Assembly (NCBI GenBank): GCA_963742415.1
Contig: CAVULX010000003.1
Span: 448,001 to 512,000 of the forward strand
Direction of reading: 5' to 3'
Length of the DNA: 64,000 nucleotides
DNA from: an uncultured Parachlamydiaceae bacterium
Lineage (GTDB): Bacteria; Chlamydiota; Chlamydiia; Chlamydiales; Parachlamydiaceae
Position 1 is the first letter of the stretch, and every line of letters begins with the position of its first letter. The notes under the pieces are model-generated. The model did not search any database and was not told the origin of the DNA. It saw nothing but the letters and a program-made list of their open reading frames with translations. Of the stretch, positions 1 to 64,000 are shown in pieces. A program made the translations under genes and the position numbers.

Positions 1-152
1 CTGCCTATTCCCTTCAAAGGAACCAACGAAGGGTTAGGAGAGATGCGTTTGAACATCCATACAACAAAGCGCATCATGACGGGGTCTTTTAAAAAATCCT
101 CCGTCAAAAACTCATGCGGTATAGCAAGAAAAACGTATGGAAGTTTAGACAT
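1..152 (-). CDS. 5' part of a hypothetical protein running off the window edge (possibly an element replication protein)
   Basis: ATG at 152 (MSKLPYVFLAIPHEFLTEDFLKDPVMMRFVVWMFKR...), open to base 1, directly downstream of alpA; function inferred from position only. Confidence 0.45.
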   Translation of the reverse strand, partial: MSKLPYVFLAIPHEFLTEDFLKDPVMMRFVVWMFKRISPNPSLVPLKGIG

Positions 153-166
153 AGCTTGCCGTCCGA

Positions 167-379
167 CTAGGAATTTGCGCTAGGAGAAGCGATATTCTGA
201 ATTTGGCTTTGTTCCCATGCTTCTAGATCAGAGGAACGCCAGCGAGTCGAGCCAGCTCCAAGTTTGACTGGCTTGGGGAATTTGCCGTTTTTGGCCCATC
301 GCCATATGGTAGGACGGCTCACGCCATATCGGATGGCGGCTTCGGTGTCTCTTAGGAAAGCTGTTATATTTTTCATCAC
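167..379 (-). CDS. alpA: AlpA-family excisionase/phage regulator (HTH)
   Basis: FLRDTEAAIRYGVSRPTIWRWAKNGKFPKPVKLGAGSTRWRSSDLEAW is the typical AlpA pattern; lies near an integrase. Confidence 0.9.
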   Translation of the reverse strand: MMKNITAFLRDTEAAIRYGVSRPTIWRWAKNGKFPKPVKLGAGSTRWRSSDLEAWEQSQIQNIASPSANS

Positions 380-440
380 ATAGCCTCATTTGAAGTTACT
401 ATGTGACATAGCGTCTCACATGCAGATGCAGCTAGCGTCG

Positions 441-1037
441 CTATCTGCATTTATTTTTTTCGCGCTGCTTTCTGACATGATCGCAAAATGCACGATAACC
501 GATTGAGTTGTAGTTACCTTGAGAGCAATGCAATTTTTCTCCATCCTGATAAATGGGATCGCCGTCATGGCTCAGTGGTAAGGCAGCCCACAGCATTGCA
601 CTTGTCCATTTCGTTTTGGATTTGAGCTTTTTACTGATCCATTGGTCAAGAGCTGGCCAAGGACGCTCTTTTTTGGCTGCTTCAATTCTTTGACGTCTGC
701 TCGCTTCCAACTTCATTCCGGCTTCAAACATGGTCAGTTCCTGGGCTACCGTGCTTTTTAACGGAGAGTCTGACTGTTCAGAGTAAAGCCAAACCAATTT
801 CAAGCAACACCTGAACGACATCAGCATGTTCTGGCCTGAGATTCAGATCATCGGAAGCCCGTGTTACAACCCAGCCAACTCCAGGTAGAGATTCATCAGG
901 TACTTCTAGAGAGCAATGTGTGAGGATTTTCTCCAATTGCTAAAGCCAGTCAACTCACTAATGCCTTTTCCAATTGGGTGTTTTTGAACGAATTGAAGAA
1001 GTCGAGGAGTGATGATCGCTTTGAAGGTGCTGCTCAT
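441..1037 (-). pseudogene. Frameshifted hypothetical gene between integrase and alpA
   Basis: ATG at 1037 overlaps the integrase stop (ATGA); reading continues through frame changes into ORF 441..827. Confidence 0.45.
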
Positions 1038-2068
1038 AGCGCCACCTTGGTTAGAAGCTCCAATCGTTCGCCTAATTTTTCCCATGCTTGTCTCATTTCC
1101 GCCTCATAACCGTAGCGCTGGTAAATCCGCTTTATCTTATTTTCTTCCATGTGATTCAAGCATCGCTCTGCCACTTCAGGAAGAACTCCCAAGGCATTCA
1201 TGAGAGTGGCTCCCGTGCGGCGCAAATCATGGGGCTTCCAAATCCCCCGAGAGAGCTTGAGTGCTCCAATTTGCTTGCTTCTGTTTTTGAGCCCCGCATT
1301 ACTCCTCTGGCGATCTGTGATTTGCTTCGTTACTGTTTTAGAACAGAGGCAGTCAGCTTTTACGACTTGCCGGAAAACACCATTCACCAACACCTGTTAA
1401 CTCCTTGAGTTTGGTGAAATAGCAGACGGCAAAAGAAGAGAGGTAAACGATGTGTTCTCTATTATTTTTGCTGTTTTGAGCAGGGATTCGCCAATATTTG
1501 CGCTCAAGGTCTACGTGATCCCATCGAGCTTTGAGCAGTTCTCCAATTCGGCAACACGTAGCGAGCACAATCCAAACTGCAAGAACGCCCTGTTTCTGCC
1601 ATATTTGCGGTGGGTAGTTTTTTGGCTAACTCTTTGATTTCATCCTCATCAAGGACTCGATCTCGCTCTACATTCGCTCCGCCAATACTTTTCTTGCTGA
1701 GCAAAGCGGTGGGATCTGATGCGAGAAGATCACGAGTGACGGCGAAGCGGAACATTTGACGGAGTGAGGCTAAGGACAACCTTGGCCATGCGATTGACTC
1801 CACGCTGAAGGAGCCGATCTGTGATTTCGGTGATGTGCCCTTTGCGAACGTCTTTGATGTTCAAGTCGCCGATAAAGGGAAGAACATCTTTTGAGATCAT
1901 ACGTCGAGCTTCTGCGCCCCTGATCTTTACGATTGATAAGATCAGTCGCAGCCCAACGCTCAAAGAGATCTTTGACGAGGACTTTGCTGGCCTTCTCTAA
2001 GAGCACGATTGACAGCTCTTCGCCGTCTGTCTTCGATAGGATCAGCTCCTTCGTATTTTACTTCTTTT
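1034..2068 (-). pseudogene. int: P4-like tyrosine integrase, several frameshifts, N-terminal arm-binding domain largely missing
   Basis: Five overlapping ORF pieces: KDVLPFIGD...LRQMFRFAVTRDLLASDP...RDRVL, catalytic CRIGEL, HDLRRT, LNH and IYQRY; only GADPIEDRR remains of the arm-binding domain. Confidence 0.9.
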
Positions 2069-2071
2069 TTG

Positions 2072-2092
2072 TGTGGCGGACATGTGGCGGAT
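2072..2092. repeat. Direct repeat TGTGGCGGA x2 (11-bp period), candidate integrase arm-type sites
   Basis: tgtggcggaca-tgtggcggatg between the integrase and the att core. Confidence 0.5.
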
Positions 2093-2220
2093 GCATCCAC
2101 GTGATAAAGAACGCTACATTATGCAACAAGATTTTGACTTAAATCAAGGAAAAATAGACGCTTATGACAGATTTTTTAAGACAGAAAAAGACAGGTTGAG
2201 ATAGGATAAAACATGGAAAA

Positions 2221-2268
2221 ACTTGCATGGGGTGCAAGGGGTCGGAGGTTCGAATCCTCTCACCCAGA
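2221..2268 (+). tRNA. 3' fragment of tRNA-Pro(GGG), att site of an integrated element; not an intact tRNA
   Basis: Anticodon arm CTTGC-ATGGGGT-GCAAG, T-arm GGAGG-TTCGAAT-CCTCT and acceptor 3' CACCCAGA are present; no D-arm or 5' acceptor strand upstream. Confidence 0.85.
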
Positions 2269-2343
2269 TTCTTTTTCCTCAAGGACTTACGAAGGCTTGA
2301 CCGCTTTTCTTAAGTCCTTATTTTTATCTCTCATGCCAGGTAT

Positions 2344-3414
2344 ATGACAGGTAATGTACAAAATAAACAGTATATGACAACTCAGCATTCGATCTACTTT
2401 GATGCAAACGTATTCCGTTGGATTACCAGGAAATACGATAATTGGAAAAATTTCTCGATATTACTGGATAAGGAAGAGCCTGGTTTGTTAAGCGACAACT
2501 CTCCTATGCTTTTCACTTGGTCGCATCTTTTAGAAGCTGTCAATTTGGGAACAATAATGACCCAAATCGAAACAACTCCTGTTTGGACATCACGTATCGC
2601 GGGACAAAATCTAATTGATCGAAGAGGTTTTCAAGAAGCGCTGGGAACATATTTCGTCACAGCAAAAGAAGCTCTAGCTGATCTGCCAGCATTGCAAAGA
2701 GATGTGCTGCTAAGAAGTATAGATAATGAGGTATCACAAACCTGTGCGGAAGCGCGGCCTTTGATTGAAAACACACTTTTACATTATAGAGACCGCGTGG
2801 CATCCACCGACTACATGCGTTCCTTGTCACTAGAAATTGCTTGGGCTTTTTTAACCTCATTGCCCTTTACTAAATCGGATGCTCAATGGGAAAAAAGAAA
2901 AATTTGTTATGACAGCATAATGGCACTATGGCACCGACTTTATTTGGAGGGCCATGACCTTGTATTTTTCAGGCTGAGTGAACAGCAATATTATTACTAT
3001 CTTCTGCACTCATCAGATATTGATATGGATGAAGTAAAGCGCTTATACCCTAATGTTAATTCAAGAAAAGACCTTGCCAAGGAAATATTTAAACATAGTC
3101 AAAAAAATACCCCTTTAAAACAAAATAGCGATCTTTGCGACGGCGAACTCATCCATTATACCTATTTGGGAAATAAAACGAACGATGGGCGGCTGACGAA
3201 CGTCGTTGGAATAACACTTGATGGGCCGCAAGTCCTTCAACAACGCATGGGAGTTTTTGACAGAGCCTTATCTGATTTAAATCACTGCGTTAAAGGCTGG
3301 AGCGTTAAACTCAATTTAGGCAGAATACTTTCATTAGAGCTTGGAAACGATGGTGCCATTCAACATCTATATCGCCACCTTCCCAGAGCAAGTTGCCCAA
3401 GTCAATTAATATAA
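2344..3414 (+). CDS. Hypothetical protein, possible PIN-like fold
   Basis: 356-aa ORF; N-terminal IYFDANV and distal DLCDGELI resemble the PIN acidic pattern (weak). Confidence 0.6.
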   Translation: MTGNVQNKQYMTTQHSIYFDANVFRWITRKYDNWKNFSILLDKEEPGLLSDNSPMLFTWSHLLEAVNLGTIMTQIETTPVWTSRIAGQNLIDRRGFQEALGTYFVTAKEALADLPALQRDVLLRSIDNEVSQTCAEARPLIENTLLHYRDRVASTDYMRSLSLEIAWAFLTSLPFTKSDAQWEKRKICYDSIMALWHRLYLEGHDLVFFRLSEQQYYYYLLHSSDIDMDEVKRLYPNVNSRKDLAKEIFKHSQKNTPLKQNSDLCDGELIHYTYLGNKTNDGRLTNVVGITLDGPQVLQQRMGVFDRALSDLNHCVKGWSVKLNLGRILSLELGNDGAIQHLYRHLPRASCPSQLI

Positions 3415-3848
3415 AGGTTCAAAAGCTGGAAATTATGATTTACGATTTCATCCTTTTTGTATCAGCCTCTCTCCTTGCGAATTGGCTTTGGGATCTCTGG
3501 TCTAAAAGAGTAGCTGGGAAAGAATATAAGGCCAAAATGCTAAAAAGTTGTCTCGACAAGATTGAACATTGCTCTCACGAACTTGATTACAATGCTACTC
3601 CAGGAATTGGAGGAGCTGAATGTCCCTTTACAACCGAAGCGCAGCGAAGACTGCTGTATTCGGATGAAGTGATATTATTAGGAGATGACCTTACAAAATC
3701 TCTTAAGGATTTAATTATTGATGCAGGAAGAGCCGGTGGAGGTTTTCCTTCTATCCCTCCCGGTTCGGTAAAAAGTAGAAGCAAGCTTTTAAAGGATATG
3801 CTTCTGAAGAAAGGAGAGGGGATTAAGAAAACAGAAACATCTGAATAA
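3393..3848 (+). CDS. Hypothetical protein with N-terminal TM helix
   Basis: Hydrophobic IYDFILFVSASLLANWLWDLW; likely start is the ATG at about 3436. Confidence 0.55.
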   Translation: MPKSINIKVQKLEIMIYDFILFVSASLLANWLWDLWSKRVAGKEYKAKMLKSCLDKIEHCSHELDYNATPGIGGAECPFTTEAQRRLLYSDEVILLGDDLTKSLKDLIIDAGRAGGGFPSIPPGSVKSRSKLLKDMLLKKGEGIKKTETSE

Positions 3849-3941
3849 TTTGCGTGGCGATGTAGGACAGTGTCTTGCTAACTTACCAAACAGCAGGGTT
3901 TTGATTATCGCCTTAAGTTTGTGCACTTCTGAAAATTTAGC

Positions 3942-3968
3942 AACCTAGAAAAATAGATTTTCTAGGTT
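3942..3968. repeat. 11-bp inverted repeat (terminator- or operator-like)
   Basis: AACCTAGAAAA-ataga-TTTTCTAGGTT followed by a T-run. Confidence 0.5.
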
Positions 3969-4134
3969 TTTCTTGGTTGATTTCTATGTTCAAGAAAAAA
4001 ACGCCTTTAGAGCTCACTTAAAGTCTTTCCTAAATTAAAAAAACATTTTTATAAATTTTAAGATATGGTATAAAGCCTTCGAAGGCCTTCATTGGGAAGA
4101 TCTTCAATTAGTTCAACTTTAAAATGGTGTTATT

Positions 4135-4422
4135 ATGACACAAAAAAATGACGTAGGCCTATCTAATAATGGCCCTCAGTTCGTCCCTGAGAAAAAACTT
4201 GGTCAATCAGATCAAGAGTTAAATTGGAAAAAGGCTCGAGAAACAATGGCGCAACAAGCCAAGAAGATTGAGACTTTAGAACAAGAACTATCAAAAAGTG
4301 AGCATCAAAAAGCAGCGGAGAAAAAAGCTCTGGCAGTATTGATTGAACTTCTTGATTCCCCAAATCCATCTCTGAGATTGGAAGTCGCTAAATTAGTGCT
4401 GGTACATTCCTCAAAGTATTAA
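4135..4422 (+). CDS. Hypothetical coiled-coil protein
   Basis: 95-aa ORF with a heptad-rich middle section. Confidence 0.5.
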   Translation: MTQKNDVGLSNNGPQFVPEKKLGQSDQELNWKKARETMAQQAKKIETLEQELSKSEHQKAAEKKALAVLIELLDSPNPSLRLEVAKLVLVHSSKY

Positions 4423-4430
4423 AAAGATGA

Positions 4431-4892
4431 GGGGGCTGGAAAGGATATGGTGATTGGCTAGGAACCCAAACTCCATCTCCTCACTCAAGAAATTTTCTAC
4501 CATATGAAGATGCAAAAAAATTTGTTCAACAATTAAATTTAAAAAGTCGAACCGAGTGGAATCAATACTGCTCTGGTGAAATACCAAACAAACCAATTCT
4601 ACCTGACAATATTCCCAAAGACCCTGTGACTGTCTACAAAAACAAGGGATGGACAGGTGTAGGGGATTGGTTGGGAACAAATACAAAAGCTACGCACCTT
4701 CGTGAATATTTACCTTTTAACCGCGCACGAAATTTTGTCAGAAAATTAAATCTGAAGGGAAGGGATGATTGGAAAGCTTATTGTAATGGTAAATTAGAAT
4801 TAGATCCTTTACCAGATAATATTCCTAAAGCTCCTTGGATTGTTTATAAAGACAATGGTTGGATAGACTTATCTGACTGGTTAGGATCGTAA
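4431..4892 (+). pseudogene. 'Integrase repeat'-type (GWxGxGDWLG) repeat protein with disrupted 5' end
   Basis: Frame open from 4431 with two units of about 70 aa (GWKGYGDWLGT..FLPYEDAKKFVQQLNLKSRTEW..LPDNIPKDP; GWTGVGDWLGT..YLPFNRARNFVRKLNLKGRDDW..LPDNIPKAP); no in-frame start before 4626. Confidence 0.65.
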
Positions 4893-4924
4893 AAATTATT
4901 AATTCTAAGGGCCTACGAAATCTT

Positions 4925-4961
4925 CAAAATCTACCCAAATGGTGATAGCGGGTAGATTTTG
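4925..4961. terminator. Hairpin between convergent genes
   Basis: CAAAATCTACCC-13 nt-GGGTAGATTTTG. Confidence 0.55.
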
Positions 4962-5066
4962 TACAAACGTGAAACATGCAAAACATGCAAAATAGTATAC
5001 ATTTTCGATGCCCTTTCATATTACCCTCTATTTCCTGTGGGATAAAATGCAATGGGGTATTAGAGC

Positions 5067-5585
5067 CTATACCAAAGAATCAATCGCTGTATTAAGCCCT
5101 GTGCATGGAGCCTCTAGCTCGGCAAAAGTTTTCCGATAATCTATGATTTTATCAACAATAGGTTCTAGGAGCAAAAGATCTGTTTCTTTGAATTTTGCAA
5201 AATTAGATTCAAAGGCATCTCGAAGCTTTGTAAGATAGGATCCTGAAGTATTTTTAATGCGAGGATTTTTACTTTGTCCAATGGCCCAAATAATCCCGTC
5301 ATTTGCTTTCTTAAGCATTCTTAATGCCTCTCTACGCTTGCCAGAAACATCTTCACCTTGATGTATATGCATTTCCTGGGCGGCAAATGCATCTCTTCCT
5401 CCCATTGCCGTAATAGGAGAAGCTCCTGCCTCAGCTGTAATGTCAGAATTTTGTGCCAGCGCATCGCCATTTTTTGTCTTAAAAACTATTTTTTTTATAA
5501 AAGGAGCGATTTTTATGGCTAAAGGGATTGTGATTCCTAAAGCTACAAATGCCGCTGCCCATTCTATCATCAACTCAAAATCCAT
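5067..5585 (-). CDS. Hypothetical protein with N-terminal TM helix
   Basis: 172-aa ORF with WAAAFVALGITIPLAIKIA; co-oriented 26 bp downstream of the AlbA_2 gene. Confidence 0.6.
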   Translation of the reverse strand: MDFELMIEWAAAFVALGITIPLAIKIAPFIKKIVFKTKNGDALAQNSDITAEAGASPITAMGGRDAFAAQEMHIHQGEDVSGKRREALRMLKKANDGIIWAIGQSKNPRIKNTSGSYLTKLRDAFESNFAKFKETDLLLLEPIVDKIIDYRKTFAELEAPCTGLNTAIDSLV

Positions 5586-5611
5586 TTAACTCTTCCTAAT
5601 TTTTATCTTTT

Positions 5612-6961
5612 TCATGATGAACGTCTTGCTGCAATGTAAGAAGCGCTTGGGTCATTTTCTGAAGTTCCAATGCGTACAATAATCCCTTCTTCTTGAAGCT
5701 GTTTTAGACGAATCCTAGTTGTCCGAGCAGATACTCCCCAAAGTTTCATCGCCAATTTAGCGCTAATAGCATTCTCTTTTTTCAAATATTCGAGGAGGAC
5801 TTCCCCCCATGAATTGACGACTATTTCTTTAATTTGTTCCGAATAGAGCGTCAGTCTAAATTGGTTATTTAATTCCTCGATAAGTGGGGGTTTGAGCCCT
5901 TGGGTTTTGCAAGCCTCTACAATACGGCGCAGTCCAGATCCCCACTGTTCTGTGAGATGTAATTCGCGAAAAACACGGGCGATGACGCGATTCCTAATTC
6001 TAGAGGAACCAGCAAGGGCTCTTTCAATCGTTTGCCCAAACGGAAGCCCTCCAGGATTTGTAAACTCTATGCGATCGTTAAAAATAGCGACTTGGATATG
6101 GCAGCCGGTCATTGCATAGTCTGTATGGAGCAAGGCATTAATCACAGCTTCCCGGATAGCTACTGGAGGATATTGGAAAACATCTGTGCGTTGCATACGA
6201 CCAATATGACCTTCTTTCGAGATGTTTCGTTCAATGAAAGCTATGACTAGATCTGCTGCTAAAGGAAGCGGTGAATCTATGTCAGTTTGATCTAGAATTT
6301 TCTCTCTAGTTGATCCAGCAAAACGCGCACATCGGACTTGCGAATCCGGAAAGAACTGTAAACGGTTTACTCCGAATAGAAGAATTCCCCCGTTACTCGG
6401 ATATTTCTTACCGCTTCGAGAGGTCTCGACCCCCAAATTTTCAAGAGCCTGTGCCGTTGGTCGCTTCCCAACCCAGTCAAAAACATTTTTCATCACTTCT
6501 GCGTCTAAATGCCCTTGCGGATGCGGGAGTTCATCATAGGTAACCTTCTTTGCTAAGAGACGCAACGAGTCGAGCATCTCAGCATCAGCTGAGCGATTCG
6601 TAGATCCAAAGCGTACATAAACGCCTCGTTCGGGGCCCTCTGATTTTAAATAATAAGGACCTATACTGTGAGATACGTGGATGATTAACAACTCTTTTCC
6701 ACGAATCGTTTGAACTTCTATGTCAGGGGTCAGAAGAGGGAAGATGCTATCTGTAATCGCATTAGCCAGCCGCTCTTCCTCCGATAAGATTTCAGGGAGC
6801 CCCACGAGAACTTTTGTTTTATCTTTTACCCCAATAATAATCGTACCGCCAGCGCTGTTTGCGAAGGCGACTACAGTCTTCATTATACCGCCCAAAGAAC
6901 GAGTTGTTTCTTTGAACTCAATTGTTTTGCCTTCGTTTTCGGCTAGTAGTTGTTCAATCAT
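5612..6961 (-). CDS. Schlafen AlbA_2 + HATPase_c_4 + wHTH protein
   Basis: ENEGKTIEFKE..VAFANSAGGTIIIGVKD (AlbA_2); REAVINALLHTDY..NPGGL..RNRVIARVF..EQWGSGL (HATPase_c_4); C-terminal HTH. Confidence 0.9.
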   Translation of the reverse strand: MIEQLLAENEGKTIEFKETTRSLGGIMKTVVAFANSAGGTIIIGVKDKTKVLVGLPEILSEEERLANAITDSIFPLLTPDIEVQTIRGKELLIIHVSHSIGPYYLKSEGPERGVYVRFGSTNRSADAEMLDSLRLLAKKVTYDELPHPQGHLDAEVMKNVFDWVGKRPTAQALENLGVETSRSGKKYPSNGGILLFGVNRLQFFPDSQVRCARFAGSTREKILDQTDIDSPLPLAADLVIAFIERNISKEGHIGRMQRTDVFQYPPVAIREAVINALLHTDYAMTGCHIQVAIFNDRIEFTNPGGLPFGQTIERALAGSSRIRNRVIARVFRELHLTEQWGSGLRRIVEACKTQGLKPPLIEELNNQFRLTLYSEQIKEIVVNSWGEVLLEYLKKENAISAKLAMKLWGVSARTTRIRLKQLQEEGIIVRIGTSENDPSASYIAARRSS

Positions 6962-7176
6962 AATGGCGTAATCATAGCACAGCTATGCATTTTACTGTGC
7001 ACTACTATGCATAAAAAAACTGCACAGTCCTCATAAGTTATTGATTTACAGATGAATAAGATAATAAAATTTTTCTATTTTCAAAGAAAATAAAAGTATA
7101 TTTAACTTACATCTGACAGATAAAAGGCCTGTTTCCGAGTTTTTAAAAAACTAAAAACACACCAGCTCTCAACACA

Positions 7177-7200
7177 AACACACCAGTAACTGGTGTGTTT
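7177..7200. repeat. Near-perfect palindrome AAACACACCAGT-A-ACTGGTGTGTTT
   Basis: 12-bp arms with an extra half-site AAACACACCAG just upstream; left end approximate. Confidence 0.5.
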
Positions 7201-7213
7201 GATGGTACTCGGT

Positions 7214-7429
7214 TTACGAATAACGGATGATATACGAACCTTTTGGTACTCGTTGGCCATGAGGCAATCTATTACCGTTATCTGGCAAAATTAAGACAGC
7301 GTCGGCTTGAATAAATGAAAAGTCTTGCGTATGCAAAATATCAGGATCACAAACAACCGATGCGCATTTGTGCCTTTCCTTGATTTGAGTCGCTTGCTCT
7401 AATTTTTTTATTCGCTTTTCAATAGACAT
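7214..7429 (-). CDS. Small hypothetical protein (phage/satellite-like)
   Basis: MSIEKRIKKLEQ...; adjacent to the stop of the DUF5681-like remnant. Confidence 0.5.
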   Translation of the reverse strand: MSIEKRIKKLEQATQIKERHKCASVVCDPDILHTQDFSFIQADAVLILPDNGNRLPHGQRVPKGSYIIRYS

Positions 7430-7430
7430 T

Positions 7431-7760
7431 TCATTTGCCCCCTTTAGCTTCCAACGCATTTAATCTTTCTTCATGATCATACACTTGAATGGCTTTCACA
7501 TAGGTCTCAATTATCTTTGATAAGGCTTCACCTTCACTTGGAGAAATGTTCCCAGTTCCCACAGCTTCTGTTATTAACGCCATAGAGTCTACAATATCTG
7601 AGGGGGTCTTTAACTTAGGAAGGTCTAATATAATAGGACGATCTCGCCGAGATGGTAAAGTGCGATCTAAAACCATTTTCATTGCCTGAAGGTTTCCTGA
7701 CAAAGCCTCTTGAATTAAGCGCCGGCAAATATTCTCCTAGTTCCCCATTCAAAAGTACCT
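7431..7760 (-). pseudogene. DUF5681-like (small-terminase-associated) protein, 5' truncated/frameshifted
   Basis: ICRRLIQEALSGNLQAMKMVLDRTLPSRRDRPIILDLP...AVGTGNISPSEGEALSKIIETYVKAIQVYDHEERLNALE fits the C-terminal pattern of this family; N-terminal GNPxGRPKG motif absent. Confidence 0.65.
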
Positions 7761-7766
7761 CTACAG

Positions 7767-8503
7767 CTAAAGTTGCTTTATTTTTAGTTCCTTTAGCTTT
7801 CCCTTTCGGATTTCCCGATTGACCTTGTTAAGCAATATCAAATACTTAGAATGTGGCTCCGTATATGCCTCTGCGCGAAACTCAATTCTCAATTCATTTT
7901 GAGATCCCGAAATATACGCTCTTATATTTTGAAAACCATTGAGCTCAGGTCGATAAGTATTTTTTCCAGAAATAACATCGATTATCTGTCGCAAAGCAAA
8001 ATCTAATCCGTAGCCATAAAGATTGATATATACATTTTGAAGCAGAATTGTGGGAATCAAACAATCATCTATTTTAACGGGAATATAATTTGAATTTGTA
8101 GAAATGCTTTTCAGCAGTCTCTCGAATTAACTTCATTATTTTTAAAATTTTCTTTTCTTCTTCTGGATTAGATTTTTGAGATTCTAATCTCTGAGAACAA
8201 GGACGCATGAATTTTTTCCATATCCGGGAAGTAAATGAATCTTGTAAATCGGGTGGATAACTACCAAATTTCTGATACTCCATCTTATGTTCTTCTGTAA
8301 GTCCTCCTTCGTAATAATTCCATCTGCCAATCGCCTCAAAAGCTGGGCTCTTGCGGCTCATCGAAAAAAATGCCTTTTCCTAAGCCCTCCACATCAAGGG
8401 GTATTCCATGTTCTAACGGAAGGCGACTATCCATTGGAATGAAAACAATCATATAGTTTTTCGCTTCCTGTTTGGGTAATCGGACGGAATACACTGGTGT
8501 CAT
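7767..8503 (-). pseudogene. Probably one fragmented hypothetical gene (ATG at 8503, ORFs 8074..8361 and 7767..8060)
   Basis: Consecutive co-oriented short ORFs; frame change near an A7 run at about 8364-8370. Confidence 0.35.
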
Positions 8504-8539
8504 AAAAAATATTGTGAATTAGATTTAATTCTTCCATAC

Positions 8540-9625
8540 CTATATTTTGTCCAACTTAATTTTAAGTTTATTGAGATGACTCCATGGCAAAGCTTTTTCT
8601 TTCTGCATTCTACCAACGACTATTCCTGGGGCAATATTTATTTCTTTAGCAAAGGCTCTAACTGCTTTTTCACTTTTATGCAACGTCAATAATTTAGGGA
8701 TGTAATCATTAGGAATGAGGGTTTGACAAGCAAAGTTGTCGGCTTCCTTTTCTTGCTTATCGTCCATTTGTCCTTCTACATCAATAAACCAGAGCTTTTT
8801 GCTATGTAAAAGCAAATGACCAGCCTCATGAAAAAATGAAAACCAAAATTGGTCATTCGTTTTATATCGATCACTTAATATGATTAAAGCCTTATCTGGC
8901 CCTAACCATCTCGTTGCACCGCTTATAGGACAACCTTTCGGAGCCCGAACAATCGCTAAAGCTACTCCAGCATCAGCACATACTTGAACTAGTTTTGGAA
9001 TAAAAATTTCTTCGTTCTCTTCCTGAGTTAGCTTTCTCACTTCTTGAAGAGTCGAAAGAAATGTATTTCGATTAAAAGGAGCGCATGAAATCTCTACTAC
9101 TTGCCGCTCTCCTTGTCGGAGCCATGCTGAAGTGGATCCTTTATGATTGTCTGTTAAATTAGATGAGCGAAAGGCCGCAATTGGGGTTTGATATTTAGAC
9201 TCCCATGCATCAACCGAAGCTACCCCAAAAAATTTTAAGCATTCAGATACAAGCTCTCTTTTATCCGCCCATTTTTTAATCCAACCAAAACTTATCATAT
9301 CCTTTAAGGGTAGTTCTTTAAGCCAACTAACACTATCATTTAAGTAGTTGAGGTCTTCTTTTCTCGCAATAGCCTCGCGATACAAAGCTTCTCGATTCAA
9401 CCAAAAATTAACTGTGCTTCCTAAAACTCTTTCTAATTTTATGGCGGCATCTTCTGTAAGAGAAACTTTTCCCTGAATAAGTAAATTTACGTGTTTTTTT
9501 GTATACCCAATCCTCGAAGCAAATTCAGTTTGAGACCAGCCGCGTTCTTCCAATAAATCTGCAATAGTGGCCCCTGGTGGAATTACCCAATCAGGGTTAA
9601 ATTGACGGGAGAGTTCTTTACTCAT
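8540..9625 (-). CDS. HigA-type HTH-XRE fused to ImmA/IrrE (M78) metallopeptidase; antitoxin
   Basis: PPGATIADLLEERGWSQTEFASRIG (XRE HTH); FWFSFFHEAGHLLLH (HExxH); EKEADNFA. Confidence 0.9.
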   Translation of the reverse strand: MSKELSRQFNPDWVIPPGATIADLLEERGWSQTEFASRIGYTKKHVNLLIQGKVSLTEDAAIKLERVLGSTVNFWLNREALYREAIARKEDLNYLNDSVSWLKELPLKDMISFGWIKKWADKRELVSECLKFFGVASVDAWESKYQTPIAAFRSSNLTDNHKGSTSAWLRQGERQVVEISCAPFNRNTFLSTLQEVRKLTQEENEEIFIPKLVQVCADAGVALAIVRAPKGCPISGATRWLGPDKALIILSDRYKTNDQFWFSFFHEAGHLLLHSKKLWFIDVEGQMDDKQEKEADNFACQTLIPNDYIPKLLTLHKSEKAVRAFAKEINIAPGIVVGRMQKEKALPWSHLNKLKIKLDKI

Positions 9626-9947
9626 GATAATCCTCAATGGAAAGTATTCTTACAATGGTTACTTGGTTCCAATCAACAGACCCATTATTTGTTTTTGGAA
9701 TGGGGCTGTTACCACACTCAAAAATTAGTCTCAATGCACCCGAAATACTAACACTGAACTGACCCAAACGTTTGTATTTTAACGGATGTGGTCTACCAGA
9801 AACCAATTCGCTTACATTATTCGCAGCTTGAAGATCGGCTATTCGTATTTTCAGCTTATTTGCACACGCATTTCCAAATTTTTTCTTCATTAATTTCTCA
9901 TTTTCGCAAAGATCTTGAAGATCTAAGGTGTCAAATTCAATCTTCAC
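9618..9947 (-). CDS. HigB/RelE-like toxin (killer-suppression family)
   Basis: GTG start at 9947 with RBS GAAAGGGG; KLKIRIADLQAA..GRPHPLKYKRLGQFSVSISGALRLIF; overlaps the antitoxin start. Confidence 0.85.
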   Translation of the reverse strand: MKIEFDTLDLQDLCENEKLMKKKFGNACANKLKIRIADLQAANNVSELVSGRPHPLKYKRLGQFSVSISGALRLIFECGNSPIPKTNNGSVDWNQVTIVRILSIEDYHE

Positions 9948-9981
9948 AACGCCCCTTTCCGATAAAATCATTGATTGGAGC

Positions 9982-10012
9982 ATTTATGTATACCAATATG
10001 GTATACATAAAT
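9982..10012. promoter_or_regulatory. 14-bp perfect inverted repeat, probable TA operator
   Basis: ATTTATGTATACCA-ata-TGGTATACATAAAT just downstream of a minus-strand TTGACT, 35 bp upstream of the toxin start. Confidence 0.7.
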
Positions 10013-10164
10013 ACAAGTCAATATAACAGTTATCTTTTGGGGGACAGGCTTAAATGATTACGATACAGTCTTGTGGCATTCTTAAGAGGGTTTTTAGCTG
10101 GCAATCGAATAATTCAAATAGGTATAGCCACAGAGATAATGCAAAAAGTTTCGAGGAGGCCAAG

Positions 10165-10525
10165 ATTCGAAACAGACATAGCGAGATAACCTTAAATCCG
10201 CAATTGATCTTTGCCTCTAGAACCTATGTCGACCATTTCGAGGATATCCTCGAAATGGTCGACAATATTGCTTCCGTATTAGATTTCCTAAAATTTATCT
10301 GTCATATCTACGACAAATTGCGAAGTTCCTTGAACTGCAATTGGTCTTTGTGTTCAGAACCTATGTCGATCATTTCGTTGATATCAACGAAATGATCGAC
10401 AATATCATGTCCGCTATCTTTGCATGCTTCTGAGCTTTTTTCGATAACATTAAGAAAATCACGGTACTCATTGTACTCCAATGCTTTGGCCAATTTTCTG
10501 GCACTCCAAAATTTGCAGCCTTCCT
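10165..10525 (-). pseudogene. dinD: Two tandem fragments of a DinD/BRO-N family gene
   Basis: FWSARKLAKALEYNEYRDFLNVIEKSSEACKDSGHDIVDHFVDINEMIDIGS; second copy IVDHFEDILEMVDIGS..RSIADLRLSRYVC. Confidence 0.75.
10270..10343. repeat. 74-bp exact copy of 13496-13569 (3' end of the Ntn hydrolase gene)
   Basis: 74/74 identity by manual comparison. Confidence 0.9.
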
Positions 10526-10570
10526 ATTAGCGTTAGGGATTCGCTCCAGTTTTTTTACAGTGCGGCTCAC

Positions 10571-10640
10571 CTTATCGATAATGAAAGTGCCTCATGTTGA
10601 ACGATAAAAGAGATATCTATCTTTAGGAAAACCTTCAAAA
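10571..10640. repeat. Copy of 14807-14876 (3' region of the 509-aa gene)
   Basis: 66/70 identity by manual alignment. Confidence 0.85.
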
Positions 10641-11068
10641 CATGGATTGATTCTTGAGGCTCACAAACGTGCAATTCCCTCATCTCTCAATTTAAATAAC
10701 ATTACAATATTTTTAAAACATGCTACCGCAGCACTTAAGCTTCTCGCGCAAGCCTTAGCTGTTTTTTTTGATAAAGGCTGGCGAGAAGCTAAATTCGATG
10801 ACATATTAGAATATATTGAGAAAAAACAAAACGATGTTGATGAGAGTTGGTCGTTAATCTATCTGCTAAAAAACAACCTAGAATGATTCCAGGATAAACT
10901 TCCCTAAGAGATTTAAACATTGCTTAGATTCCTTTGTCCCTTTTCCACCAAATACTGCATTTTCCTAGCAGAATGATCTTTCTTTGAGGGAAGTAGCTTA
11001 TCGAGAATAATTTTAGATTTTTTTCATTTCTTGCCTTGGCAGACAGACTTTTTTTAAAGAAAAATTTA

Positions 11069-11569
11069 TTATTTTAGAGACTTTAGAAAAAAATCCGCAT
11101 CGTTTTGGCTTCTGAAAATAAGAAACTGCACTTTGGGGTATTTTTTTCGCAGTTCTTCGATCCTGTATCTCTTTTCCTTATCGAAATTCCAGATGTATTT
11201 CAAAATTTCTAGATTAACGGCTCTTAAACCACCAAATTCTTTTTGATAATTGAAAATTCTTTTAATGATTCTCCAAAAACATACCACCCGAGGAAAATGA
11301 AAATATATTAGAACATCCGCTTTTGCAAATCTCATTTCAAAAGTTGAAAACGAGCATCCTTCAACAATCCAAGACTCTTCATCAAGCATAGCCTTTTGAA
11401 TGGCTATGAACTCTTGTTTATCTTTTTTCTTTCCATCAGGCTCAAACATATGTCTGTCCAGATGATGCACAGGAATGTTCAAAATTCTGCCGATTTCAAC
11501 AGCAAAGGTTGACTTGCCGCTTCCTGGCAGCCCAATTAATGCAAATTTCTTTGTATGAGCGCTAAGCAT
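11069..11569 (-). CDS. Adenylate-kinase-like P-loop protein (FlaR/topology modulation family)
   Basis: IGLPGSGKSTFA..IPVHHLD..WIVEG..RFAKAD. Confidence 0.85.
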   Translation of the reverse strand: MLSAHTKKFALIGLPGSGKSTFAVEIGRILNIPVHHLDRHMFEPDGKKKDKQEFIAIQKAMLDEESWIVEGCSFSTFEMRFAKADVLIYFHFPRVVCFWRIIKRIFNYQKEFGGLRAVNLEILKYIWNFDKEKRYRIEELRKKYPKVQFLIFRSQNDADFFLKSLK

Positions 11570-11629
11570 TTCTATTTTTATGCCTCTATACTGGAATGTA
11601 AACCCAAAAAGTTTTTTAAGCCTTGTTAT

Positions 11630-13063
11630 TTAGGGTTTCAAAAATTCTGAAAAATCAATGATTTTATCAAAATGGCCACTCTCAATTACCCCTTGAGTCA
11701 CTCCATTCACATGAATCAAAACAGGACGAATTGAATACCCTTTTGGATAAGTCAAACGTTTAATTTTTTCTTCAACATCTGCAACGACCTGTTTTCCAAC
11801 TTCTGACAAGCAAAATTTTATTTCACAAAGATAAAGTGTGCCGAATTTTGTCTGAATCAGAAGATCGATTTGACACCCTTTATTCTTAGTGTTCTTTTTT
11901 TGAAAAAAGGGGCCGGATTTTTCAACATCTTGAATGGCAATCCCTAAGATCTCACACAATTTATGGATATTATTTATCACTAGATTTTCAAATTGAAGTG
12001 CCATGATGGCTTCCCAACCTGAGAGACTCGTTATCGAGTCTGGGGAAAAGCCATTTTGTTCGATCTTTGAGCTATTTGGTTCGATGAACTTTAGATAGAA
12101 TCTAATATAGTTATCTTTCAGACGAAATAGTTTTAAATTAGATTCTTTTTTGTTTTTTATATTCCATGTTCGATCTTCTGAAACAAATCCAGCGGATATT
12201 AATTCGTGTAAATACTTTGAAATATTGCCACTTTTATCAATTCCGAGGGTCGCACATATCTCATCTAAATTTTTTGCTCCTCCTGACAATACTCTGATAA
12301 TTTTATCAAAAGTACCTGCTCTCTTAGAAAATAAGTCAGAAAAGATTTGATTATACTCTCTATAGAGAAGCCCTTCCTGCCTAAAACATAAATGATTAAT
12401 ATTCTTTTCTGCGGATTCAGTAGGAACAATTTCTTCAATATATTTAGGTACCCCTCCAGTAACTCCTAAAATTTTTAGTTTTTCATAAGCACTTATTCGC
12501 TCTTTCTTTGCAGCCCAAAATTGGTTACAATCGGTTAAAGAAAGTTCTCTGACCTCGAGTTTTACAGAAATTCTTCCAAAGAAACCTGTGCTATTAAGAA
12601 TATTTTCTTCAATCCAACTAGAAACGGATCCACACAATATTAAAATCAAATTGGGATGCTTTGAGAAGGTCTTATCCCATTCTGTTTTCAAATAACCTAA
12701 AAAATTGGAGTCTTTAGACCCCATCCATGATATTTCATCAAAAAAAATGATGATATTGCTTTCCTTTTGAGCCTGGTTACCAAGATGCCAAAATACTTCA
12801 CTCCAATCTGATGTTTTTAGTTCTGGCATTCCAATATTTCGTGCCATTTCTCGAACAAAATAATTTATTTCATCTTGGTGAGTTTTGTATTCTTGTGGAG
12901 GCAATCCAGAAAAACTCCATGATTTTTTTCCTTTTAAAAACTCTGCAATGAGCGTACTTTTTCCTATTCTTCTTCGACCCCAAACGACAGCAAGACTTGC
13001 AGTTTTTTTCATTCGAAGCCGTTCTAAGACTTCCAACTCTTTCTTTCTTCCAAAAAAATGCAT
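11630..13063 (-). CDS. AAA ATPase (archaeal ATPase type) with wHTH and C-terminal PD-(D/E)XK domain
   Basis: FFGRKKEL, GRRRIGKS (Walker A), FFDE (Walker B), QIDLL..LCEIK. Confidence 0.9.
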   Translation of the reverse strand: MHFFGRKKELEVLERLRMKKTASLAVVWGRRRIGKSTLIAEFLKGKKSWSFSGLPPQEYKTHQDEINYFVREMARNIGMPELKTSDWSEVFWHLGNQAQKESNIIIFFDEISWMGSKDSNFLGYLKTEWDKTFSKHPNLILILCGSVSSWIEENILNSTGFFGRISVKLEVRELSLTDCNQFWAAKKERISAYEKLKILGVTGGVPKYIEEIVPTESAEKNINHLCFRQEGLLYREYNQIFSDLFSKRAGTFDKIIRVLSGGAKNLDEICATLGIDKSGNISKYLHELISAGFVSEDRTWNIKNKKESNLKLFRLKDNYIRFYLKFIEPNSSKIEQNGFSPDSITSLSGWEAIMALQFENLVINNIHKLCEILGIAIQDVEKSGPFFQKKNTKNKGCQIDLLIQTKFGTLYLCEIKFCLSEVGKQVVADVEEKIKRLTYPKGYSIRPVLIHVNGVTQGVIESGHFDKIIDFSEFLKP

Positions 13064-13085
13064 TAATTTTTCGTCCTATAATGTG

Positions 13086-13184
13086 TTTTATGATATGAGA
13101 AAGCATTGCAATTTCACATCATAAAATAGCGATTTCTCTATTTCATGATATAAAATCCAGAGATTTTTTCATATCATAAAATAG
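13086..13184. promoter_or_regulatory. Two tandem imperfect palindromes upstream of the AAA ATPase, candidate operators
   Basis: TTTTATGATATGAGA...TTTCACATCATAAAA and CTATTTCATGATATAAAA...TTTTCATATCATAAAATAG. Confidence 0.5.
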
Positions 13185-13200
13185 CCATCTGGCGGATGAG

Positions 13201-13259
13201 ACCATCTGATAATTGCTAATAATTAATGCTACGCATTTAGACATGGATAAGATATAAAT
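13201..13259 (+). repeat. 59-bp direct repeat, copy 1 (copy 2 at 16432-16490)
   Basis: 52/59 identity by manual alignment. Confidence 0.85.
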
Positions 13260-13307
13260 CAATTGGAAACAGCAGCTTGAATGCGGTTCTTGTGAGAAAA
13301 AATGGGA

Positions 13308-13381
13308 CTGGATGAAGCAGCCAAAAACTGGTAAATACTTGTATGGGTTCAAGGGATTGGGGTTCAAATCCTCGCACCAGA
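13308..13381 (+). pseudogene. Degenerate tRNA-Pro(GGG) copy / old att site
   Basis: CTGGATGAAGCAGCC..CTGGTA..ACTTGTATGGGTTCAAGGGATTGGGGTTCAAATCCTCGCACCAGA aligns with the 2221 fragment and shares its downstream flank; stems are broken. Confidence 0.7.
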
Positions 13382-13513
13382 TTCTTTTTTCTCAAAGGCT
13401 TATGCACAAACATTAAGCTAGCATAAGTCTTTTAATCTCTTTCTTGCGGCAGGTATATATCCTCAATGGTGGGTATAAAATTGCACGCCTGGATCGCTTC
13501 CGTATTAGATTTC

Positions 13514-14569
13514 CTAAAATTTATCTGTCATATCTACGACAAATTGCGAAGTTCCTTGAACTGCAATTGATTTATGAGGGGTTCCTTTCGTGAAGTTGAT
13601 ATCCTTTAAATCAATACCTCGAATAGTAAGATCATTGTATGATCGGTATTGCAATATACACAGAGATAAATCTTTGACTACATCATAACGAGTAGTTTCA
13701 AAAAATTCCTTTTCTTCTATGGGGAAGATAGCCATTCCTTTAGGAATATCCACGTTATTCAAAATATGCCAGGCAGAATTCATGGCTAGAGGACCATCCT
13801 GTTTTGCGACATATTCAACACTTTTAGCAACACGAACAAAGCGGGAATCGGAAGCCCAGTCGCCTGGTAGACCTGACATCGAGCTTCTAAAACTGATATT
13901 TGGTATTTCCACACCATTGATTTGAATTTTTTCAGGAAGAGTGGTTTTTATAAAATTATAGCGTCCTAAATTTAAATGTTGTTGTGGCAATGGTGGGTCA
14001 TTCGTTAGTACTCCAATGGGATTATCGTAAACGCGCACCTTGCCTTTGGTAAATTCAATAACCAAATTTTTTCCTGTCTTATCGTGTAAGGCTATATGGA
14101 GTTTAAGACTGGCTAGAGGACCTACTGATGTTGTTCCTCCCCATATTTTGACATTCTTCAATGCATTTGTAACTTCTTCAACAGTTGCAAAATTACCTAA
14201 AATCCACGAGCCTACATCAATGATGGCCAAAGCTTGCTTGGCTTCACTAGGGTCGACTTTTTGATATTCAGCACACATTAAAGTGAGAAAGCCGAATGAA
14301 AGTCCAACTTCATTAAGGCCTTCCACAGCATCATCAATATCAAAAGCATTGAAGTTTACATAACCATATTTTGAAGTCCATTCCAAGCCTGACCCAGGAC
14401 CTCCGTTTGGAGCTGTACTGACCCTTTTCTCTTCACGGTTATGTACATTGAGCTGTGATTCCATGACTGTTGGAAATTCCATTGAACGGCCGCAAATAGA
14501 TGTCTTATCTGCAGCTAAAAGTTGAAAATCGCAACATGCAATAGAATGTCTTGGTTCAATAGCTGTCAT
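13514..14569 (-). CDS. Choloylglycine hydrolase/penicillin V acylase family Ntn hydrolase
   Basis: Nucleophile Cys after a short leader (IA-CCDF), GRSMEF, EGLNEVGL, VLTNDP, GLPGDWASDSRFVR. Confidence 0.9.
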   Translation of the reverse strand: MTAIEPRHSIACCDFQLLAADKTSICGRSMEFPTVMESQLNVHNREEKRVSTAPNGGPGSGLEWTSKYGYVNFNAFDIDDAVEGLNEVGLSFGFLTLMCAEYQKVDPSEAKQALAIIDVGSWILGNFATVEEVTNALKNVKIWGGTTSVGPLASLKLHIALHDKTGKNLVIEFTKGKVRVYDNPIGVLTNDPPLPQQHLNLGRYNFIKTTLPEKIQINGVEIPNISFRSSMSGLPGDWASDSRFVRVAKSVEYVAKQDGPLAMNSAWHILNNVDIPKGMAIFPIEEKEFFETTRYDVVKDLSLCILQYRSYNDLTIRGIDLKDINFTKGTPHKSIAVQGTSQFVVDMTDKF

Positions 14570-14752
14570 TTGAAAAAACCTCCAAAAATGTGTTAAACAA
14601 CTTTAAAGATAAAAAATTTATTTAGATTTTGTAAAGTTTTTTTACGAAAAACTAGTTAAACCATCGATACTCCGTTATGGTGCGGATGTACCTTGTCTAT
14701 CAAGAAAAGCGGATTCGACAAAAACTGTTCCTAAAAATGGATTGATACGTGT

Positions 14753-16282
14753 TTATTTTGTTTCGCTCTCTAATTGACAGTCCATTTTTTCTACAGTGGA
14801 ACGCTCCTTATCGATAATGAAAGTGCCTCTCGTTGAACGATACAAGAGATATCTATCTTCAGGAAAACCTTCAAAATCGGCATTATCCAAAAAAGTCCCA
14901 TCACCAAAATCATCTATAAGCGCATTTATTAAATCAGACATATTTGTGATGTTGGTGAGTTTGTAGGGCTCTTGCGTGAAAGGAATAAAACGGTGGGTGA
15001 AAGTTTTTTCTTTCAATATATTTTTCGCTTCTCTATTCCAAGTTTCTACATCATCGGTTTTGAAGCCTCGATTCAACATCTCATAATAAATGTTCATATG
15101 CCACCAACGGTTTTCCAAACTTTTTCCTTCTTTAAGGATGGTATCTAAGGTTGAAACATAATCGGCAATTTTGTGTTCGAAATAGGTCAGAGTTTTTCTA
15201 TCAGAACTCTCCTTATCACCGATAAGTTCTTTATCAACTAAAGCTTTTATGTCATTTTTTAGCCTTAATTTTATGGGAACCATCATTTCAAATCTTTCAA
15301 TAGATAGTTTTTTTATTTTCTTCAATTCTTTTAAGGCATACAAGTTGATAAATGGGACTGCAATATGCAAAGTGATGCCATCAGGAAGGGACCTATATTC
15401 ACGTATATTATAATCCAATGGATTTAATATTTCATTTATATCATTAAAAAGTTGTGAACCCGAATAACAGGCATCATCGACAGTCAATAGATGTTTTACA
15501 TTCGGGTATTTTTCTAAACACTCATATAAATCTTCATATCTATTTGATGAAATGGCTTCAGGTTTAAATTTTAAAAATCTCAACGCAAGAGAAGTTGCCC
15601 AACTGTTGCTCCGATTTACGCTAGTTTGGCTCAAGGGCTGATTCACGATTAAAATATATTTTCTTTCCTCTACAGGACGACACATTAATTTTTCATTGAA
15701 TGATTCTATCGATAAAGACAACCGGTGTTGAAATTTGGGGAAGGATCGATGAACAATGGCTTGTACAACCCTTGTTGCGAGGGGTCTAGATTCATCAGGA
15801 TGCATTTCTATCCATTCTTGCGCTTTTTTCCGGTCAATCGGATTTTCTTTTATAGGTTCTAAAGGTGTTTGGGTAATTCCAAATTGTTTGCCTTGTTCAA
15901 GCAATTCTGGGGTAAGTTCTTCTATTTCTTGGGTAAGTTGTTTTCTTTTTTGTTTGCGATATGAAAAAAGTCGAAATTGTCTTTGAATCTTTATCGCTGC
16001 TAATTCATGTTTATTGTATTCATTTGGTTTTAAAGGTTCTTTCTTTGAAAATCTTGAATTAAAGTCTGTTTTGTTGACTTGCTTTTTTTGGATTTTCGAA
16101 GAAATGAATTTATTTATGGTAATAAGAAAAACAATCGTTATAATTACTAGAACACATTTTTCTGGAGAAATCGAATTTTGATCATCCGAAGGTTCCTCTT
16201 TTACAGCAGAATCAAAAGAGGGTGGGTAAAATCCGCTCCAATTCTGAATACTCGAAATAAGTGAATTAATGATATTAGACAT
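14753..16282 (-). CDS. Hypothetical protein with TM helix, IQ motif and PRTase-like domain
   Basis: TM VLVIITIVFLITI; IQ motif AAIKIQRQFRLFSYRK; PRPP-loop-like LLTVDDACYSGSQL. Confidence 0.7.
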   Translation of the reverse strand: MSNIINSLISSIQNWSGFYPPSFDSAVKEEPSDDQNSISPEKCVLVIITIVFLITINKFISSKIQKKQVNKTDFNSRFSKKEPLKPNEYNKHELAAIKIQRQFRLFSYRKQKRKQLTQEIEELTPELLEQGKQFGITQTPLEPIKENPIDRKKAQEWIEMHPDESRPLATRVVQAIVHRSFPKFQHRLSLSIESFNEKLMCRPVEERKYILIVNQPLSQTSVNRSNSWATSLALRFLKFKPEAISSNRYEDLYECLEKYPNVKHLLTVDDACYSGSQLFNDINEILNPLDYNIREYRSLPDGITLHIAVPFINLYALKELKKIKKLSIERFEMMVPIKLRLKNDIKALVDKELIGDKESSDRKTLTYFEHKIADYVSTLDTILKEGKSLENRWWHMNIYYEMLNRGFKTDDVETWNREAKNILKEKTFTHRFIPFTQEPYKLTNITNMSDLINALIDDFGDGTFLDNADFEGFPEDRYLLYRSTRGTFIIDKERSTVEKMDCQLESETK

Positions 16283-16431
16283 TTTATTTACATTAAATAA
16301 TTAACTACATAATAAATGAATAATTTTATATTAAATGCAAATTTTAAACAAGATTGATTTTTATTTATGAATAATAGCAATTACCTTGCTAGCGTGGGAA
16401 GATTCATAAGTTTTGAAAAGTTCTTCAGTTT

Positions 16432-16490
16432 ACCATCTGATAATTGCTATTAATTAGTGCTGCACATTAAGACATGGATATGATAGAAAT
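16432..16490 (+). repeat. 59-bp direct repeat, copy 2
   Basis: Matches 13201-13259. Confidence 0.85.
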
Positions 16491-16498
16491 TTATAGTA

Positions 16499-17125
16499 GT
16501 GATTATGAGTTCTGATTTCTTTCTTAAGGGTTTAATCTTAGGGTTTTCGATTGCTGCACCTGTGGGTCCGATAGGGATTCTTTGTATTCGAAAAACGTTA
16601 GTATTTGGCAGATTTTCCGGCTTTTTTTCTGGGTTGGGAGCGGCGGCCGCGGATACAATTTATGCCATCATTGCGGCGTTTGGACTGACTTTTATCTCCA
16701 ATTTTCTTCTGGCAGGACAATTTTGGCTTCGCTTAATTGGGGGTGGTTTTTTGCTTTATTTGGGTTGGATGACCTTTCATGCAAAGCCCCATTCACAATC
16801 TAACAATGTCTCCCATACCACCCTTTTTAATGATTTTATTTCTACCTTCTTCCTTACCATCACTAATCCGATAACGATTTTTTCTTTTTTGGCGGTTTTC
16901 GCAGGACTTGGGCTTTCCAACATTGAAGGAGATTATCTTCAGGCTAGTATGCTTGTGCTAGGCGTCTTTTTAGGTTCGGCTCTTTGGTGGCTGACACTTA
17001 GTGAAGGGGTGACCCTATTTCGCAATAAAATCAGTCAAAATATGATGACTTGGGTTAATAGAATCGCAGGCTCAATTATTTTTGTATTTGGCATCGTCGT
17101 TGTGTTATCCCTTTATTTCAATTGA
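16499..17125 (+). CDS. LysE-family translocator
   Basis: GFSIAAPVGPIGILCIR..GLGAAAAD..TITNP; multiple TM helices. Confidence 0.9.
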   Translation: MIMSSDFFLKGLILGFSIAAPVGPIGILCIRKTLVFGRFSGFFSGLGAAAADTIYAIIAAFGLTFISNFLLAGQFWLRLIGGGFLLYLGWMTFHAKPHSQSNNVSHTTLFNDFISTFFLTITNPITIFSFLAVFAGLGLSNIEGDYLQASMLVLGVFLGSALWWLTLSEGVTLFRNKISQNMMTWVNRIAGSIIFVFGIVVVLSLYFN

Positions 17126-17204
17126 TGCAGCAAAATCCGCAATTTTTTTCTGATAGAGGGAATAGGGTCGATAGGGTATAGAGGGAGGAAAAGGGGAAGA
17201 GAGA

Positions 17205-17840
17205 ATGGGATCTTCATTATCGACAAATATGCTTTATCGCTCCCATCCGTGGCATGGATTGTCTTTGGGAGAAAAAGCTCCAGAAGTTGTCAACTGCTAC
17301 ATCGAAATGGTGCCTACAGATACTGTGAAATATGAGTTAGACAAAGCGACAGGGATCCTTAAAGTAGACAGGCCTCAGAAATATTCGAGCCTTTGTCCAA
17401 GCCTTTATGGCCTCCTTCCCCAAACATATTGCGGGCCCTTGGTAGCCAAGCATTGCATGGAAAAAAGCGGACTCACAAACATTATGGGAGATGAAGATCC
17501 TCTGGACATTTGTGTTTTAACCGAAAAGGTTATTCCCCGCGGCGACATCATGCTAAGAGCTCACCCCATAGGGGGATTCCGCTTAATTGATGGGGAGCAA
17601 GCCGATGATAAAATCATTGCTGTTTTGATGGGGGATTTTATCTATGACAGATTCAAAGACATTAACGATTGTTCTGAAAATTTGATCGAGAGGCTCCGTC
17701 ATTATTTTCTCACCTATAAGGATTCTCCCGATCGAATTAACTGCAAGGTAAATATCACCCATACGTTCGGGGTTAAAGAAGCCTATAAAATTATTGAGCT
17801 TTCTCAACAAGATTACAAAACTAAATTTTCAATAAACTAG
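17205..17840 (+). CDS. ppa: Soluble inorganic pyrophosphatase (family I)
   Basis: HPWHG, VKYELDK, YGLLPQT, GDEDPLDICV, DDKIIAV. Confidence 0.93.
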   Translation: MGSSLSTNMLYRSHPWHGLSLGEKAPEVVNCYIEMVPTDTVKYELDKATGILKVDRPQKYSSLCPSLYGLLPQTYCGPLVAKHCMEKSGLTNIMGDEDPLDICVLTEKVIPRGDIMLRAHPIGGFRLIDGEQADDKIIAVLMGDFIYDRFKDINDCSENLIERLRHYFLTYKDSPDRINCKVNITHTFGVKEAYKIIELSQQDYKTKFSIN

Positions 17841-17859
17841 AAGGCCATTTTAGGAAGAA

Positions 17860-17888
17860 TTGACGTTAAAATTATTATTAGATAGGTT
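17860..17888 (+). promoter_or_regulatory. Sigma70-type promoter candidate for the S1P lyase gene
   Basis: TTGACG-17 nt-TAGGTT, then GGAG before the TTG start. Confidence 0.5.
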
Positions 17889-17915
17889 TAGCATTCTAAT
17901 AATTGGAGTGTTGGT

Positions 17916-19769
17916 TTGTCCTACATTAGCTCAGACTTAGCCATAGAAAGATTTATACATCCTATTGATTACGTAGATTCCAAATTGGAGGATGTATCGC
18001 GTACTTGGCTTATTTTAGCCACCACTATTACTTTGGTTACCCTTTATATTTTTGTGCAGTTATTGAATAAACCTTGGGGGATCGCACGGCGAGAGCAGAT
18101 TGGAAGAAAGTTGCTTAAAACCCCTTTTATAAGGAAAAGATATGACGCTAAGATTCAAGAAGAGTACGATAAATTTAGAGAATCAGTTAAAAATATACGG
18201 CGCCAATTTGGTCCAATTTATCATTCGATTCCTTGTCAAGGATTGAAAACAGAAGCACTTCTCCAGTTAGTAAGAAAATACAGTGATGTAACATTCAATA
18301 AAGTAAAAGATAAACAACTATCTGGAACTATTTATTCTAAAAGCCTTGTGAAAAAAAATGCGGAAAGTCAGATAAAGCATGAAGAATTTAAATTTGATGA
18401 CTTAGAGGAAATCGGATCAGACTCTGATTATTTTGAGGCTCTTTCAGAAAAGCTTGAGCTCCTATTTTGCGAAGCTTTTAAGCAAGCTTATCTTTGGAAT
18501 TCTTTGCATAGGCATGAATTTGCCATTGGATCCTTTCTTGAGCACCAAGTTGTACAGATGGCTGCCAATATGTTTGGCGCTTCAGTCGAAATAGATGAAG
18601 TGGATAACGTGATGGGCTTTGTTACTTCAGGGGGGACTGAAAGCTTAATGCTAGCCGTTCGGATCTATAGGGAATGGGGGGCTGTAAATAAAGGGCATCA
18701 GCCTGGTGAAAGTGTCATCATTGCTAGTAAATCCGTCCATGCAGCTATTGAGAAGGGTTGTCAAGCCTATCAGGTAAAGCTTGTTCTGTTGGAAACTGCT
18801 GAGGATGGAAAAACGGATGTGGAACTTCTCAAAAAAACCATCAAGCAATATGGGAGTAAAGTTGTAGCTATAATCGGGTCTGCTCCGTCGTATATTGCAG
18901 GGGTGATGGATCCTATTGAAGAGATGGCAGCCGTTGCCTTTGAATATGGGATCGGGTTTCATGTCGATTGCTGTTTGGGCGGCTTCATTGTAAATAATTT
19001 AAAACACCTCAAGACTGATTTTTGCAAAGAGAAAGGGGTGACCAGTCTATCAGCGGATACACACAAAAACGGGCTGGCTCCAAAAGGATCCTCCGTTCTT
19101 TTGACAATGATGCTTGGGGATGAAAATCTAGCAAAGTATGCTATCTATGTTATACCAGGTTGGAGCGGGGGAGTTTATGGAACCCCAAAAGACGCTGGGA
19201 GTCAATCCTGTGTTCCTGCTTTGATGGCTTTTTTGGCTCTCCTTGCAACAGGCCAATCTGGTTATAAACGGCTTGCACAAAGCATATACAAAAGCGCTTG
19301 CGAGGTGGCTGATTTTATCCTTGGCTGTAAAGGTCGATTAAAACTCATCGCCTACCCGCAAGCCAACGTTGTAGCTTTTAAAATAGATCCCCAGTGGGGA
19401 TTGCAGAAGGGGGCTATTTATGCTTTTGCGCATGAGATGGCTCAACATGGTGTCGTTTTAAACGCCATGGCCAAGGAAAAGGTTCATTTTTGCATCACAG
19501 CCCGCTTTTCCGGCGATCCAAACGGATTGCATTTATTTAAACAAGCGGTTAATTCAAGCTTAAAAAATGTTGAAAAGCTTAATGAACAACTCCTTAAAGA
19601 AGGGAAAAAATTCCCTGGAGATGCGGGGATGTATTGCAGTCTTGAAGCTGCTTTGGCGCCGCGAAGAGAGACTCTTTCTTTCGCAAAGTACATTGAAAAT
19701 ATGATGTTAGGGGTCCTAGGTGCCAAGGATGCAATCAGAGCCTACTATTTGGCAGATCTCGCCCCTTGA
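17916..19769 (+). CDS. Sphingosine-1-phosphate lyase-like PLP enzyme
   Basis: N-terminal TM; SGTIY, TSGGTESL, SVHAA, GSAPSY, HVDCCLGGF, GVTSLSADTHKNGLAPKGSSV (PLP lysine), WSGGVY. Confidence 0.85.
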   Translation: MSYISSDLAIERFIHPIDYVDSKLEDVSRTWLILATTITLVTLYIFVQLLNKPWGIARREQIGRKLLKTPFIRKRYDAKIQEEYDKFRESVKNIRRQFGPIYHSIPCQGLKTEALLQLVRKYSDVTFNKVKDKQLSGTIYSKSLVKKNAESQIKHEEFKFDDLEEIGSDSDYFEALSEKLELLFCEAFKQAYLWNSLHRHEFAIGSFLEHQVVQMAANMFGASVEIDEVDNVMGFVTSGGTESLMLAVRIYREWGAVNKGHQPGESVIIASKSVHAAIEKGCQAYQVKLVLLETAEDGKTDVELLKKTIKQYGSKVVAIIGSAPSYIAGVMDPIEEMAAVAFEYGIGFHVDCCLGGFIVNNLKHLKTDFCKEKGVTSLSADTHKNGLAPKGSSVLLTMMLGDENLAKYAIYVIPGWSGGVYGTPKDAGSQSCVPALMAFLALLATGQSGYKRLAQSIYKSACEVADFILGCKGRLKLIAYPQANVVAFKIDPQWGLQKGAIYAFAHEMAQHGVVLNAMAKEKVHFCITARFSGDPNGLHLFKQAVNSSLKNVEKLNEQLLKEGKKFPGDAGMYCSLEAALAPRRETLSFAKYIENMMLGVLGAKDAIRAYYLADLAP

Positions 19770-19803
19770 AAAATGCAATCGTCCATTGCTGGAATCCATA
19801 ATT

Positions 19804-19873
19804 AGGGACAATAACCAAAATTGTCCCTCTCTCCAATGTCCCTAAGATCGTTTAAGTCCCTATTGTCCCTTTT
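19804..19873. repeat. AGGGACAAT/ATTGTCCCT repeat hairpin between convergent genes
   Basis: AGGGACAAT-7 nt-ATTGTCCCT plus three further GTCCCT units. Confidence 0.65.
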
Positions 19874-19899
19874 TCAAATGGTGTCTCTCTGGTCTTTTA

Positions 19900-21459
19900 C
19901 TACAGCCACTCGATGGTGCCAGGGGGTTTGGAGGTGACGTCGTAGACGACCCGATTGATGGCGGGGATTTCATTGACAATGCGGGTGCTTACGCGGCCGA
20001 GCAACTCCATGGGCAAAGGGGAAAATTCTGCGGTCATCCCATCGGAACAAGAGACCGCTCTGAGTGCAATGACATGGCCTTCTGTGCGTTGATCTCCCAT
20101 GACACCAACCGTCTTCACAGGCAAAAAAACAGCGAAGGCTTGCCAGATTTTATCGTAAAATCCCGCCTGTGTGATTTCCTCTAAGTAAATTTCATCTGCG
20201 TGCCGCAAAACATCAAGCCGTTCCTGAGTCACTTCACCTAGAATGCGAATAGCGAGACCCGGCCCAGGAAAAGGGTGACGGTTGACTAGATTTGGAGGGA
20301 TCCCTAATTCCGCGCAGAGGGCTCTCACTTCATCTTTAAAAAGTTTAGCGTTAGGTTCTACTAGAAGCCCTTCCCGCCGTTTTTTTTCAATAATGGGAGG
20401 GGACACATTATGGTGGCTTTTGATGACTGCTGCATGCTGTCCGCACCCTTTGCCGCTTTCAATGAGGTCGGTGTATAGTGTTCCCTGACAATAAAAAAAC
20501 TTTTCACCAGGTTGGCCGATGTGTGAGATCTCATCTTCCAAGATTTTAATAAATAGTTCCCCGATAATATGCCTTTTGGCTTCCGGATTTGTAACCCCTT
20601 CCAATGCCCCAAGGAATTTAGTGGAAGCATCTACAAACAGCACATTTTTCATTCCATGATTTTTGAGAAGCTCTAAAACTTGACGGCTTTCCCCTTTTCT
20701 CATCAGCCCTGTGTCGATGTGAATCGGAAATACCTTATCTGCGCCTAACGCTTTGTAGCACAGAAAAGTAGCCGCTGTTGAATCCACCCCCCCGCTGACG
20801 AGGCTGATCACTTTTCCTTTGCCCACCTGGCGGCAGATCTCATGGAGGATATTTGGGAGATACTGTTTCACTGACCAAGAAGGGGCGCAAGAGCAGATTT
20901 TTAAGAAATTATCTATGATTTTCTTCCCTTTGGGCGTATGGCCGACTTCCGGATGAAATTGCACACCATATTGGGGAAGATCGTGGTGTTGGATAGCGGC
21001 AATGAGATTATCCCGGCTCGTGGCGATGCTATGAAAGCAAGGCGCCAATGTTTCAATGCTATCTCCGTGACTCATCCAAACAGATTCTTGGTTTTCCATT
21101 TCGTAAAACAAGGGACTCTTGGTATTGACCTTGATCGATTGTTTCCCGTATTCCCCCTTGCTTAATTTTTTGACAGAGCCTTGGTTTGCGGCATTTAGAA
21201 GATGCATTCCATAGCAGATTCCAAGCAGGGGGATGGGGCAAGTTAAAATTTTTGGATCAAAAGGAATTTGAGTTTGATAAACGGAGGCAGGACCCCCTGA
21301 GAGGATGATCCCCTTAGGAGCCTCGGCCATTAAATCTTCCATGGAAATGCTTGGAGAACGTATTTCTGAGAACACATTTAATTCCCGGATCCTCCGCGCG
21401 ATGATATGGGTATATTGCGATCCAAAATCTAGGATGATAATTTTATCTAATGTTTGCAT
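19900..21459 (-). CDS. guaA: GMP synthase (glutamine-hydrolysing)
   Basis: ILDFGSQY, GICYG, QFHPEV, SGGVDS, IKSHHNV, RHPFPGPGL, SKPPGTIEW. Confidence 0.97.
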   Translation of the reverse strand: MQTLDKIIILDFGSQYTHIIARRIRELNVFSEIRSPSISMEDLMAEAPKGIILSGGPASVYQTQIPFDPKILTCPIPLLGICYGMHLLNAANQGSVKKLSKGEYGKQSIKVNTKSPLFYEMENQESVWMSHGDSIETLAPCFHSIATSRDNLIAAIQHHDLPQYGVQFHPEVGHTPKGKKIIDNFLKICSCAPSWSVKQYLPNILHEICRQVGKGKVISLVSGGVDSTAATFLCYKALGADKVFPIHIDTGLMRKGESRQVLELLKNHGMKNVLFVDASTKFLGALEGVTNPEAKRHIIGELFIKILEDEISHIGQPGEKFFYCQGTLYTDLIESGKGCGQHAAVIKSHHNVSPPIIEKKRREGLLVEPNAKLFKDEVRALCAELGIPPNLVNRHPFPGPGLAIRILGEVTQERLDVLRHADEIYLEEITQAGFYDKIWQAFAVFLPVKTVGVMGDQRTEGHVIALRAVSCSDGMTAEFSPLPMELLGRVSTRIVNEIPAINRVVYDVTSKPPGTIEWL

Positions 21460-22889
21460 AGTGACTCCAATTGGGTGATCTCATGGCGGCGCAAAGCTTG
21501 AAAACGTTCCACGTCGGAGGTTTCGGAAGGATATTTTCCATTGAGGCAGGCTAAGCAGAGGTCATTAATGCCAATCGAACGTTTTAAATCTTCGATGTCG
21601 TTGTATATGACCTCATCGGCGTCGATAGCTTTGGCTATTTCTTCACAAGTTTTTTCCGAAGCGATGAGTTGCTCTTTGTGGGAAAAATCGATGCCGTAAA
21701 AGCAAGGGTGCTTAACTGGAGGGAAAGTGGAAGCAAAATAGATTTTTTTGGCTCCGGCTCTTTTCACCAATCCGATGGCTTTCTTTGAAACGGTCCCTCT
21801 GATGATGCTATCGTCAACAAGGATGACATTCTTGTTTTGCAAAACATAAGGAATGGCTTCCAACTTATTTAAGGCTGCTTTTTCACGTCCTCCCTGTGTT
21901 GAGGAGAGGAAAGTACGGCCTACATAAGGCTTACGAATAAATCCTTCTTCATAGGGAATATTGAGTTTCCGGGCTAAGCTTATGGCAGCAGGCCGAGCTG
22001 TATCTGGAATCGGGACAACTACATCCGCAGTGAGTTCTTTCTCTTGAAATTTTTTTGCCAGGGCTATCCCCAATTGGGAGCGGATCCGGTAGATCTCTTG
22101 CTCTTCCATCGTTGTATTCATTTTTGCAAAATAGACAAATTCGAAGCTGCAGTGGAAATGGTCGCTTTTGATCAGATGCTGCCGATACACTTTATGGTTG
22201 TGATCAATAAAGACCACTTCACCTGGTTCGATCACTTCTATGTTTTGAAAGTTGAGAAATGAGAGAGCTTCCGTTTCTGAAGCAAAGGCATGGGATTTGG
22301 TTTGGGGTTGGATGCCATAGAGCAAAGGTCTAATCCCCTGAGGATCTCTGAATGCGACCAACCCCAGACCGGGAATCATGCCGATGACTGAATAGGCTCC
22401 TGACGTTTGCTTATAAACTTTCATGGTTGCGGCGCAAATGTTGTCGAAGGTGATCTTCTTTTTTGGCAAGTTTTGGGCGAAAAGGTGGAGGAGGACTTCG
22501 ATATCGCAGGAGGTTTGGATGAGGACCTGCTTGCTTTGGAGTTCATTTTTCAAGCTGACATAGTTGACGATGTTTCCGTTGTGGGCCATGGCGACAATGC
22601 GCCCTTCTTCGTCCGTATATTGAGGTTGAGTGTCTTCGAGTGAATTATTTCCTATAGTTGCATAACGTATATGGCCAATTCCCCAGAGGGCCTCGCTGCA
22701 TAGGGGGTTATGAGTTCCAAAGACATCGTGGACTAATCCAAGATTTTTTTTTAACTCATATTTATCTTTTCTTGGATCATATGTAAACACACCGGCAGCA
22801 TTCTGACCCCGGTGTTGAAGCCGCAGTAACCCTTGGTAAAGAGCATCATGAATGGGTTGATTGCTAACAATGCCAAAAATGCCACACAT
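21447..22889 (-). CDS. purF: Amidophosphoribosyltransferase (Fe-S type)
   Basis: MCGIFG, LQHRGQ, HNGN, VDDSIIRGT, PCFYGIDF, LCLAC. Confidence 0.97.
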   Translation of the reverse strand: MCGIFGIVSNQPIHDALYQGLLRLQHRGQNAAGVFTYDPRKDKYELKKNLGLVHDVFGTHNPLCSEALWGIGHIRYATIGNNSLEDTQPQYTDEEGRIVAMAHNGNIVNYVSLKNELQSKQVLIQTSCDIEVLLHLFAQNLPKKKITFDNICAATMKVYKQTSGAYSVIGMIPGLGLVAFRDPQGIRPLLYGIQPQTKSHAFASETEALSFLNFQNIEVIEPGEVVFIDHNHKVYRQHLIKSDHFHCSFEFVYFAKMNTTMEEQEIYRIRSQLGIALAKKFQEKELTADVVVPIPDTARPAAISLARKLNIPYEEGFIRKPYVGRTFLSSTQGGREKAALNKLEAIPYVLQNKNVILVDDSIIRGTVSKKAIGLVKRAGAKKIYFASTFPPVKHPCFYGIDFSHKEQLIASEKTCEEIAKAIDADEVIYNDIEDLKRSIGINDLCLACLNGKYPSETSDVERFQALRRHEITQLESLCKH

Positions 22890-22909
22890 CTTTACACTCT
22901 CCTCTTACG

Positions 22910-23713
22910 TTAATTTATGACTTCCATATCGTACCCTTTGTCAGATTGTTTAGTTCCGTCGATGTAAATAATGTTTTTTTGATCGATGCCTATGCGTCCT
23001 TGTGAGATGAGGGTGATGGCACGCAAGCAGGCAGGCCCATCGCTTAACAGTTTTTGTTTCTCTTGGTGGATATTAGCCAATTCAGCCGTTACAGGACGGG
23101 GCTCGACATAGCTCACTTTAGGCCCTGAAACTAAGACCGGGCCCCCGTCAATTTCCTCGTTGACGAGAATAATGTTAGAACGGGTGAAAGATTCTCCTGC
23201 CAACAAAGCCTCATACACAGCATTTAAGCCCGTATAGGCCCGATTTCCTTGCAAATTTAGAACAGACAGATCTGCAGGATGAATATTGAGAACTTTATTG
23301 GGAAATGTGTTTAGCAATGCTTTTGACAACAACTGCATGTAGCCGGCCAAGAGGATCATATCGACCGTAAAGCGGTATTTTTTCGAACATTCTTGGAGAA
23401 GTTCAACAATTTCCTGGTCATACTGAAGACGAGCGTCTTGAGCTGTCATTCGGCTGATTTCTTCCCTTCTTGAAAAATTCACAAAGGAGTGGTAAATGAC
23501 AGGAATTCCCTCACGCTCCCCGATTTCTTGAAATCGACATTTCTTATTGACGAACAAGGCTTTAATTCGGAAGGGAGGGGAAGGGGATTTTTTTTGCGCC
23601 TCTAAAAGAAATTCCAAATTTACCCCTTTTCCGGAGCCCATGACAACGACATTCATCTCTTTTTTCGGAATCGGTTGATAAAGGAGAGAGATCGGTGTCT
23701 TCTTTGGAATCAT
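22910..23713 (-). CDS. purN: Phosphoribosylglycinamide formyltransferase (divergent)
   Basis: SGKGVNL, LAGYMQ, LNIHP, EIDGGP; located in the pur cluster. Confidence 0.85.
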   Translation of the reverse strand: MIPKKTPISLLYQPIPKKEMNVVVMGSGKGVNLEFLLEAQKKSPSPPFRIKALFVNKKCRFQEIGEREGIPVIYHSFVNFSRREEISRMTAQDARLQYDQEIVELLQECSKKYRFTVDMILLAGYMQLLSKALLNTFPNKVLNIHPADLSVLNLQGNRAYTGLNAVYEALLAGESFTRSNIILVNEEIDGGPVLVSGPKVSYVEPRPVTAELANIHQEKQKLLSDGPACLRAITLISQGRIGIDQKNIIYIDGTKQSDKGYDMEVIN

Positions 23714-25008
23714 TAAACTTTGACCTCCAGGTTTTTTAAGGCTTGATATGCGATGTCCCTCCTGTAATAGGAATTTTCAAATTCAATCTCGTTGACACCA
23801 TCATAAGCTGCAGAGACCGCCTCTTCTAACGAAGCTCCCCATCCTGTAATTCCCAAAACACGCCCTCCTGATGTGACCAGACGCCCTTTTGCATCTTGAG
23901 AGGTCCCGGCATGAAAAGCGGTGCAGTTTGGATGCTTATTTAACTTATCTAACCCTTTAATCTCATATCCCGTTTGAAAATGTTCTGGATAACCTCCAGA
24001 AACCATTACCACGCAGCAGGAAGCTTTCTTGGCCCAATGGATGTTCTCTTCCTTTAATTTTCCGTGGATGCAAGCGCGCATAATTTCGGCAAGATCACTT
24101 TGCAAAAGGGGCAGCACAGCTTGTGCTTCCGGATCCCCAAAGCGACCGTTATATTCAAGAACTTTTGGACCTGAAGCTGTTATCATTAATCCAAAATAGA
24201 TCACACCCTTGTACTCAATTCCCTCTTTGATCAGCCCCGCTTGAGTCGGCTCGATGATTTCCTCTCTGATTTGCTGCAGCAGTTCGGGGCCGGCCAAAGG
24301 AACTGGAGAGTAGGCTCCGATCCCTCCAGTGTTGGGCCCGGAGTCTCCCTCATAAAGCCGTTTATGATCTTGTGAAGGGATCATTGGGATTATCTTTTTT
24401 CCATCTGCGAAAGCCAAAATTGAAAGCTCAAAACCCTCTAGTTTTTCCTCTACGACAATTTCTTTACCGGCTGAACCGTAGCGCAAATCTCCCATCACTG
24501 TTTGAATGGCTTTAAAGGCCTCCTGGGGGGAACGGCAAACAAGGACCCCTTTTCCCCCAGTTAGGCCGGAGCATTTGATGACAACGCCATTCCATTTGGA
24601 AAAATAATCTTGAACAGCCTTTTCGGCTTCTTGGATAGAGCGGCAACTTACATGACGGGCAGTGGGAATGTGGTGATTGACCATAAATTTTTTGGACGCA
24701 ACTTTATTGCTTTCAAGTTGCACAGCCTTTTGTGTAGGGCCGAACAGAGGCTGCCCTTGAGCTGCAAAAGCATCTGCAATGCCATCGGCAAGCAATTGTT
24801 CAGGACCCACTACGGTCATGTCTATTTTTTGAGACGCGGCAAACTGGCTGAGTGCCGCAAAGTCTTTCAGATTTAATTCCGGAGAAGGGAGGCAAATTTC
24901 TTGCGTACCCCCATTTCCAGGAAAACAAAAAACTTGATGCCCTTGCTGCTTGAATTTGTGAGCGAGGGCATGCTCTCGACCACCATTTCCTAAAACTAAA
25001 ATTTTCAT
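23713..25008 (-). CDS. purD: Phosphoribosylamine-glycine ligase
   Basis: GNGGREHAL, VGPE, QDHKR..GPNTGG, RFGDPEAQ, TSGGRVL. Confidence 0.97.
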   Translation of the reverse strand: MKILVLGNGGREHALAHKFKQQGHQVFCFPGNGGTQEICLPSPELNLKDFAALSQFAASQKIDMTVVGPEQLLADGIADAFAAQGQPLFGPTQKAVQLESNKVASKKFMVNHHIPTARHVSCRSIQEAEKAVQDYFSKWNGVVIKCSGLTGGKGVLVCRSPQEAFKAIQTVMGDLRYGSAGKEIVVEEKLEGFELSILAFADGKKIIPMIPSQDHKRLYEGDSGPNTGGIGAYSPVPLAGPELLQQIREEIIEPTQAGLIKEGIEYKGVIYFGLMITASGPKVLEYNGRFGDPEAQAVLPLLQSDLAEIMRACIHGKLKEENIHWAKKASCCVVMVSGGYPEHFQTGYEIKGLDKLNKHPNCTAFHAGTSQDAKGRLVTSGGRVLGITGWGASLEEAVSAAYDGVNEIEFENSYYRRDIAYQALKNLEVKV

Positions 25009-26336
25009 AGCGGCGCTTCGGTTATTTTAAGGATTTTGGCTGCTGCCAAAGCTGCATTTTGGGGGTCAATGATCGTCATGGAAGGAATTTGGCTAGGCAA
25101 TTGCAGCGAGGAGTGGATGTTCGTCAGATAATCGCTGTAGTCTTTAAAGGGTGGACAAGCGATCACAGGCCATTTAAGATGGGCCGCTACCACAGCCGAT
25201 AGGGCATTGCTTTTTCCTGCCACAGTGATGCATACAAGAGGTTCGATTGATTGATTGTACTGCGCAATGAGATTGGCTACTTTTTCTGGGTGCTTATGGG
25301 CTGAGGCCACACAAAATTTAAAAGGGATCCCCTGCTCTTGAAGAGTTTCTGTAATTTTGTCCACATGGGGTTGATCTTTTTCGCTGCCGCTGATAAGCAA
25401 AGCAAATTTTCCTTTGATCATTTGGGCTTTTTTTAAATTAGATAACAACCGTTTAGAGGAAGCCTCGTTATCCTCCGGCAAGGGAAGCCCTGTAATTAAC
25501 TGATAAATTTGACGATAACTATTGCGGGCCTCTTCTCGAACCTGCGGCGATAAGGAAGGGGCTGATCCTGTGCCTGTAAACCCTTGTTTCCTCATCCATT
25601 CCCGAATCATTTCCTTGTCGGGGTACTTCACTTCTTTAGTCTCATAATCTTTCTGAAACCAAAAGCGGGAGGAATCGGGAGTATGGATTTCGTCGATTAA
25701 AATTAATTGATTTTCGGCGTCCAATCCAAATTCATATTTCGTATCAACTAAGATCAACCCCTTTTGCCGAGCAATTTCCTGCCCTCGCTGATAGAGTTTT
25801 AAGGCCGTTTTTTCTATTTGATTCCAAAGCTTTTCGGAGACAATGCCTTGGGCGATAATCTCCTCTTTGGTAATGTCTTCATCGTGTCCTGAAACACTTT
25901 TTGTTGTAGGCGTAACTATAGGGGTGGAAAGGGGTTCATTAAGTTTCAAACCTTCGGGTAAAGAGACGCCGCATTTTTTTCGTTTTCCTGCTTGGTAATC
26001 TCTAGCTAATGAGCCTGCCAAGTAACCCCGCACAATCACTTCGATCATGATAGGCTGACATTTTTTGACGAGAAGCACATTGGGGTCGGGGTGTGCAACC
26101 ACATGGTTAGGAATAATATCTTTCGTTTTTTCAAACCAAAAGTGGGACAACATCGTCAACACTTTGCCCTTATCTTCGATGGGCTCTGCTAAAACGCAAT
26201 CGAAAACGGAAACACGATCGCTTGAAATAAGAGTGAGCAAATTGTCTTGTTCGTAGATTTCGCGCACTTTTCCGCTGCGAGGAATCCCGAGTTCAGGAAT
26301 AAAAACATGTTTCAGTGTATTACTTTCTTTTTTCAT
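25005..26336 (-). CDS. purC: Bifunctional SAICAR synthetase / class II AIR carboxylase (PAICS-like PurC-PurE fusion)
   Basis: SGKVREIY, SDRVSVFD, LVDTKYEFG, DEIHTPDSSRFW, then GSEKD, SAHK, VAGKSNAL, PVIACPP, SSLQLPS. Confidence 0.92.
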   Translation of the reverse strand: MKKESNTLKHVFIPELGIPRSGKVREIYEQDNLLTLISSDRVSVFDCVLAEPIEDKGKVLTMLSHFWFEKTKDIIPNHVVAHPDPNVLLVKKCQPIMIEVIVRGYLAGSLARDYQAGKRKKCGVSLPEGLKLNEPLSTPIVTPTTKSVSGHDEDITKEEIIAQGIVSEKLWNQIEKTALKLYQRGQEIARQKGLILVDTKYEFGLDAENQLILIDEIHTPDSSRFWFQKDYETKEVKYPDKEMIREWMRKQGFTGTGSAPSLSPQVREEARNSYRQIYQLITGLPLPEDNEASSKRLLSNLKKAQMIKGKFALLISGSEKDQPHVDKITETLQEQGIPFKFCVASAHKHPEKVANLIAQYNQSIEPLVCITVAGKSNALSAVVAAHLKWPVIACPPFKDYSDYLTNIHSSLQLPSQIPSMTIIDPQNAALAAAKILKITEAPL

Positions 26337-26394
26337 GAACGCTCCTTATTGCTAGTAATTAACGTAAGTTGCAAATAATAAAATTTATTGTCTT

Positions 26395-26459
26395 TCTGTG
26401 TTCTCTGTGATCTCTGTGGTTGAATTTTAATAAACCACAGAGATCACAGAGAACACAGA
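26395..26459. repeat. Perfect 27-bp-arm hairpin built of 9-bp CACAGAGxx units
   Basis: TCTGTGTTCTCTGTGATCTCTGTGGTT-11 nt-AACCACAGAGATCACAGAGAACACAGA in the purH-purCE spacer. Confidence 0.9.
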
Positions 26460-26505
26460 GGTTTTTTAAACTTGATTACACTCAGTAATTTTCAACTTAC
26501 ATTAA

Positions 26506-28176
26506 TTAATGATAAAAATACCTTTCTCCAGTAAAAATCATGCACATATTGAGTTCATCAGCCGCATTGATAATTTCTTGATCACGCATTCCGCCCCCTG
26601 GCTGGATAACGGATTGAATCCCCTGCGAAGCTGCATAACGGATGCTGTCGTCGAAAGGAAAGAACCCATCGCTGGCAAGGATACAATGTTTTAGATCCTT
26701 TATAGGATCATAATGGGGATCGTCATGGTGTTCTTGACGCAAGTTTTCGATCGCTTTCGGCAGGGCCAATCGTTGCAAGCTGTCTATCCGGTTTGGCTGC
26801 CCAACTCCCATTCCGAGCAATTGATAAAATCCCGGTTCGTATTCCCTGACGATGGCAATGGTATTTGATTTGGCAAATTGAACTGCTGAAATTGCGAAAT
26901 CCCATAATTTTTTTTGATTCGTTTGAGGCTGCTGCTTGGTGACGACTCCTAGCTTCGTTTTAGAAGAGGCGCTGCTGCTGCAGGGTTGAAATAACGAGTC
27001 CAGCGGAGGATGAAATTTCCGGTCTTTCTTTGTTTGAACGAGCATTCCACCGCTGATGCTTTTGTAAATTAAATCTTCAGATGGTTCAAAGCTAGTTTTG
27101 AGAAGCCTCAAGTTTGGCTTGGATGATTTGCTCCATTCAATAAACTGATGATCGAATTCCGGAGCCACGATCACTTCCACAAATTTATCTTTAAGAACAG
27201 GGATTAAATCGGAAGAGACTTTGGCGTTAAAGGCGATGACGCTACCAAAGGCGGATTTGGCATCGCACTCCCAAGCCTTTTCAAAAGCTCTTGTAGAGGT
27301 TTTTCCCGTCGCATAAGCGCACAAACTTCCATGTTTGACGATAGCGACGCCTGGATGTGCACCGATCATATTGAGCTCTTGAGCGGCATAATAAGCGAGC
27401 GTCCCATCTTCGTAGTTATTAAAAGAAAGTTCTTTTCCCGATAACATTTCAGCGTGGGCAATACCCGTTTGACCCTCGAACTGATAAACCCATCCCTGTT
27501 GGCTAGGATTTTCCCCGTAACGCAATTTCTTCCCTTGAGCAAGCTGAAGATTATGGGTCTCTTGATCTTCTCCCAATTTCACAAATTCTTTGGCCAGAGT
27601 CGCTTCGTAATCGGCGCTGACTTTCATCGCTTTTGCTGCCAGCCTTTGCCTCGTTTTTAAAGATAGGGCCCCCTTGTTTTCTGTTAATTCATGCAAGAGG
27701 GTTGGATAATCTTTTGAGTCTACAACAACAGCCACAGCTGCATAATTTTTGCTTGCGCTCCGGATTAAAGTTGATCCCCCAATGTCCATCGATTCGATCA
27801 GTTCATCCATATTGGGGCGTGGCTGCTTTTTCAATGCTCCCTTGAAGTCGTACAAATTGCAGACGACAAGGTCGATCGAGGGGATGTCCAGCTGCTTGGA
27901 TTCCTTTTCATCCAGGTTCCTGCGGAAAAGAATTCCCCCCATGATCCTGGGGTGGAGCGTCTTGACCCTATCTCCAAAACAGGCAGGAAAGTTTGTATAT
28001 TTATGTAACGGGGTATAAGGAATCCCATGGTCGGCAAGGGTTTTGGCTGTTCCCCCCGAGGCTATAATTTTGATGCGGGGATTAAGCTTCAGGAGGTTTT
28101 GCGCCAATTCACGGAGCCCGGTTTTATCCGTGACGCTAAATAAAGCCGTTTGGATTGGAATTTGTTCTGAACTCAT
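26506..28176 (-). CDS. purH: Bifunctional AICAR transformylase/IMP cyclohydrolase
   Basis: SVTDKTG, RVKTLHP, DIGG, LRYGENPSQ, KSAFG, ASDGFFPF, QPGG. Confidence 0.96.
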   Translation of the reverse strand: MSSEQIPIQTALFSVTDKTGLRELAQNLLKLNPRIKIIASGGTAKTLADHGIPYTPLHKYTNFPACFGDRVKTLHPRIMGGILFRRNLDEKESKQLDIPSIDLVVCNLYDFKGALKKQPRPNMDELIESMDIGGSTLIRSASKNYAAVAVVVDSKDYPTLLHELTENKGALSLKTRQRLAAKAMKVSADYEATLAKEFVKLGEDQETHNLQLAQGKKLRYGENPSQQGWVYQFEGQTGIAHAEMLSGKELSFNNYEDGTLAYYAAQELNMIGAHPGVAIVKHGSLCAYATGKTSTRAFEKAWECDAKSAFGSVIAFNAKVSSDLIPVLKDKFVEVIVAPEFDHQFIEWSKSSKPNLRLLKTSFEPSEDLIYKSISGGMLVQTKKDRKFHPPLDSLFQPCSSSASSKTKLGVVTKQQPQTNQKKLWDFAISAVQFAKSNTIAIVREYEPGFYQLLGMGVGQPNRIDSLQRLALPKAIENLRQEHHDDPHYDPIKDLKHCILASDGFFPFDDSIRYAASQGIQSVIQPGGGMRDQEIINAADELNMCMIFTGERYFYH

Positions 28177-29006
28177 TGATTTTTCTCCAAAAATTCAATC
28201 GCATTTTTAAATAAAAAAAATCCTGAACCGTAGGTGTCGTTTTTTTTATTTTTTCGATCCCAAAGTTCTTTATTCCTTGTCCACTGGGGGTGATGTGTAG
28301 AAAAAAGGGCAGCCTCGGGATGGGCCATCATCCCCAAAATTCTTCCTGTTGAGTCGGAAATGCCTCCAATATTCTGTTGAGAACCATTGGGGTTGCAGGG
28401 ATAAGTTGAAGCAACTTTCCCATTTTCATCAGCATACTGCAGTACGATTTGCTTGCCATTGACCAGTTGTTTCAGGGTGGATTCATCTTTAACGATAAAC
28501 TTACCCTCTCCATGCCTTATGGGAAGATAAAGTTGATCAATTCCTTGAGTAAAAACGGAGGATGACGGGCATACACGGTGGTTGACCCACCGGTTTTCGA
28601 AACTCCCAGAATCATTAGCAGCAAGAGATACAGATTGGGAATGCGCATTGGATCCTGGGAGCAATCCAAGCTTGACAAGCATTTGAAAACCATTGCAAAT
28701 GCCTAGAATGCAATTTCCTCGGGCCACAAAATCGATTAAACGTTGTTTCAAAGAGGTCGGGGATGAAGAGCGGACATGCGAAATTTTATTGGCCAAAACT
28801 TTGGCGGCCCCAAGTTCATCACCAAATGAAAATCCTCCGGGAAAGAGGATAAGGCGATATTTTTCTAATGGAAAATGGTGATCGAAAAAATGGCGCACAT
28901 GCATTGTACACGTGTCGGCGCCTGCTATTTTGCATGCCAGCGCAAGCTCTCTTTCACAATTAATGCCGTATCCTGAAATGACGAGAGCTTTTACTTTAGC
29001 CATCAC
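28173..29006 (-). CDS. purQ: FGAM synthase glutaminase subunit
   Basis: GINCE, PGGFSFGD, GICNGFQ, HGEG, NPNGS, GMMAHPE. Confidence 0.95.
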   Translation of the reverse strand: MMAKVKALVISGYGINCERELALACKIAGADTCTMHVRHFFDHHFPLEKYRLILFPGGFSFGDELGAAKVLANKISHVRSSSPTSLKQRLIDFVARGNCILGICNGFQMLVKLGLLPGSNAHSQSVSLAANDSGSFENRWVNHRVCPSSSVFTQGIDQLYLPIRHGEGKFIVKDESTLKQLVNGKQIVLQYADENGKVASTYPCNPNGSQQNIGGISDSTGRILGMMAHPEAALFSTHHPQWTRNKELWDRKNKKNDTYGSGFFLFKNAIEFLEKNQ

Positions 29007-32000
29007 TCTCCCTCCGAAATACCAGGAAATTTGCTCAAAGGTCTCTGCCAGTTTGCTTTTAGTGCCCTGACCTCTTCATCAATTAAAAGCGAACCATTTA
29101 ACCCTTTTATTTTCAGATATTTATGTGGAGTCACTTCGCCAATCCTTTGACAAATACAGTTTCTCATGCAATCTTCGAAGGCTTTTTTCTTCAAAGGATT
29201 GGCAGTGACGAGAAGACGGCTGGCTGATTCAGAAAATAAAATTTCACCTTCTGAGATCGGATCCTCAACAGGAATTAAACTGAGGTCGACCGAGATTCCC
29301 AAATCTCCACCAAAGGCTTTTTCAGCTAAAGCCACGGCAATCCCTCCTTCAGAGCAATCATGACAAGAAGAAACCAAGTTTAGTTCCATCGCTTGGTGCA
29401 AAGCTTGATAGGATTTCTTTGCTTTTTTCGCTTCCACTTTGGGAACATTTCCACCCTTTAACCCTTTGATAGATGCATATTCAGAACCACCGCATTCATT
29501 CTTGGTAGCACCGATGATATAAACCCAATCCCCCGCAACCTTAACATCTGTTGAAACGATTTTTTCAAGGGAGTGGACTTTTCCGATAGCTGTGATTAAA
29601 AGAGTTGGGGGAATGGAGATTTTGATAGCATCCATTTTGTAATCATTCTTCATGCTATCTTTGCCTGAGATAATTGGTGTTTCGAATTCTTTGGAAAAAA
29701 AGTACAAGGATTTAACTGCTCGCACGAGCTGTGCCAGCTTGTATTTTCCGTCGGGTGTTTTGTGTTCATCGTAAATGGGATCTGGCCAGCAAAAATTATC
29801 TAGAATAGAAATGCTGGAGGGATCGCAACCCGAGGCGACCAGGTTGCGGATCGCTTCATCTAAAGCGTTCGCAGTCATGTGGTAAGTATCCAAGCTGCTA
29901 TAACGGGGGCAAATTCCATTTGAAATCCCGATTCCCGCCTTTTCGGTTTCTTCCCAAAATTCTGTAGGAAATAGAATGGCAGCGTCACTGGGAGCATCTT
30001 GATATATCCCTGTCAATGGCTTGAGGACGGTTCCTCCTTGGACTTCGTGGTCGTACTGCCGAATGATCCTTTCTTTGCTGCAAATGTTGTAACTGGATAA
30101 CAAAGCATGCAAATCAGGCCCATAATCCCTCTTTTGTTCTAGCCGCAATTCCTGCATTTTTGGAGTTTTCCATTCGGCTTGTAGACGCTGCTGGGGCAAT
30201 CCTCCATGCAAAAAATGAAGAGGGAGAAGGGCGACAGTTTTTTCGTTAAATAAAACATGAAAATTCCCGTCCCCTGTAAAAAGCCCAAGCACACAAAGTT
30301 CGACTTCATGCAAATCAGCAAGAGCTTGCAGCTGCTCGAGGTTTTCTGGAGCTGCTGCCAAGGTCATTCTTTCTTGGGATTCGCTCAGCAATATTTCCCA
30401 CGGCAATATCTGGGGATGTTTCAATAAAGCTTTATCGAGATGGATCTTGCACCCGTCAGAAAGTTGTGCCAGCTCACCAACTGAAGAGGAAAACCCTCCT
30501 GCACCATTGTCTGTGATAGCTCGATAGAGGTTTTGGTCCCTTGCTTCAAGCAAAAAATCCTGCATTTTTTTCTGTGTGAAAGGATCCCCAATTTGCACTG
30601 CGCTTAAGGGGCTTCCTGCGTGGAATTCTTCTGAAGAAAAGGTGGCCCCATGGATTCCATCCTTTCCGGTTCGTCCGCCTGCGATGACAATCAGATCGCC
30701 TGGATGAATGACTTTTAGATGTGTGGAGGCTCCACCGATGGTGGAGGGCATCAACCCCACAGATCCACAATAGACAAGCGGTTTACCCAGATAACCTTCA
30801 TCAAAAACGATAGCTCCATTCACTGTAGGAATGCCGCTTTTGTTACCCCCGTGTTCAACCCCTTTGCGAACGCCTTCAAAGATACGCTTGGGATGCATTA
30901 ATCTTTTGTAAAGGCTTTTTTTGTAATTGGGTGGAGCAAAGCAGAAAACATCTGTATTGGCAATCAATCTTGCTCCAAGGCCAGCGCCTAAAATATCTCT
31001 ATTGACTCCCAATATACCTGTCAGGGCCCCGCCATAAGGATCTAAAGCTGAAGGGCTATTATGTGTTTCAACCTTTACGGCGAGATTGTAATTTTTATTA
31101 AAGCGGATAATCCCTGCATTATCGGTGAAAACAGAAACTAGCCAATCCACCTTTTTGGACAGCTCTTCCGTTGCTTTTTGAATGTATGTCTTAAATAAAC
31201 TGTCAATCTCCTCTGTTTTACCATCTTCTGTATAGGTGATTTTAGCATTAAAAATTTTATGTTTACAATGCTCGCTCCAAGTTTGGGCAATGGCTTCTAA
31301 TTCTACATCAGTAGGGTTTGAAGGCAACCCGTAACGGGCCCGGCTTTGGGCTGTTGTTTGTAAAGAATAATAATCTCGGATGGTTTGCATTTCGGCTAAA
31401 TTTAAAGCGAGCTGCCGTTGTTTGCTTAGCTCCATCAAAGCGTGGTCAGGAAGTTGAATATCAATCACTTCGGCATTATGGGATTTTTCCCGAATAGAAC
31501 CTGATCTTTTCGGATGGCGCCTGTTAGTTAGAATAATTGGATGGGAAGAATGGGAAGTGATTTTTTGAATATGAATATCTTCGATAAGGCTATTGCCCAA
31601 TAAGTCGTGGGCTATCTTATGGACTTCCGAATCGGATAAAGCCCCCTGTAAAAGATATTGTGTGGCTGTATAAACGTCTTCATCTTCGCCAAAAAGAAGC
31701 CCTGTAAAATCTTCGATCGTCGTTTTAGCTGTATCGGCCGATGTATTTGTGATCCCTGGTTTCAAAGCGATTTCAATGATCCAGTTGTAATCTTTATAAA
31801 GATCTTCTAAGAACACGTTCTCTTCGAGGAGGGGATCGATTAAGGGCCCATGAGCGATGGCGAAGAGCTGCTGCTCAGAGAAAGGCTTGAAGATGTAATA
31901 AGCTTTGATGATTTTAACAGCTTCGACTTGAATTTGAAGAAATTCCCTTATGGTGGCTGCGAGTTTTTTGCTCGCGTGGTTGCCCGCTTCAGACTTGTGT

Positions 32001-32053
32001 GCAATGCCTATTTTATGACAAACAGGAGTGGCCACTGAAGAGGTTATGCCCAT
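29003..32053 (-). CDS. purL: FGAM synthase synthetase subunit with N-terminal PurS-like extension
   Basis: AQTWSEHCKHKIF, KVETHNSPS, DGIHGATFSS, DNGAGG, SESQERM, ISGKDSM; ATG at 32053 overlaps the purM end. Confidence 0.96.
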   Translation of the reverse strand: MGITSSVATPVCHKIGIAHKSEAGNHASKKLAATIREFLQIQVEAVKIIKAYYIFKPFSEQQLFAIAHGPLIDPLLEENVFLEDLYKDYNWIIEIALKPGITNTSADTAKTTIEDFTGLLFGEDEDVYTATQYLLQGALSDSEVHKIAHDLLGNSLIEDIHIQKITSHSSHPIILTNRRHPKRSGSIREKSHNAEVIDIQLPDHALMELSKQRQLALNLAEMQTIRDYYSLQTTAQSRARYGLPSNPTDVELEAIAQTWSEHCKHKIFNAKITYTEDGKTEEIDSLFKTYIQKATEELSKKVDWLVSVFTDNAGIIRFNKNYNLAVKVETHNSPSALDPYGGALTGILGVNRDILGAGLGARLIANTDVFCFAPPNYKKSLYKRLMHPKRIFEGVRKGVEHGGNKSGIPTVNGAIVFDEGYLGKPLVYCGSVGLMPSTIGGASTHLKVIHPGDLIVIAGGRTGKDGIHGATFSSEEFHAGSPLSAVQIGDPFTQKKMQDFLLEARDQNLYRAITDNGAGGFSSSVGELAQLSDGCKIHLDKALLKHPQILPWEILLSESQERMTLAAAPENLEQLQALADLHEVELCVLGLFTGDGNFHVLFNEKTVALLPLHFLHGGLPQQRLQAEWKTPKMQELRLEQKRDYGPDLHALLSSYNICSKERIIRQYDHEVQGGTVLKPLTGIYQDAPSDAAILFPTEFWEETEKAGIGISNGICPRYSSLDTYHMTANALDEAIRNLVASGCDPSSISILDNFCWPDPIYDEHKTPDGKYKLAQLVRAVKSLYFFSKEFETPIISGKDSMKNDYKMDAIKISIPPTLLITAIGKVHSLEKIVSTDVKVAGDWVYIIGATKNECGGSEYASIKGLKGGNVPKVEAKKAKKSYQALHQAMELNLVSSCHDCSEGGIAVALAEKAFGGDLGISVDLSLIPVEDPISEGEILFSESASRLLVTANPLKKKAFEDCMRNCICQRIGEVTPHKYLKIKGLNGSLLIDEEVRALKANWQRPLSKFPGISEGE

Positions 32054-33009
32054 TTCATCTGCTCTCCAGAAATAATTCTTCCAATAACAAAGCATTCATG
32101 GTCGCGTTGACAAAGGGTTTCGGCCTCTTTAGGACTCAGAGCTAGGACCATTCCTATCCCCATATTAAAAGTCCGGTACATCTCAGGCTCTTCAATATTT
32201 CCAATTTCCTGGAGCCATCGAAAAATAGGGGGAATGGGCCAACTTTTCTTGGTGATCATCACAGACTTACCTGGAGGACACATTCGGGGAATGTTGTCGA
32301 TAAATCCACCCCCTGTGATATGGGCCATCCCTTTGATTTTAAAATGTTTCAAAATATTAAATATCTTTTTCACATAAATCCGGGTAGGGATAAGCAACGT
32401 TTCCCCTAATGTAAAAGGGGTATTTTTGAAAGATTGGTTTAAAGAGAGATTTGAGTCGCGGATGATTTTCCGAACTAAAGAATATCCATTGCTATGGAGA
32501 CCGCTCGAGGCAATACCGACTAAAAGGTCGCCGTTTTCAATTTTGCTGCCATCGATGAGTTCATTTTTTTTAACGATCCCCACTGTGAAACCTGCAAGAT
32601 CATATTCCCCTTCTTGATAGAAATCGGGCATTTCGGCAGTTTCTCCACCGAGCAATGGACACTCTGCCTGGTCGCACCCTTCCTTTATCCCTTTGAGGAT
32701 GCTTTCGGCTTTATCTATGTCTAATTTTGATGTTGAGAGGTAATCGAGAAAAAACAACGGCTTAGCCCCCGTTGTCAAAACGTCATTGACATTCATCGCT
32801 ACCAGGTCGATGCCGACGGTGTGGTGACGGTTCAGGGCAAAGGCAAGTTTGAGCTTGGTTCCTACTCCATCTGTGCTTGCTACGAGGTAGTTTTCCCCTA
32901 GTTCATAAAGGCCCCCAAACCCCCCGATTTCAGGGCAAAGGGATTTTAACCTCTTTACAAAAGCATTGCCGGCTTCAATGTCAACACCCGCTTCTTTATA
33001 AGTAGTCAT
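32044..33009 (-). CDS. purM: AIR synthetase
   Basis: YKEAGVDI, TDGVGTK, GGETAEMP, SSGLHSNGYSL, HITGGG, TFNMGIG. Confidence 0.97.
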   Translation of the reverse strand: MTTYKEAGVDIEAGNAFVKRLKSLCPEIGGFGGLYELGENYLVASTDGVGTKLKLAFALNRHHTVGIDLVAMNVNDVLTTGAKPLFFLDYLSTSKLDIDKAESILKGIKEGCDQAECPLLGGETAEMPDFYQEGEYDLAGFTVGIVKKNELIDGSKIENGDLLVGIASSGLHSNGYSLVRKIIRDSNLSLNQSFKNTPFTLGETLLIPTRIYVKKIFNILKHFKIKGMAHITGGGFIDNIPRMCPPGKSVMITKKSWPIPPIFRWLQEIGNIEEPEMYRTFNMGIGMVLALSPKEAETLCQRDHECFVIGRIISGEQMKWA

Positions 33010-33014
33010 AGAAC

Positions 33015-34214
33015 TTAATCTTTCATTTCATTAGTTAAAGTCGAACACAACTGTTGTAAATTTTGAGAGCAGCTGTAATCTTCCCAATCTTTTCCAAAAC
33101 CTTGGTGCACGTTTCCCTCTCTTTTTGCGGCTTCGGAACGTTGTTCAAGCTGGATTTTATTTTGGACGGCATGCTGGTGCAAAGAGGCAATGCCGGAAAC
33201 TCCCAGCTTATGGAGCCCTTGCCGCAATGCTTGCAAAATGACAGGGAACAATTCTGCTGCCGAACCTTGCTCTGGTATTAATCCTGAAACACCTTCTGGA
33301 ACACGAAAATTGGAATTTTGGACAGCATAGCGAAAAGAACTTCCCTGCTGCATGGCTTTTAAAGATCCCATCCCCCGAAATTCTTTAAATATGATCCCGT
33401 TCCTCTCTTCTTTTTTGCCTGGAGTTTCGGCAGTACCGGCCAGCAATGATCCCAGCATGACTGTACTGGCGCCTAAAGCCAGAGCTTTGACGATGTCAGA
33501 TCCTTTTTTGATTCCTCCATCAGCGATGACTGGCACTCCATACTTCCTGCATACATTCGAGCACTCATACACGGCAGTCGCTTGCCCTCTTCCGACACCG
33601 GCAACCTCTTGCGTGGTGCAAGTGGATCCTGATCCCATTCCGACCCGAATCGCATCAACTCCGGCCTGAATCAGGTCTTCGCAGGCAGAAGCGGTCACCA
33701 CATTGCCTCCAACGACTTGTAGATGAGGATATGTTTTTTTAATCCAAAGGATCAGATTTTTTTCAAATTCCGTGTGCCCTTGAGACGTATCAAAAACAAT
33801 TACATCGGCCAAACCTTGGATGACATGGATCCGCTCTTCAGCCTTGGCTGGCCATGTTTCTACGGCAGCCCCTACTAATAATCTGTTTGATTTGTCGAAC
33901 GCCGCAGAAGAGGAGGATCCAGCCGCAGCATAGGATTTCACTTTATGTAATTCTTCAAGCTGTTTCTGAGGAGTCAGATTAAAATGGATGAAGCCGATTC
34001 CCCCTTTTAAAGCCAACGCGATTGCCATCTCGGCTTCGGTGACTGTGTCCATAGGGGAACTAGTTAAAGGGATGTTCAACTGAATTTCGCGTGTCAGCTG
34101 TGCTTTAAGGTCGATTTGCTCTAACTGGAAGTCTACATACCCAGGCAACAAGATCAGGTCGTCATACGTGAGGCTATATCCTGCAAATTTATTAAAAAAG
34201 CTGTTGATTTCCAT
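33015..34214 (-). CDS. guaB: IMP dehydrogenase lacking the CBS subdomain
   Basis: SSPMDTVTE, GNVVT, GMGSGSTCTTQEV (catalytic Cys), IADGGI, FRGMGS, PEGVSG. Confidence 0.95.
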   Translation of the reverse strand: MEINSFFNKFAGYSLTYDDLILLPGYVDFQLEQIDLKAQLTREIQLNIPLTSSPMDTVTEAEMAIALALKGGIGFIHFNLTPQKQLEELHKVKSYAAAGSSSSAAFDKSNRLLVGAAVETWPAKAEERIHVIQGLADVIVFDTSQGHTEFEKNLILWIKKTYPHLQVVGGNVVTASACEDLIQAGVDAIRVGMGSGSTCTTQEVAGVGRGQATAVYECSNVCRKYGVPVIADGGIKKGSDIVKALALGASTVMLGSLLAGTAETPGKKEERNGIIFKEFRGMGSLKAMQQGSSFRYAVQNSNFRVPEGVSGLIPEQGSAAELFPVILQALRQGLHKLGVSGIASLHQHAVQNKIQLEQRSEAAKREGNVHQGFGKDWEDYSCSQNLQQLCSTLTNEMKD

Positions 34215-34301
34215 AATCGCAGCCGTCAGATAAAATTAACTTATACCTCATAATCATTCGGAGCTTTTATCGGCAATATTTTTTTACACTTTAGAGTCAA
34301 T

Positions 34302-34340
34302 TTGGAGTGCGTCGGCTTGACGCATACGCATCAAGCTGAG
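34302..34340. repeat. REP-like fragment TTGGAGTGCGTCGGCTTGACGC
   Basis: GC-rich hairpin GCTTGACGC-atac-GCATCAAGC between hicB and guaB. Confidence 0.4.
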
Positions 34341-34351
34341 CAAAGATGCTC

Positions 34352-34636
34352 TTAGATTAGGCCGATTTTAATTTTGTTGTATCTAACCATAAACGCAAAA
34401 GCAATTGAAGGATCTACTTGAACCTCTACAACGTTTCTAGTAAGAGAAATGGAATCGTCCGGAAGCGACGCTAGTTTCTTTGAATCTTTCTGTTCTTCAA
34501 TATAAAGATTTAAAGCTTCCTGCATATTTTCGCGCATTTCTTCCATTGAATCGGCTTGCGTAAAGCATCCTGACAATTCAATACATTCAGCCCAAAAACC
34601 ATCTTTCTCTTTATGTATTCTGAAATGGTATTTCAT
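34352..34636 (-). CDS. hicB: HicB-family antitoxin, orphan, apparently truncated before the C-terminal HTH
   Basis: GFWAECIELSGCFTQADSMEEMRENMQEALNLY; no room for hicA upstream (nadE ends 11 bp away). Confidence 0.8.
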   Translation of the reverse strand: MKYHFRIHKEKDGFWAECIELSGCFTQADSMEEMRENMQEALNLYIEEQKDSKKLASLPDDSISLTRNVVEVQVDPSIAFAFMVRYNKIKIGLI

Positions 34637-34647
34637 AACTAATCCCT

Positions 34648-36297
34648 TTAAACAAAGCCTTGGACAATAGGAAAGCGGCGCCCTATAGAGAAAGCTCTTT
34701 CAGACACACGCAATCCCGGCGGACTTTGCCGCCGCTTATATTCGTTGCGGTGGATGCGTAGAATAAGATCGTGGACCAACGATGGGTCAAGGTTGAATTT
34801 TTCACAAATTTTATCGGGGGAAAGATGATCCTCCACATAAGCTTGTAAAACACTATCGACAATGGCGTAATCGGGAAGGGAATCGGTGTCTTTTTGATTT
34901 GGCCGCAATTCCGCCGACGGACTCTTTTGAATTGTATTCAAGGGGATAATTTCATGAGTCCGATTGATCCACTTGGCGAGTTCGTAAACTTGTTGTTTAG
35001 ACACATCGTTGATGACTCCTAAACCGCCGCACATGTCACCATAAAGGGTAGCATACCCCATAGCGAGCTCGCTCTTATTCCCCGTGCTGAGGACAATGTA
35101 GCCGAATTTATTGGAAATAGCCATGAGGATCATCCCCCTGATTCTAGCTTGAATGTTTTCTTCAGTGACATCTTGTTTTTTTCCCGCAAAGGAGGGCGCA
35201 AGCAGCTCCAAATAAGAGGAAAAAGGGGATTCTATGGAAATTTCTTTTAAATCTATTCCTAAATTATCGGCCAATTGCCGAGCATCGGTAAAGCTGCTTT
35301 CGGAGGAAAAGCGGGAAGGCATATAAATTCCCAAAACATTTTCCTTCCCTAAGGCTTCGGCGGCAAGACAGGCAACTAATGCGGAATCTATTCCTCCAGA
35401 TAGTCCAAGGCACGCTTTTTTAAAGCCGGACTTTTGAAAATAATCCCGCAAGCCCATCACCAGAGCTTTATACAAGTCTTCAGTTTTATTTCTGTGAAAA
35501 GGGGGAATAGAAGAGTTTTTATCGAGATCGATTAAAAGGAGATCCTCCTCAAATCCTTTGGCAATCCCGGCTAAACCTCCCAAAACGTCCACATAGTAGC
35601 TATAACCATCGAATATCAAACTGTCATTCCCGCCTACTAAATTGCAAAGGAGAACAGGACAATGCAAAGATGCCGCTGCTTTAGCGCCCACTTTTATTCT
35701 TGATTCAATTTTGCCATAACTATAAGGAGAGGCTGAAAGATTTAGAACGAGATCGGGACTCAGGGGAATTAAATCTTCCACCGGATCACGCCGGTAGGTT
35801 GTAAATTTCAAAAATTCACTGTGTTGCCAAAGATCTTCACAAATTGTGATCCCCACATAGTATCCATATAAATTCCAAACTCTCGTCCCATAACCCGGCT
35901 CAAAATAGCGCCTTTCAGAAAAAACATCGTAAGTAGGCAGCAAGAGCTTATCTTGAAAGCCAACCAAAGCCCTATCTTGGATGACAGCTGCACTATTGAA
36001 TAAAGATTTTTCTGCGACGTCGGGGTTGGATCGAAGGGTGCCGACAATAGCGGTAATTCCTGCACTTGCGTGAATAATTTGCTCCAAAGACTTCATTGTA
36101 GCATCGATAAAGTGGGGAAGCAGCATCATGTCTTCGGGTGTATATCCTGTTAAAGCAAGTTCCGGAAACAAGATGATGTTGGCCTGCCGCTGCCGCCCTT
36201 GGTGCATGCAGGAAATAATCTTTTCCGTGTTCCCTTTAAGATCCCCTACTTTAGTGTTTATTTGTGCCATTAAGATGCGCATGTCTTTCCTTTCCAA
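34648..36297 (-). CDS. nadE: Glutamine-dependent NAD+ synthetase
   Basis: Nitrilase domain FPELALTGY, ICEDLW; synthetase GLSGGIDS, ENIQARIR, TGNKSE, PSAELRP. Confidence 0.96.
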   Translation of the reverse strand: MERKDMRILMAQINTKVGDLKGNTEKIISCMHQGRQRQANIILFPELALTGYTPEDMMLLPHFIDATMKSLEQIIHASAGITAIVGTLRSNPDVAEKSLFNSAAVIQDRALVGFQDKLLLPTYDVFSERRYFEPGYGTRVWNLYGYYVGITICEDLWQHSEFLKFTTYRRDPVEDLIPLSPDLVLNLSASPYSYGKIESRIKVGAKAAASLHCPVLLCNLVGGNDSLIFDGYSYYVDVLGGLAGIAKGFEEDLLLIDLDKNSSIPPFHRNKTEDLYKALVMGLRDYFQKSGFKKACLGLSGGIDSALVACLAAEALGKENVLGIYMPSRFSSESSFTDARQLADNLGIDLKEISIESPFSSYLELLAPSFAGKKQDVTEENIQARIRGMILMAISNKFGYIVLSTGNKSELAMGYATLYGDMCGGLGVINDVSKQQVYELAKWINRTHEIIPLNTIQKSPSAELRPNQKDTDSLPDYAIVDSVLQAYVEDHLSPDKICEKFNLDPSLVHDLILRIHRNEYKRRQSPPGLRVSERAFSIGRRFPIVQGFV

Positions 36298-36307
36298 TCG
36301 CTAAGGC

Positions 36308-37639
36308 TTAGTTACCGAAGTCGTCAAGTACAATGTTTTCACGTGGAACACCGTAATCATCCAAAAGATTTAAGACACTCTTGTTGTGCATAGGGGGGCC
36401 GCAAACATAGTATAAACATTCTTCCGGACTCTCCATATCTTTAAGCTGACCCTTTTCAAAAGAACGGAATAGGAAATTTGTTTTTAAAGGATCTTTTGCT
36501 GGCCAACCAGCCTCGATGTCCTCTGGCAAAGGCTCTGACAAAACTAACCGATAGGAGAGATTATTGAATTCTTTTTGTAGTTTTTCGTATTCTTCTTGAT
36601 AAATGTTTTCCCTTAGCGACCGGGCTCCGTACCAGAAGGTGACTTTGCGTTTTGTTTTTTCTGTCTTAAAGAGATGCATGACATGCGCACGGCCAAAAGA
36701 GGAACCCGCACCCCCGATGAGGAAGATCAATTCCCGATCGTCATTGATCATATAAGATTCCCCATAGGGGCCTGATAAACGGACTTTGTCTCCGGCTTTT
36801 AAGCCAAAGGTATAGGAGGAGCATATTCCCCATGGAATATTCTCGGCTAGTTTTCCTTCGAAGAAGGGGGGGGTGGCAATGCGGATATTAAACTTTAATG
36901 TTCTACCTTCGGCAGGATAGGAAGCCATTGAATAAGCACGCACAACTTCATCAGTTCCGGTAGGCAGACCGGAGAAATCGATCTCTCTCCCGAACATATG
37001 GTATTTCTCCCAATCGGGCCAGTATTTCTCTTTCATGGTCTGCTTCCAGTCACCCGTCTTTGTTTTAAATGGGGGGACATGGAATTGAAGGTAGCCTCCA
37101 GCCTTATATGGAACCTCTTCACCTTCAGGGATTTCCACAATAAGCTCTTTGATAAAGGTGGCCACATTTTCATTGCTGATGACAGTTGCAATCCATTCCT
37201 TTACATTATGCAACTCAATATGGAGCTTCATGTTGCCTTTAACTTTGGCTTGACATGACAAACGCCATCCCTCTTTCAATTGTTTTTTTGTAAAAGTTCC
37301 TTTATCTGTTTCTAGAGCGACGCCCGCGCCTTCTAAAATTTGCACGCGGCATTGTTTGCAGGTGGCTTTTCCGCCGCATGGACTGGGAACAGGGATGCCG
37401 TTGGCTGATAAAGCAACCAACAATGTTCCCCCTCCCTCAACTGTTTTTGTCAAGGAAGGGTCATCGTTGATTGTAATTTTGCATAGTTCATTACTGACAA
37501 ATTTCGCTTTTGTAAATAGAATGAGGCAGGCTAATCCAACTCCAATGAGAATAAAAGCAATGATGGCATAAAGGCTGAGAATAGGGTCTATCCCAAAAAA
37601 GCTTGCAATAACGGAAATGTTATTCAAATTATAATGCAT
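36308..37639 (-). CDS. nqrF: Na+-translocating NADH:quinone oxidoreductase subunit F
   Basis: CGGKATCKQC (2Fe-2S), RAYSMAS, IGGAG, YVCGPP, DDFG. Confidence 0.96.
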   Translation of the reverse strand: MHYNLNNISVIASFFGIDPILSLYAIIAFILIGVGLACLILFTKAKFVSNELCKITINDDPSLTKTVEGGGTLLVALSANGIPVPSPCGGKATCKQCRVQILEGAGVALETDKGTFTKKQLKEGWRLSCQAKVKGNMKLHIELHNVKEWIATVISNENVATFIKELIVEIPEGEEVPYKAGGYLQFHVPPFKTKTGDWKQTMKEKYWPDWEKYHMFGREIDFSGLPTGTDEVVRAYSMASYPAEGRTLKFNIRIATPPFFEGKLAENIPWGICSSYTFGLKAGDKVRLSGPYGESYMINDDRELIFLIGGAGSSFGRAHVMHLFKTEKTKRKVTFWYGARSLRENIYQEEYEKLQKEFNNLSYRLVLSEPLPEDIEAGWPAKDPLKTNFLFRSFEKGQLKDMESPEECLYYVCGPPMHNKSVLNLLDDYGVPRENIVLDDFGN

Positions 37640-37798
37640 TTCAATAACACCAAAGAACTAAAAAATAACAGGATATGGAGGCTTCTCCTCTTTATAGATG
37701 TTAAATAATTTCAAAACAATGGAAAACAACAGAAGCAATATTCGGTATAGACCAAAATATTGTGCGATAGCTAAAATTCTATAATAGTAAAGAACCTA

Positions 37799-39055
37799 AT
37801 GGGAACAATGATGATAATATTTCGCTGTAGATCTTTTTATTTTGTTTTTATGTTCTGCTTAATTTTTATATACACATTAGCGCTTGACGCAGAAACCTAT
37901 GATCCGTTGACCGTGTATTTGACATGGAAGCATGATCCCGATAAAACAGTGGTGGTGCATTGGATTACCCCAGTCAATCGGAAAGACGATGTAGTTGAAT
38001 ATCAAAGAGATGGAGAGAAGGAGTGGAAATCTGTAAAAGGCTTTAATGTTCCGATGCCTGAGAAGTATCCCTATTTGATCCATTCAGTTGAAATCAAAGA
38101 CCTCTTACCCAATACCTCCTATCGCTTTCGGACAGGCTCCGACGCTGCCATTTATAAGTTTCGAACCATGCCTTCAAAACAAATCGTCCCCATCCGCTTT
38201 ATTGTCGGCGGAGATATTTATCACGATGGGTTGGATATTTTGGAAAAAATGAACCGGCAAGCGGCCCGCCTGGATCCAATGTTTGCTATTTGTGGAGGGG
38301 ATTTAGCGTACAATGATGAAAAGCCAGGAGCCTTTCCGAAATTAATGCCGCGGTGGATGGATTGGCTGATCGCCTGGAAGAAGCAAATGGTCACATCAAC
38401 GGGTCATCTTATACCGATTGTTCCTGTCATTGGAAATCATGAAGTTAAAGTCAAATATGGGGGAACTCCCGCAGATGCGCTATTCTACTATTCCCTTTTT
38501 GACCTTTCGGGCGATCAAGGATATTACGCTTTAGATTTTGGTGATTACATGAGCCTGATTCTGCTGGATTCTGGCCATACACATCCTGTTCAAGGTTTAC
38601 AGACACAATGGCTGTATCAGACATTGCAAGGGCGTAAACAAATTTCTAATAAATTTGTCGCCTACCATGTTGCTGCTTTTCCGTCTGTCAGAAAATATAA
38701 TAATGACATCAATGGAAAAATACGGAAGTATTGGGTTCCACTCTTCGAACAGTTTGGCATTAGGTATGTTTTTGAGCATCATGACCATGCATACAAAAGG
38801 ACATGGCCAATACGTGCTGAAAAAGTGGACCTGCAGAATGGGGTTGTCTATCTTGGAGATGGGGGGTGGGCCGTCGAGCAACCGAGGAAACCGAAAGATC
38901 CCGCTAAAACATGGTATTTGGCCAAAACGGCTTCTTCGAGAAATGTCATTTTCGTCAATATGCATGACCATTTAATTCAATTCATGGCGATTAACGATGA
39001 GGGGCAAATTATCGATGAATTGGTTGGCCGAGAGCAAACTCAAGCTAGGAACTAA
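37799..39055 (+). CDS. Secreted purple-acid-phosphatase-like metallophosphoesterase with Fn3 domain
   Basis: Signal peptide; GGD, GGDLAY, GNHE, EHHDHAYKRT. Confidence 0.88.
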   Translation: MGTMMIIFRCRSFYFVFMFCLIFIYTLALDAETYDPLTVYLTWKHDPDKTVVVHWITPVNRKDDVVEYQRDGEKEWKSVKGFNVPMPEKYPYLIHSVEIKDLLPNTSYRFRTGSDAAIYKFRTMPSKQIVPIRFIVGGDIYHDGLDILEKMNRQAARLDPMFAICGGDLAYNDEKPGAFPKLMPRWMDWLIAWKKQMVTSTGHLIPIVPVIGNHEVKVKYGGTPADALFYYSLFDLSGDQGYYALDFGDYMSLILLDSGHTHPVQGLQTQWLYQTLQGRKQISNKFVAYHVAAFPSVRKYNNDINGKIRKYWVPLFEQFGIRYVFEHHDHAYKRTWPIRAEKVDLQNGVVYLGDGGWAVEQPRKPKDPAKTWYLAKTASSRNVIFVNMHDHLIQFMAINDEGQIIDELVGREQTQARN

Positions 39056-39163
39056 AATTCTCTTCCATTTTAAATTTTTTTGTATCACCCTTGGTTTTTA
39101 AGAACCACGTTGATTTTTTTCTTGTGTTAAGAGTCCACAACTCAGGCGGGGAGGTGTGGGATT

Positions 39164-40753
39164 ATGAGAAGCAAGAGTTTAGTCTTTTGGATAGCAGGCA
39201 TCTTTCTTATCCCTTTCTTTTTATTGCCTCTACATGCTGAAGAAACGGGCATGCTCATCGTGACCTATCAAACAGGTCCGAAAGCAGAAAGGTTGGATCG
39301 GATCAGATTCCTGCTGAAAGATCAGAATAATCATGTTGAGATGTATCCTAAAGGGGATGCCTACGTTGACGATGTATCTTGCATGAGCCGGATGGTTGTG
39401 ATTGAAAGCTTGCCACCGGCCATTTACACTTTGCAGTTTATTATTCCAAATACAGATAAATTGTTTGATGAGATCCCTATAAGGAAAGTGCAAATCACTG
39501 AAGGGCGGGTGGCTAAAGTCGATCAAGTCATGAAACCCCGCTATGCTTCCATCAAAGCTTCAGCGATCTTGATGCCCGAATCCCCACACACAATTCCAAC
39601 ATTGACATTACGAGATTTCCATGGCCATATACGTGCACAGTCGACCGTAGGGAAATTTTCTGTTAGACATCTCCTTCCAGGGCATTATCAATTGATTTTT
39701 GAAGCCGTTGATGGGTATGGAACCCCCGCTGCGATGTCCATGCAATTGGGCCCAAATGAAATTTTAGGACCTATTGAAGTCGTTTACAATAAATCTCCAA
39801 AAGGTTCTGAAGAATTAAAAACAATTAAAAGCCCAGATCAAGAAAGCTTTAAAGACCTTTACCAAAAAACCGTTCTCGTACCAGACGGTAAAGTGATTAT
39901 CGGTGAATCATTTCGAGGAAATGAGGAGAATGAGCTCCCCCCCAAAGTGGCGAAAGTTTCTGCCTTCTACATAGGTGTTTATGAAGTCACAAATTCTCAA
40001 TATGCCCAGTGGCTTAATAGAGCTTTAAACGAAAATAACATTGTTTATCATTCGGAAGGGCAATCTAAAGGGTATGTGACAAATCCTCAAGGTTGGCTTT
40101 TGTTTAAAACTCAAGAAGCAGATCCATTGAGCCAAATATTAACCCATCAAGACGGAAAAAAAATCATTTTTTTACCCATGTTAGGGAAGCATAATTTTCC
40201 GGTGATTGATGTGACTTGGCACGGAGCGCAGGCCTATTGCCAAGACAACCAGTTCCGTTTGCCCACAGAAGCCGAATGGGAAAAAGCGGCCGGAATGGCC
40301 ATTGTACACCCTGGTGAACCTTTAAAGAAATACCGGTACGGATTTCAAAGAGATGCTATTGACAAAAGTTGGGCAAATTATAAAGAGGAATATCAAAATG
40401 ACAAAGCCGTTGAAGTGATGACAACACGAGTGGGCTTTTATAATGGGATAAATAAAGCGCCGATAGCCTCAGAGGACGAGGAAGAGGTGTCCACACAATT
40501 GGCTATAAGTCCTGTAGGTGCTTACGACATGAGTGGAAATGTGTGGGAATGGGTTTCCGATTGGTATGACGATACTTATTATGCCAATATGCCGGAAGAT
40601 AATCCGACAGGGCCAAAACAGGGAAAGAAGAAAGTGGCAAAAGGGGGGTGTTACGACAGTTTAGCAAATGGCGTTAGAGTTGCTGAACGGATGGGCCTCC
40701 CTCCCGACCATGCCGATACATATACCGGTTTCCGTGTAGCTGCTAGCAAATAA
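39164..40753 (+). CDS. Secreted SUMF1/FGE-sulfatase domain protein
   Basis: Signal peptide; YEVTN, RLPTEAEWEKAA, YDMSGNVWEW, GFRVA. Confidence 0.9.
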   Translation: MRSKSLVFWIAGIFLIPFFLLPLHAEETGMLIVTYQTGPKAERLDRIRFLLKDQNNHVEMYPKGDAYVDDVSCMSRMVVIESLPPAIYTLQFIIPNTDKLFDEIPIRKVQITEGRVAKVDQVMKPRYASIKASAILMPESPHTIPTLTLRDFHGHIRAQSTVGKFSVRHLLPGHYQLIFEAVDGYGTPAAMSMQLGPNEILGPIEVVYNKSPKGSEELKTIKSPDQESFKDLYQKTVLVPDGKVIIGESFRGNEENELPPKVAKVSAFYIGVYEVTNSQYAQWLNRALNENNIVYHSEGQSKGYVTNPQGWLLFKTQEADPLSQILTHQDGKKIIFLPMLGKHNFPVIDVTWHGAQAYCQDNQFRLPTEAEWEKAAGMAIVHPGEPLKKYRYGFQRDAIDKSWANYKEEYQNDKAVEVMTTRVGFYNGINKAPIASEDEEEVSTQLAISPVGAYDMSGNVWEWVSDWYDDTYYANMPEDNPTGPKQGKKKVAKGGCYDSLANGVRVAERMGLPPDHADTYTGFRVAASK

Positions 40754-40794
40754 GATTCAACGCAAAGTGTAAGGCGTCCATACAGAAGCGCAAA

Positions 40795-41010
40795 GGGTGT
40801 CAGGATTAAACGCAAAGGCGCAAAGAAAAAAAGAAGGTAAAGAAATGTTATGGCCAAATAGACGCCTATATTAATAAAAAATAAAATAAGAAATGGATCG
40901 TCAAAAAAATTGTAGAAATTTACACAGTTTTTACATCCCTACAGATCCACCATCTCAAACCCTTCTTTTTTTCTTTGTGCCTTTGCGTCTTTGCGTTTAA
41001 TCTGACTCCC
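40795..41010. repeat. MITE-like element with ~45-bp imperfect inverted arms of ACGCAAAG units
   Basis: GGGTGTCAGGATTAAACGCAAAGGCGCAAAGAAAAAAAGAAGG...CCTTCTTTTTTTCTTTGTGCCTTTGCGTCTTTGCGTTTAATCTGACTCCC; right arm contains the PfkB gene stop codon. Confidence 0.75.
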
Positions 41011-42073
41011 TGTTCGCTTCTCGGTGGTTTTTTATGCAAAATTCTTGCTTGATAATCTTTTGCCACCTTTCAGGGGGGATCTCAGCTCCATAAAATTCGC
41101 AGACAGCCCCTCCGGTACGATTGCCTAGGGTAGCGCAATCTTCAAAAGAATATCCCTTTAAGTATCCATGAAGAAAGCCGCTAATAAAAACATCTCCTGC
41201 CCCTGTGGTATCGACGACATTAACAGGGTAGGCAGGACTATGAATCAAATTATTTTCAATACCGACTAAACAACCATCTTTGCCAATCATCACGACAGAT
41301 ATAGGGCACATTTCCATTAAAGCTCGACACCCTTTCCATGGATCCAATCCAAGGAGAGCAAAGACCTCATCGCTATTGGCGAAAACGATATCTACATAAT
41401 TCTTGATCAAATCGATAATTTTTTCCCGTTTCATTTTTACAAGTTCAAAGCTGCTTAGGTCAAAGGAAACCTTTGCGCCTGCTTCTTTGGCAAGCCGCAT
41501 TGCGGTGGAAACAAACTCAGGATCTTCCGAATAAAGCATGTAGCCTTCAATGTGAACCATTTTAACACCTTGAAATAGTTCAGAAGCTAAATCTGCTTTC
41601 GATACAGTGTTGGCGGCTCCGGGAAAGCATCGCATGGTGCGCTCCCCGTCTGGCGTCACCAAGCAAAGAACAAGTTGGGTGGGTTGATTCGAACAGAGGC
41701 AAAATGACGTAATTCCTAAGGATTTTACAATGCTTTGATATTGTTTACCAATGGGATCGCGCCCTATTTTCCCAAAAAAAGCACAGGAGTGGCCAAAGCA
41801 CTTCAAACCTTTAATCGTGTTGGAAGCGCTTCCTCCAGTCGCAATTTTTGAACCTTTATTAATCGCTTGATTGAAGATAAGATCAAATTGATCTTTATCG
41901 ATTTGTTGCGATCCCCCTTTATTACCGATGAATTCAACAAAGTTGTGGTCCACATTAACGAGAACATCCATGCAGGGGCCGCCAATGCCCAAGATTTCGT
42001 AGGGCTGTGCTCCACACATAAATGAAAAAAGGACAAAAACATAAAAAAAAATGACACGATAAAGATGTTCCAT
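40997..42073 (-). CDS. PfkB-family (adenosine/nucleoside) kinase
   Basis: GGSASNT, GKIGRD, DGERTM, VDTTGAGDVF. Confidence 0.9.
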   Translation of the reverse strand: MEHLYRVIFFYVFVLFSFMCGAQPYEILGIGGPCMDVLVNVDHNFVEFIGNKGGSQQIDKDQFDLIFNQAINKGSKIATGGSASNTIKGLKCFGHSCAFFGKIGRDPIGKQYQSIVKSLGITSFCLCSNQPTQLVLCLVTPDGERTMRCFPGAANTVSKADLASELFQGVKMVHIEGYMLYSEDPEFVSTAMRLAKEAGAKVSFDLSSFELVKMKREKIIDLIKNYVDIVFANSDEVFALLGLDPWKGCRALMEMCPISVVMIGKDGCLVGIENNLIHSPAYPVNVVDTTGAGDVFISGFLHGYLKGYSFEDCATLGNRTGGAVCEFYGAEIPPERWQKIIKQEFCIKNHREANRESD

Positions 42074-42152
42074 ATATTGAATGCCTTTGTTTGAAAGAAA
42101 ACATTTTTACAGATCGTGCGATTTTTTTTCCACATTTGTTTGAAAGGCCGTC

Positions 42153-42392
42153 CTAAAGCTTTTTGAGAAGCCTTTTATTAAAAGAGCGGCATTGAGGGCA
42201 TTGGGTGATCTCTTTTTCTAAATCTATGAGGTAAACAAAATGGCAATACTCACAAACCTGAAGTTCTTGAGCTGCCAAAATGATTTTCTTTTTTCGCGTC
42301 GAGTAGTGATGGAAAATCCACATTCCTAATACAGCGCTTAAAGTCACCACAAGGTAAAGCATCACAGCAGTATTTGTGGATAATTCGATCAT
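42153..42392 (-). CDS. Small membrane protein with Zn ribbon
   Basis: TM helix followed by CEYC...CPQC. Confidence 0.75.
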   Translation of the reverse strand: MIELSTNTAVMLYLVVTLSAVLGMWIFHHYSTRKKKIILAAQELQVCEYCHFVYLIDLEKEITQCPQCRSFNKRLLKKL

Positions 42393-43144
42393 TTTAACCG
42401 CTCTGGATAAAAATGGATTTCCAAGTCGCCTGCCGAAACAAAAGAATCGGCATAGGGAGTAAAGTGGATAGATTTTAACACTTGTTCAGCCAATAGTTCC
42501 ATTTCTTGGCTTTTTTCCTGGTGTTTAGATTCATACCAAAAGATCGATCCTGTTTGATCGTCGACTTTAACAGCAAAAGAAGCTCTGAAAGATAGAGGAT
42601 GACCCACTTTTTTTAAATCGTTTAAAGCATTATCGATTAAAGAGTTTTCTAGGGATATTCGGTGAGCCAAGAGTCCAAATGCATAAACTTGAATGGGCTC
42701 TTTTACAGAGTTTGGGGAGGAAAAAGTGAGAAAGTCGATGGGGTAGAGGTCGGCGCTCTTGATTTCTTCAAAGGGCTTTCTGAACACAGCTTTCTCAGTA
42801 AGTACCGGCGCGGGTAAGGGGGAATGAATGATAACACTTGGTATTGCGGGAGAAGAACTGCGGGGCTCTTTAACAAACTTGTAATGGGTTTCATCTTGAG
42901 CAATTTGAGCCGTGACAATCGGATCCGAATTAATAAAAATATCTGTCTCAACGTTGACTGGAGGGATATGCACATGACTGCCCAGCACTTTGAATGCGCT
43001 AACATGAAAAAGGAAAAAAGCCAAGAGGTGCAATCCAATGGCAAGCGCCAACGCTTGGATCAATGTCCGGTTGAAAAACCTTGCTTGTTTCCGAAATGTG
43101 ATCGAGAGCTCTAACGATTTTGAAACTTTTTCTAGTTTTAGCAT
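42389..43144 (-). CDS. Membrane-anchored Pro-rich protein, TonB/TolA-like
   Basis: Anchor ALAIGLHLL (His-containing), Pro-rich linker, follows exbBD. Confidence 0.6.
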   Translation of the reverse strand: MLKLEKVSKSLELSITFRKQARFFNRTLIQALALAIGLHLLAFFLFHVSAFKVLGSHVHIPPVNVETDIFINSDPIVTAQIAQDETHYKFVKEPRSSSPAIPSVIIHSPLPAPVLTEKAVFRKPFEEIKSADLYPIDFLTFSSPNSVKEPIQVYAFGLLAHRISLENSLIDNALNDLKKVGHPLSFRASFAVKVDDQTGSIFWYESKHQEKSQEMELLAEQVLKSIHFTPYADSFVSAGDLEIHFYPERLK

Positions 43145-43156
43145 AAAAAAAACCTG

Positions 43157-43603
43157 CTAAAAATATTCACTTTCAAGGTTTTCATCAGGACGAAAGACCA
43201 AACGGATACGGTGGCCAGTTTCTTGAGCAATGGAAAATAACCGAAGGAATGAACCATATTCAACTCTTCGATCCACGCTAAGGACAATTGAAGGAATTCC
43301 TCCTGGATGCTGCTTCTTCAATAAGGCTATTTCTTCATTTAAATTTTTACTTAACGAACCCAAGTCGACGATCGCCTTTTTGGAACCGACATAGATCACA
43401 TTTTGAGCATCCATGACAACGAGGATTTGTGTTGTCAAAGGAGCTGAATCTTTGTGGAGTTTAGGGTTTTCAATATGAAGGGATTTCAAAGGCAAAATAT
43501 CGGAAGTGATAATGAAAAAAATCAACATTAAAAAAACAACATCCACAAGGGGAGTAAGATCTATCAAATTAAAAGAGGTTTTAAGATTCGTTTTGAATTG
43601 CAT
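43157..43603 (-). CDS. exbD: ExbD/TolR biopolymer transport protein
   Basis: IDLTPLVDVVFLMLIFFII; DRRVEYG. Confidence 0.92.
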   Translation of the reverse strand: MQFKTNLKTSFNLIDLTPLVDVVFLMLIFFIITSDILPLKSLHIENPKLHKDSAPLTTQILVVMDAQNVIYVGSKKAIVDLGSLSKNLNEEIALLKKQHPGGIPSIVLSVDRRVEYGSFLRLFSIAQETGHRIRLVFRPDENLESEYF

Positions 43604-43606
43604 CTT

Positions 43607-44269
43607 TTAATAAAAATCCTCTTGTTCCTTGTGGATCAGGAGATCGATGATCTCAGAAGAGGTGGTTTGTATTTCTAAGACAAATCCCTCTATACGGCTC
43701 ACAATGTAATTATAAGCAAGGACAGAGGGGATCGCCACAACTAACCCTGCAGCCGTTGTCACCAATGCATATTCCATCGCTTCTCCAATCCGCGTTGCCG
43801 AGATATCGACAAGCCCGCTTGTCCTCATTTCAGCAAAGGCTTGAATAAATCCGAGGACTGTCCCTAGCAATCCAATTAAAGGTGCTATGTGAGCAATAAT
43901 AGATAAAATTTTGGCATTTTTTTCCAACTGCGCGATCTCAATCAACCCTGAGATTTCCATGGCATTTTCAATTTGTTCTTTTTTTCGATTGTGTTTGAGA
44001 AGCCCTGTTTTGAGGATATTTGCAATCGTCCCGCCGGTTGTTTCACAAATTTGAATCGCTTCGACGAGGTTTCCCTCTTTGATCGATTTTCGTAAACTGA
44101 GAATAAGTTTGTTCGTATCGATTTCGGATTTGCGCAAATGCATGAAACGTTCGATAAAAATAGCAAAACTAAAGATGGAACAGACAATTAGAACAATTAA
44201 AATGATATTCCAATTGGTATTATATTGAAATAAGTTGACTAAAGATCCTAAAAATTGATTAATTTCCAT
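43607..44269 (-). CDS. exbB: MotA/TolQ/ExbB proton channel
   Basis: APLIGLLGTVLG; ALVTTAAGLVVAIP. Confidence 0.92.
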   Translation of the reverse strand: MEINQFLGSLVNLFQYNTNWNIILIVLIVCSIFSFAIFIERFMHLRKSEIDTNKLILSLRKSIKEGNLVEAIQICETTGGTIANILKTGLLKHNRKKEQIENAMEISGLIEIAQLEKNAKILSIIAHIAPLIGLLGTVLGFIQAFAEMRTSGLVDISATRIGEAMEYALVTTAAGLVVAIPSVLAYNYIVSRIEGFVLEIQTTSSEIIDLLIHKEQEDFY

Positions 44270-47063
44270 TGGATTTACTTGTTTGTAATTTTTGTTTTGC
44301 CTTCATGGCCCATTCTCCCCCTTTTTTAGAGGTCGCCTCCAATTGCTTTCGAGCCAACTCTTGCCTCCCTTGCATTTCGTAAATTTCGGCACGCAAGTAC
44401 ATGGCTTTAACGCGGAGGCTCGAAATTGCATCATCGTTAATAACTTTTGATAAAATCAGCATCGCTTTGTCCATCTCCTTCAAAGCTTTATAACATAAAC
44501 TTTGTTGAATCAAAAGATCGATTTTTTGATCTGTATTTAAAATTTTTCCTTTTCCGGCATCTTCCGAATGGACAAAATATTGCAGAGCCTCTGAATATTG
44601 ATCATGCCGCATCGCCATTATCCCTACTTCATATAGGACCCTGGATAAAAAATACCCTCGCGTAATTTTTGCTGTCTTGTACCTTTCTAGCATCTCTGTG
44701 AAAATCTTTGCTGCTTTGTCATCTTCTTCCGATTTGATGCAAGCCTGCGCTAACCAAAAGGTCCCTTCTTCTAAAAATTGAGGGTACGCCTCAAGAAAAC
44801 GGAGATGTTTTAGATACGCGTGGTCGGGAGTATTGAAATCTTTGACAATTTGATTTAAAACTTCTGCAGCATATTCCAAAAAAATTTTTCTTTTCGCACC
44901 TTGCGATTCATCAGCGATGGCCATATTGGACAAAGCCCGTTCCAAAGTGGCGTGGTAACGAACTTTAATAAAGTAATTTAAATCCTCTAAGGGAATTTCG
45001 TTCTTTTCATACAATGTATCAAAAGCCGCTTCAGCATTATGCAAAGCTTCGATAGCATCATTCATATTTTTTTTACGGATCCACCTACCTTCTAGAGACT
45101 TACGATCCCTTTTAAAATCCATTCCCATAAGATAGTAAGCATTGACAATATAAGGAGATTGGGAAAATTTTTCCGCCATCCCTTGCAAATGTTTGATAGC
45201 TGCACGATCCCCTTGCAAGTATTCTTTGTAGGGGTAATAAAAAAAATAAGCTTCAGCCGCATATTTTGATTGGGGGTATTGATCGAAGATTTGTTGCCTA
45301 AGCTGCTTGCTTTTTTGACTGCCCAGTTCGTGAGCATCACAACTTTTAGCTGCCCAAAATAAGGCTTCTGCTGTCGTTTCTGGACTAAATTGTTTGTTGG
45401 CTAATTCGCTGAAAATCATCTCGGCTTGTGGATAGTGTTTATTTTGATAAGCGGCAAGTCCCAAAAGGTGGAGCATTTTATCTGCGGCTTGATGTTGCGG
45501 ATATTCTTTTAACCCCTTTGATAGAATTTCTTCAGCAAGATGTATATAATTTTCTTTCTCTCCAAATTGAGCTAATTGAAACGCAATAAGACCATGTAAA
45601 TAATAAAACTGTCCAGGTTCTGAAGCATCCTTAATGATCCCCGCGTTATCTTGAGAAATCCGATTAAAGACACGAAGGGCATATTGTAGAGTTTCCTCTT
45701 CCGGTTTTTGCAAACAAGCTTCAGCCAAATGGAGAACTGATAACTCAGCCAGTTTTTTATCTTTCTTTTTTAACTGCTCAAACGCTTTTTCAAACGATAA
45801 AGCGGCTTTGAAAAAACCCTTTTTGACCTCCCCTTCCTTTTGAGCTTTGAAAACATTCAACGCAATTTGATATTCGTTTAATCCCCGGTAATACCAACCG
45901 ATGGAATAAAACGGGGTCGATTTGTATTCATCCTGCGTCAATTGCCTATATATATCCTCACGGTCTTGGAGATTGGAAGCTAACTCGGCCCTCAAAAATA
46001 AAGCTTGTGCTTGCGCATCCAAACTGGAAAATAAAATTTGATTTTCTAATATTTGCACCGCTTTCCTTGCGGCTTCGCTGCTACCGGTTTTTTTCGCTTT
46101 AGTTAAATACAATTGCCCTAGAGCCAAATGGAGGTTCTCGTCGGAATGTTCGTTAACTAACTGAAGGAAAGAAGCTTCGGCACGGTCCATGCAATGGTTT
46201 TCTTCAATTGGACTCCCCCCTTTCTCAGCTTGATGTAAATAACACCATCCCGTTTGATATAGGGCCTCCGTTTGCCACGGTTTTTCCCCTTTGCCCTGTT
46301 TCAAAGACCGTTCAAACATGAGAGCTGCGCGTGGATAATCTTGCAACGAATAGAGAAGATTTCCATAACTGTATAAAATTTGATCATACAAAGGAAATTC
46401 AACTGTTGAATCCTTTTCAAGGGCTGCTAAAATTTTTTCAGCTTCTTTCAAGTTCCCTTGTGCTTGAGCGATTGAAACCAAAAGCAAGCGGGAATGGACA
46501 TAGAGTTCTCGATTCTCTGTTTGCTGGAGATTTTCGAAATGTTTTTTTGCCGAATCTAATTGTCCAAGAGAGTGGTAAGCTGAACCCAATTCAAAAAGGG
46601 CTAAATCATAGAAAGGCAACTCTTTTTTTTCTCCTAACTTTAGATAGGCATTGAAAACTTGAACCGCTTTATCGTATTGTTTTAAGTTTTTGTAAGCCAA
46701 TCCTAGCAGATGGAGACCCATTTGATGCAGATTTTTATCGAATTCATTCTCATTTAAATTTGAAATTTGTGAACTTTCTCCTACGCCCTGGAGTAATGAG
46801 ATGATTGTATAATAATCTTTTTTGCCATAACAAGTTTGAGCCAATTTTAAACGTATATATTGTTCGTCTGCAAACGTAAGATTTAATTCCCCTTTTTCTG
46901 AAGCATCTAATAAATCTTGATATAAAATAGCTGCCTCATCAAAAAGAGTCGCTTGCAGCAATTCGTCTGCTCTTTCCCATTTTTCATGCAGGTTTTCATC
47001 CCCAAAGACACACCCGAAAGCAAAAAAACAAATAAAATGTAAAACCCTAAAAAAATAAATCAT
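44259..47063 (-). CDS. Large exported TPR-repeat protein
   Basis: Signal peptide; many TPR-like helical repeats. Confidence 0.85.
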   Translation of the reverse strand: MIYFFRVLHFICFFAFGCVFGDENLHEKWERADELLQATLFDEAAILYQDLLDASEKGELNLTFADEQYIRLKLAQTCYGKKDYYTIISLLQGVGESSQISNLNENEFDKNLHQMGLHLLGLAYKNLKQYDKAVQVFNAYLKLGEKKELPFYDLALFELGSAYHSLGQLDSAKKHFENLQQTENRELYVHSRLLLVSIAQAQGNLKEAEKILAALEKDSTVEFPLYDQILYSYGNLLYSLQDYPRAALMFERSLKQGKGEKPWQTEALYQTGWCYLHQAEKGGSPIEENHCMDRAEASFLQLVNEHSDENLHLALGQLYLTKAKKTGSSEAARKAVQILENQILFSSLDAQAQALFLRAELASNLQDREDIYRQLTQDEYKSTPFYSIGWYYRGLNEYQIALNVFKAQKEGEVKKGFFKAALSFEKAFEQLKKKDKKLAELSVLHLAEACLQKPEEETLQYALRVFNRISQDNAGIIKDASEPGQFYYLHGLIAFQLAQFGEKENYIHLAEEILSKGLKEYPQHQAADKMLHLLGLAAYQNKHYPQAEMIFSELANKQFSPETTAEALFWAAKSCDAHELGSQKSKQLRQQIFDQYPQSKYAAEAYFFYYPYKEYLQGDRAAIKHLQGMAEKFSQSPYIVNAYYLMGMDFKRDRKSLEGRWIRKKNMNDAIEALHNAEAAFDTLYEKNEIPLEDLNYFIKVRYHATLERALSNMAIADESQGAKRKIFLEYAAEVLNQIVKDFNTPDHAYLKHLRFLEAYPQFLEEGTFWLAQACIKSEEDDKAAKIFTEMLERYKTAKITRGYFLSRVLYEVGIMAMRHDQYSEALQYFVHSEDAGKGKILNTDQKIDLLIQQSLCYKALKEMDKAMLILSKVINDDAISSLRVKAMYLRAEIYEMQGRQELARKQLEATSKKGGEWAMKAKQKLQTSKSNGN

Positions 47064-47101
47064 TCTAAATCCATTTAAATAACGGCAACGTGATGCAAAC
47101 C

Positions 47102-47195
47102 TGTCGTCCTTACAGGACTCCTTAATTTGTAATTCATACCCAGGCCTGGCGGCCTGGGTATGAATTACAAATTAAGGAGTCCTGTAAGGACGACA
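47102..47195. repeat. Perfect 45-bp-arm palindrome (REP/REPIN-like)
   Basis: TGTCGTCCTTACAGGACTCCTTAATTTGTAATTCATACCCAGGCC-tggc-exact reverse complement. Confidence 0.92.
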
Positions 47196-47691
47196 TAAAA
47201 TTTCAACATCGCGTAAGACAAGAATAGAAGAGGTTCGAGAAAGATAAAAGAGGAAAAATGGGTCTTTCTAAAAAATTGCAGTCGAATTCCTCTTTGATAA
47301 AATCTCTTATTTTGAGTCCTTTTTTCCCTTTCTACAGTTTGATTTAAAACTGCAAAAGGCCCTCCTTTGTTTGGCAATTTATGCTAGAAGGGATAAAAAT
47401 AGTTTCCAGATTTTGCCCATCTTCTTGGCCCCGATTTTTTTTTTTTAGATTTTAGGCATGGATTAAAACCAATCTTTTTTTTAAAAAATTTATTTATATA
47501 TTTCTTGTAATGTTGCTTTTGGCCATATTCTAAAGGCACAGTTGTTTATTAAAAATGGATAAAAAAATGAAGGCAATCAATGAAGAAAAATAAGAAATTT
47601 TAACGTTATAAAAGAAAAGTGTTGCACAATGTATCCAAAAATTGATATTCAATGAATTGTCATGAAACACTAAATTTAGGAGGTTATAAAC

Positions 47692-48021
47692 ATGGCATTG
47701 AACGTAACTTGCAAACATATGTGCGATCTTTTATGCCACATTTCAAATGATTTGGGCAAAGCAGAAAAAGGAAACAAAGCTGCTGCGCAAAGAGTTCGAA
47801 CAGGAACTGTCAAACTTGAAAAAATAGCAAAAATGTATCGCAAAGAATCGATCAAATCAGAAAAAGCGAACAAAGGTCAAAAGAAAGCGAAAAAAGCGAA
47901 GCCAAAAGCAAAAGCTAAATCTGCAAAAGTAAAAGCACACCCAAAAGCAAAAGCTCACAAAGCAAAGCCTCGCGCTCTGAGCCTTAGAAGACCAACAGCT
48001 AAACTTCCAAGAAGAAGATAA
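47692..48021 (+). CDS. hctA: Chlamydial histone H1-like protein Hc1
   Basis: DLGKAEKGNKAAAQRVRTGTVKLEKIAKMYRKESIK plus Lys/Ala-rich tail; RBS AGGAGG. Confidence 0.95.
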   Translation: MALNVTCKHMCDLLCHISNDLGKAEKGNKAAAQRVRTGTVKLEKIAKMYRKESIKSEKANKGQKKAKKAKPKAKAKSAKVKAHPKAKAHKAKPRALSLRRPTAKLPRRR

Positions 48022-48048
48022 GCAGTTCTTGTTTTTTTATCCGAAATG

Positions 48049-48078
48049 AAATGCAGCCTACAAGGCTGCATTTTTTTT
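48049..48078 (+). terminator. Rho-independent terminator of hctA
   Basis: AAATGCAGCCT-aca-AGGCTGCATTTTTTTT. Confidence 0.85.
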
Positions 48079-48136
48079 GTTCTTTTCTTTTTCATTTTTT
48101 TCTTTTATATTTTTACCTTTAACTTTGCAGAAACAG

Positions 48137-49581
48137 ATGAACAAAAAGAAAGAACGGCCTCTCGTCGAGGTTGACATTACAAAGTTATCCTTAAAAGGAA
48201 ATGGACTCGGCACTTTTCATGGAGGCGATGGAACTCCCCGTGAAATCGAAATCCCTTTTGCTATCCCTGGAGATAAAGTCCACGCTCGAGTAGTTCATAA
48301 AAGAAGAAAAAAATGGAAAGGAATATTAGAAGAAGTGCTCACCCCTTCCGAAGAAAGGGTTTTGCACCGTTGCATCCATTTTGGTTCTTGCGGCGGCTGC
48401 CGCTGGCAGCAAATGGATTATCATAAACAACTAGACTACAAGCAAAATTTTGTGAGACACTGCTTTGCTTCTTTGCTCACACATCAAGTTGAAATTTTTC
48501 CTATACTCCCATGCCTTCCCCCTTGGAACTACCGCAATAAGATGGAATTCAGTTTTTCCAGCAATGCTGCCCAAGAACACTTTTTAGGGCTTGTTCTCGA
48601 TTCAAGCAAAGGGAAGGTTTTCAACTTGACGGAATGCCATTTGGTCAACAGTTGGTTTGAACAAGGGGTGAAAGCCATCCGAAAGTGGTGGAAAGAATCT
48701 AAACTAGACGCTTTTCACCCTTTTCGCAATACAGGTTCGCTGCGCACAATCACTTTTCGGGAAGGGATGCAAACAGGCGATCGGATGGTTATTTTGACTG
48801 TATCAGGCAATCCCGATTTTGCCTTGAAAAAGCATCATCTGGAAAGCTTTATTGCTTACCTTCGGGATGCCATTGAACCACTGGAACCGGCAAGTTATCT
48901 GAGCCTTTTTCTCCGCATTCAACAAACAGCAAAAGGGATGGCGACCAATTTTTACGAAATGCAGCTTTATGGACCTGATCATATTCGTGAAATTTTACAC
49001 GTCACACCTGATCTAACACAAAATCCTTTGTCCCTCTTATTTAAGATTAGCCCTTCAGCATTCTTTCAACCAAATACAAAACAAGCCGAGCAACTTTATT
49101 CAAAAGCTCTTCAGCTTTTGACAATACCCAAGGGGGCTATCATCTATGATCTGTACTGTGGAACAGGGAGTTTAGGGATTTGCGCGGCTAAGCTAGCAAA
49201 ACAAGTGATTGGAATTGAACTTTCACCCGAATCTTCTTTAGATGCCAAAAATAATATCGCTAATAACGGTTTTGACAACATAGAGATTCTGTGTGGATCG
49301 GTTTGTGAAACATTAGTTCAAATCCGCAATGAGAATCGCCTCCCCCTCCTGACATCGTCATGATAGACCCTCCAAGGGCTGGGTTAGAACCCAAAGCGAT
49401 GGAAGAAATTCTTCATCTAAATCCTGCTCAAATCCTCTACATCTCTTGTAATCCGCTCACGCAAGCTGAAAACATATCTACCTTGACAGCCCATGGATAC
49501 CGCTTACGTTGCTTGCAACCTGTAGACCAATTTCCTCAAACGCCCCATGTCGAAAATATTGCCATATTGGAACGGCTATAA
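48137..49581 (+). CDS. rlmD: 23S rRNA (uracil-5)-methyltransferase RumA/RlmD, split by one frameshift at the C run 49342-49346
   Basis: CIHFGSCGGC, YRNKMEF, FFQPN, DLYCGTG; PDIVMIDPPRAG, YISCNP and DQFPQTPHVE lie in the next frame. Confidence 0.9.
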
Positions 49582-50685
49582 ATGATGCGATTCAATATTC
49601 AAAAAAAAGATCCCCATTCTAAAGCCAGATTGGGAACGATCGAGACCGCCCACGGTTTAATAGAAACGCCTGTTTTTATGCCTGTCGGAACCCGCGGCGC
49701 TGTCAAAACAGTGACAAACGAACAGTTAGAAGACTTAGACGCCCAGATTATCTTAGGCAACACCTATCATCTCATGCTTCGCCCCGGTGTGGATATCTTA
49801 AAAAAGGCGGGGGGTTTGCACCTTTTTATGAAATGGCCCCGTCCTATACTTACAGATTCGGGAGGATACCAAGTTTTTTCTCTCGCAAGTTTAAATAAAG
49901 TGACTGCTGAAGGGGTTTATTTTCAATCCCACATCGATGGCTCTAGCCATTTTTTGGGACCTGAAGAAAGCATGATGATTCAAAAAACGATCGGATCCGA
50001 TATTGTCATGGCTTTTGACGAATGCACACCATTTCCATGTGAAAAGCATGAAGTTGAACAAGCCTTATTTAGAACCCATCGTTGGGCCAAGCAATGCCGA
50101 GATTACGCTTTGCAACCCCATCAAAATTTATTCGGTATTGTCCAAGGGGGAATTTATTCAGACTTGAGGCAGCAATCTGCCCAGGCTCTGACGCAATTGG
50201 ATTTTGATGGCTATGCCATTGGAGGTCTTTCCGTAGGGGAACCCATTCCGATGATGTATGAAATGATCGATGTGGTCGAGCCGTTGCTTCCCCAAGAAAA
50301 ACCCCGGTATTTAATGGGAGTTGGAACTCCCCGCAATATCATTGAAGCTGTCATGCGGGGCGTGGATATGTTCGATTGCGTCATGCCCACGCGCAATGCG
50401 CGCAACGGAACAGCCTTTACATGGGCGGGCAAGCTTGTGATCAAAGCAGGACGTTACGCGGAAGATTTCTCCCCACTTGATCCGATCCTTAACGCTTATC
50501 CTTCCCAATTTAGCAAAGCCTATATCCGCCATTTGTTAAATGTTCAGGAGATCACAGGCTTGACTTTGATGACCTTGCAAAATCTAGCCTTTTATCTTGA
50601 TTTCATGCGCCAGTTGAGGCAATCTATAGCTAGCGGAACGTTGTCAACATTTTACCAACAGATCTGCTCAATCTATCCAAATTAA
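49582..50685 (+). CDS. tgt: tRNA-guanine transglycosylase
   Basis: TPVFMPVGT, TDSGGYQ, GIVQGG, DMFDCVMPTR. Confidence 0.96.
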   Translation: MMRFNIQKKDPHSKARLGTIETAHGLIETPVFMPVGTRGAVKTVTNEQLEDLDAQIILGNTYHLMLRPGVDILKKAGGLHLFMKWPRPILTDSGGYQVFSLASLNKVTAEGVYFQSHIDGSSHFLGPEESMMIQKTIGSDIVMAFDECTPFPCEKHEVEQALFRTHRWAKQCRDYALQPHQNLFGIVQGGIYSDLRQQSAQALTQLDFDGYAIGGLSVGEPIPMMYEMIDVVEPLLPQEKPRYLMGVGTPRNIIEAVMRGVDMFDCVMPTRNARNGTAFTWAGKLVIKAGRYAEDFSPLDPILNAYPSQFSKAYIRHLLNVQEITGLTLMTLQNLAFYLDFMRQLRQSIASGTLSTFYQQICSIYPN

Positions 50686-50702
50686 AACTTGGGAAGTTTA
50701 CA

Positions 50703-51116
50703 ATGAAAAAAATGACTTATATTTTGATTTGCATCCAAACTTTTTGCTTTTCTCACGGACTGTTTGCTCAAAATGATAATGGAGATGTCCCCCCTCCTCG
50801 GGATCAGGGGCTTTGGCAAACGCTCTTCATGGTAGCTATTGCGCTGTTTTTCTTCTATTTTATCTTGTGGAGACCTGAGCAAAAGCGGCGCAGAGCGATG
50901 GAAGATCAACGGAGTTCCCTTAAAAAGGGGGATAAAGTGACCGCGATGGGGATCATCGGCACGGTCATCCGGATTCAAGAACAAACAGTTATCTTAAAGA
51001 TGTATGATGGGTCCAAAATCGAATTTCTAAAAGGTGCTATTAATGAGATCATCCCCGGCAGCGAAGAGGATGCAAAAAAAGCGGAAAAAGAGGATAAGAA
51101 TCTTCAAGCACCCTAA
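50703..51116 (+). CDS. yajC: Preprotein translocase subunit YajC
   Basis: FFYFILWRPEQKRR..LKKGDKVTAMGIIGTV. Confidence 0.93.
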   Translation: MKKMTYILICIQTFCFSHGLFAQNDNGDVPPPRDQGLWQTLFMVAIALFFFYFILWRPEQKRRRAMEDQRSSLKKGDKVTAMGIIGTVIRIQEQTVILKMYDGSKIEFLKGAINEIIPGSEEDAKKAEKEDKNLQAP

Positions 51117-51136
51117 AGAAGTCGAAAAGGAGCTTA

Positions 51137-51805
51137 ATGGATATAGATGACGCCGTCAAAAGAAAGGCGATGGTAGAAGAGCAGCTGCGCCGAAGAAGCA
51201 TCAAAGATGAAGCTGTTTTAAAAGCCATGCTCGAGGTTCCCCGCCACGCTTTTGTTCCTGAAAAAATGCGTCATTATGCCTATGAAGACGGCCCTCTCCC
51301 TGTGGGGTTTGGACAAACGATCAGCCAGCCCTACATTGTTGCTTTGATGACCCAAGCCGCCGAAGTGAATCCCCAATCGACTGTATTAGAAATTGGAACC
51401 GGTTCCGGCTATCAAGCTGCGATTTTGTCCCGCATCGCCAAAGAAGTTTATACGATTGAACGGATAAAACCTTTGGCCGATCATGCCGAAGCGGTTATCC
51501 GGGAATTGAAATATGATAATGTGCATATTAAATTTGGGGATGGAACACTTGGGTGGCCGGAAAAAGGTCCTTATGACGCTATTGTTGTGACCGCAGGAGC
51601 TCCTATTATTCCGGAATCTTTTATGTCCCAGTTGAAACCTGGCGGCCGCGTCATCATTCCCGTCGGCGATGCCATCAGCCAAGAGCTTTGGCGCCTCCGA
51701 AAGCAGACGGCTACGAATACTTATTCTCGAGAATTGTTGGAATTTGTGCGCTTTGTTCCTCTCATCGGCAAAGAAGGCTGGAAAGAAGAAGAGGAAATTT
51801 GGTAG
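51137..51805 (+). CDS. pcm: Protein-L-isoaspartate O-methyltransferase
   Basis: GQTISQPY, VLEIGTGSGYQAA, PYDAIVVTA, VRFVPL. Confidence 0.95.
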   Translation: MDIDDAVKRKAMVEEQLRRRSIKDEAVLKAMLEVPRHAFVPEKMRHYAYEDGPLPVGFGQTISQPYIVALMTQAAEVNPQSTVLEIGTGSGYQAAILSRIAKEVYTIERIKPLADHAEAVIRELKYDNVHIKFGDGTLGWPEKGPYDAIVVTAGAPIIPESFMSQLKPGGRVIIPVGDAISQELWRLRKQTATNTYSRELLEFVRFVPLIGKEGWKEEEEIW

Positions 51806-52141
51806 CCAATTCTTCAGGCAAAAGAGTCCTGTAAGGTCGCTGGAGTTTGGACATTTTGTGAAATTTTTTTTACATTATGATATCTCTTTCGCCGCTACCG
51901 CGGCTCCCTATTTATTGTACAGTTTCCCCACGTTTCAGCCTGCGCTTCGCGCATGGCTTTCACGCGGGGGCTCCCCACTTACCTCCCTTCCGGGAGGTTT
52001 TGCCACTTCTCATAGAATTGCAAAACACTCTTAGTAATAAAAACTAATTTAATATTATTACAAATCTTAATAATTTCTTAATAATTTTTGTATATAATTC
52101 CGGCAATAACATAACTTAAATAACACAAATGAGGTAATTAC

Positions 52142-52762
52142 ATGATTCATATAACTCATCATATAAACAATATAAGTAATTCGGTTCCACTTAGCAAATT
52201 AGTGACAACTGCAGGGCTCTTAGGAGGAATTGCAGCCACATTTAATATAATGGGTGTTGAGGCTTTAAAAAATAACATTAATACAATGAGTGATTATGAT
52301 TTTAATGATCTTAAAAGTAAAAGAATTTATAATATAGGAAGAACTTTTGTTACTTGGATTGATTATCCTCAATCGATACTAGCTGGAATTATTGCGACTA
52401 AAATTTTGCCAAAAAAATATGGGATAATTTGTTTGGCGGGATTTGTTGGGGTTCCCTTAGCATTAAAATCAATTATTCAAATCTCTGAAGTAAATGGACG
52501 CGTTTACCGTATTGCTCAATCATGTGACAATGTTATGCGCATTCTAGCTAAAATGATGAACTGCACTGGGGCTATAGGGGAATTGCATTCGAAAGTAAAA
52601 GCCAAGATTCCCTATAATTTCTGGTATGCCTGGAGTGTTTTAGATGCGGTTTCACAAACGCTTTCATTATTTCAAGAGGTAAAGGATACTTATGACTTTT
52701 TTTCGTCGAATTCTAGTGATCGCTTTTCCTGGTTAGCATTGAGGAGAGGCATACAGGATTAA
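52142..52762 (+). CDS. Hypothetical membrane protein (AT-rich orphan)
   Basis: 206-aa ORF with RBS GAGGT and hydrophobic segments. Confidence 0.65.
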   Translation: MIHITHHINNISNSVPLSKLVTTAGLLGGIAATFNIMGVEALKNNINTMSDYDFNDLKSKRIYNIGRTFVTWIDYPQSILAGIIATKILPKKYGIICLAGFVGVPLALKSIIQISEVNGRVYRIAQSCDNVMRILAKMMNCTGAIGELHSKVKAKIPYNFWYAWSVLDAVSQTLSLFQEVKDTYDFFSSNSSDRFSWLALRRGIQD

Positions 52763-52814
52763 AATGGAGGCAATAAAGCCCTATTTTCTTATTGATTCGG
52801 GGCAGTTTAGCGTG

Positions 52815-54515
52815 CTAACTTGCTCCAAACTTTTTGGCTTGGATTAAGGCTGCATCGAGGCTTGAAAAAATCCGTTCGGGGCCGATCAACTTGATCACCC
52901 CAAATTTTGTTAAATCCGTTAAAAAATTTTTATTCACTTCGGAAAGAAGCAACATGGTTCCTTCCCGCTTGCATTGATCATAAAACTCGATCAAAGAGTG
53001 CATTCCGCTGGCATCTAAAAGCTGAAGCCTCCTCATCCTTAAAATGAAAACTTTAGGCGGGGATTCAAAATTAGATAGAATTCCTTTGAGGCTGTTGGCC
53101 ACACCGAAGAAAAAGGGGCCGTTAATTTCGTAGATTTCAATCTCTGGAGAAACCCCTTTTTTATTTAAAGTTTCAATTTCTTCGGTTTCTTTATCCTCCT
53201 CCGATCCATTTTCTTGATCTAAGAATGAATAAACACCTGATATTTCTCCCATTCTTTTAATAAATATGAAAGCTGCCAAGATGACACCCACACTTACGGC
53301 CACGGTAAGGTCGACGAAAACTGTTAAAAGAAAGGTAACTAGCAGGATGGCAATATCTCCACTTGGCGCTTTGAAAATATGGAAAAAATGCTTTGCCTCG
53401 CTCATATTCCATGAAACCATGACTAATACGGCAGATAAAGCGGCTAGGGGAATTTGACTGACGACAGGGGCCAAGACAAGCAGAATAGCAAGGAGCGTAA
53501 GAGAATGGATCATCCCTGCAAGAGGTGTTTTTGCTCCGCTTTTGACATTGGTCGCTGTCCTTGCAATGGCTCCCGTTGCAGGGATCCCTCCAAAAATGAC
53601 AGAGCTTGTATTCGCTATCCCTTGTGCCATCAATTCGCAGTTAGCTTTATGAGTTGTTCCTGTCATCCCATCGGCAACGACAGCCGAGAGCAAAGATTCT
53701 ATCCCCGCCAAAAATGCCACGGTCAAAGCGTCCGGGATAAAGTCTCGAATATTTGTGATGAGGAGAGAAAAATCGGGGAAACTGGGCACCGGAAACGACC
53801 TTTGAATTTCCCCAAAACGGGTGGCAATGGTTTCCACGGGCAAATGGAAACCCCATGTGATCACTGTGGATATGGCTACAGCGGTAATTCCCCAAGGCAT
53901 GACTGGTAGAAAGCGGCGGATTAACAAAATGAGCAACAAAGTACCTAAGGCCACCAGGAATGTGCTAGGATCAAATGTTGGCAAAGCAGAAAAAAGGACT
54001 TTCCACTTTTGGATAAAGTCTGCGGGAAGATTTTGGATTTTGAGTCCGAGAAAGTCTTTCACTTGAGACGAAAAAATAATCACAGCAATTCCCGTAGTGA
54101 AACCTGTGATTAACGGATAAGGAACATATTTAATTAAATTGCCAAGCCTGGCTAAAGCCGAAATCACCAGGATAATCCCCGCCAAGATAGTGACGATAAC
54201 AAGACCGTCATAGCCCGATCGTTGGACAATATCGTAGATGATGACAACAAAGGCTCCGGTGGGGCCCCCAATTTGAAATCGGCTTCCACCTAAAAGGGAG
54301 ATCAAAAATCCTGCAATAATCGCCGTATACAATCCCCTTTCTGGGGTCAACCCGGCTGCAATGGAAAAGGCCATTGCCAAGGGCAAGGCCACGACACCAA
54401 CTGTAATGCCTGCAATTAAATCCCCTTTAAAGTAGTCTAACGAGTAATTTTTGCTTAGCAAAAGCCAAGATTTAGGGATAAAATTGGACCAGAACGACGT
54501 TTTTTCCTGATGCAT
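52815..54515 (-). CDS. SulP/SLC26 anion permease with STAS domain
   Basis: GDLIAGITVGVVALPLAMAF, QIGGPTGAF, GAIART, NGPFFFG..LDASG. Confidence 0.95.
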   Translation of the reverse strand: MHQEKTSFWSNFIPKSWLLLSKNYSLDYFKGDLIAGITVGVVALPLAMAFSIAAGLTPERGLYTAIIAGFLISLLGGSRFQIGGPTGAFVVIIYDIVQRSGYDGLVIVTILAGIILVISALARLGNLIKYVPYPLITGFTTGIAVIIFSSQVKDFLGLKIQNLPADFIQKWKVLFSALPTFDPSTFLVALGTLLLILLIRRFLPVMPWGITAVAISTVITWGFHLPVETIATRFGEIQRSFPVPSFPDFSLLITNIRDFIPDALTVAFLAGIESLLSAVVADGMTGTTHKANCELMAQGIANTSSVIFGGIPATGAIARTATNVKSGAKTPLAGMIHSLTLLAILLVLAPVVSQIPLAALSAVLVMVSWNMSEAKHFFHIFKAPSGDIAILLVTFLLTVFVDLTVAVSVGVILAAFIFIKRMGEISGVYSFLDQENGSEEDKETEEIETLNKKGVSPEIEIYEINGPFFFGVANSLKGILSNFESPPKVFILRMRRLQLLDASGMHSLIEFYDQCKREGTMLLLSEVNKNFLTDLTKFGVIKLIGPERIFSSLDAALIQAKKFGAS

Positions 54516-54544
54516 GATTCCATTTCCATTTCTTATGTTGTTTC

Positions 54545-54825
54545 ATGATTTACTACAGAGCCAGTGAGATCACTCCTAAGTAACTAGGCACAGAGAAGAA
54601 ACAGGATAAGCAGGATAAAAGAAAAAACGATGTCAACAGTCTTATCCGCATATTCTTACTCTTTATTCAATATCCTGCTTATCCTGCCGTTTACGATCCT
54701 GCTTATCCTATTTTTTCCTTCTCTGACTATTTTGACAGTCTAAAATCAAGTTATTTAGGGTTGTTAGAAGTGAAGAAGAAAATAAGAAAATGAACCGGCT
54801 ATCCCCCCTCTCTGTGGTAAATCAT
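54545..54825. mobile_element. MITE-like element with 16-bp terminal inverted repeats and a nested 9-bp-unit hairpin
   Basis: ATGATTTACTACAGAG / CTCTGTGGTAAATCAT (1 mismatch); internal CAGGATAAGCAGGATA (54602-54617) / TATCCTGCTTATCCTG (54671-54686). Confidence 0.65.
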
Positions 54826-56663
54826 TCCTGTGGCTCGTGGTTTTTCTTAGACAAGGCGATCATCAAAACGGAAATATCGGCAGGGGATACGCCGGAAATG
54901 CGGGAAGCTTGCCCCAAATTTTGAGGATTGTGTTTGCTTAATTTTTGTTTGGCTTCGGTCCTTAATCCGATGATTGAATTAAAATCAAAGTTTTCCGGGA
55001 TCTTGATTTTCTCGACATAAGACAACTTATTAATCTCGCTTTTCTGCCTTTCGATATATCCTGCGTATTTCAAATTAAGCTCGATTTGGCAATTGGTCTC
55101 CTCCCCATGGTTGAAAACCGCATCGGGAAAATCACGTAAAAGGGTTTCATAAGTAACTTCAGGGCGACATAGGAGCTGGGCTAATGAAAAACCTTTGCCA
55201 TTTTGCTGATGATAGATTTTGCTCAACCTTTCTATTTCCTTTTCGATCAACCTTTCTTTTTGCTGTAAACGTGTATACCGTTCATGGTCTATAAGCCCCA
55301 CTTGGTAGCCATGACGGCGCAATCTCAAATCGGCATTGTCTTGACGCAAAAGCAGCCGATGTTCTGCGCGGCTTGTAAACATCCGGTAAGGCTCATCCAA
55401 CCCTTTTGTCACAAGGTCATCGATCATGACACCGATATAGGCTTCAGACCGTTGTAAAATCAAGGGAGGCGACCCTTTGGCTTTGTTGGCGGCATTTATT
55501 CCCGCTATGATCCCTTGTCCGGCAGCTTCTTCGTAGCCCGAAGTGCCGTTGATTTGCCCCGCCAGGAAGAGCCCTTCAATTGTTTTTGATTCCAACGAAG
55601 GGAAAAGCTGGCCGCACAAAACGTAATCATACTCGATCGCATACGCGGGCCGCATGATTTCAGCATGGCGCAAAGCTGGGATGCTGTGAATGAACTCCAA
55701 CTGAACATCAAAAGGCAAGGAGGAGGACATCCCATTGACATAGACTTCTTGCGTATTGAGTCCTTCCGGCTCGAGGAAAATCTGATGCCGCTCTTTGTCG
55801 GCAAAGCGTACCACCTTGTCTTCAATCGAAGGGCAGTAGCGGGGGCCAATCCCTTGAATTTTTCCCGAATACATCGGGGAACGGTGAAGGTTGGCAAGGA
55901 TGATCTCTTTGGTTTTTTCGGTCGTATAAGTGATATGGCAAGAGACTTGTGGAAGACGGGGGATCCCTTCATCATCGAAGGAAAATTTTACATTTGGATC
56001 CCCAGGCTGCTCCTCCGTTAAGCTATAATCGATCGACCGTTTGTTGATCCTTGGGGGAGTCCCAGTTTTCAAGCGGCCCAAGTGAATCCCCAGTTTTTCC
56101 AAGCTCGCCGAAAGCCCAACGGCAGGCTGATCGCCAGCGCGCCCTCCTGAATAATTGGTTTCTCCAATATGGAGGAGGCCCCTCATAAATGTGCCTGAAG
56201 AGATTACCAAGGTTTTAGTGTGATAAATGATCCCTTCTTTCGTGATCACACCCGCTATGCGATCCTCTTTGATTAGAAGATCTTCGATGGTTCCTTGCTT
56301 GATTTCGAGATTGGGTGTTTTTTCAAGACGATGTTTCATTTCAAATTGATAGGCGATCTTGTCGGCTTGCGCTCTGGGAGCCCACACAGCAGGACCTTTG
56401 GTGGCGTTGAGCATGCGGAACTGGATGCCGGTCGCATCGGTCACTTTGCCCATTTCACCGCCGAGGGCATCGATTTCTCGGACGATATGCCCTTTTGCAA
56501 TCCCCCCGACCGCCGGATTGCAGCTCATTTTCCCGATGGTGTCCAATGTCATTGTGAGCAAGAGTGTGCGTGCGCCCATCCGTGCTGAAGCAAAAGCCGC
56601 TTCACAGCCGGCATGGCCCCCGCCTATGACGATGACATCGTATTCTACAGGATATTTCCACAT
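54822..56663 (-). CDS. mnmG: tRNA uridine-5-carboxymethylaminomethyl modification enzyme MnmG (GidA)
   Basis: [44 protein letters not shown]. Confidence 0.97.
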
Positions 56664-56739
56664 GATAGCGAACCAACAATATTATTATTTTTGTCTAAAG
56701 AAATCAGAATAGAGGTGTTGGATTTCGAAAGAAGACATA

Positions 56740-56762
56740 TGCTGGGGAAATACTCCCCAGCA
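56740..56762. terminator. GC-rich hairpin downstream of the bS22-like gene
   Basis: TGCTGGGGA-aatac-TCCCCAGCA; weak T tail on the minus strand. Confidence 0.45.
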
Positions 56763-56771
56763 AAATTTTCC

Positions 56772-56861
56772 CTATTTGCCTTTGTGACGATCACGTCGGC
56801 TACGTTTTTTCCGTTTGTGCTTAGCGATTTTGTATTTTCGCTTCTTTTTTACAGAAGACAT
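56772..56861 (-). CDS. 29-aa AURKAIP1/COX24-domain basic protein (bS22/mS38-like); absent from the ORF track
   Basis: MSSVKKKRKYKIAKHKRKKRSRRDRHKGK, RBS GGAG 5 nt upstream. Confidence 0.88.
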   Translation of the reverse strand: MSSVKKKRKYKIAKHKRKKRSRRDRHKGK

Positions 56862-56917
56862 GTTTACTCCAAAATAAGATACACATAAATCAATAGCAAT
56901 GATGATAAGAAAAAGGA

Positions 56918-58492
56918 TTATTTTTTTCCAGTCATTTCGCCGATTAATCTTTTGATCTGATTTTTTACCGCAGTTCGTTCATGCGAATTGCAAAAAGCGT
57001 AATATGTCAAAGAAGCTGAGATCATCACGTAAACCAAGCCCCCCAAAAGCAATAATCCGAAGGTTTCCCATCGATTTTGCATCACGGATAGGAACCAGGG
57101 TTGCATCAATTTATGGATGCAAAAGCCAATGAAATAGGGGCAAACTCCGGGAAAAAATACTTGGGAGATGAAGGTTTTCTGCGGGAGTTCAAAATATCGA
57201 TTGCAAAAATAAATATAGACGAACGCCGAGAGAACCATCATCGATGCCACAGTGTAATTAATGACCATAATGGTATAGCCAAACAAAGGAAAGGCGACAA
57301 CAGCCGCAGCGAGGACAAAAACCAATTGTAATAAGGAGTAAACCAATTCCCTTGCAGGGCGGTTAATGCTTCTGTAGATGGCAGAGCCTGCTCCGGTCAT
57401 GACATCCATTTGATAAGCAAAAGAGAAAAACACCAAGATCACGGCCGCTATTTCATACTTGGGATCTGGACCTAACCAACAGGTAATCAGGGGTAATGAG
57501 AAAGAAGCAAGAAATCCCATGATCAGGCCGGTCAGCAAGTTAACCCAACGGGTTCCATGCAAATAAATTTGTTTAATGGTTTCATGTTCTTCTTTTGCAT
57601 GAAGCTGGGCCGTTGCCGGCAAAAAGACGTTGATAACTGAACCCGGAAGAATCAAGGCTGTAGTAGGAAATTTTTCACCTACATCATAAAGTGCGGTCGC
57701 TGCAGGCCCCATAAATAACCCTGCAAAGACTTTTTCGATGGATCTATTGATGACGCTGAGGATCCCTGTCAGTTGGACAATCCCGCCAAAATGAAAAAAC
57801 AGGTTAAACAAAGAAGAGTCGAAAAATTTGAGCTTTAATGACAAACCCGGAACAATTTTAAAACAAGCAACGGCGCAAAGGAGGCCGCTGAACAAGATGC
57901 GTGCCATGTAGGCCCACAATAGGGCATAAATGCCAAAATGGAACACCAACAAGACCACAATAATGGTTGTTTCTAGAAAAAATGATATCATCCAGATCGT
58001 CCTTTCTATAACAAATAACTGCAGACTTTGCAGCATGAGGGCGAAAGCATTAAAAAAAAGATCTACAAGAAAAATGGCAATGGTCCAAAAAATCAGGTTG
58101 AAAGCTGTGGATTGCAATTCAGCTGAAACATGCAAGAGGTGCAGAAACCAAGGAAGAAGACCCCAAATAAATGGGAGTAAAATCAAGCAAATTGAACCGA
58201 CAAGAATCAATCCTGTCGTCGCTAGCTTGTTGATGTTACGGGTTTCTTTATTTGCCGCATAAACAGCAAAGTACCGAACGTAGACATTGGAAATGCCGAA
58301 AGCGCTCAAGCTGATGTAGCCAATAAAAATAAAGCAATAGGACCAAAGGCCATATTCAGCAAGAGTCACGTAATGCAAGATAAAAGGGGGAATAAATAAT
58401 CGGGTAACAAGGTAAACAATATTTGCTAGAAACGAAAAGGAGGCATTGCGTGAAAGGGTCGCTTGGATCTCTTGTTTTTCTAAAGGTTCCAT
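56918..58492 (-). CDS. Oligosaccharide flippase (Wzx/MOP family)
   Basis: Many TM helices; AEYGLW..; typical MOP-family layout. Confidence 0.8.
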   Translation of the reverse strand: MEPLEKQEIQATLSRNASFSFLANIVYLVTRLFIPPFILHYVTLAEYGLWSYCFIFIGYISLSAFGISNVYVRYFAVYAANKETRNINKLATTGLILVGSICLILLPFIWGLLPWFLHLLHVSAELQSTAFNLIFWTIAIFLVDLFFNAFALMLQSLQLFVIERTIWMISFFLETTIIVVLLVFHFGIYALLWAYMARILFSGLLCAVACFKIVPGLSLKLKFFDSSLFNLFFHFGGIVQLTGILSVINRSIEKVFAGLFMGPAATALYDVGEKFPTTALILPGSVINVFLPATAQLHAKEEHETIKQIYLHGTRWVNLLTGLIMGFLASFSLPLITCWLGPDPKYEIAAVILVFFSFAYQMDVMTGAGSAIYRSINRPARELVYSLLQLVFVLAAAVVAFPLFGYTIMVINYTVASMMVLSAFVYIYFCNRYFELPQKTFISQVFFPGVCPYFIGFCIHKLMQPWFLSVMQNRWETFGLLLLGGLVYVMISASLTYYAFCNSHERTAVKNQIKRLIGEMTGKK

Positions 58493-58498
58493 AAGCCT

Positions 58499-59080
58499 TT
58501 ATTTTGGAGCGACAGGCTTGCAGGGGTCTAACGTATAATAAGTCCTGGTAGCAGGGTCTTGAGCTATAACTTTACGGGCAAAATCTAGAGGCTCTTCTTG
58601 AAGCTTCTCTAAGTCTCCGCATCCGTTTACACCATAATAGGTTATCACACCCTCGGAAAAACTCAAGTATTTGAGCTGCCCGGCAGAAAAATAGGAGAAT
58701 TTACAGTTACCCACAAAGTTGACACTGATCTCAAGGCGGTTCAAAGTAAATGGGGGGCAATAAAGATAAGGTTTAAGGCAATCTGATGAGTTTATGAGTT
58801 GGAGGAAACCGTCGATCAATTGCAGTATCATTTTCCGTCCATTCACGATGTCATACTGAACGGGAGATTGAAACTGCAAGCCCAGCTTGCAAATTTTTTC
58901 GTCCATTGATCCAGTTTGATTGATTAAGCGGATATTGTTATGCTCCTCTAATTTTTCGATCCAATCTGTCACTGTCACATTCAATTTATTTGCATAGCTT
59001 TCTTGAGCTCCACTAGAGCGAAAGTCGACAGTATTGTGGACAAGCAGCATCACAGGAATGAAAAGTGATAAAAAATTCAT
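58499..59080 (-). CDS. Hypothetical exported protein
   Basis: 193-aa ORF with hydrophobic N-terminus. Confidence 0.65.
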   Translation of the reverse strand: MNFLSLFIPVMLLVHNTVDFRSSGAQESYANKLNVTVTDWIEKLEEHNNIRLINQTGSMDEKICKLGLQFQSPVQYDIVNGRKMILQLIDGFLQLINSSDCLKPYLYCPPFTLNRLEISVNFVGNCKFSYFSAGQLKYLSFSEGVITYYGVNGCGDLEKLQEEPLDFARKVIAQDPATRTYYTLDPCKPVAPK

Positions 59081-59229
59081 AACATTGATCCTCTAAATTT
59101 ATCAGTGTATCGACTCTATGTTTTTTTTCAATGAACGTTTTTACTTTTTGATCCTATTATATTGTTTTTTTTGTTATTGTCCGTTTCTATGAGAGGGGTA
59201 AACACACCAAGATAAAAAAAGCAGATGGG

Positions 59230-59595
59230 ATGAAGATCATGAAAATGAAAAATTACTTTCTTTTTTTTCTTCTTATGGTTCTTCCTACAATGGGATTTTC
59301 CCAGGCGTGTAAGCTTTCTGGCCGTTGTCAACGTCCCATAGAACCAGCCTTTGAAAAACTCTACGTCTGTCAGAGCCAGCTTGTCTATCTTCCCGATGGC
59401 TTATATTATTGCAATCAAGAGGGGAAGCTCAATAAAGTTCGAACTCTGCTTCATGACTGTGATGGGATGTATATTATTATTATCCGCCATCAATGCCCCC
59501 TGTGCGGCCGGAGTTGGGAGTTTCCTCCGGATGAAAATGAATTCGGTTGCCCAATCTATCAAAAAGAAGTTCTGCCAGATATCTGGAGCAAGTGA
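59230..59595 (+). CDS. Hypothetical exported Cys-rich protein
   Basis: Signal peptide; CPLCG motif. Confidence 0.6.
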   Translation: MKIMKMKNYFLFFLLMVLPTMGFSQACKLSGRCQRPIEPAFEKLYVCQSQLVYLPDGLYYCNQEGKLNKVRTLLHDCDGMYIIIIRHQCPLCGRSWEFPPDENEFGCPIYQKEVLPDIWSK

Positions 59596-59617
59596 TTTTC
59601 AATAAAATATTGAGTGA

Positions 59618-60469
59618 TTAGAGTTGGTTTGTTAAGGCAAGGAGCTCTGGAGTGGCTATTTGGAGCTTTTGGAGGGTTTCATTGTAGCCGGCGATCTCCT
59701 CTTTGACTTTGGTATGTGCTGTCTCTAAGCCAAACCTTGAGGCGATGTTGACAAGCCTGTTATTTTTTGCATCTTGCTTGATGTCGCCGATATCGTCGGC
59801 TATCTGAAAAGCTAAGCCAAAATGAGCTGCCGCTTTTTTCACAAGGGGCAACTGATCTGGATTTCCTCCTCCAAATAACCACCCATACACAAAAGAGACT
59901 TCAAACAAAGAAACAGTTTTTTTATGAATGATCTCTTGCAACGCAGAAAAAGATAAGTCGGGAGGAAAAATGTCAAAAAATTGCCCTCCGGTAGCACCTT
60001 GGATGCCTGTATTGTAGGCGGCATTCTCCAAAGCCAAAATGCCAATATGATCCGCCTTATGGGAAAAAGGAAGTTGGGTTCCTTTTAATGATTTTACATT
60101 TTTTTCGAGGCAGCCATACCCCATCGCAATCAAAGCATAGCTAACTAAGAGTGCTACAGATTCCCCATAGACTTTATGAACTGTGGGCTTGGAGCGTCTT
60201 TCCTCATCATCATCCATGCAAGGCAAATCATCGGCCACCAAAGAAGCTGTATGAAAATATTCGATGGACAAAGCTGCCTGGGAAACATCGGTATTAAATC
60301 CAAGCGCTTCGGCCACCAAAAATACTATGGCTGGCCTCATCCGCTTTCCCCCATTTGTCAATGCGTACTCGCATGCTTCGCTGAGTTTTGTCTTAAAGCC
60401 AAAAGCCGCTATATTTTCAATAATTTTCGCTTCGATAAACTGTTGATAATGATGAATGGATTTGACCAT
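59618..60469 (-). CDS. ispA: Polyprenyl (geranyltranstransferase) synthase
   Basis: GGKRMRP, DDLPCMDDD..RR, GQFFD, FQIADD. Confidence 0.92.
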   Translation of the reverse strand: MVKSIHHYQQFIEAKIIENIAAFGFKTKLSEACEYALTNGGKRMRPAIVFLVAEALGFNTDVSQAALSIEYFHTASLVADDLPCMDDDEERRSKPTVHKVYGESVALLVSYALIAMGYGCLEKNVKSLKGTQLPFSHKADHIGILALENAAYNTGIQGATGGQFFDIFPPDLSFSALQEIIHKKTVSLFEVSFVYGWLFGGGNPDQLPLVKKAAAHFGLAFQIADDIGDIKQDAKNNRLVNIASRFGLETAHTKVKEEIAGYNETLQKLQIATPELLALTNQL

Positions 60470-60623
60470 GCAAATATAGTACTCCAAAAAAGGTCTATTA
60501 TACTGTTTTTCGTTGTTTTTGAGAAACATAATGGCATAATGAACTCACGAATGGGTATGCAATCTCAATGAAGATTAAAAGTCTTGTTTAAAAATTGTGA
60601 TGCAACACAGAAGAAAGTAAAGT

Positions 60624-60673
60624 TATACCGAACGCGGCTCAAAAATTGGAATTTGGAGCTGCGGCAAAAACCC
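60624..60673 (+). repeat. Half copy of a palindromic MITE
   Basis: TATACCGAACGCGGCTCAAAAATTGGAATTTGGAGCTGCGGCAAAAACCC, near-identical to 61961-62010. Confidence 0.85.
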
Positions 60674-60690
60674 GCTTAAGATTGCTAATA

Positions 60691-61848
60691 TTATTGTTTA
60701 CACTCACTAGTACCGCCTTTTGAACTTCCCTCTTCCCCTTCTCTAGATGAAATTTTCTCATAGAGATCTTGTAATGACATTTGGCTCTCGATAGTTTTTT
60801 GAAAAATAAAAGGCCTAGGATCTTGGCCTAGTGTCCAAAGATCTTCTCGCATATGTTCAATACTATGAAATACACGAACACCCATCTCAACAGAATCTGT
60901 AAGATTATTAAATACACGAGCATTCGTCTGAGCAGTCTGATTTGCCAATGCTTTGTTCATTTCCTCTATACCTAAGTAATTGTCTGCATGTTGTACCAAT
61001 CTGTCGCCAACCTTTTTTTCTTGGCATGCAGTCCTCAAAAATTTGAGTATGTCATCAGCTGCATAATTGGCATTATTTTTGATCGTTAAAAGATCGTGAA
61101 GAACGCCGAGCTTTTCAGCTCTTTCCATAATGGCTATAGCTGATCTTATTTGTCCTGTCATAATTGCAAAATGCAAGGCAGAATTGCCTCTAGAATTAAC
61201 GTATAATAAATCTTCTACTCCATATGCAATGAGAATATTTTTGATTCCTTCGTAATTGCCCATTTTAACTAACAAAACAAGGGGATTATTTTGTGACTTA
61301 CCTATCTCGCCACTTTTTTCCGTAACTTGTTCTCCGAAATTGTTGGGTCTGGTTAATGCATTTTTAGCATTCTCATCTTGGCCAACGCGGTCAGCTAAAA
61401 ATTTGAGAAAAGAGTCGAGCACCTCTTTATTATTTTTATAATTCTCCAGCTTTCCAAATGCAAAACTAGCTAGTAGCTTAGTCAGGCCAGTATTTTTAAT
61501 TCCAGAATCTTCAGAATGGAATTCAGCCAACTCGGACATCAAATCTGGGTTTTTCTGATATTCATCAAATGTATGAAGAACTTTCACCTTTGGCGTTGGT
61601 CTTCGAACCGTAACAGGGGGATTTACAGGGAGATTTTCCGTAGGTTTTGGATCAGAGGGATTTCCCGTAGGTTGATGATTAACTTTTCTTTGGCCAAGGC
61701 CCAAAGAACTAGAATTCGTGTTTCCTCGAAAAATACTTCTGAGAGCCACTATAACAACCAAAGAGAATGCAGCAACCCCAACAACTTTCCCAAGGGAGGA
61801 ATTAAAAGCCGAATTTATAAAATTAGTTATATTATTTATTAATGACAT
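60691..61848 (-). CDS. Ankyrin-repeat protein with N-terminal TM helix, candidate effector
   Basis: NSRGNSALHFAIMTGQ (ankyrin), NNPLVLLVKMGN; TM VVGVAAFSLVVIVAL; Pro-rich linker. Confidence 0.75.
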   Translation of the reverse strand: MSLINNITNFINSAFNSSLGKVVGVAAFSLVVIVALRSIFRGNTNSSSLGLGQRKVNHQPTGNPSDPKPTENLPVNPPVTVRRPTPKVKVLHTFDEYQKNPDLMSELAEFHSEDSGIKNTGLTKLLASFAFGKLENYKNNKEVLDSFLKFLADRVGQDENAKNALTRPNNFGEQVTEKSGEIGKSQNNPLVLLVKMGNYEGIKNILIAYGVEDLLYVNSRGNSALHFAIMTGQIRSAIAIMERAEKLGVLHDLLTIKNNANYAADDILKFLRTACQEKKVGDRLVQHADNYLGIEEMNKALANQTAQTNARVFNNLTDSVEMGVRVFHSIEHMREDLWTLGQDPRPFIFQKTIESQMSLQDLYEKISSREGEEGSSKGGTSECKQ

Positions 61849-61960
61849 CGTTATTACCTTTTAAATTAAAAAAACTATAACATATTTTTATAATAATTAT
61901 CAATAAAAATAGCTTCGTTATAATAAAAAAATAGTTTCATTCAAAAATTCCAAAAGTAGC

Positions 61961-62033
61961 TATACCGAACGTGATTCAAAAATTGGAATTTGGAGCTGCG
62001 GCAAAAACCCAGTTTTTGAGTCACGTCGGTATA
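61961..62033. repeat. Short palindromic MITE
   Basis: TATACCGAACGTGATTCAAAAATTGG...CCAGTTTTTGAGTCACGTCGGTATA terminal inverted repeats. Confidence 0.85.
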
Positions 62034-62121
62034 AGTTAATGAGCAGGACGAAATTCGAGTTCCAACCCATAAGCTCTCTTCTAACTAACTAGATTTTAGT
62101 CGATCGGCTATAAAATTTATT

Positions 62122-63282
62122 TTAAGTTATCAATGAAGCTTGATCTATTGGCTTTAGGTTGATTAAGAACTGCTCAATTGGGAGGCAGAGAATTTCATTT
62201 TGGATGAGGCGTCGTTGGCCTCTATATAGAAAAAGGGGGGTAGATTCCGGGTATTCCTCCTTAAAAGCTTTAAGACCGGAAAAATCTCGTGGAGAGATTT
62301 TATCTGTATTTTTTACTTCGATAGCCCAAAATTCATTTTTGCCATAAACAATAAAATCAACTTCGGTTCCCCCACGAGTTCGCCAAAAGAAAAGATCGTA
62401 GCGTTCCTCCTGGGCATCTATCCAAGCCTTCAAATGTTGTGCAACAAGCCCTTCAAGAGCTGCTCCTTGGATTTCTTCAGGCTTGTCCAAAGGACCTGCA
62501 GGACGTAAAGCGCGAAAAACGCCGGCGTCGAATAAATAAAATTTCGGATGGGAAACAACAGAACGTTGAGCCCTTTTAGTAAAGACATCTAAGGTATACC
62601 CTAAAAGCATATCTAAAAGAATCTGCAAATAATTTGAAACGCTTGCCCGGCTTACAGCGCATTCCGTGGTTATATTATTTAAATTCAATGAAGATCCATG
62701 CGAAAAACTCATCACTTCAAGAAAGCGGGCAAAATTTCCCACATTTCTCACTAATGCCTCAGCTTGAACCTCTTCTTTAAGGTACAAGGATGCATAACTT
62801 TTAAGAACTCTTTCTGGGTTTGGATTATCCCAAACGATGGGTAGCATCCCTATTTCTAATGCTTTTTCAAGAGTGAATAGTTTTTCAACTTCATAAGCTG
62901 TAAATGGGTCCATGAATTTGAGTAAAGCTCTGCCCGCAAGAAGATCTACGCCCGCTCGTTTGAGTTTGCGAGCCGAAGATCCTGTAAGAATAAATTGATA
63001 TCCTTTTTTTTCTTCAATGATTAAATGCACCAAAGAAAGAAGCTCGGGGAGTTTTTGAATTTCATCAATAACGACCGTTTTTTTTAACGGCATTGAATGA
63101 AGAACCTCTAGCAAACGCTCCGGCTTCGCTCCGTAAAATTGAACCTCTTCGGGCAAAAGCAAATCAATCCAGATGGCATCTTTAAAATGCTCTCGAATCC
63201 AGGTTGTTTTCCCTGTCCCGCGGGGTCCGAGAAGAAAGAAACTTTGTTTTGGAGGGACGAGAAACCTTTTAACATGATGCAT
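62122..63282 (-). CDS. AAA_14 ATPase with DUF4143 PD-(D/E)XK C-terminus
   Basis: GPRGTGKT, IDEIQK, TGSSAR, KFYLFDAG, EVDFIV..AIEVK. Confidence 0.92.
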   Translation of the reverse strand: MHHVKRFLVPPKQSFFLLGPRGTGKTTWIREHFKDAIWIDLLLPEEVQFYGAKPERLLEVLHSMPLKKTVVIDEIQKLPELLSLVHLIIEEKKGYQFILTGSSARKLKRAGVDLLAGRALLKFMDPFTAYEVEKLFTLEKALEIGMLPIVWDNPNPERVLKSYASLYLKEEVQAEALVRNVGNFARFLEVMSFSHGSSLNLNNITTECAVSRASVSNYLQILLDMLLGYTLDVFTKRAQRSVVSHPKFYLFDAGVFRALRPAGPLDKPEEIQGAALEGLVAQHLKAWIDAQEERYDLFFWRTRGGTEVDFIVYGKNEFWAIEVKNTDKISPRDFSGLKAFKEEYPESTPLFLYRGQRRLIQNEILCLPIEQFLINLKPIDQASLIT

Positions 63283-63284
63283 TT

Positions 63285-63333
63285 TTACAACTCAATTGTA
63301 ACTTTGAGTCTCATTTTTACATTTGAGTTGTAA
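63285..63333. promoter_or_regulatory. 17-bp inverted repeat directly upstream of the AAA_14 gene, candidate operator
   Basis: TTACAACTCAATTGTAA...TTACATTTGAGTTGTAA (1 mismatch). Confidence 0.55.
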
Positions 63334-63344
63334 TTTTGCAAGGT

Positions 63345-64000
63345 CTATCTACTTTCTGCAGGGACTACCTTTGGCGCCGCGGAGTTTTTGATAAAGGAAT
63401 TGCTCTGGATCACTCCCCCAACATTGATGCAGGGATAGCAAAACACGTTTTTCCCAAGGATGGTTCCTGGATTTGTCACAGAATTGCATCCTATTTGGGT
63501 ATGATCCCCTAAAATCGCTCCCAATTTACGAAGGTTTGTGTTTATTGTTTTCCCTTCATGATGAATGACAATAGCTGATTGATCGAATTTTAGATTGGCG
63601 CATTTCGCTCCCGCCCCTAAATTAACATGATTGCCCAAGATCGAATCCCCCACATAAGCAAAGTGAGATGCATGTGCATGATCTAAAAAAATTGCATTTT
63701 TGACTTCTGTGTCATGCCCCACGACGCAATGGTCTCCGCATAGAAGATTACCCCGAATATAAGCGCCGTGCCTCACCACACAGTTTTTTCCTATTATGCA
63801 AGGGCCTTTAATGTAGCATCCCGGCTCAATGACTGTTCCAGAGCCTATTGATATCTGTTCAGGGTTGATAACAAAAGCTCCGGCAGGAATCGATGTTTCT
63901 ATGCTGCCCAAAGTTTGAGATAAAAGGTATTGTGAAATTTTCGCTAAAACTTCCCAGACGGCAGAAATGTGATCGAATATCCGGGCGTGTTTATAGGAAG
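63345..64000 (-). CDS. Chlamydial GlmU-like hexapeptide acetyltransferase (5' end outside window)
   Basis: Hexapeptide repeats, HFAYVGDSILG, RKLGAILGD; frame open to the window edge. Confidence 0.88.
   Translation of the reverse strand, partial: SYKHARIFDHISAVWEVLAKISQYLLSQTLGSIETSIPAGAFVINPEQISIGSGTVIEPGCYIKGPCIIGKNCVVRHGAYIRGNLLCGDHCVVGHDTEVKNAIFLDHAHASHFAYVGDSILGNHVNLGAGAKCANLKFDQSAIVIHHEGKTINTNLRKLGAILGDHTQIGCNSVTNPGTILGKNVFCYPCINVGGVIQSNSFIKNSAAPKVVPAESR

Follow-up and report, generated by a model that had tools for sequence, protein, structure and literature searches.

A probably functional de novo purine operon in the genome of an uncultured member of the Parachlamydiaceae

Here, we report a compact ten-gene operon for de novo purine synthesis in the genome of an uncultured Parachlamydiaceae bacterium; the operon is real and, on sequence grounds, probably functional. 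We give a probability of about 80% to the reading that it would serve de novo synthesis from PRPP to IMP together with the GMP branch, and that it belongs to an old chlamydia-specific lineage and is not a recent import. Chlamydiae are textbook nucleotide parasites. According to genome papers, none of the cultured chlamydiae can make IMP (PMC2878342, PMC4333871). For uncultured marine chlamydiae, (nearly) full purine de novo gene sets, with transporters kept, are mentioned in the main text of Collingro et al. 2017 (PMC5604735), and the same capacity in that of Dharamshi et al. 2019 (bioRxiv 10.1101/577767). Those main-text passages are one or two sentences on marine single-cell and sediment genomes, whereas the present case is a four-contig genome of family f1 with the full set. 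An earlier reading of this DNA from its letters alone (the sequence-only reading) had cautioned that novelty must be checked, and rightly so: the capacity was in print in 2017 and 2019, and chlamydial purine synthesis is not new as a basic claim. Added here are the conserved operon order, the single chlamydial clade, and the manner in which purK and purS are dispensed with. A genome with the whole pathway (purB and purA lying elsewhere) and two labour-saving fusions is a good template for chlamydial purine independence, and one clade held by ~6% of species in 11 families bears on how and when host dependence evolved; the value of the locus lies in documentation and in that evolutionary question.

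Operon layout and gene calls

The window (the whole 64,000-nucleotide stretch of DNA analyzed) carries ten co-oriented, closely packed minus-strand ORFs at positions 19900-34214 (ORF listing of the window), all intact and in the order guaB-purM-purL-purQ-purH-purC/E-purD-purN-purF-guaA (Table 1). Neighbors overlap by 1 to 52 nt or are spaced by 5 to 20 nt, except for purH and purC/E, which are 169 nt apart. All ten ORFs were named by NCBIfam profiles, and the compact de novo purine operon that had been proposed for a chlamydial genome stands. Equivalog cut-offs were cleared by seven genes (guaA, purF, purD, purC, purH, purL, and purM), purC scoring 273 bits against 251. The score of purQ lay barely above its cut-off, and guaB (414 against 481.5 bits), purN, and the PurE domain (92.5 against 149.6 bits) fell below the curated cut-offs.

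TABLE 1 Features of the purine operon and its border (window coordinates)
Feature	Positions	Strand	Support
guaA, GMP synthase	19900..21459	-	NF000848, 651 bits vs cut-off 400
purF, amidophosphoribosyltransferase	21447..22889	-	TIGR01134, 387.9 bits vs 350
Divergent purN, GAR transformylase with insertions	22910..23713	-	TIGR00639, 93.5 bits vs cut-off 150
purD, GAR synthetase	23713..25008	-	TIGR00877, 486 bits vs 288
purC-purE fusion, 443 aa	25005..26336	-	PF01259, residues 21-250; PF00731, residues 314-440
Palindromic repeat, ~150 bp, MITE/REP-like, dispersed	26356..26505	.	Fold and genome copies
purH, AICAR transformylase/IMP cyclohydrolase	26506..28176	-	NF002049, 506.5 bits vs 402
purQ, glutaminase subunit of FGAM synthetase	28173..29006	-	TIGR01737, 179.2 bits vs 177.8
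purL, "mdPurL" type	29003..32095	-	TIGR01736, 529 bits vs 526, residues 258-1022; PF18072 linker, residues 220-280
purM, AIR synthetase	32044..33009	-	TIGR00878, 418.8 bits vs cut-off 236
guaB, IMP dehydrogenase, 399 aa	33015..34214	-	PF00478, 416 bits
hicB-like ORF between nadE and guaB, outside the pathway	34352..34636	-	PF15919, 28.4 bits vs cut-off 27
nqrF-nadE pair, conserved family backbone bordering the operon	34648..37639	-	NCBIfam

The only sizeable gap of the operon, between purH and purC/E, is occupied by the palindromic repeat, whose RNA fold includes a perfect stem of 27 bp (-65.9 kcal/mol; z = -10.5). Counting the operon copy, the repeat gave 29 alignments of 100 nt or longer in the genome, the 28 others lying on three contigs, and in the operon of the nearest relative the corresponding gap spans just 50 nt. 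The hairpin could act as an attenuator for the genes distal to it. Searches for a riboswitch or another known regulatory RNA of the operon gave none, and scans for its promoter and terminator stayed at chance level.

Enzyme architecture and predicted pathway

The fused protein joins an N-terminal SAICAR synthetase to a C-terminal AIR carboxylase that matches class II. Compared alone with PDB chains, the PurE domain scored best with class II enzymes (3rg8, 86.7 bits; 4ja0, 75.7 bits; 2h31, 72 bits), and the remaining chains reached at most 50.5 bits (2ywx, 50.5; 1o4v, 43.7; E. coli class I 1qcz/1d7a, 29). Class II PurE is marked by SAHK as against SAHR and by GRSNxL as against GxAAHLPG. The domain reads ASAHK and AGKSNALS and thus has SAHK and GxSNAL motifs; 3rg8 and 2h31 read SAHK and AGRSNAL/GL, 2ywx reads SAHR and AGLAAHLP, and S345, H347, and K348 are invariant across 15 fused homologues. 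As judged from the PDB ranking and these motifs, the domain is of the CO2-using class II, which would make purK dispensable; the genome (estimated completeness, 84%) yielded no purK, the best TIGR01161 match (19 bits) falling inside purD.

Both the class II PurE of Treponema denticola (3rg8/3rgg/5c5d) and the AIRc domain of PAICS from animals (2h31, 4ja0) are among the best PDB matches and have the SAHK and G(R/K)SNxL motifs in common with the domain, and PAICS has the same domain order, PurC then PurE. Orthology of both domains to animal PAICS was considered and rejected, PAICS chains matching mainly via the PurE half. The PurC half is closer to yeast Ade1 and mycobacterial PurC (166 bits) than to the SAICAR synthetase half of PAICS, and the fusion therefore probably has an origin separate from that in animals. 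Fused proteins of its kind make up a prokaryotic family with members in many phyla.

PurL consists of an N-terminal PurS-like double domain of ~200 aa, an FGAR-AT linker, and the FGAM synthetase core, with a probable true start at Met15 (position 32053). An AF2 model of residues 1 to 300 (pLDDT, 81.7) gave Salmonella lgPurL (1t3t) and related entries as top Foldseek matches (E value about 1e-7) and also retrieved PurS (1vq3/1twj/1gtd), so a fold like that of the lgPurL N-domain and PurS is supported by modeling. Carrying such a domain, PurL would make purS dispensable, and a search of the genome (estimated to be 84% complete) found no separate purS. The mdPurL type was defined on sequence grounds in methanogens, which are archaea (Brown et al. 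2011, PMC3261824). The protein described here shares with methanogen mdPurL the ~200 extra N-terminal residues at the position of the PurS-like domain of lgPurL, and it likewise goes with a separate purQ and no purS found. In contrast to the archaeal proteins, it occurs in bacteria (chlamydiae and the syntenic Atribacterota, Cloacimonadota, Bacteroidota, and Myxococcota loci described below), and the PurS-like fold of its extension has model support, whereas the archaeal description is sequence based.

GuaB is without a Bateman (CBS) domain: in the alignment with human IMPDH2, query residues 11-97 correspond to 26-112 and query residues 104-371 to 236-505, the region matching residues 113-235 being absent, and the GSGSxC catalytic loop is retained. 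In PurN, which probably starts at Met20, LNIHPA and IDGGPV align with LNIHPS and LDGGPV of E. coli PurN (1c2t). PurF begins with MCGIFG, the catalytic Cys standing directly after Met.

Two genes noted earlier as missing from the window, purB and purA, were located by genome search, both full length and both on the contig of the operon: purB at C3:441847-443178 (389 bits; cut-off, 326), ~6 kb before the window start and ~25 kb from the operon, and purA at C3:192125-193396 (526 bits; cut-off, 396). With nine functions in the operon and purB elsewhere, every step from PRPP to IMP is covered. For the supply of PRPP and 10-formyl-THF, folD, glyA, and folP are intact and lie elsewhere in the genome, as does prs, whose reading frame is interrupted by frame breaks in the assembly. 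Were prs truly a pseudogene, the pathway would be blocked; rpoB, which is essential and lies on the contig that carries prs, is broken in a similar way, and the prs breaks are for this reason read as assembly errors. Given these genes, and with prs frame broken, the purine prototrophy suggested by the sequence-only reading was judged plausible.

In the route predicted from the gene set, FGAR would be assembled by PurF, PurD, and PurN, and FGAM would come from PurL and PurQ, the built-in PurS-like domain taking the place of PurS. AIR, formed by PurM, would be carboxylated directly with CO2 by the class II PurE domain of the fusion, without PurK or ATP, and the N-terminal PurC domain would yield SAICAR, to be followed by AICAR via PurB and IMP via PurH. 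GuaB and GuaA would make up the GMP branch, and PurA and PurB the AMP branch. Four NTT nucleotide transporter genes are retained in the genome, which suggests that purine synthesis would add to nucleotide import rather than replace it.

Genomic setting and rival explanations

At its guaB end, the operon lies next to conserved backbone: nadE is present in 41/50 same-family genomes, and nqrF adjoins it at 21 of 29 loci examined in relatives. The chlamydial markers recognized earlier in the flanks, nqrF (36308-37639; 571 bits, NCBIfam) and Hc1/hctA (47692-48021), were both confirmed. Two further claims held in part. An orphan hicB is present as a hicB-like ORF without adjacent hicA, its Pfam match being marginal, and a "tRNA-linked accessory zone" proved to be a low-GC accessory zone with defense-like genes (~5 to 17 kb), without the tRNA (0 tRNA genes in the window by ARAGORN). 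A HicAB toxin-antitoxin pair was rejected as a candidate, the neighbors of the hicB-like ORF being nadE (11 nt) and guaB, with no hicA adjoining.

The sequence-only reading took the operon for a horizontally acquired island, that is, a block that recently entered from outside the chlamydiae. Its position between the conserved nqrF-nadE pair and a variable region fits this, as none of the tested window genes lies directly downstream of nadE in any of 29 relatives' loci; so do the orphan hicB-like ORF abutting the operon and the finding of only two other holders in family f1, G335 (1/45 in one sample) and G019 (1/24 in another). A precedent exists in another chlamydia, G030, whose operon is of clearly non-chlamydial type on the six-protein tree, and such imports into chlamydiae therefore do happen. 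At 44.6%, the GC content is somewhat high (genome mean, 41.7%; 96th percentile among 369 windows), but tetranucleotide usage is ordinary (distance at the 85th percentile), and the composition of the operon is not an outlier. Neither a border tRNA nor, in NCBIfam and Pfam domain searches of the flanks, an integrase or transposase was found; the operon sits inside a chlamydia-only clade (SH-aLRT, 100) with a same-family genome as its sister, and all non-chlamydial loci compared are only 25 to 47% identical per gene. Border tRNA or integrase, deviant composition, and non-chlamydial nearest relatives, the marks of a genomic island, are thus all missing, and the island claim was given up; recent entry from outside is very improbable.

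Even harder to credit is an assembly artefact, by which a contaminant contig or chimeric join would have put a foreign pur operon into a chlamydial contig. The four-contig assembly does have local frame errors in rpoB and prs, but the operon lies 468 to 482 kb into a 998-kb contig that also carries purB and purA, the nearest relatives of both flanks and of the operon are all chlamydial, and the repeat inside it is specific to this genome. Less far-fetched, though still unlikely, is a decaying or partly used pathway, its genes being relics in a cell that still depends on imported nucleotides. The four NTT transporters, the broken prs, the hairpin repeat inserted within the operon, and gene loss in relatives (G019 holds purM-L-Q-D-N-F only, and G230 only purM and a divergent purC/E) all fit such decay. 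Against it, the ten ORFs, purB, and purA are full length, the catalytic motifs of PurF, PurN, GuaB, and PurE are intact, the repeat hits no gene, and the frame breaks of prs resemble those of rpoB. We therefore prefer a functional operon of old chlamydial descent.

Distribution and phylogeny

In the phylum, purM was detected (E≤1e-30) in 24/401 sampled genomes (~6%) with 11 family codes. The full purM-L-Q-H-C/E-D-N-F order was present in 12/20 holder loci fetched, at 40 to 74% amino acid identity, and purB in 21/23 other holders of the same sample. A wide spread of the operon in Chlamydiota, named beforehand as the outcome that would count against acquisition, was largely borne out, the same order recurring across many families.

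In the six-protein operon tree (29 rows, 2,893 columns, quick IQ-TREE search), the 17 chlamydial rows form one clade (SH-aLRT, 100), in which the window operon and that of the same-family genome G335 are sisters (SH-aLRT, 100). G335 is also the sister of the window genome (G000) on an rpoB tree of holder genomes only, in which the rows of five long-read genomes are noisy, and its nadE is the most similar in the family sample (74%, against at most 66% for the others). The ancestor shared by this genome and G335, its nearest relative, most likely had the operon already. AU tests, on groups picked after the tree was seen, did not reject the rpoB-matching groups f1+f21+f31 (p=0.30), f5+f8 (p=0.145), and the three f1 holders (p=0.33); they rejected genus g93 (p=4.5e-6) and family f5 (p=0.003), which shows that some operon exchange among chlamydiae occurred. 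Among 55 pairs compared, no different-family pair had an operon divergence of <0.40, and operon distance grows with rpoB distance (r=0.60; 55 non-independent pairs). The history would then be that of an old chlamydial operon lineage that has for the most part disappeared elsewhere and that chlamydiae exchanged to some extent in the distant past.

Whether descent reaches back to the crown group of the order with nearly all sampled chlamydiae, by vertical inheritance and dozens of losses, is doubtful; this is permitted by the single chlamydial clade, the unrejected rpoB-matching groups, and the correlated distances, and we hold it tentatively at most. If true, nucleotide parasitism evolved alongside a retained purine pathway kept by few lineages in many families, which contradicts a published reconstruction, as given there for purC, purD, and purH, of loss preceding the last common chlamydial ancestor (PMC9816063). 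A single ancient import, then spread among chlamydiae sharing hosts, is the alternative; the rejected g93 and f5 groups show that such exchange did occur at least to some extent.

Outside the chlamydiae, syntenic pur operons were found in uncultured Atribacterota (L066) and Cloacimonadota (L058, L061), a Myxococcota-classed MAG (L064), and a Bacteroidota MAG (L060). They have in common with the window the order (guaB)-purM-purL-purQ-purH-purC/E-purD-(purN)-purF, the PurC/E fusion, and the long PurL, but they show only 25 to 45% identity to it and form a separate clade (SH-aLRT, 100). Their PurM is 29 to 34% identical, against 42 to 47% for the PurM of other operon types, which suggests that purM was replaced in the chlamydial or the syntenic non-chlamydial lineage.

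Operon content and enzyme features

The purine operon of this uncultured Parachlamydiaceae bacterium (G000; 2.69 Mb, four contigs; window, C3:448001-512000) is most plausibly a chlamydial operon of long residence and widespread design, retained in few lineages. An ORF listing gave ten large minus-strand ORFs between 19900 and 34214, spaced by overlaps of 1 to 52 nt or gaps of 5 to 20 nt, with a single 169-nt gap as the exception. NCBIfam and Pfam named all ten (guaB, purM, purL, purQ, purH, a purC-purE fusion [PurC/E], purD, a purN-like formyltransferase, purF, and guaA), which bore out the gene list of an earlier sequence-only reading. Seven scored well above the NCBIfam equivalog cut-offs and purQ barely above; guaB, purN, and the PurE domain scored under the curated cut-offs. 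Judged on its sequence, the operon is real and intact.

The PurE domain alone, compared with the PDB, matched Treponema denticola class II PurE best (86.7 bits), followed by insect PAICS (75.7 bits) and human PAICS (72 bits), with all other chains at 50.5 bits or less and Escherichia coli class I PurE at 29 bits. Motifs of the SAHK/GKSNAL and SAHR/GLAAHLP types distinguish the PurE classes; in alignments the domain carried SAHK and GKSNAL, like class II chains, and M. jannaschii PurE carried SAHR and GLAAHLP. The domain is thus assigned by sequence to class II. In the 1,030-aa PurL, the smPurL model covered residues 258 to 1022 and the FGAR-AT linker residues 220 to 280. An AlphaFold model of residues 1 to 300 (18-row alignment; mean pLDDT, 81.7) contained two beta-alpha-beta-beta-alpha-beta units, for which the top Foldseek matches were the N terminus of Salmonella lgPurL (E value of about 1e-7), with PurS proteins also matched (probability, 0.98 to 1.0). 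PurL is accordingly modeled as bearing its own PurS-like domain, the same form as the mdPurL of methanogens without purS in the available part of Brown et al. (PMC3261824).

Catalytic residues were preserved in the low-scoring genes. The divergent PurN, aligned to E. coli PurN, retained the NIHP and DGGP motifs, and PurF began with MCGIFG. GuaB retained the Cys loop but has only a linker of about 6 residues where the Bateman/CBS domain would be; among its chlamydial relatives, the majority (about 500 to 530 aa) had this domain and the others (about 355 to 435 aa) did not. Its best non-chlamydial matches were eukaryotic (insect, plant, and coral), Woesearchaeota, and Planctomycetota IMPDH (42 to 54% identity).

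Pathway completeness in the genome

The sequence-only reading had placed purB and purA outside the window, and a genome search located both on contig C3, above their cut-offs. For precursor supply, the folate/C1 genes that it had left to such a search were also located (folD, glyA, and folP, all with open reading frames). Neither purK (sole match, 19 bits, within purD) nor purS was found in the genome; the predicted class II PurE domain and PurS-like domain of PurL would explain these absences from inside the operon itself. The prs gene was present but split by frame breaks. These breaks are probably a long-read assembly or polishing error, because rpoB on the same contig showed short out-of-frame stretches before returning to frame and the same rpoB pattern occurred in other few-contig genomes (G335, G158, G277, and G402); frame errors may also account for the 84% completeness estimate of the four-contig genome. 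Together with genes elsewhere in the genome, the operon is predicted to be complete. Four NTT-type nucleotide transporter genes were retained, and the operon would give a route to purines supplementary to nucleotide import.

Positions of features in the window, or on the contig named
Feature	Position	Remark
Schlafen AlbA_2 + HATPase_c_4 protein	5612-6961	
HTH + Peptidase_M78 protein	8540-9637	
ATPase_2/AAA protein	11630-13063	
Choloylglycine-hydrolase family protein	13514-14569	
PRTase-CE domain protein	14753-16282	
PLP-dependent decarboxylase	17916-19769	617 aa
Hairpin repeat	26356-26505	about 150 bp
purM	32044-33009	
guaB	33015-34214	
Hc1/hctA	47692-48021	
NTT gene	C3:38649-39956	
NTT gene	C3:149686-151146	
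purA	C3:192125-193396	526 bits (cut-off, 396)
purB	C3:441847-443178	389 bits (cut-off, 326)
Two NTT (TLC family) genes, tandem	C3:994412-997661	end of contig C3
prs	C4:79414-80312	
rpoB	C4:459982-463409	
L054 (pur operon locus of genome G030)	G030:C33:1-16117	

Distribution and ancestry

Among 40 relatives, purM scored above the cut-off in one (G019) and close to it in one more (G030). Across an even sample of the phylum, purM was found (E value of ≤1e-30) in 24 of 401 genomes, G000 included, spread over 11 family codes (f1, 1/45; f19, 1/23; f21, 3/5; f5, 4/69; f22, 1/35; f8, 7/90; f24, 1/6; f29, 1/1; f31, 2/5; plus f42 and f7), f1 being the family of G000. Far commoner was purB (160 of 400 genomes); of the 23 other purM holders in the phylum sample, 21 had it. 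Loci of up to 20 kb around purM were fetched for 20 of 24 other holders (four on short contigs were excluded) and searched with the window proteins (tblastn). The complete order purM-L-Q-H-C/E-D-N-F was present in 12 of the 20, and seven loci (six of these 12, plus L053) had guaB ahead and guaA behind, as in G000. As for the other loci, some were cut by contig ends, two were rearranged (G212 and G132), and one had no purN match (G390); reduced loci were those of G019, without purH and purC/E, and G230, which retained purM and a divergent purC/E.

The IMP pathway is stated to be absent from cultured chlamydiae in the sections available of three papers (PMC2878342, PMC4333871, and PMC6171736). 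In the accessible portions of the respective texts, Collingro et al. present their chlamydia as the first possibly independent of host nucleotides (PMC5604735), Dharamshi et al. (2019) describe lineages capable of making purines and pyrimidines (bioRxiv 10.1101/577767), and Dharamshi et al. (2023) infer that the last common chlamydial ancestor had already lost purC, purD, and purH (PMC9816063). The word "purine" does not occur in the main text of Köstlbacher 2021 (PMC8242063). In the portions of the literature available, whose supplements may already draw the architecture, we found no publication on the operon as a conserved unit, on the clade formed by its chlamydial copies, or on the fusions in chlamydiae.

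The top-scoring PurC/E homologues in a large protein collection that carried names were from Waddliaceae, Rhabdochlamydiaceae, and Chlamydiota metagenome-assembled genomes (MAGs); named matches under about 52% identity were Woesearchaeota and Beckwithbacteria fusions (48 to 50%). In a scan with one genome per species, the matches listed (at least 600 stretches) included fused PurC/E in many phyla and one chlamydial locus. At least five non-chlamydial loci among the matches listed combined the fusion and a long PurL with the same gene order (Atribacterota, L066; Cloacimonadota, L058 and L061; a Myxococcota-classed MAG, L064; and a Bacteroidota MAG, L060), with proteins 25 to 45% identical to those of the window; the design is therefore no innovation of the chlamydiae. 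Chlamydial PurM was only 29 to 34% identical to PurM of these five syntenic loci but 42 to 47% identical to PurM from other gene orders (Chloroflexota, Saccharibacteria, a proteobacterial MAG, and an archaeal MAG). The other operon proteins had no such reversal, which suggests that purM may have been replaced in place inside the operon in one lineage.

PurL, PurQ, PurH, PurC/E, PurD, and PurF were concatenated from loci that encoded four or more of these proteins; the twelve loci with fewer were omitted, L087, L110, L123, and L130 were dropped (speed and branch length), and PurM was left out because its identities behave differently. Results rest on a quick IQ-TREE PMSF tree, a FastTree run, and AU tests under LG+G4. 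In the PMSF tree (29 rows, 2,893 columns), 17 chlamydial rows formed one clade (SH-aLRT, 100), the G335 operon (from another f1 genome) was sister to the window operon (support, 100), and the G030 operon (L054; family f7) nested with Cloacimonadota, Bacteroidota, and Atribacterota (SH-aLRT, 100); FastTree was consistent on all three points. L054 has the same gene order and is a second independent type of pur operon in a chlamydia. Its placement suggests that it was imported separately, from a source outside the phylum. A tree of PurC/E only again grouped the chlamydial sequences (13 rows; support, 80; inner node, 98), and the single Verrucomicrobiota (Opitutales) fused PurC/E found fell in the non-chlamydial cluster, not beside the chlamydiae; with this one gene and one Opitutales sequence, nothing pointed to inheritance through a PVC ancestor.

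G000 also paired with G335 in the rpoB tree built from 23 holder genomes, in which f1 grouped with f21 and f31, and the nadE of G335 was the most similar to that of G000 among 50 family genomes (74%, versus ≤66% for the others). In AU tests on the operon (21 rows), f1+f21+f31 (P = 0.30), f5+f8 (P = 0.145), and the three f1 holders together (P = 0.33) were not rejected, and genus g93 (P = 4.5e-6) and family f5 (P = 0.003) were; these P values are generous because the groups were picked once the tree was known. Operon and rpoB distances rose together (r = 0.60 over 55 non-independent pairs). The closest between-family operon distance among these pairs was at least 0.40, so any between-family transfers are old. 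The more interesting side of the matter is whether the ancestor of the order already had the operon.

Genomic setting and hairpin repeat

The operon is flanked by nadE and nqrF on one side and by a PLP-dependent decarboxylase and ppa on the other (NCBIfam). The decarboxylase has a long N-terminal extension and is convergent with guaA; its best models were MfnA/GAD, all under cut-off. A low-GC stretch (35 to 38%; about 5000 to 16300) holds defence-like or accessory genes. The sequence-only reading took the operon for a horizontally acquired island beside a "tRNA-linked" zone, and neither element held up: ARAGORN found no tRNA anywhere in the 64-kb window, and the operon has no integrase, transposase, or tRNA at its borders. 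Its GC content (44.6%, versus 41.7% for the genome) lies at the 96th percentile of 369 equal-length windows and its tetranucleotide distance at an ordinary 85th percentile; the chlamydial clade and the G335 sister likewise speak against an island. A chimeric join in the assembly, which would bring foreign DNA beside chlamydial genes, is unlikely, as the operon lies deep inside a 998-kb contig, is chlamydial along with both its flanks, and includes a copy of a G000-specific repeat.

The nqrF-nadE pair is conserved (side by side in 21 of the 29 loci from relatives), and the sequence beyond nadE varies among genomes. None of 28 window ORFs tested lay just downstream of nadE in the 29 loci, so no empty insertion site could be defined; the only other matches there were nqrF (21 loci) and a phosphatase homologue (2 loci). 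In G335 the operon is 600 kb from nadE among unrelated neighbours, with no mobile genes among the five flank ORFs scanned. The operon thus occupies the margin of a variable region, its position has shifted since the G000/G335 split, and no feature marks it as a recent arrival.

No Rfam family reached its gathering score in the 64-kb window, riboswitches and other regulatory RNAs included. Promoter and terminator scans returned 33 sites (31.3 expected) and 21 sites (23.6 expected), respectively, numbers at chance level that carry no information. At an E value of ≤1, the only Rfam matches between 19500 and 35000 were miRNA models on the repeat that fills the 169-nt purH-purC/E gap; a known RNA was rejected, since the models matched both strands, and the matches were read as a palindrome. 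The repeat folds into a hairpin with a perfect 27-bp stem (−65.9 kcal/mol; z = −10.5) and is missing from the corresponding gap in G335. With 29 alignments of at least 100 nt (85 to 100% identity) on contigs C2, C3, and C4, the operon copy included, it resembles a MITE/REP-like dispersed element.
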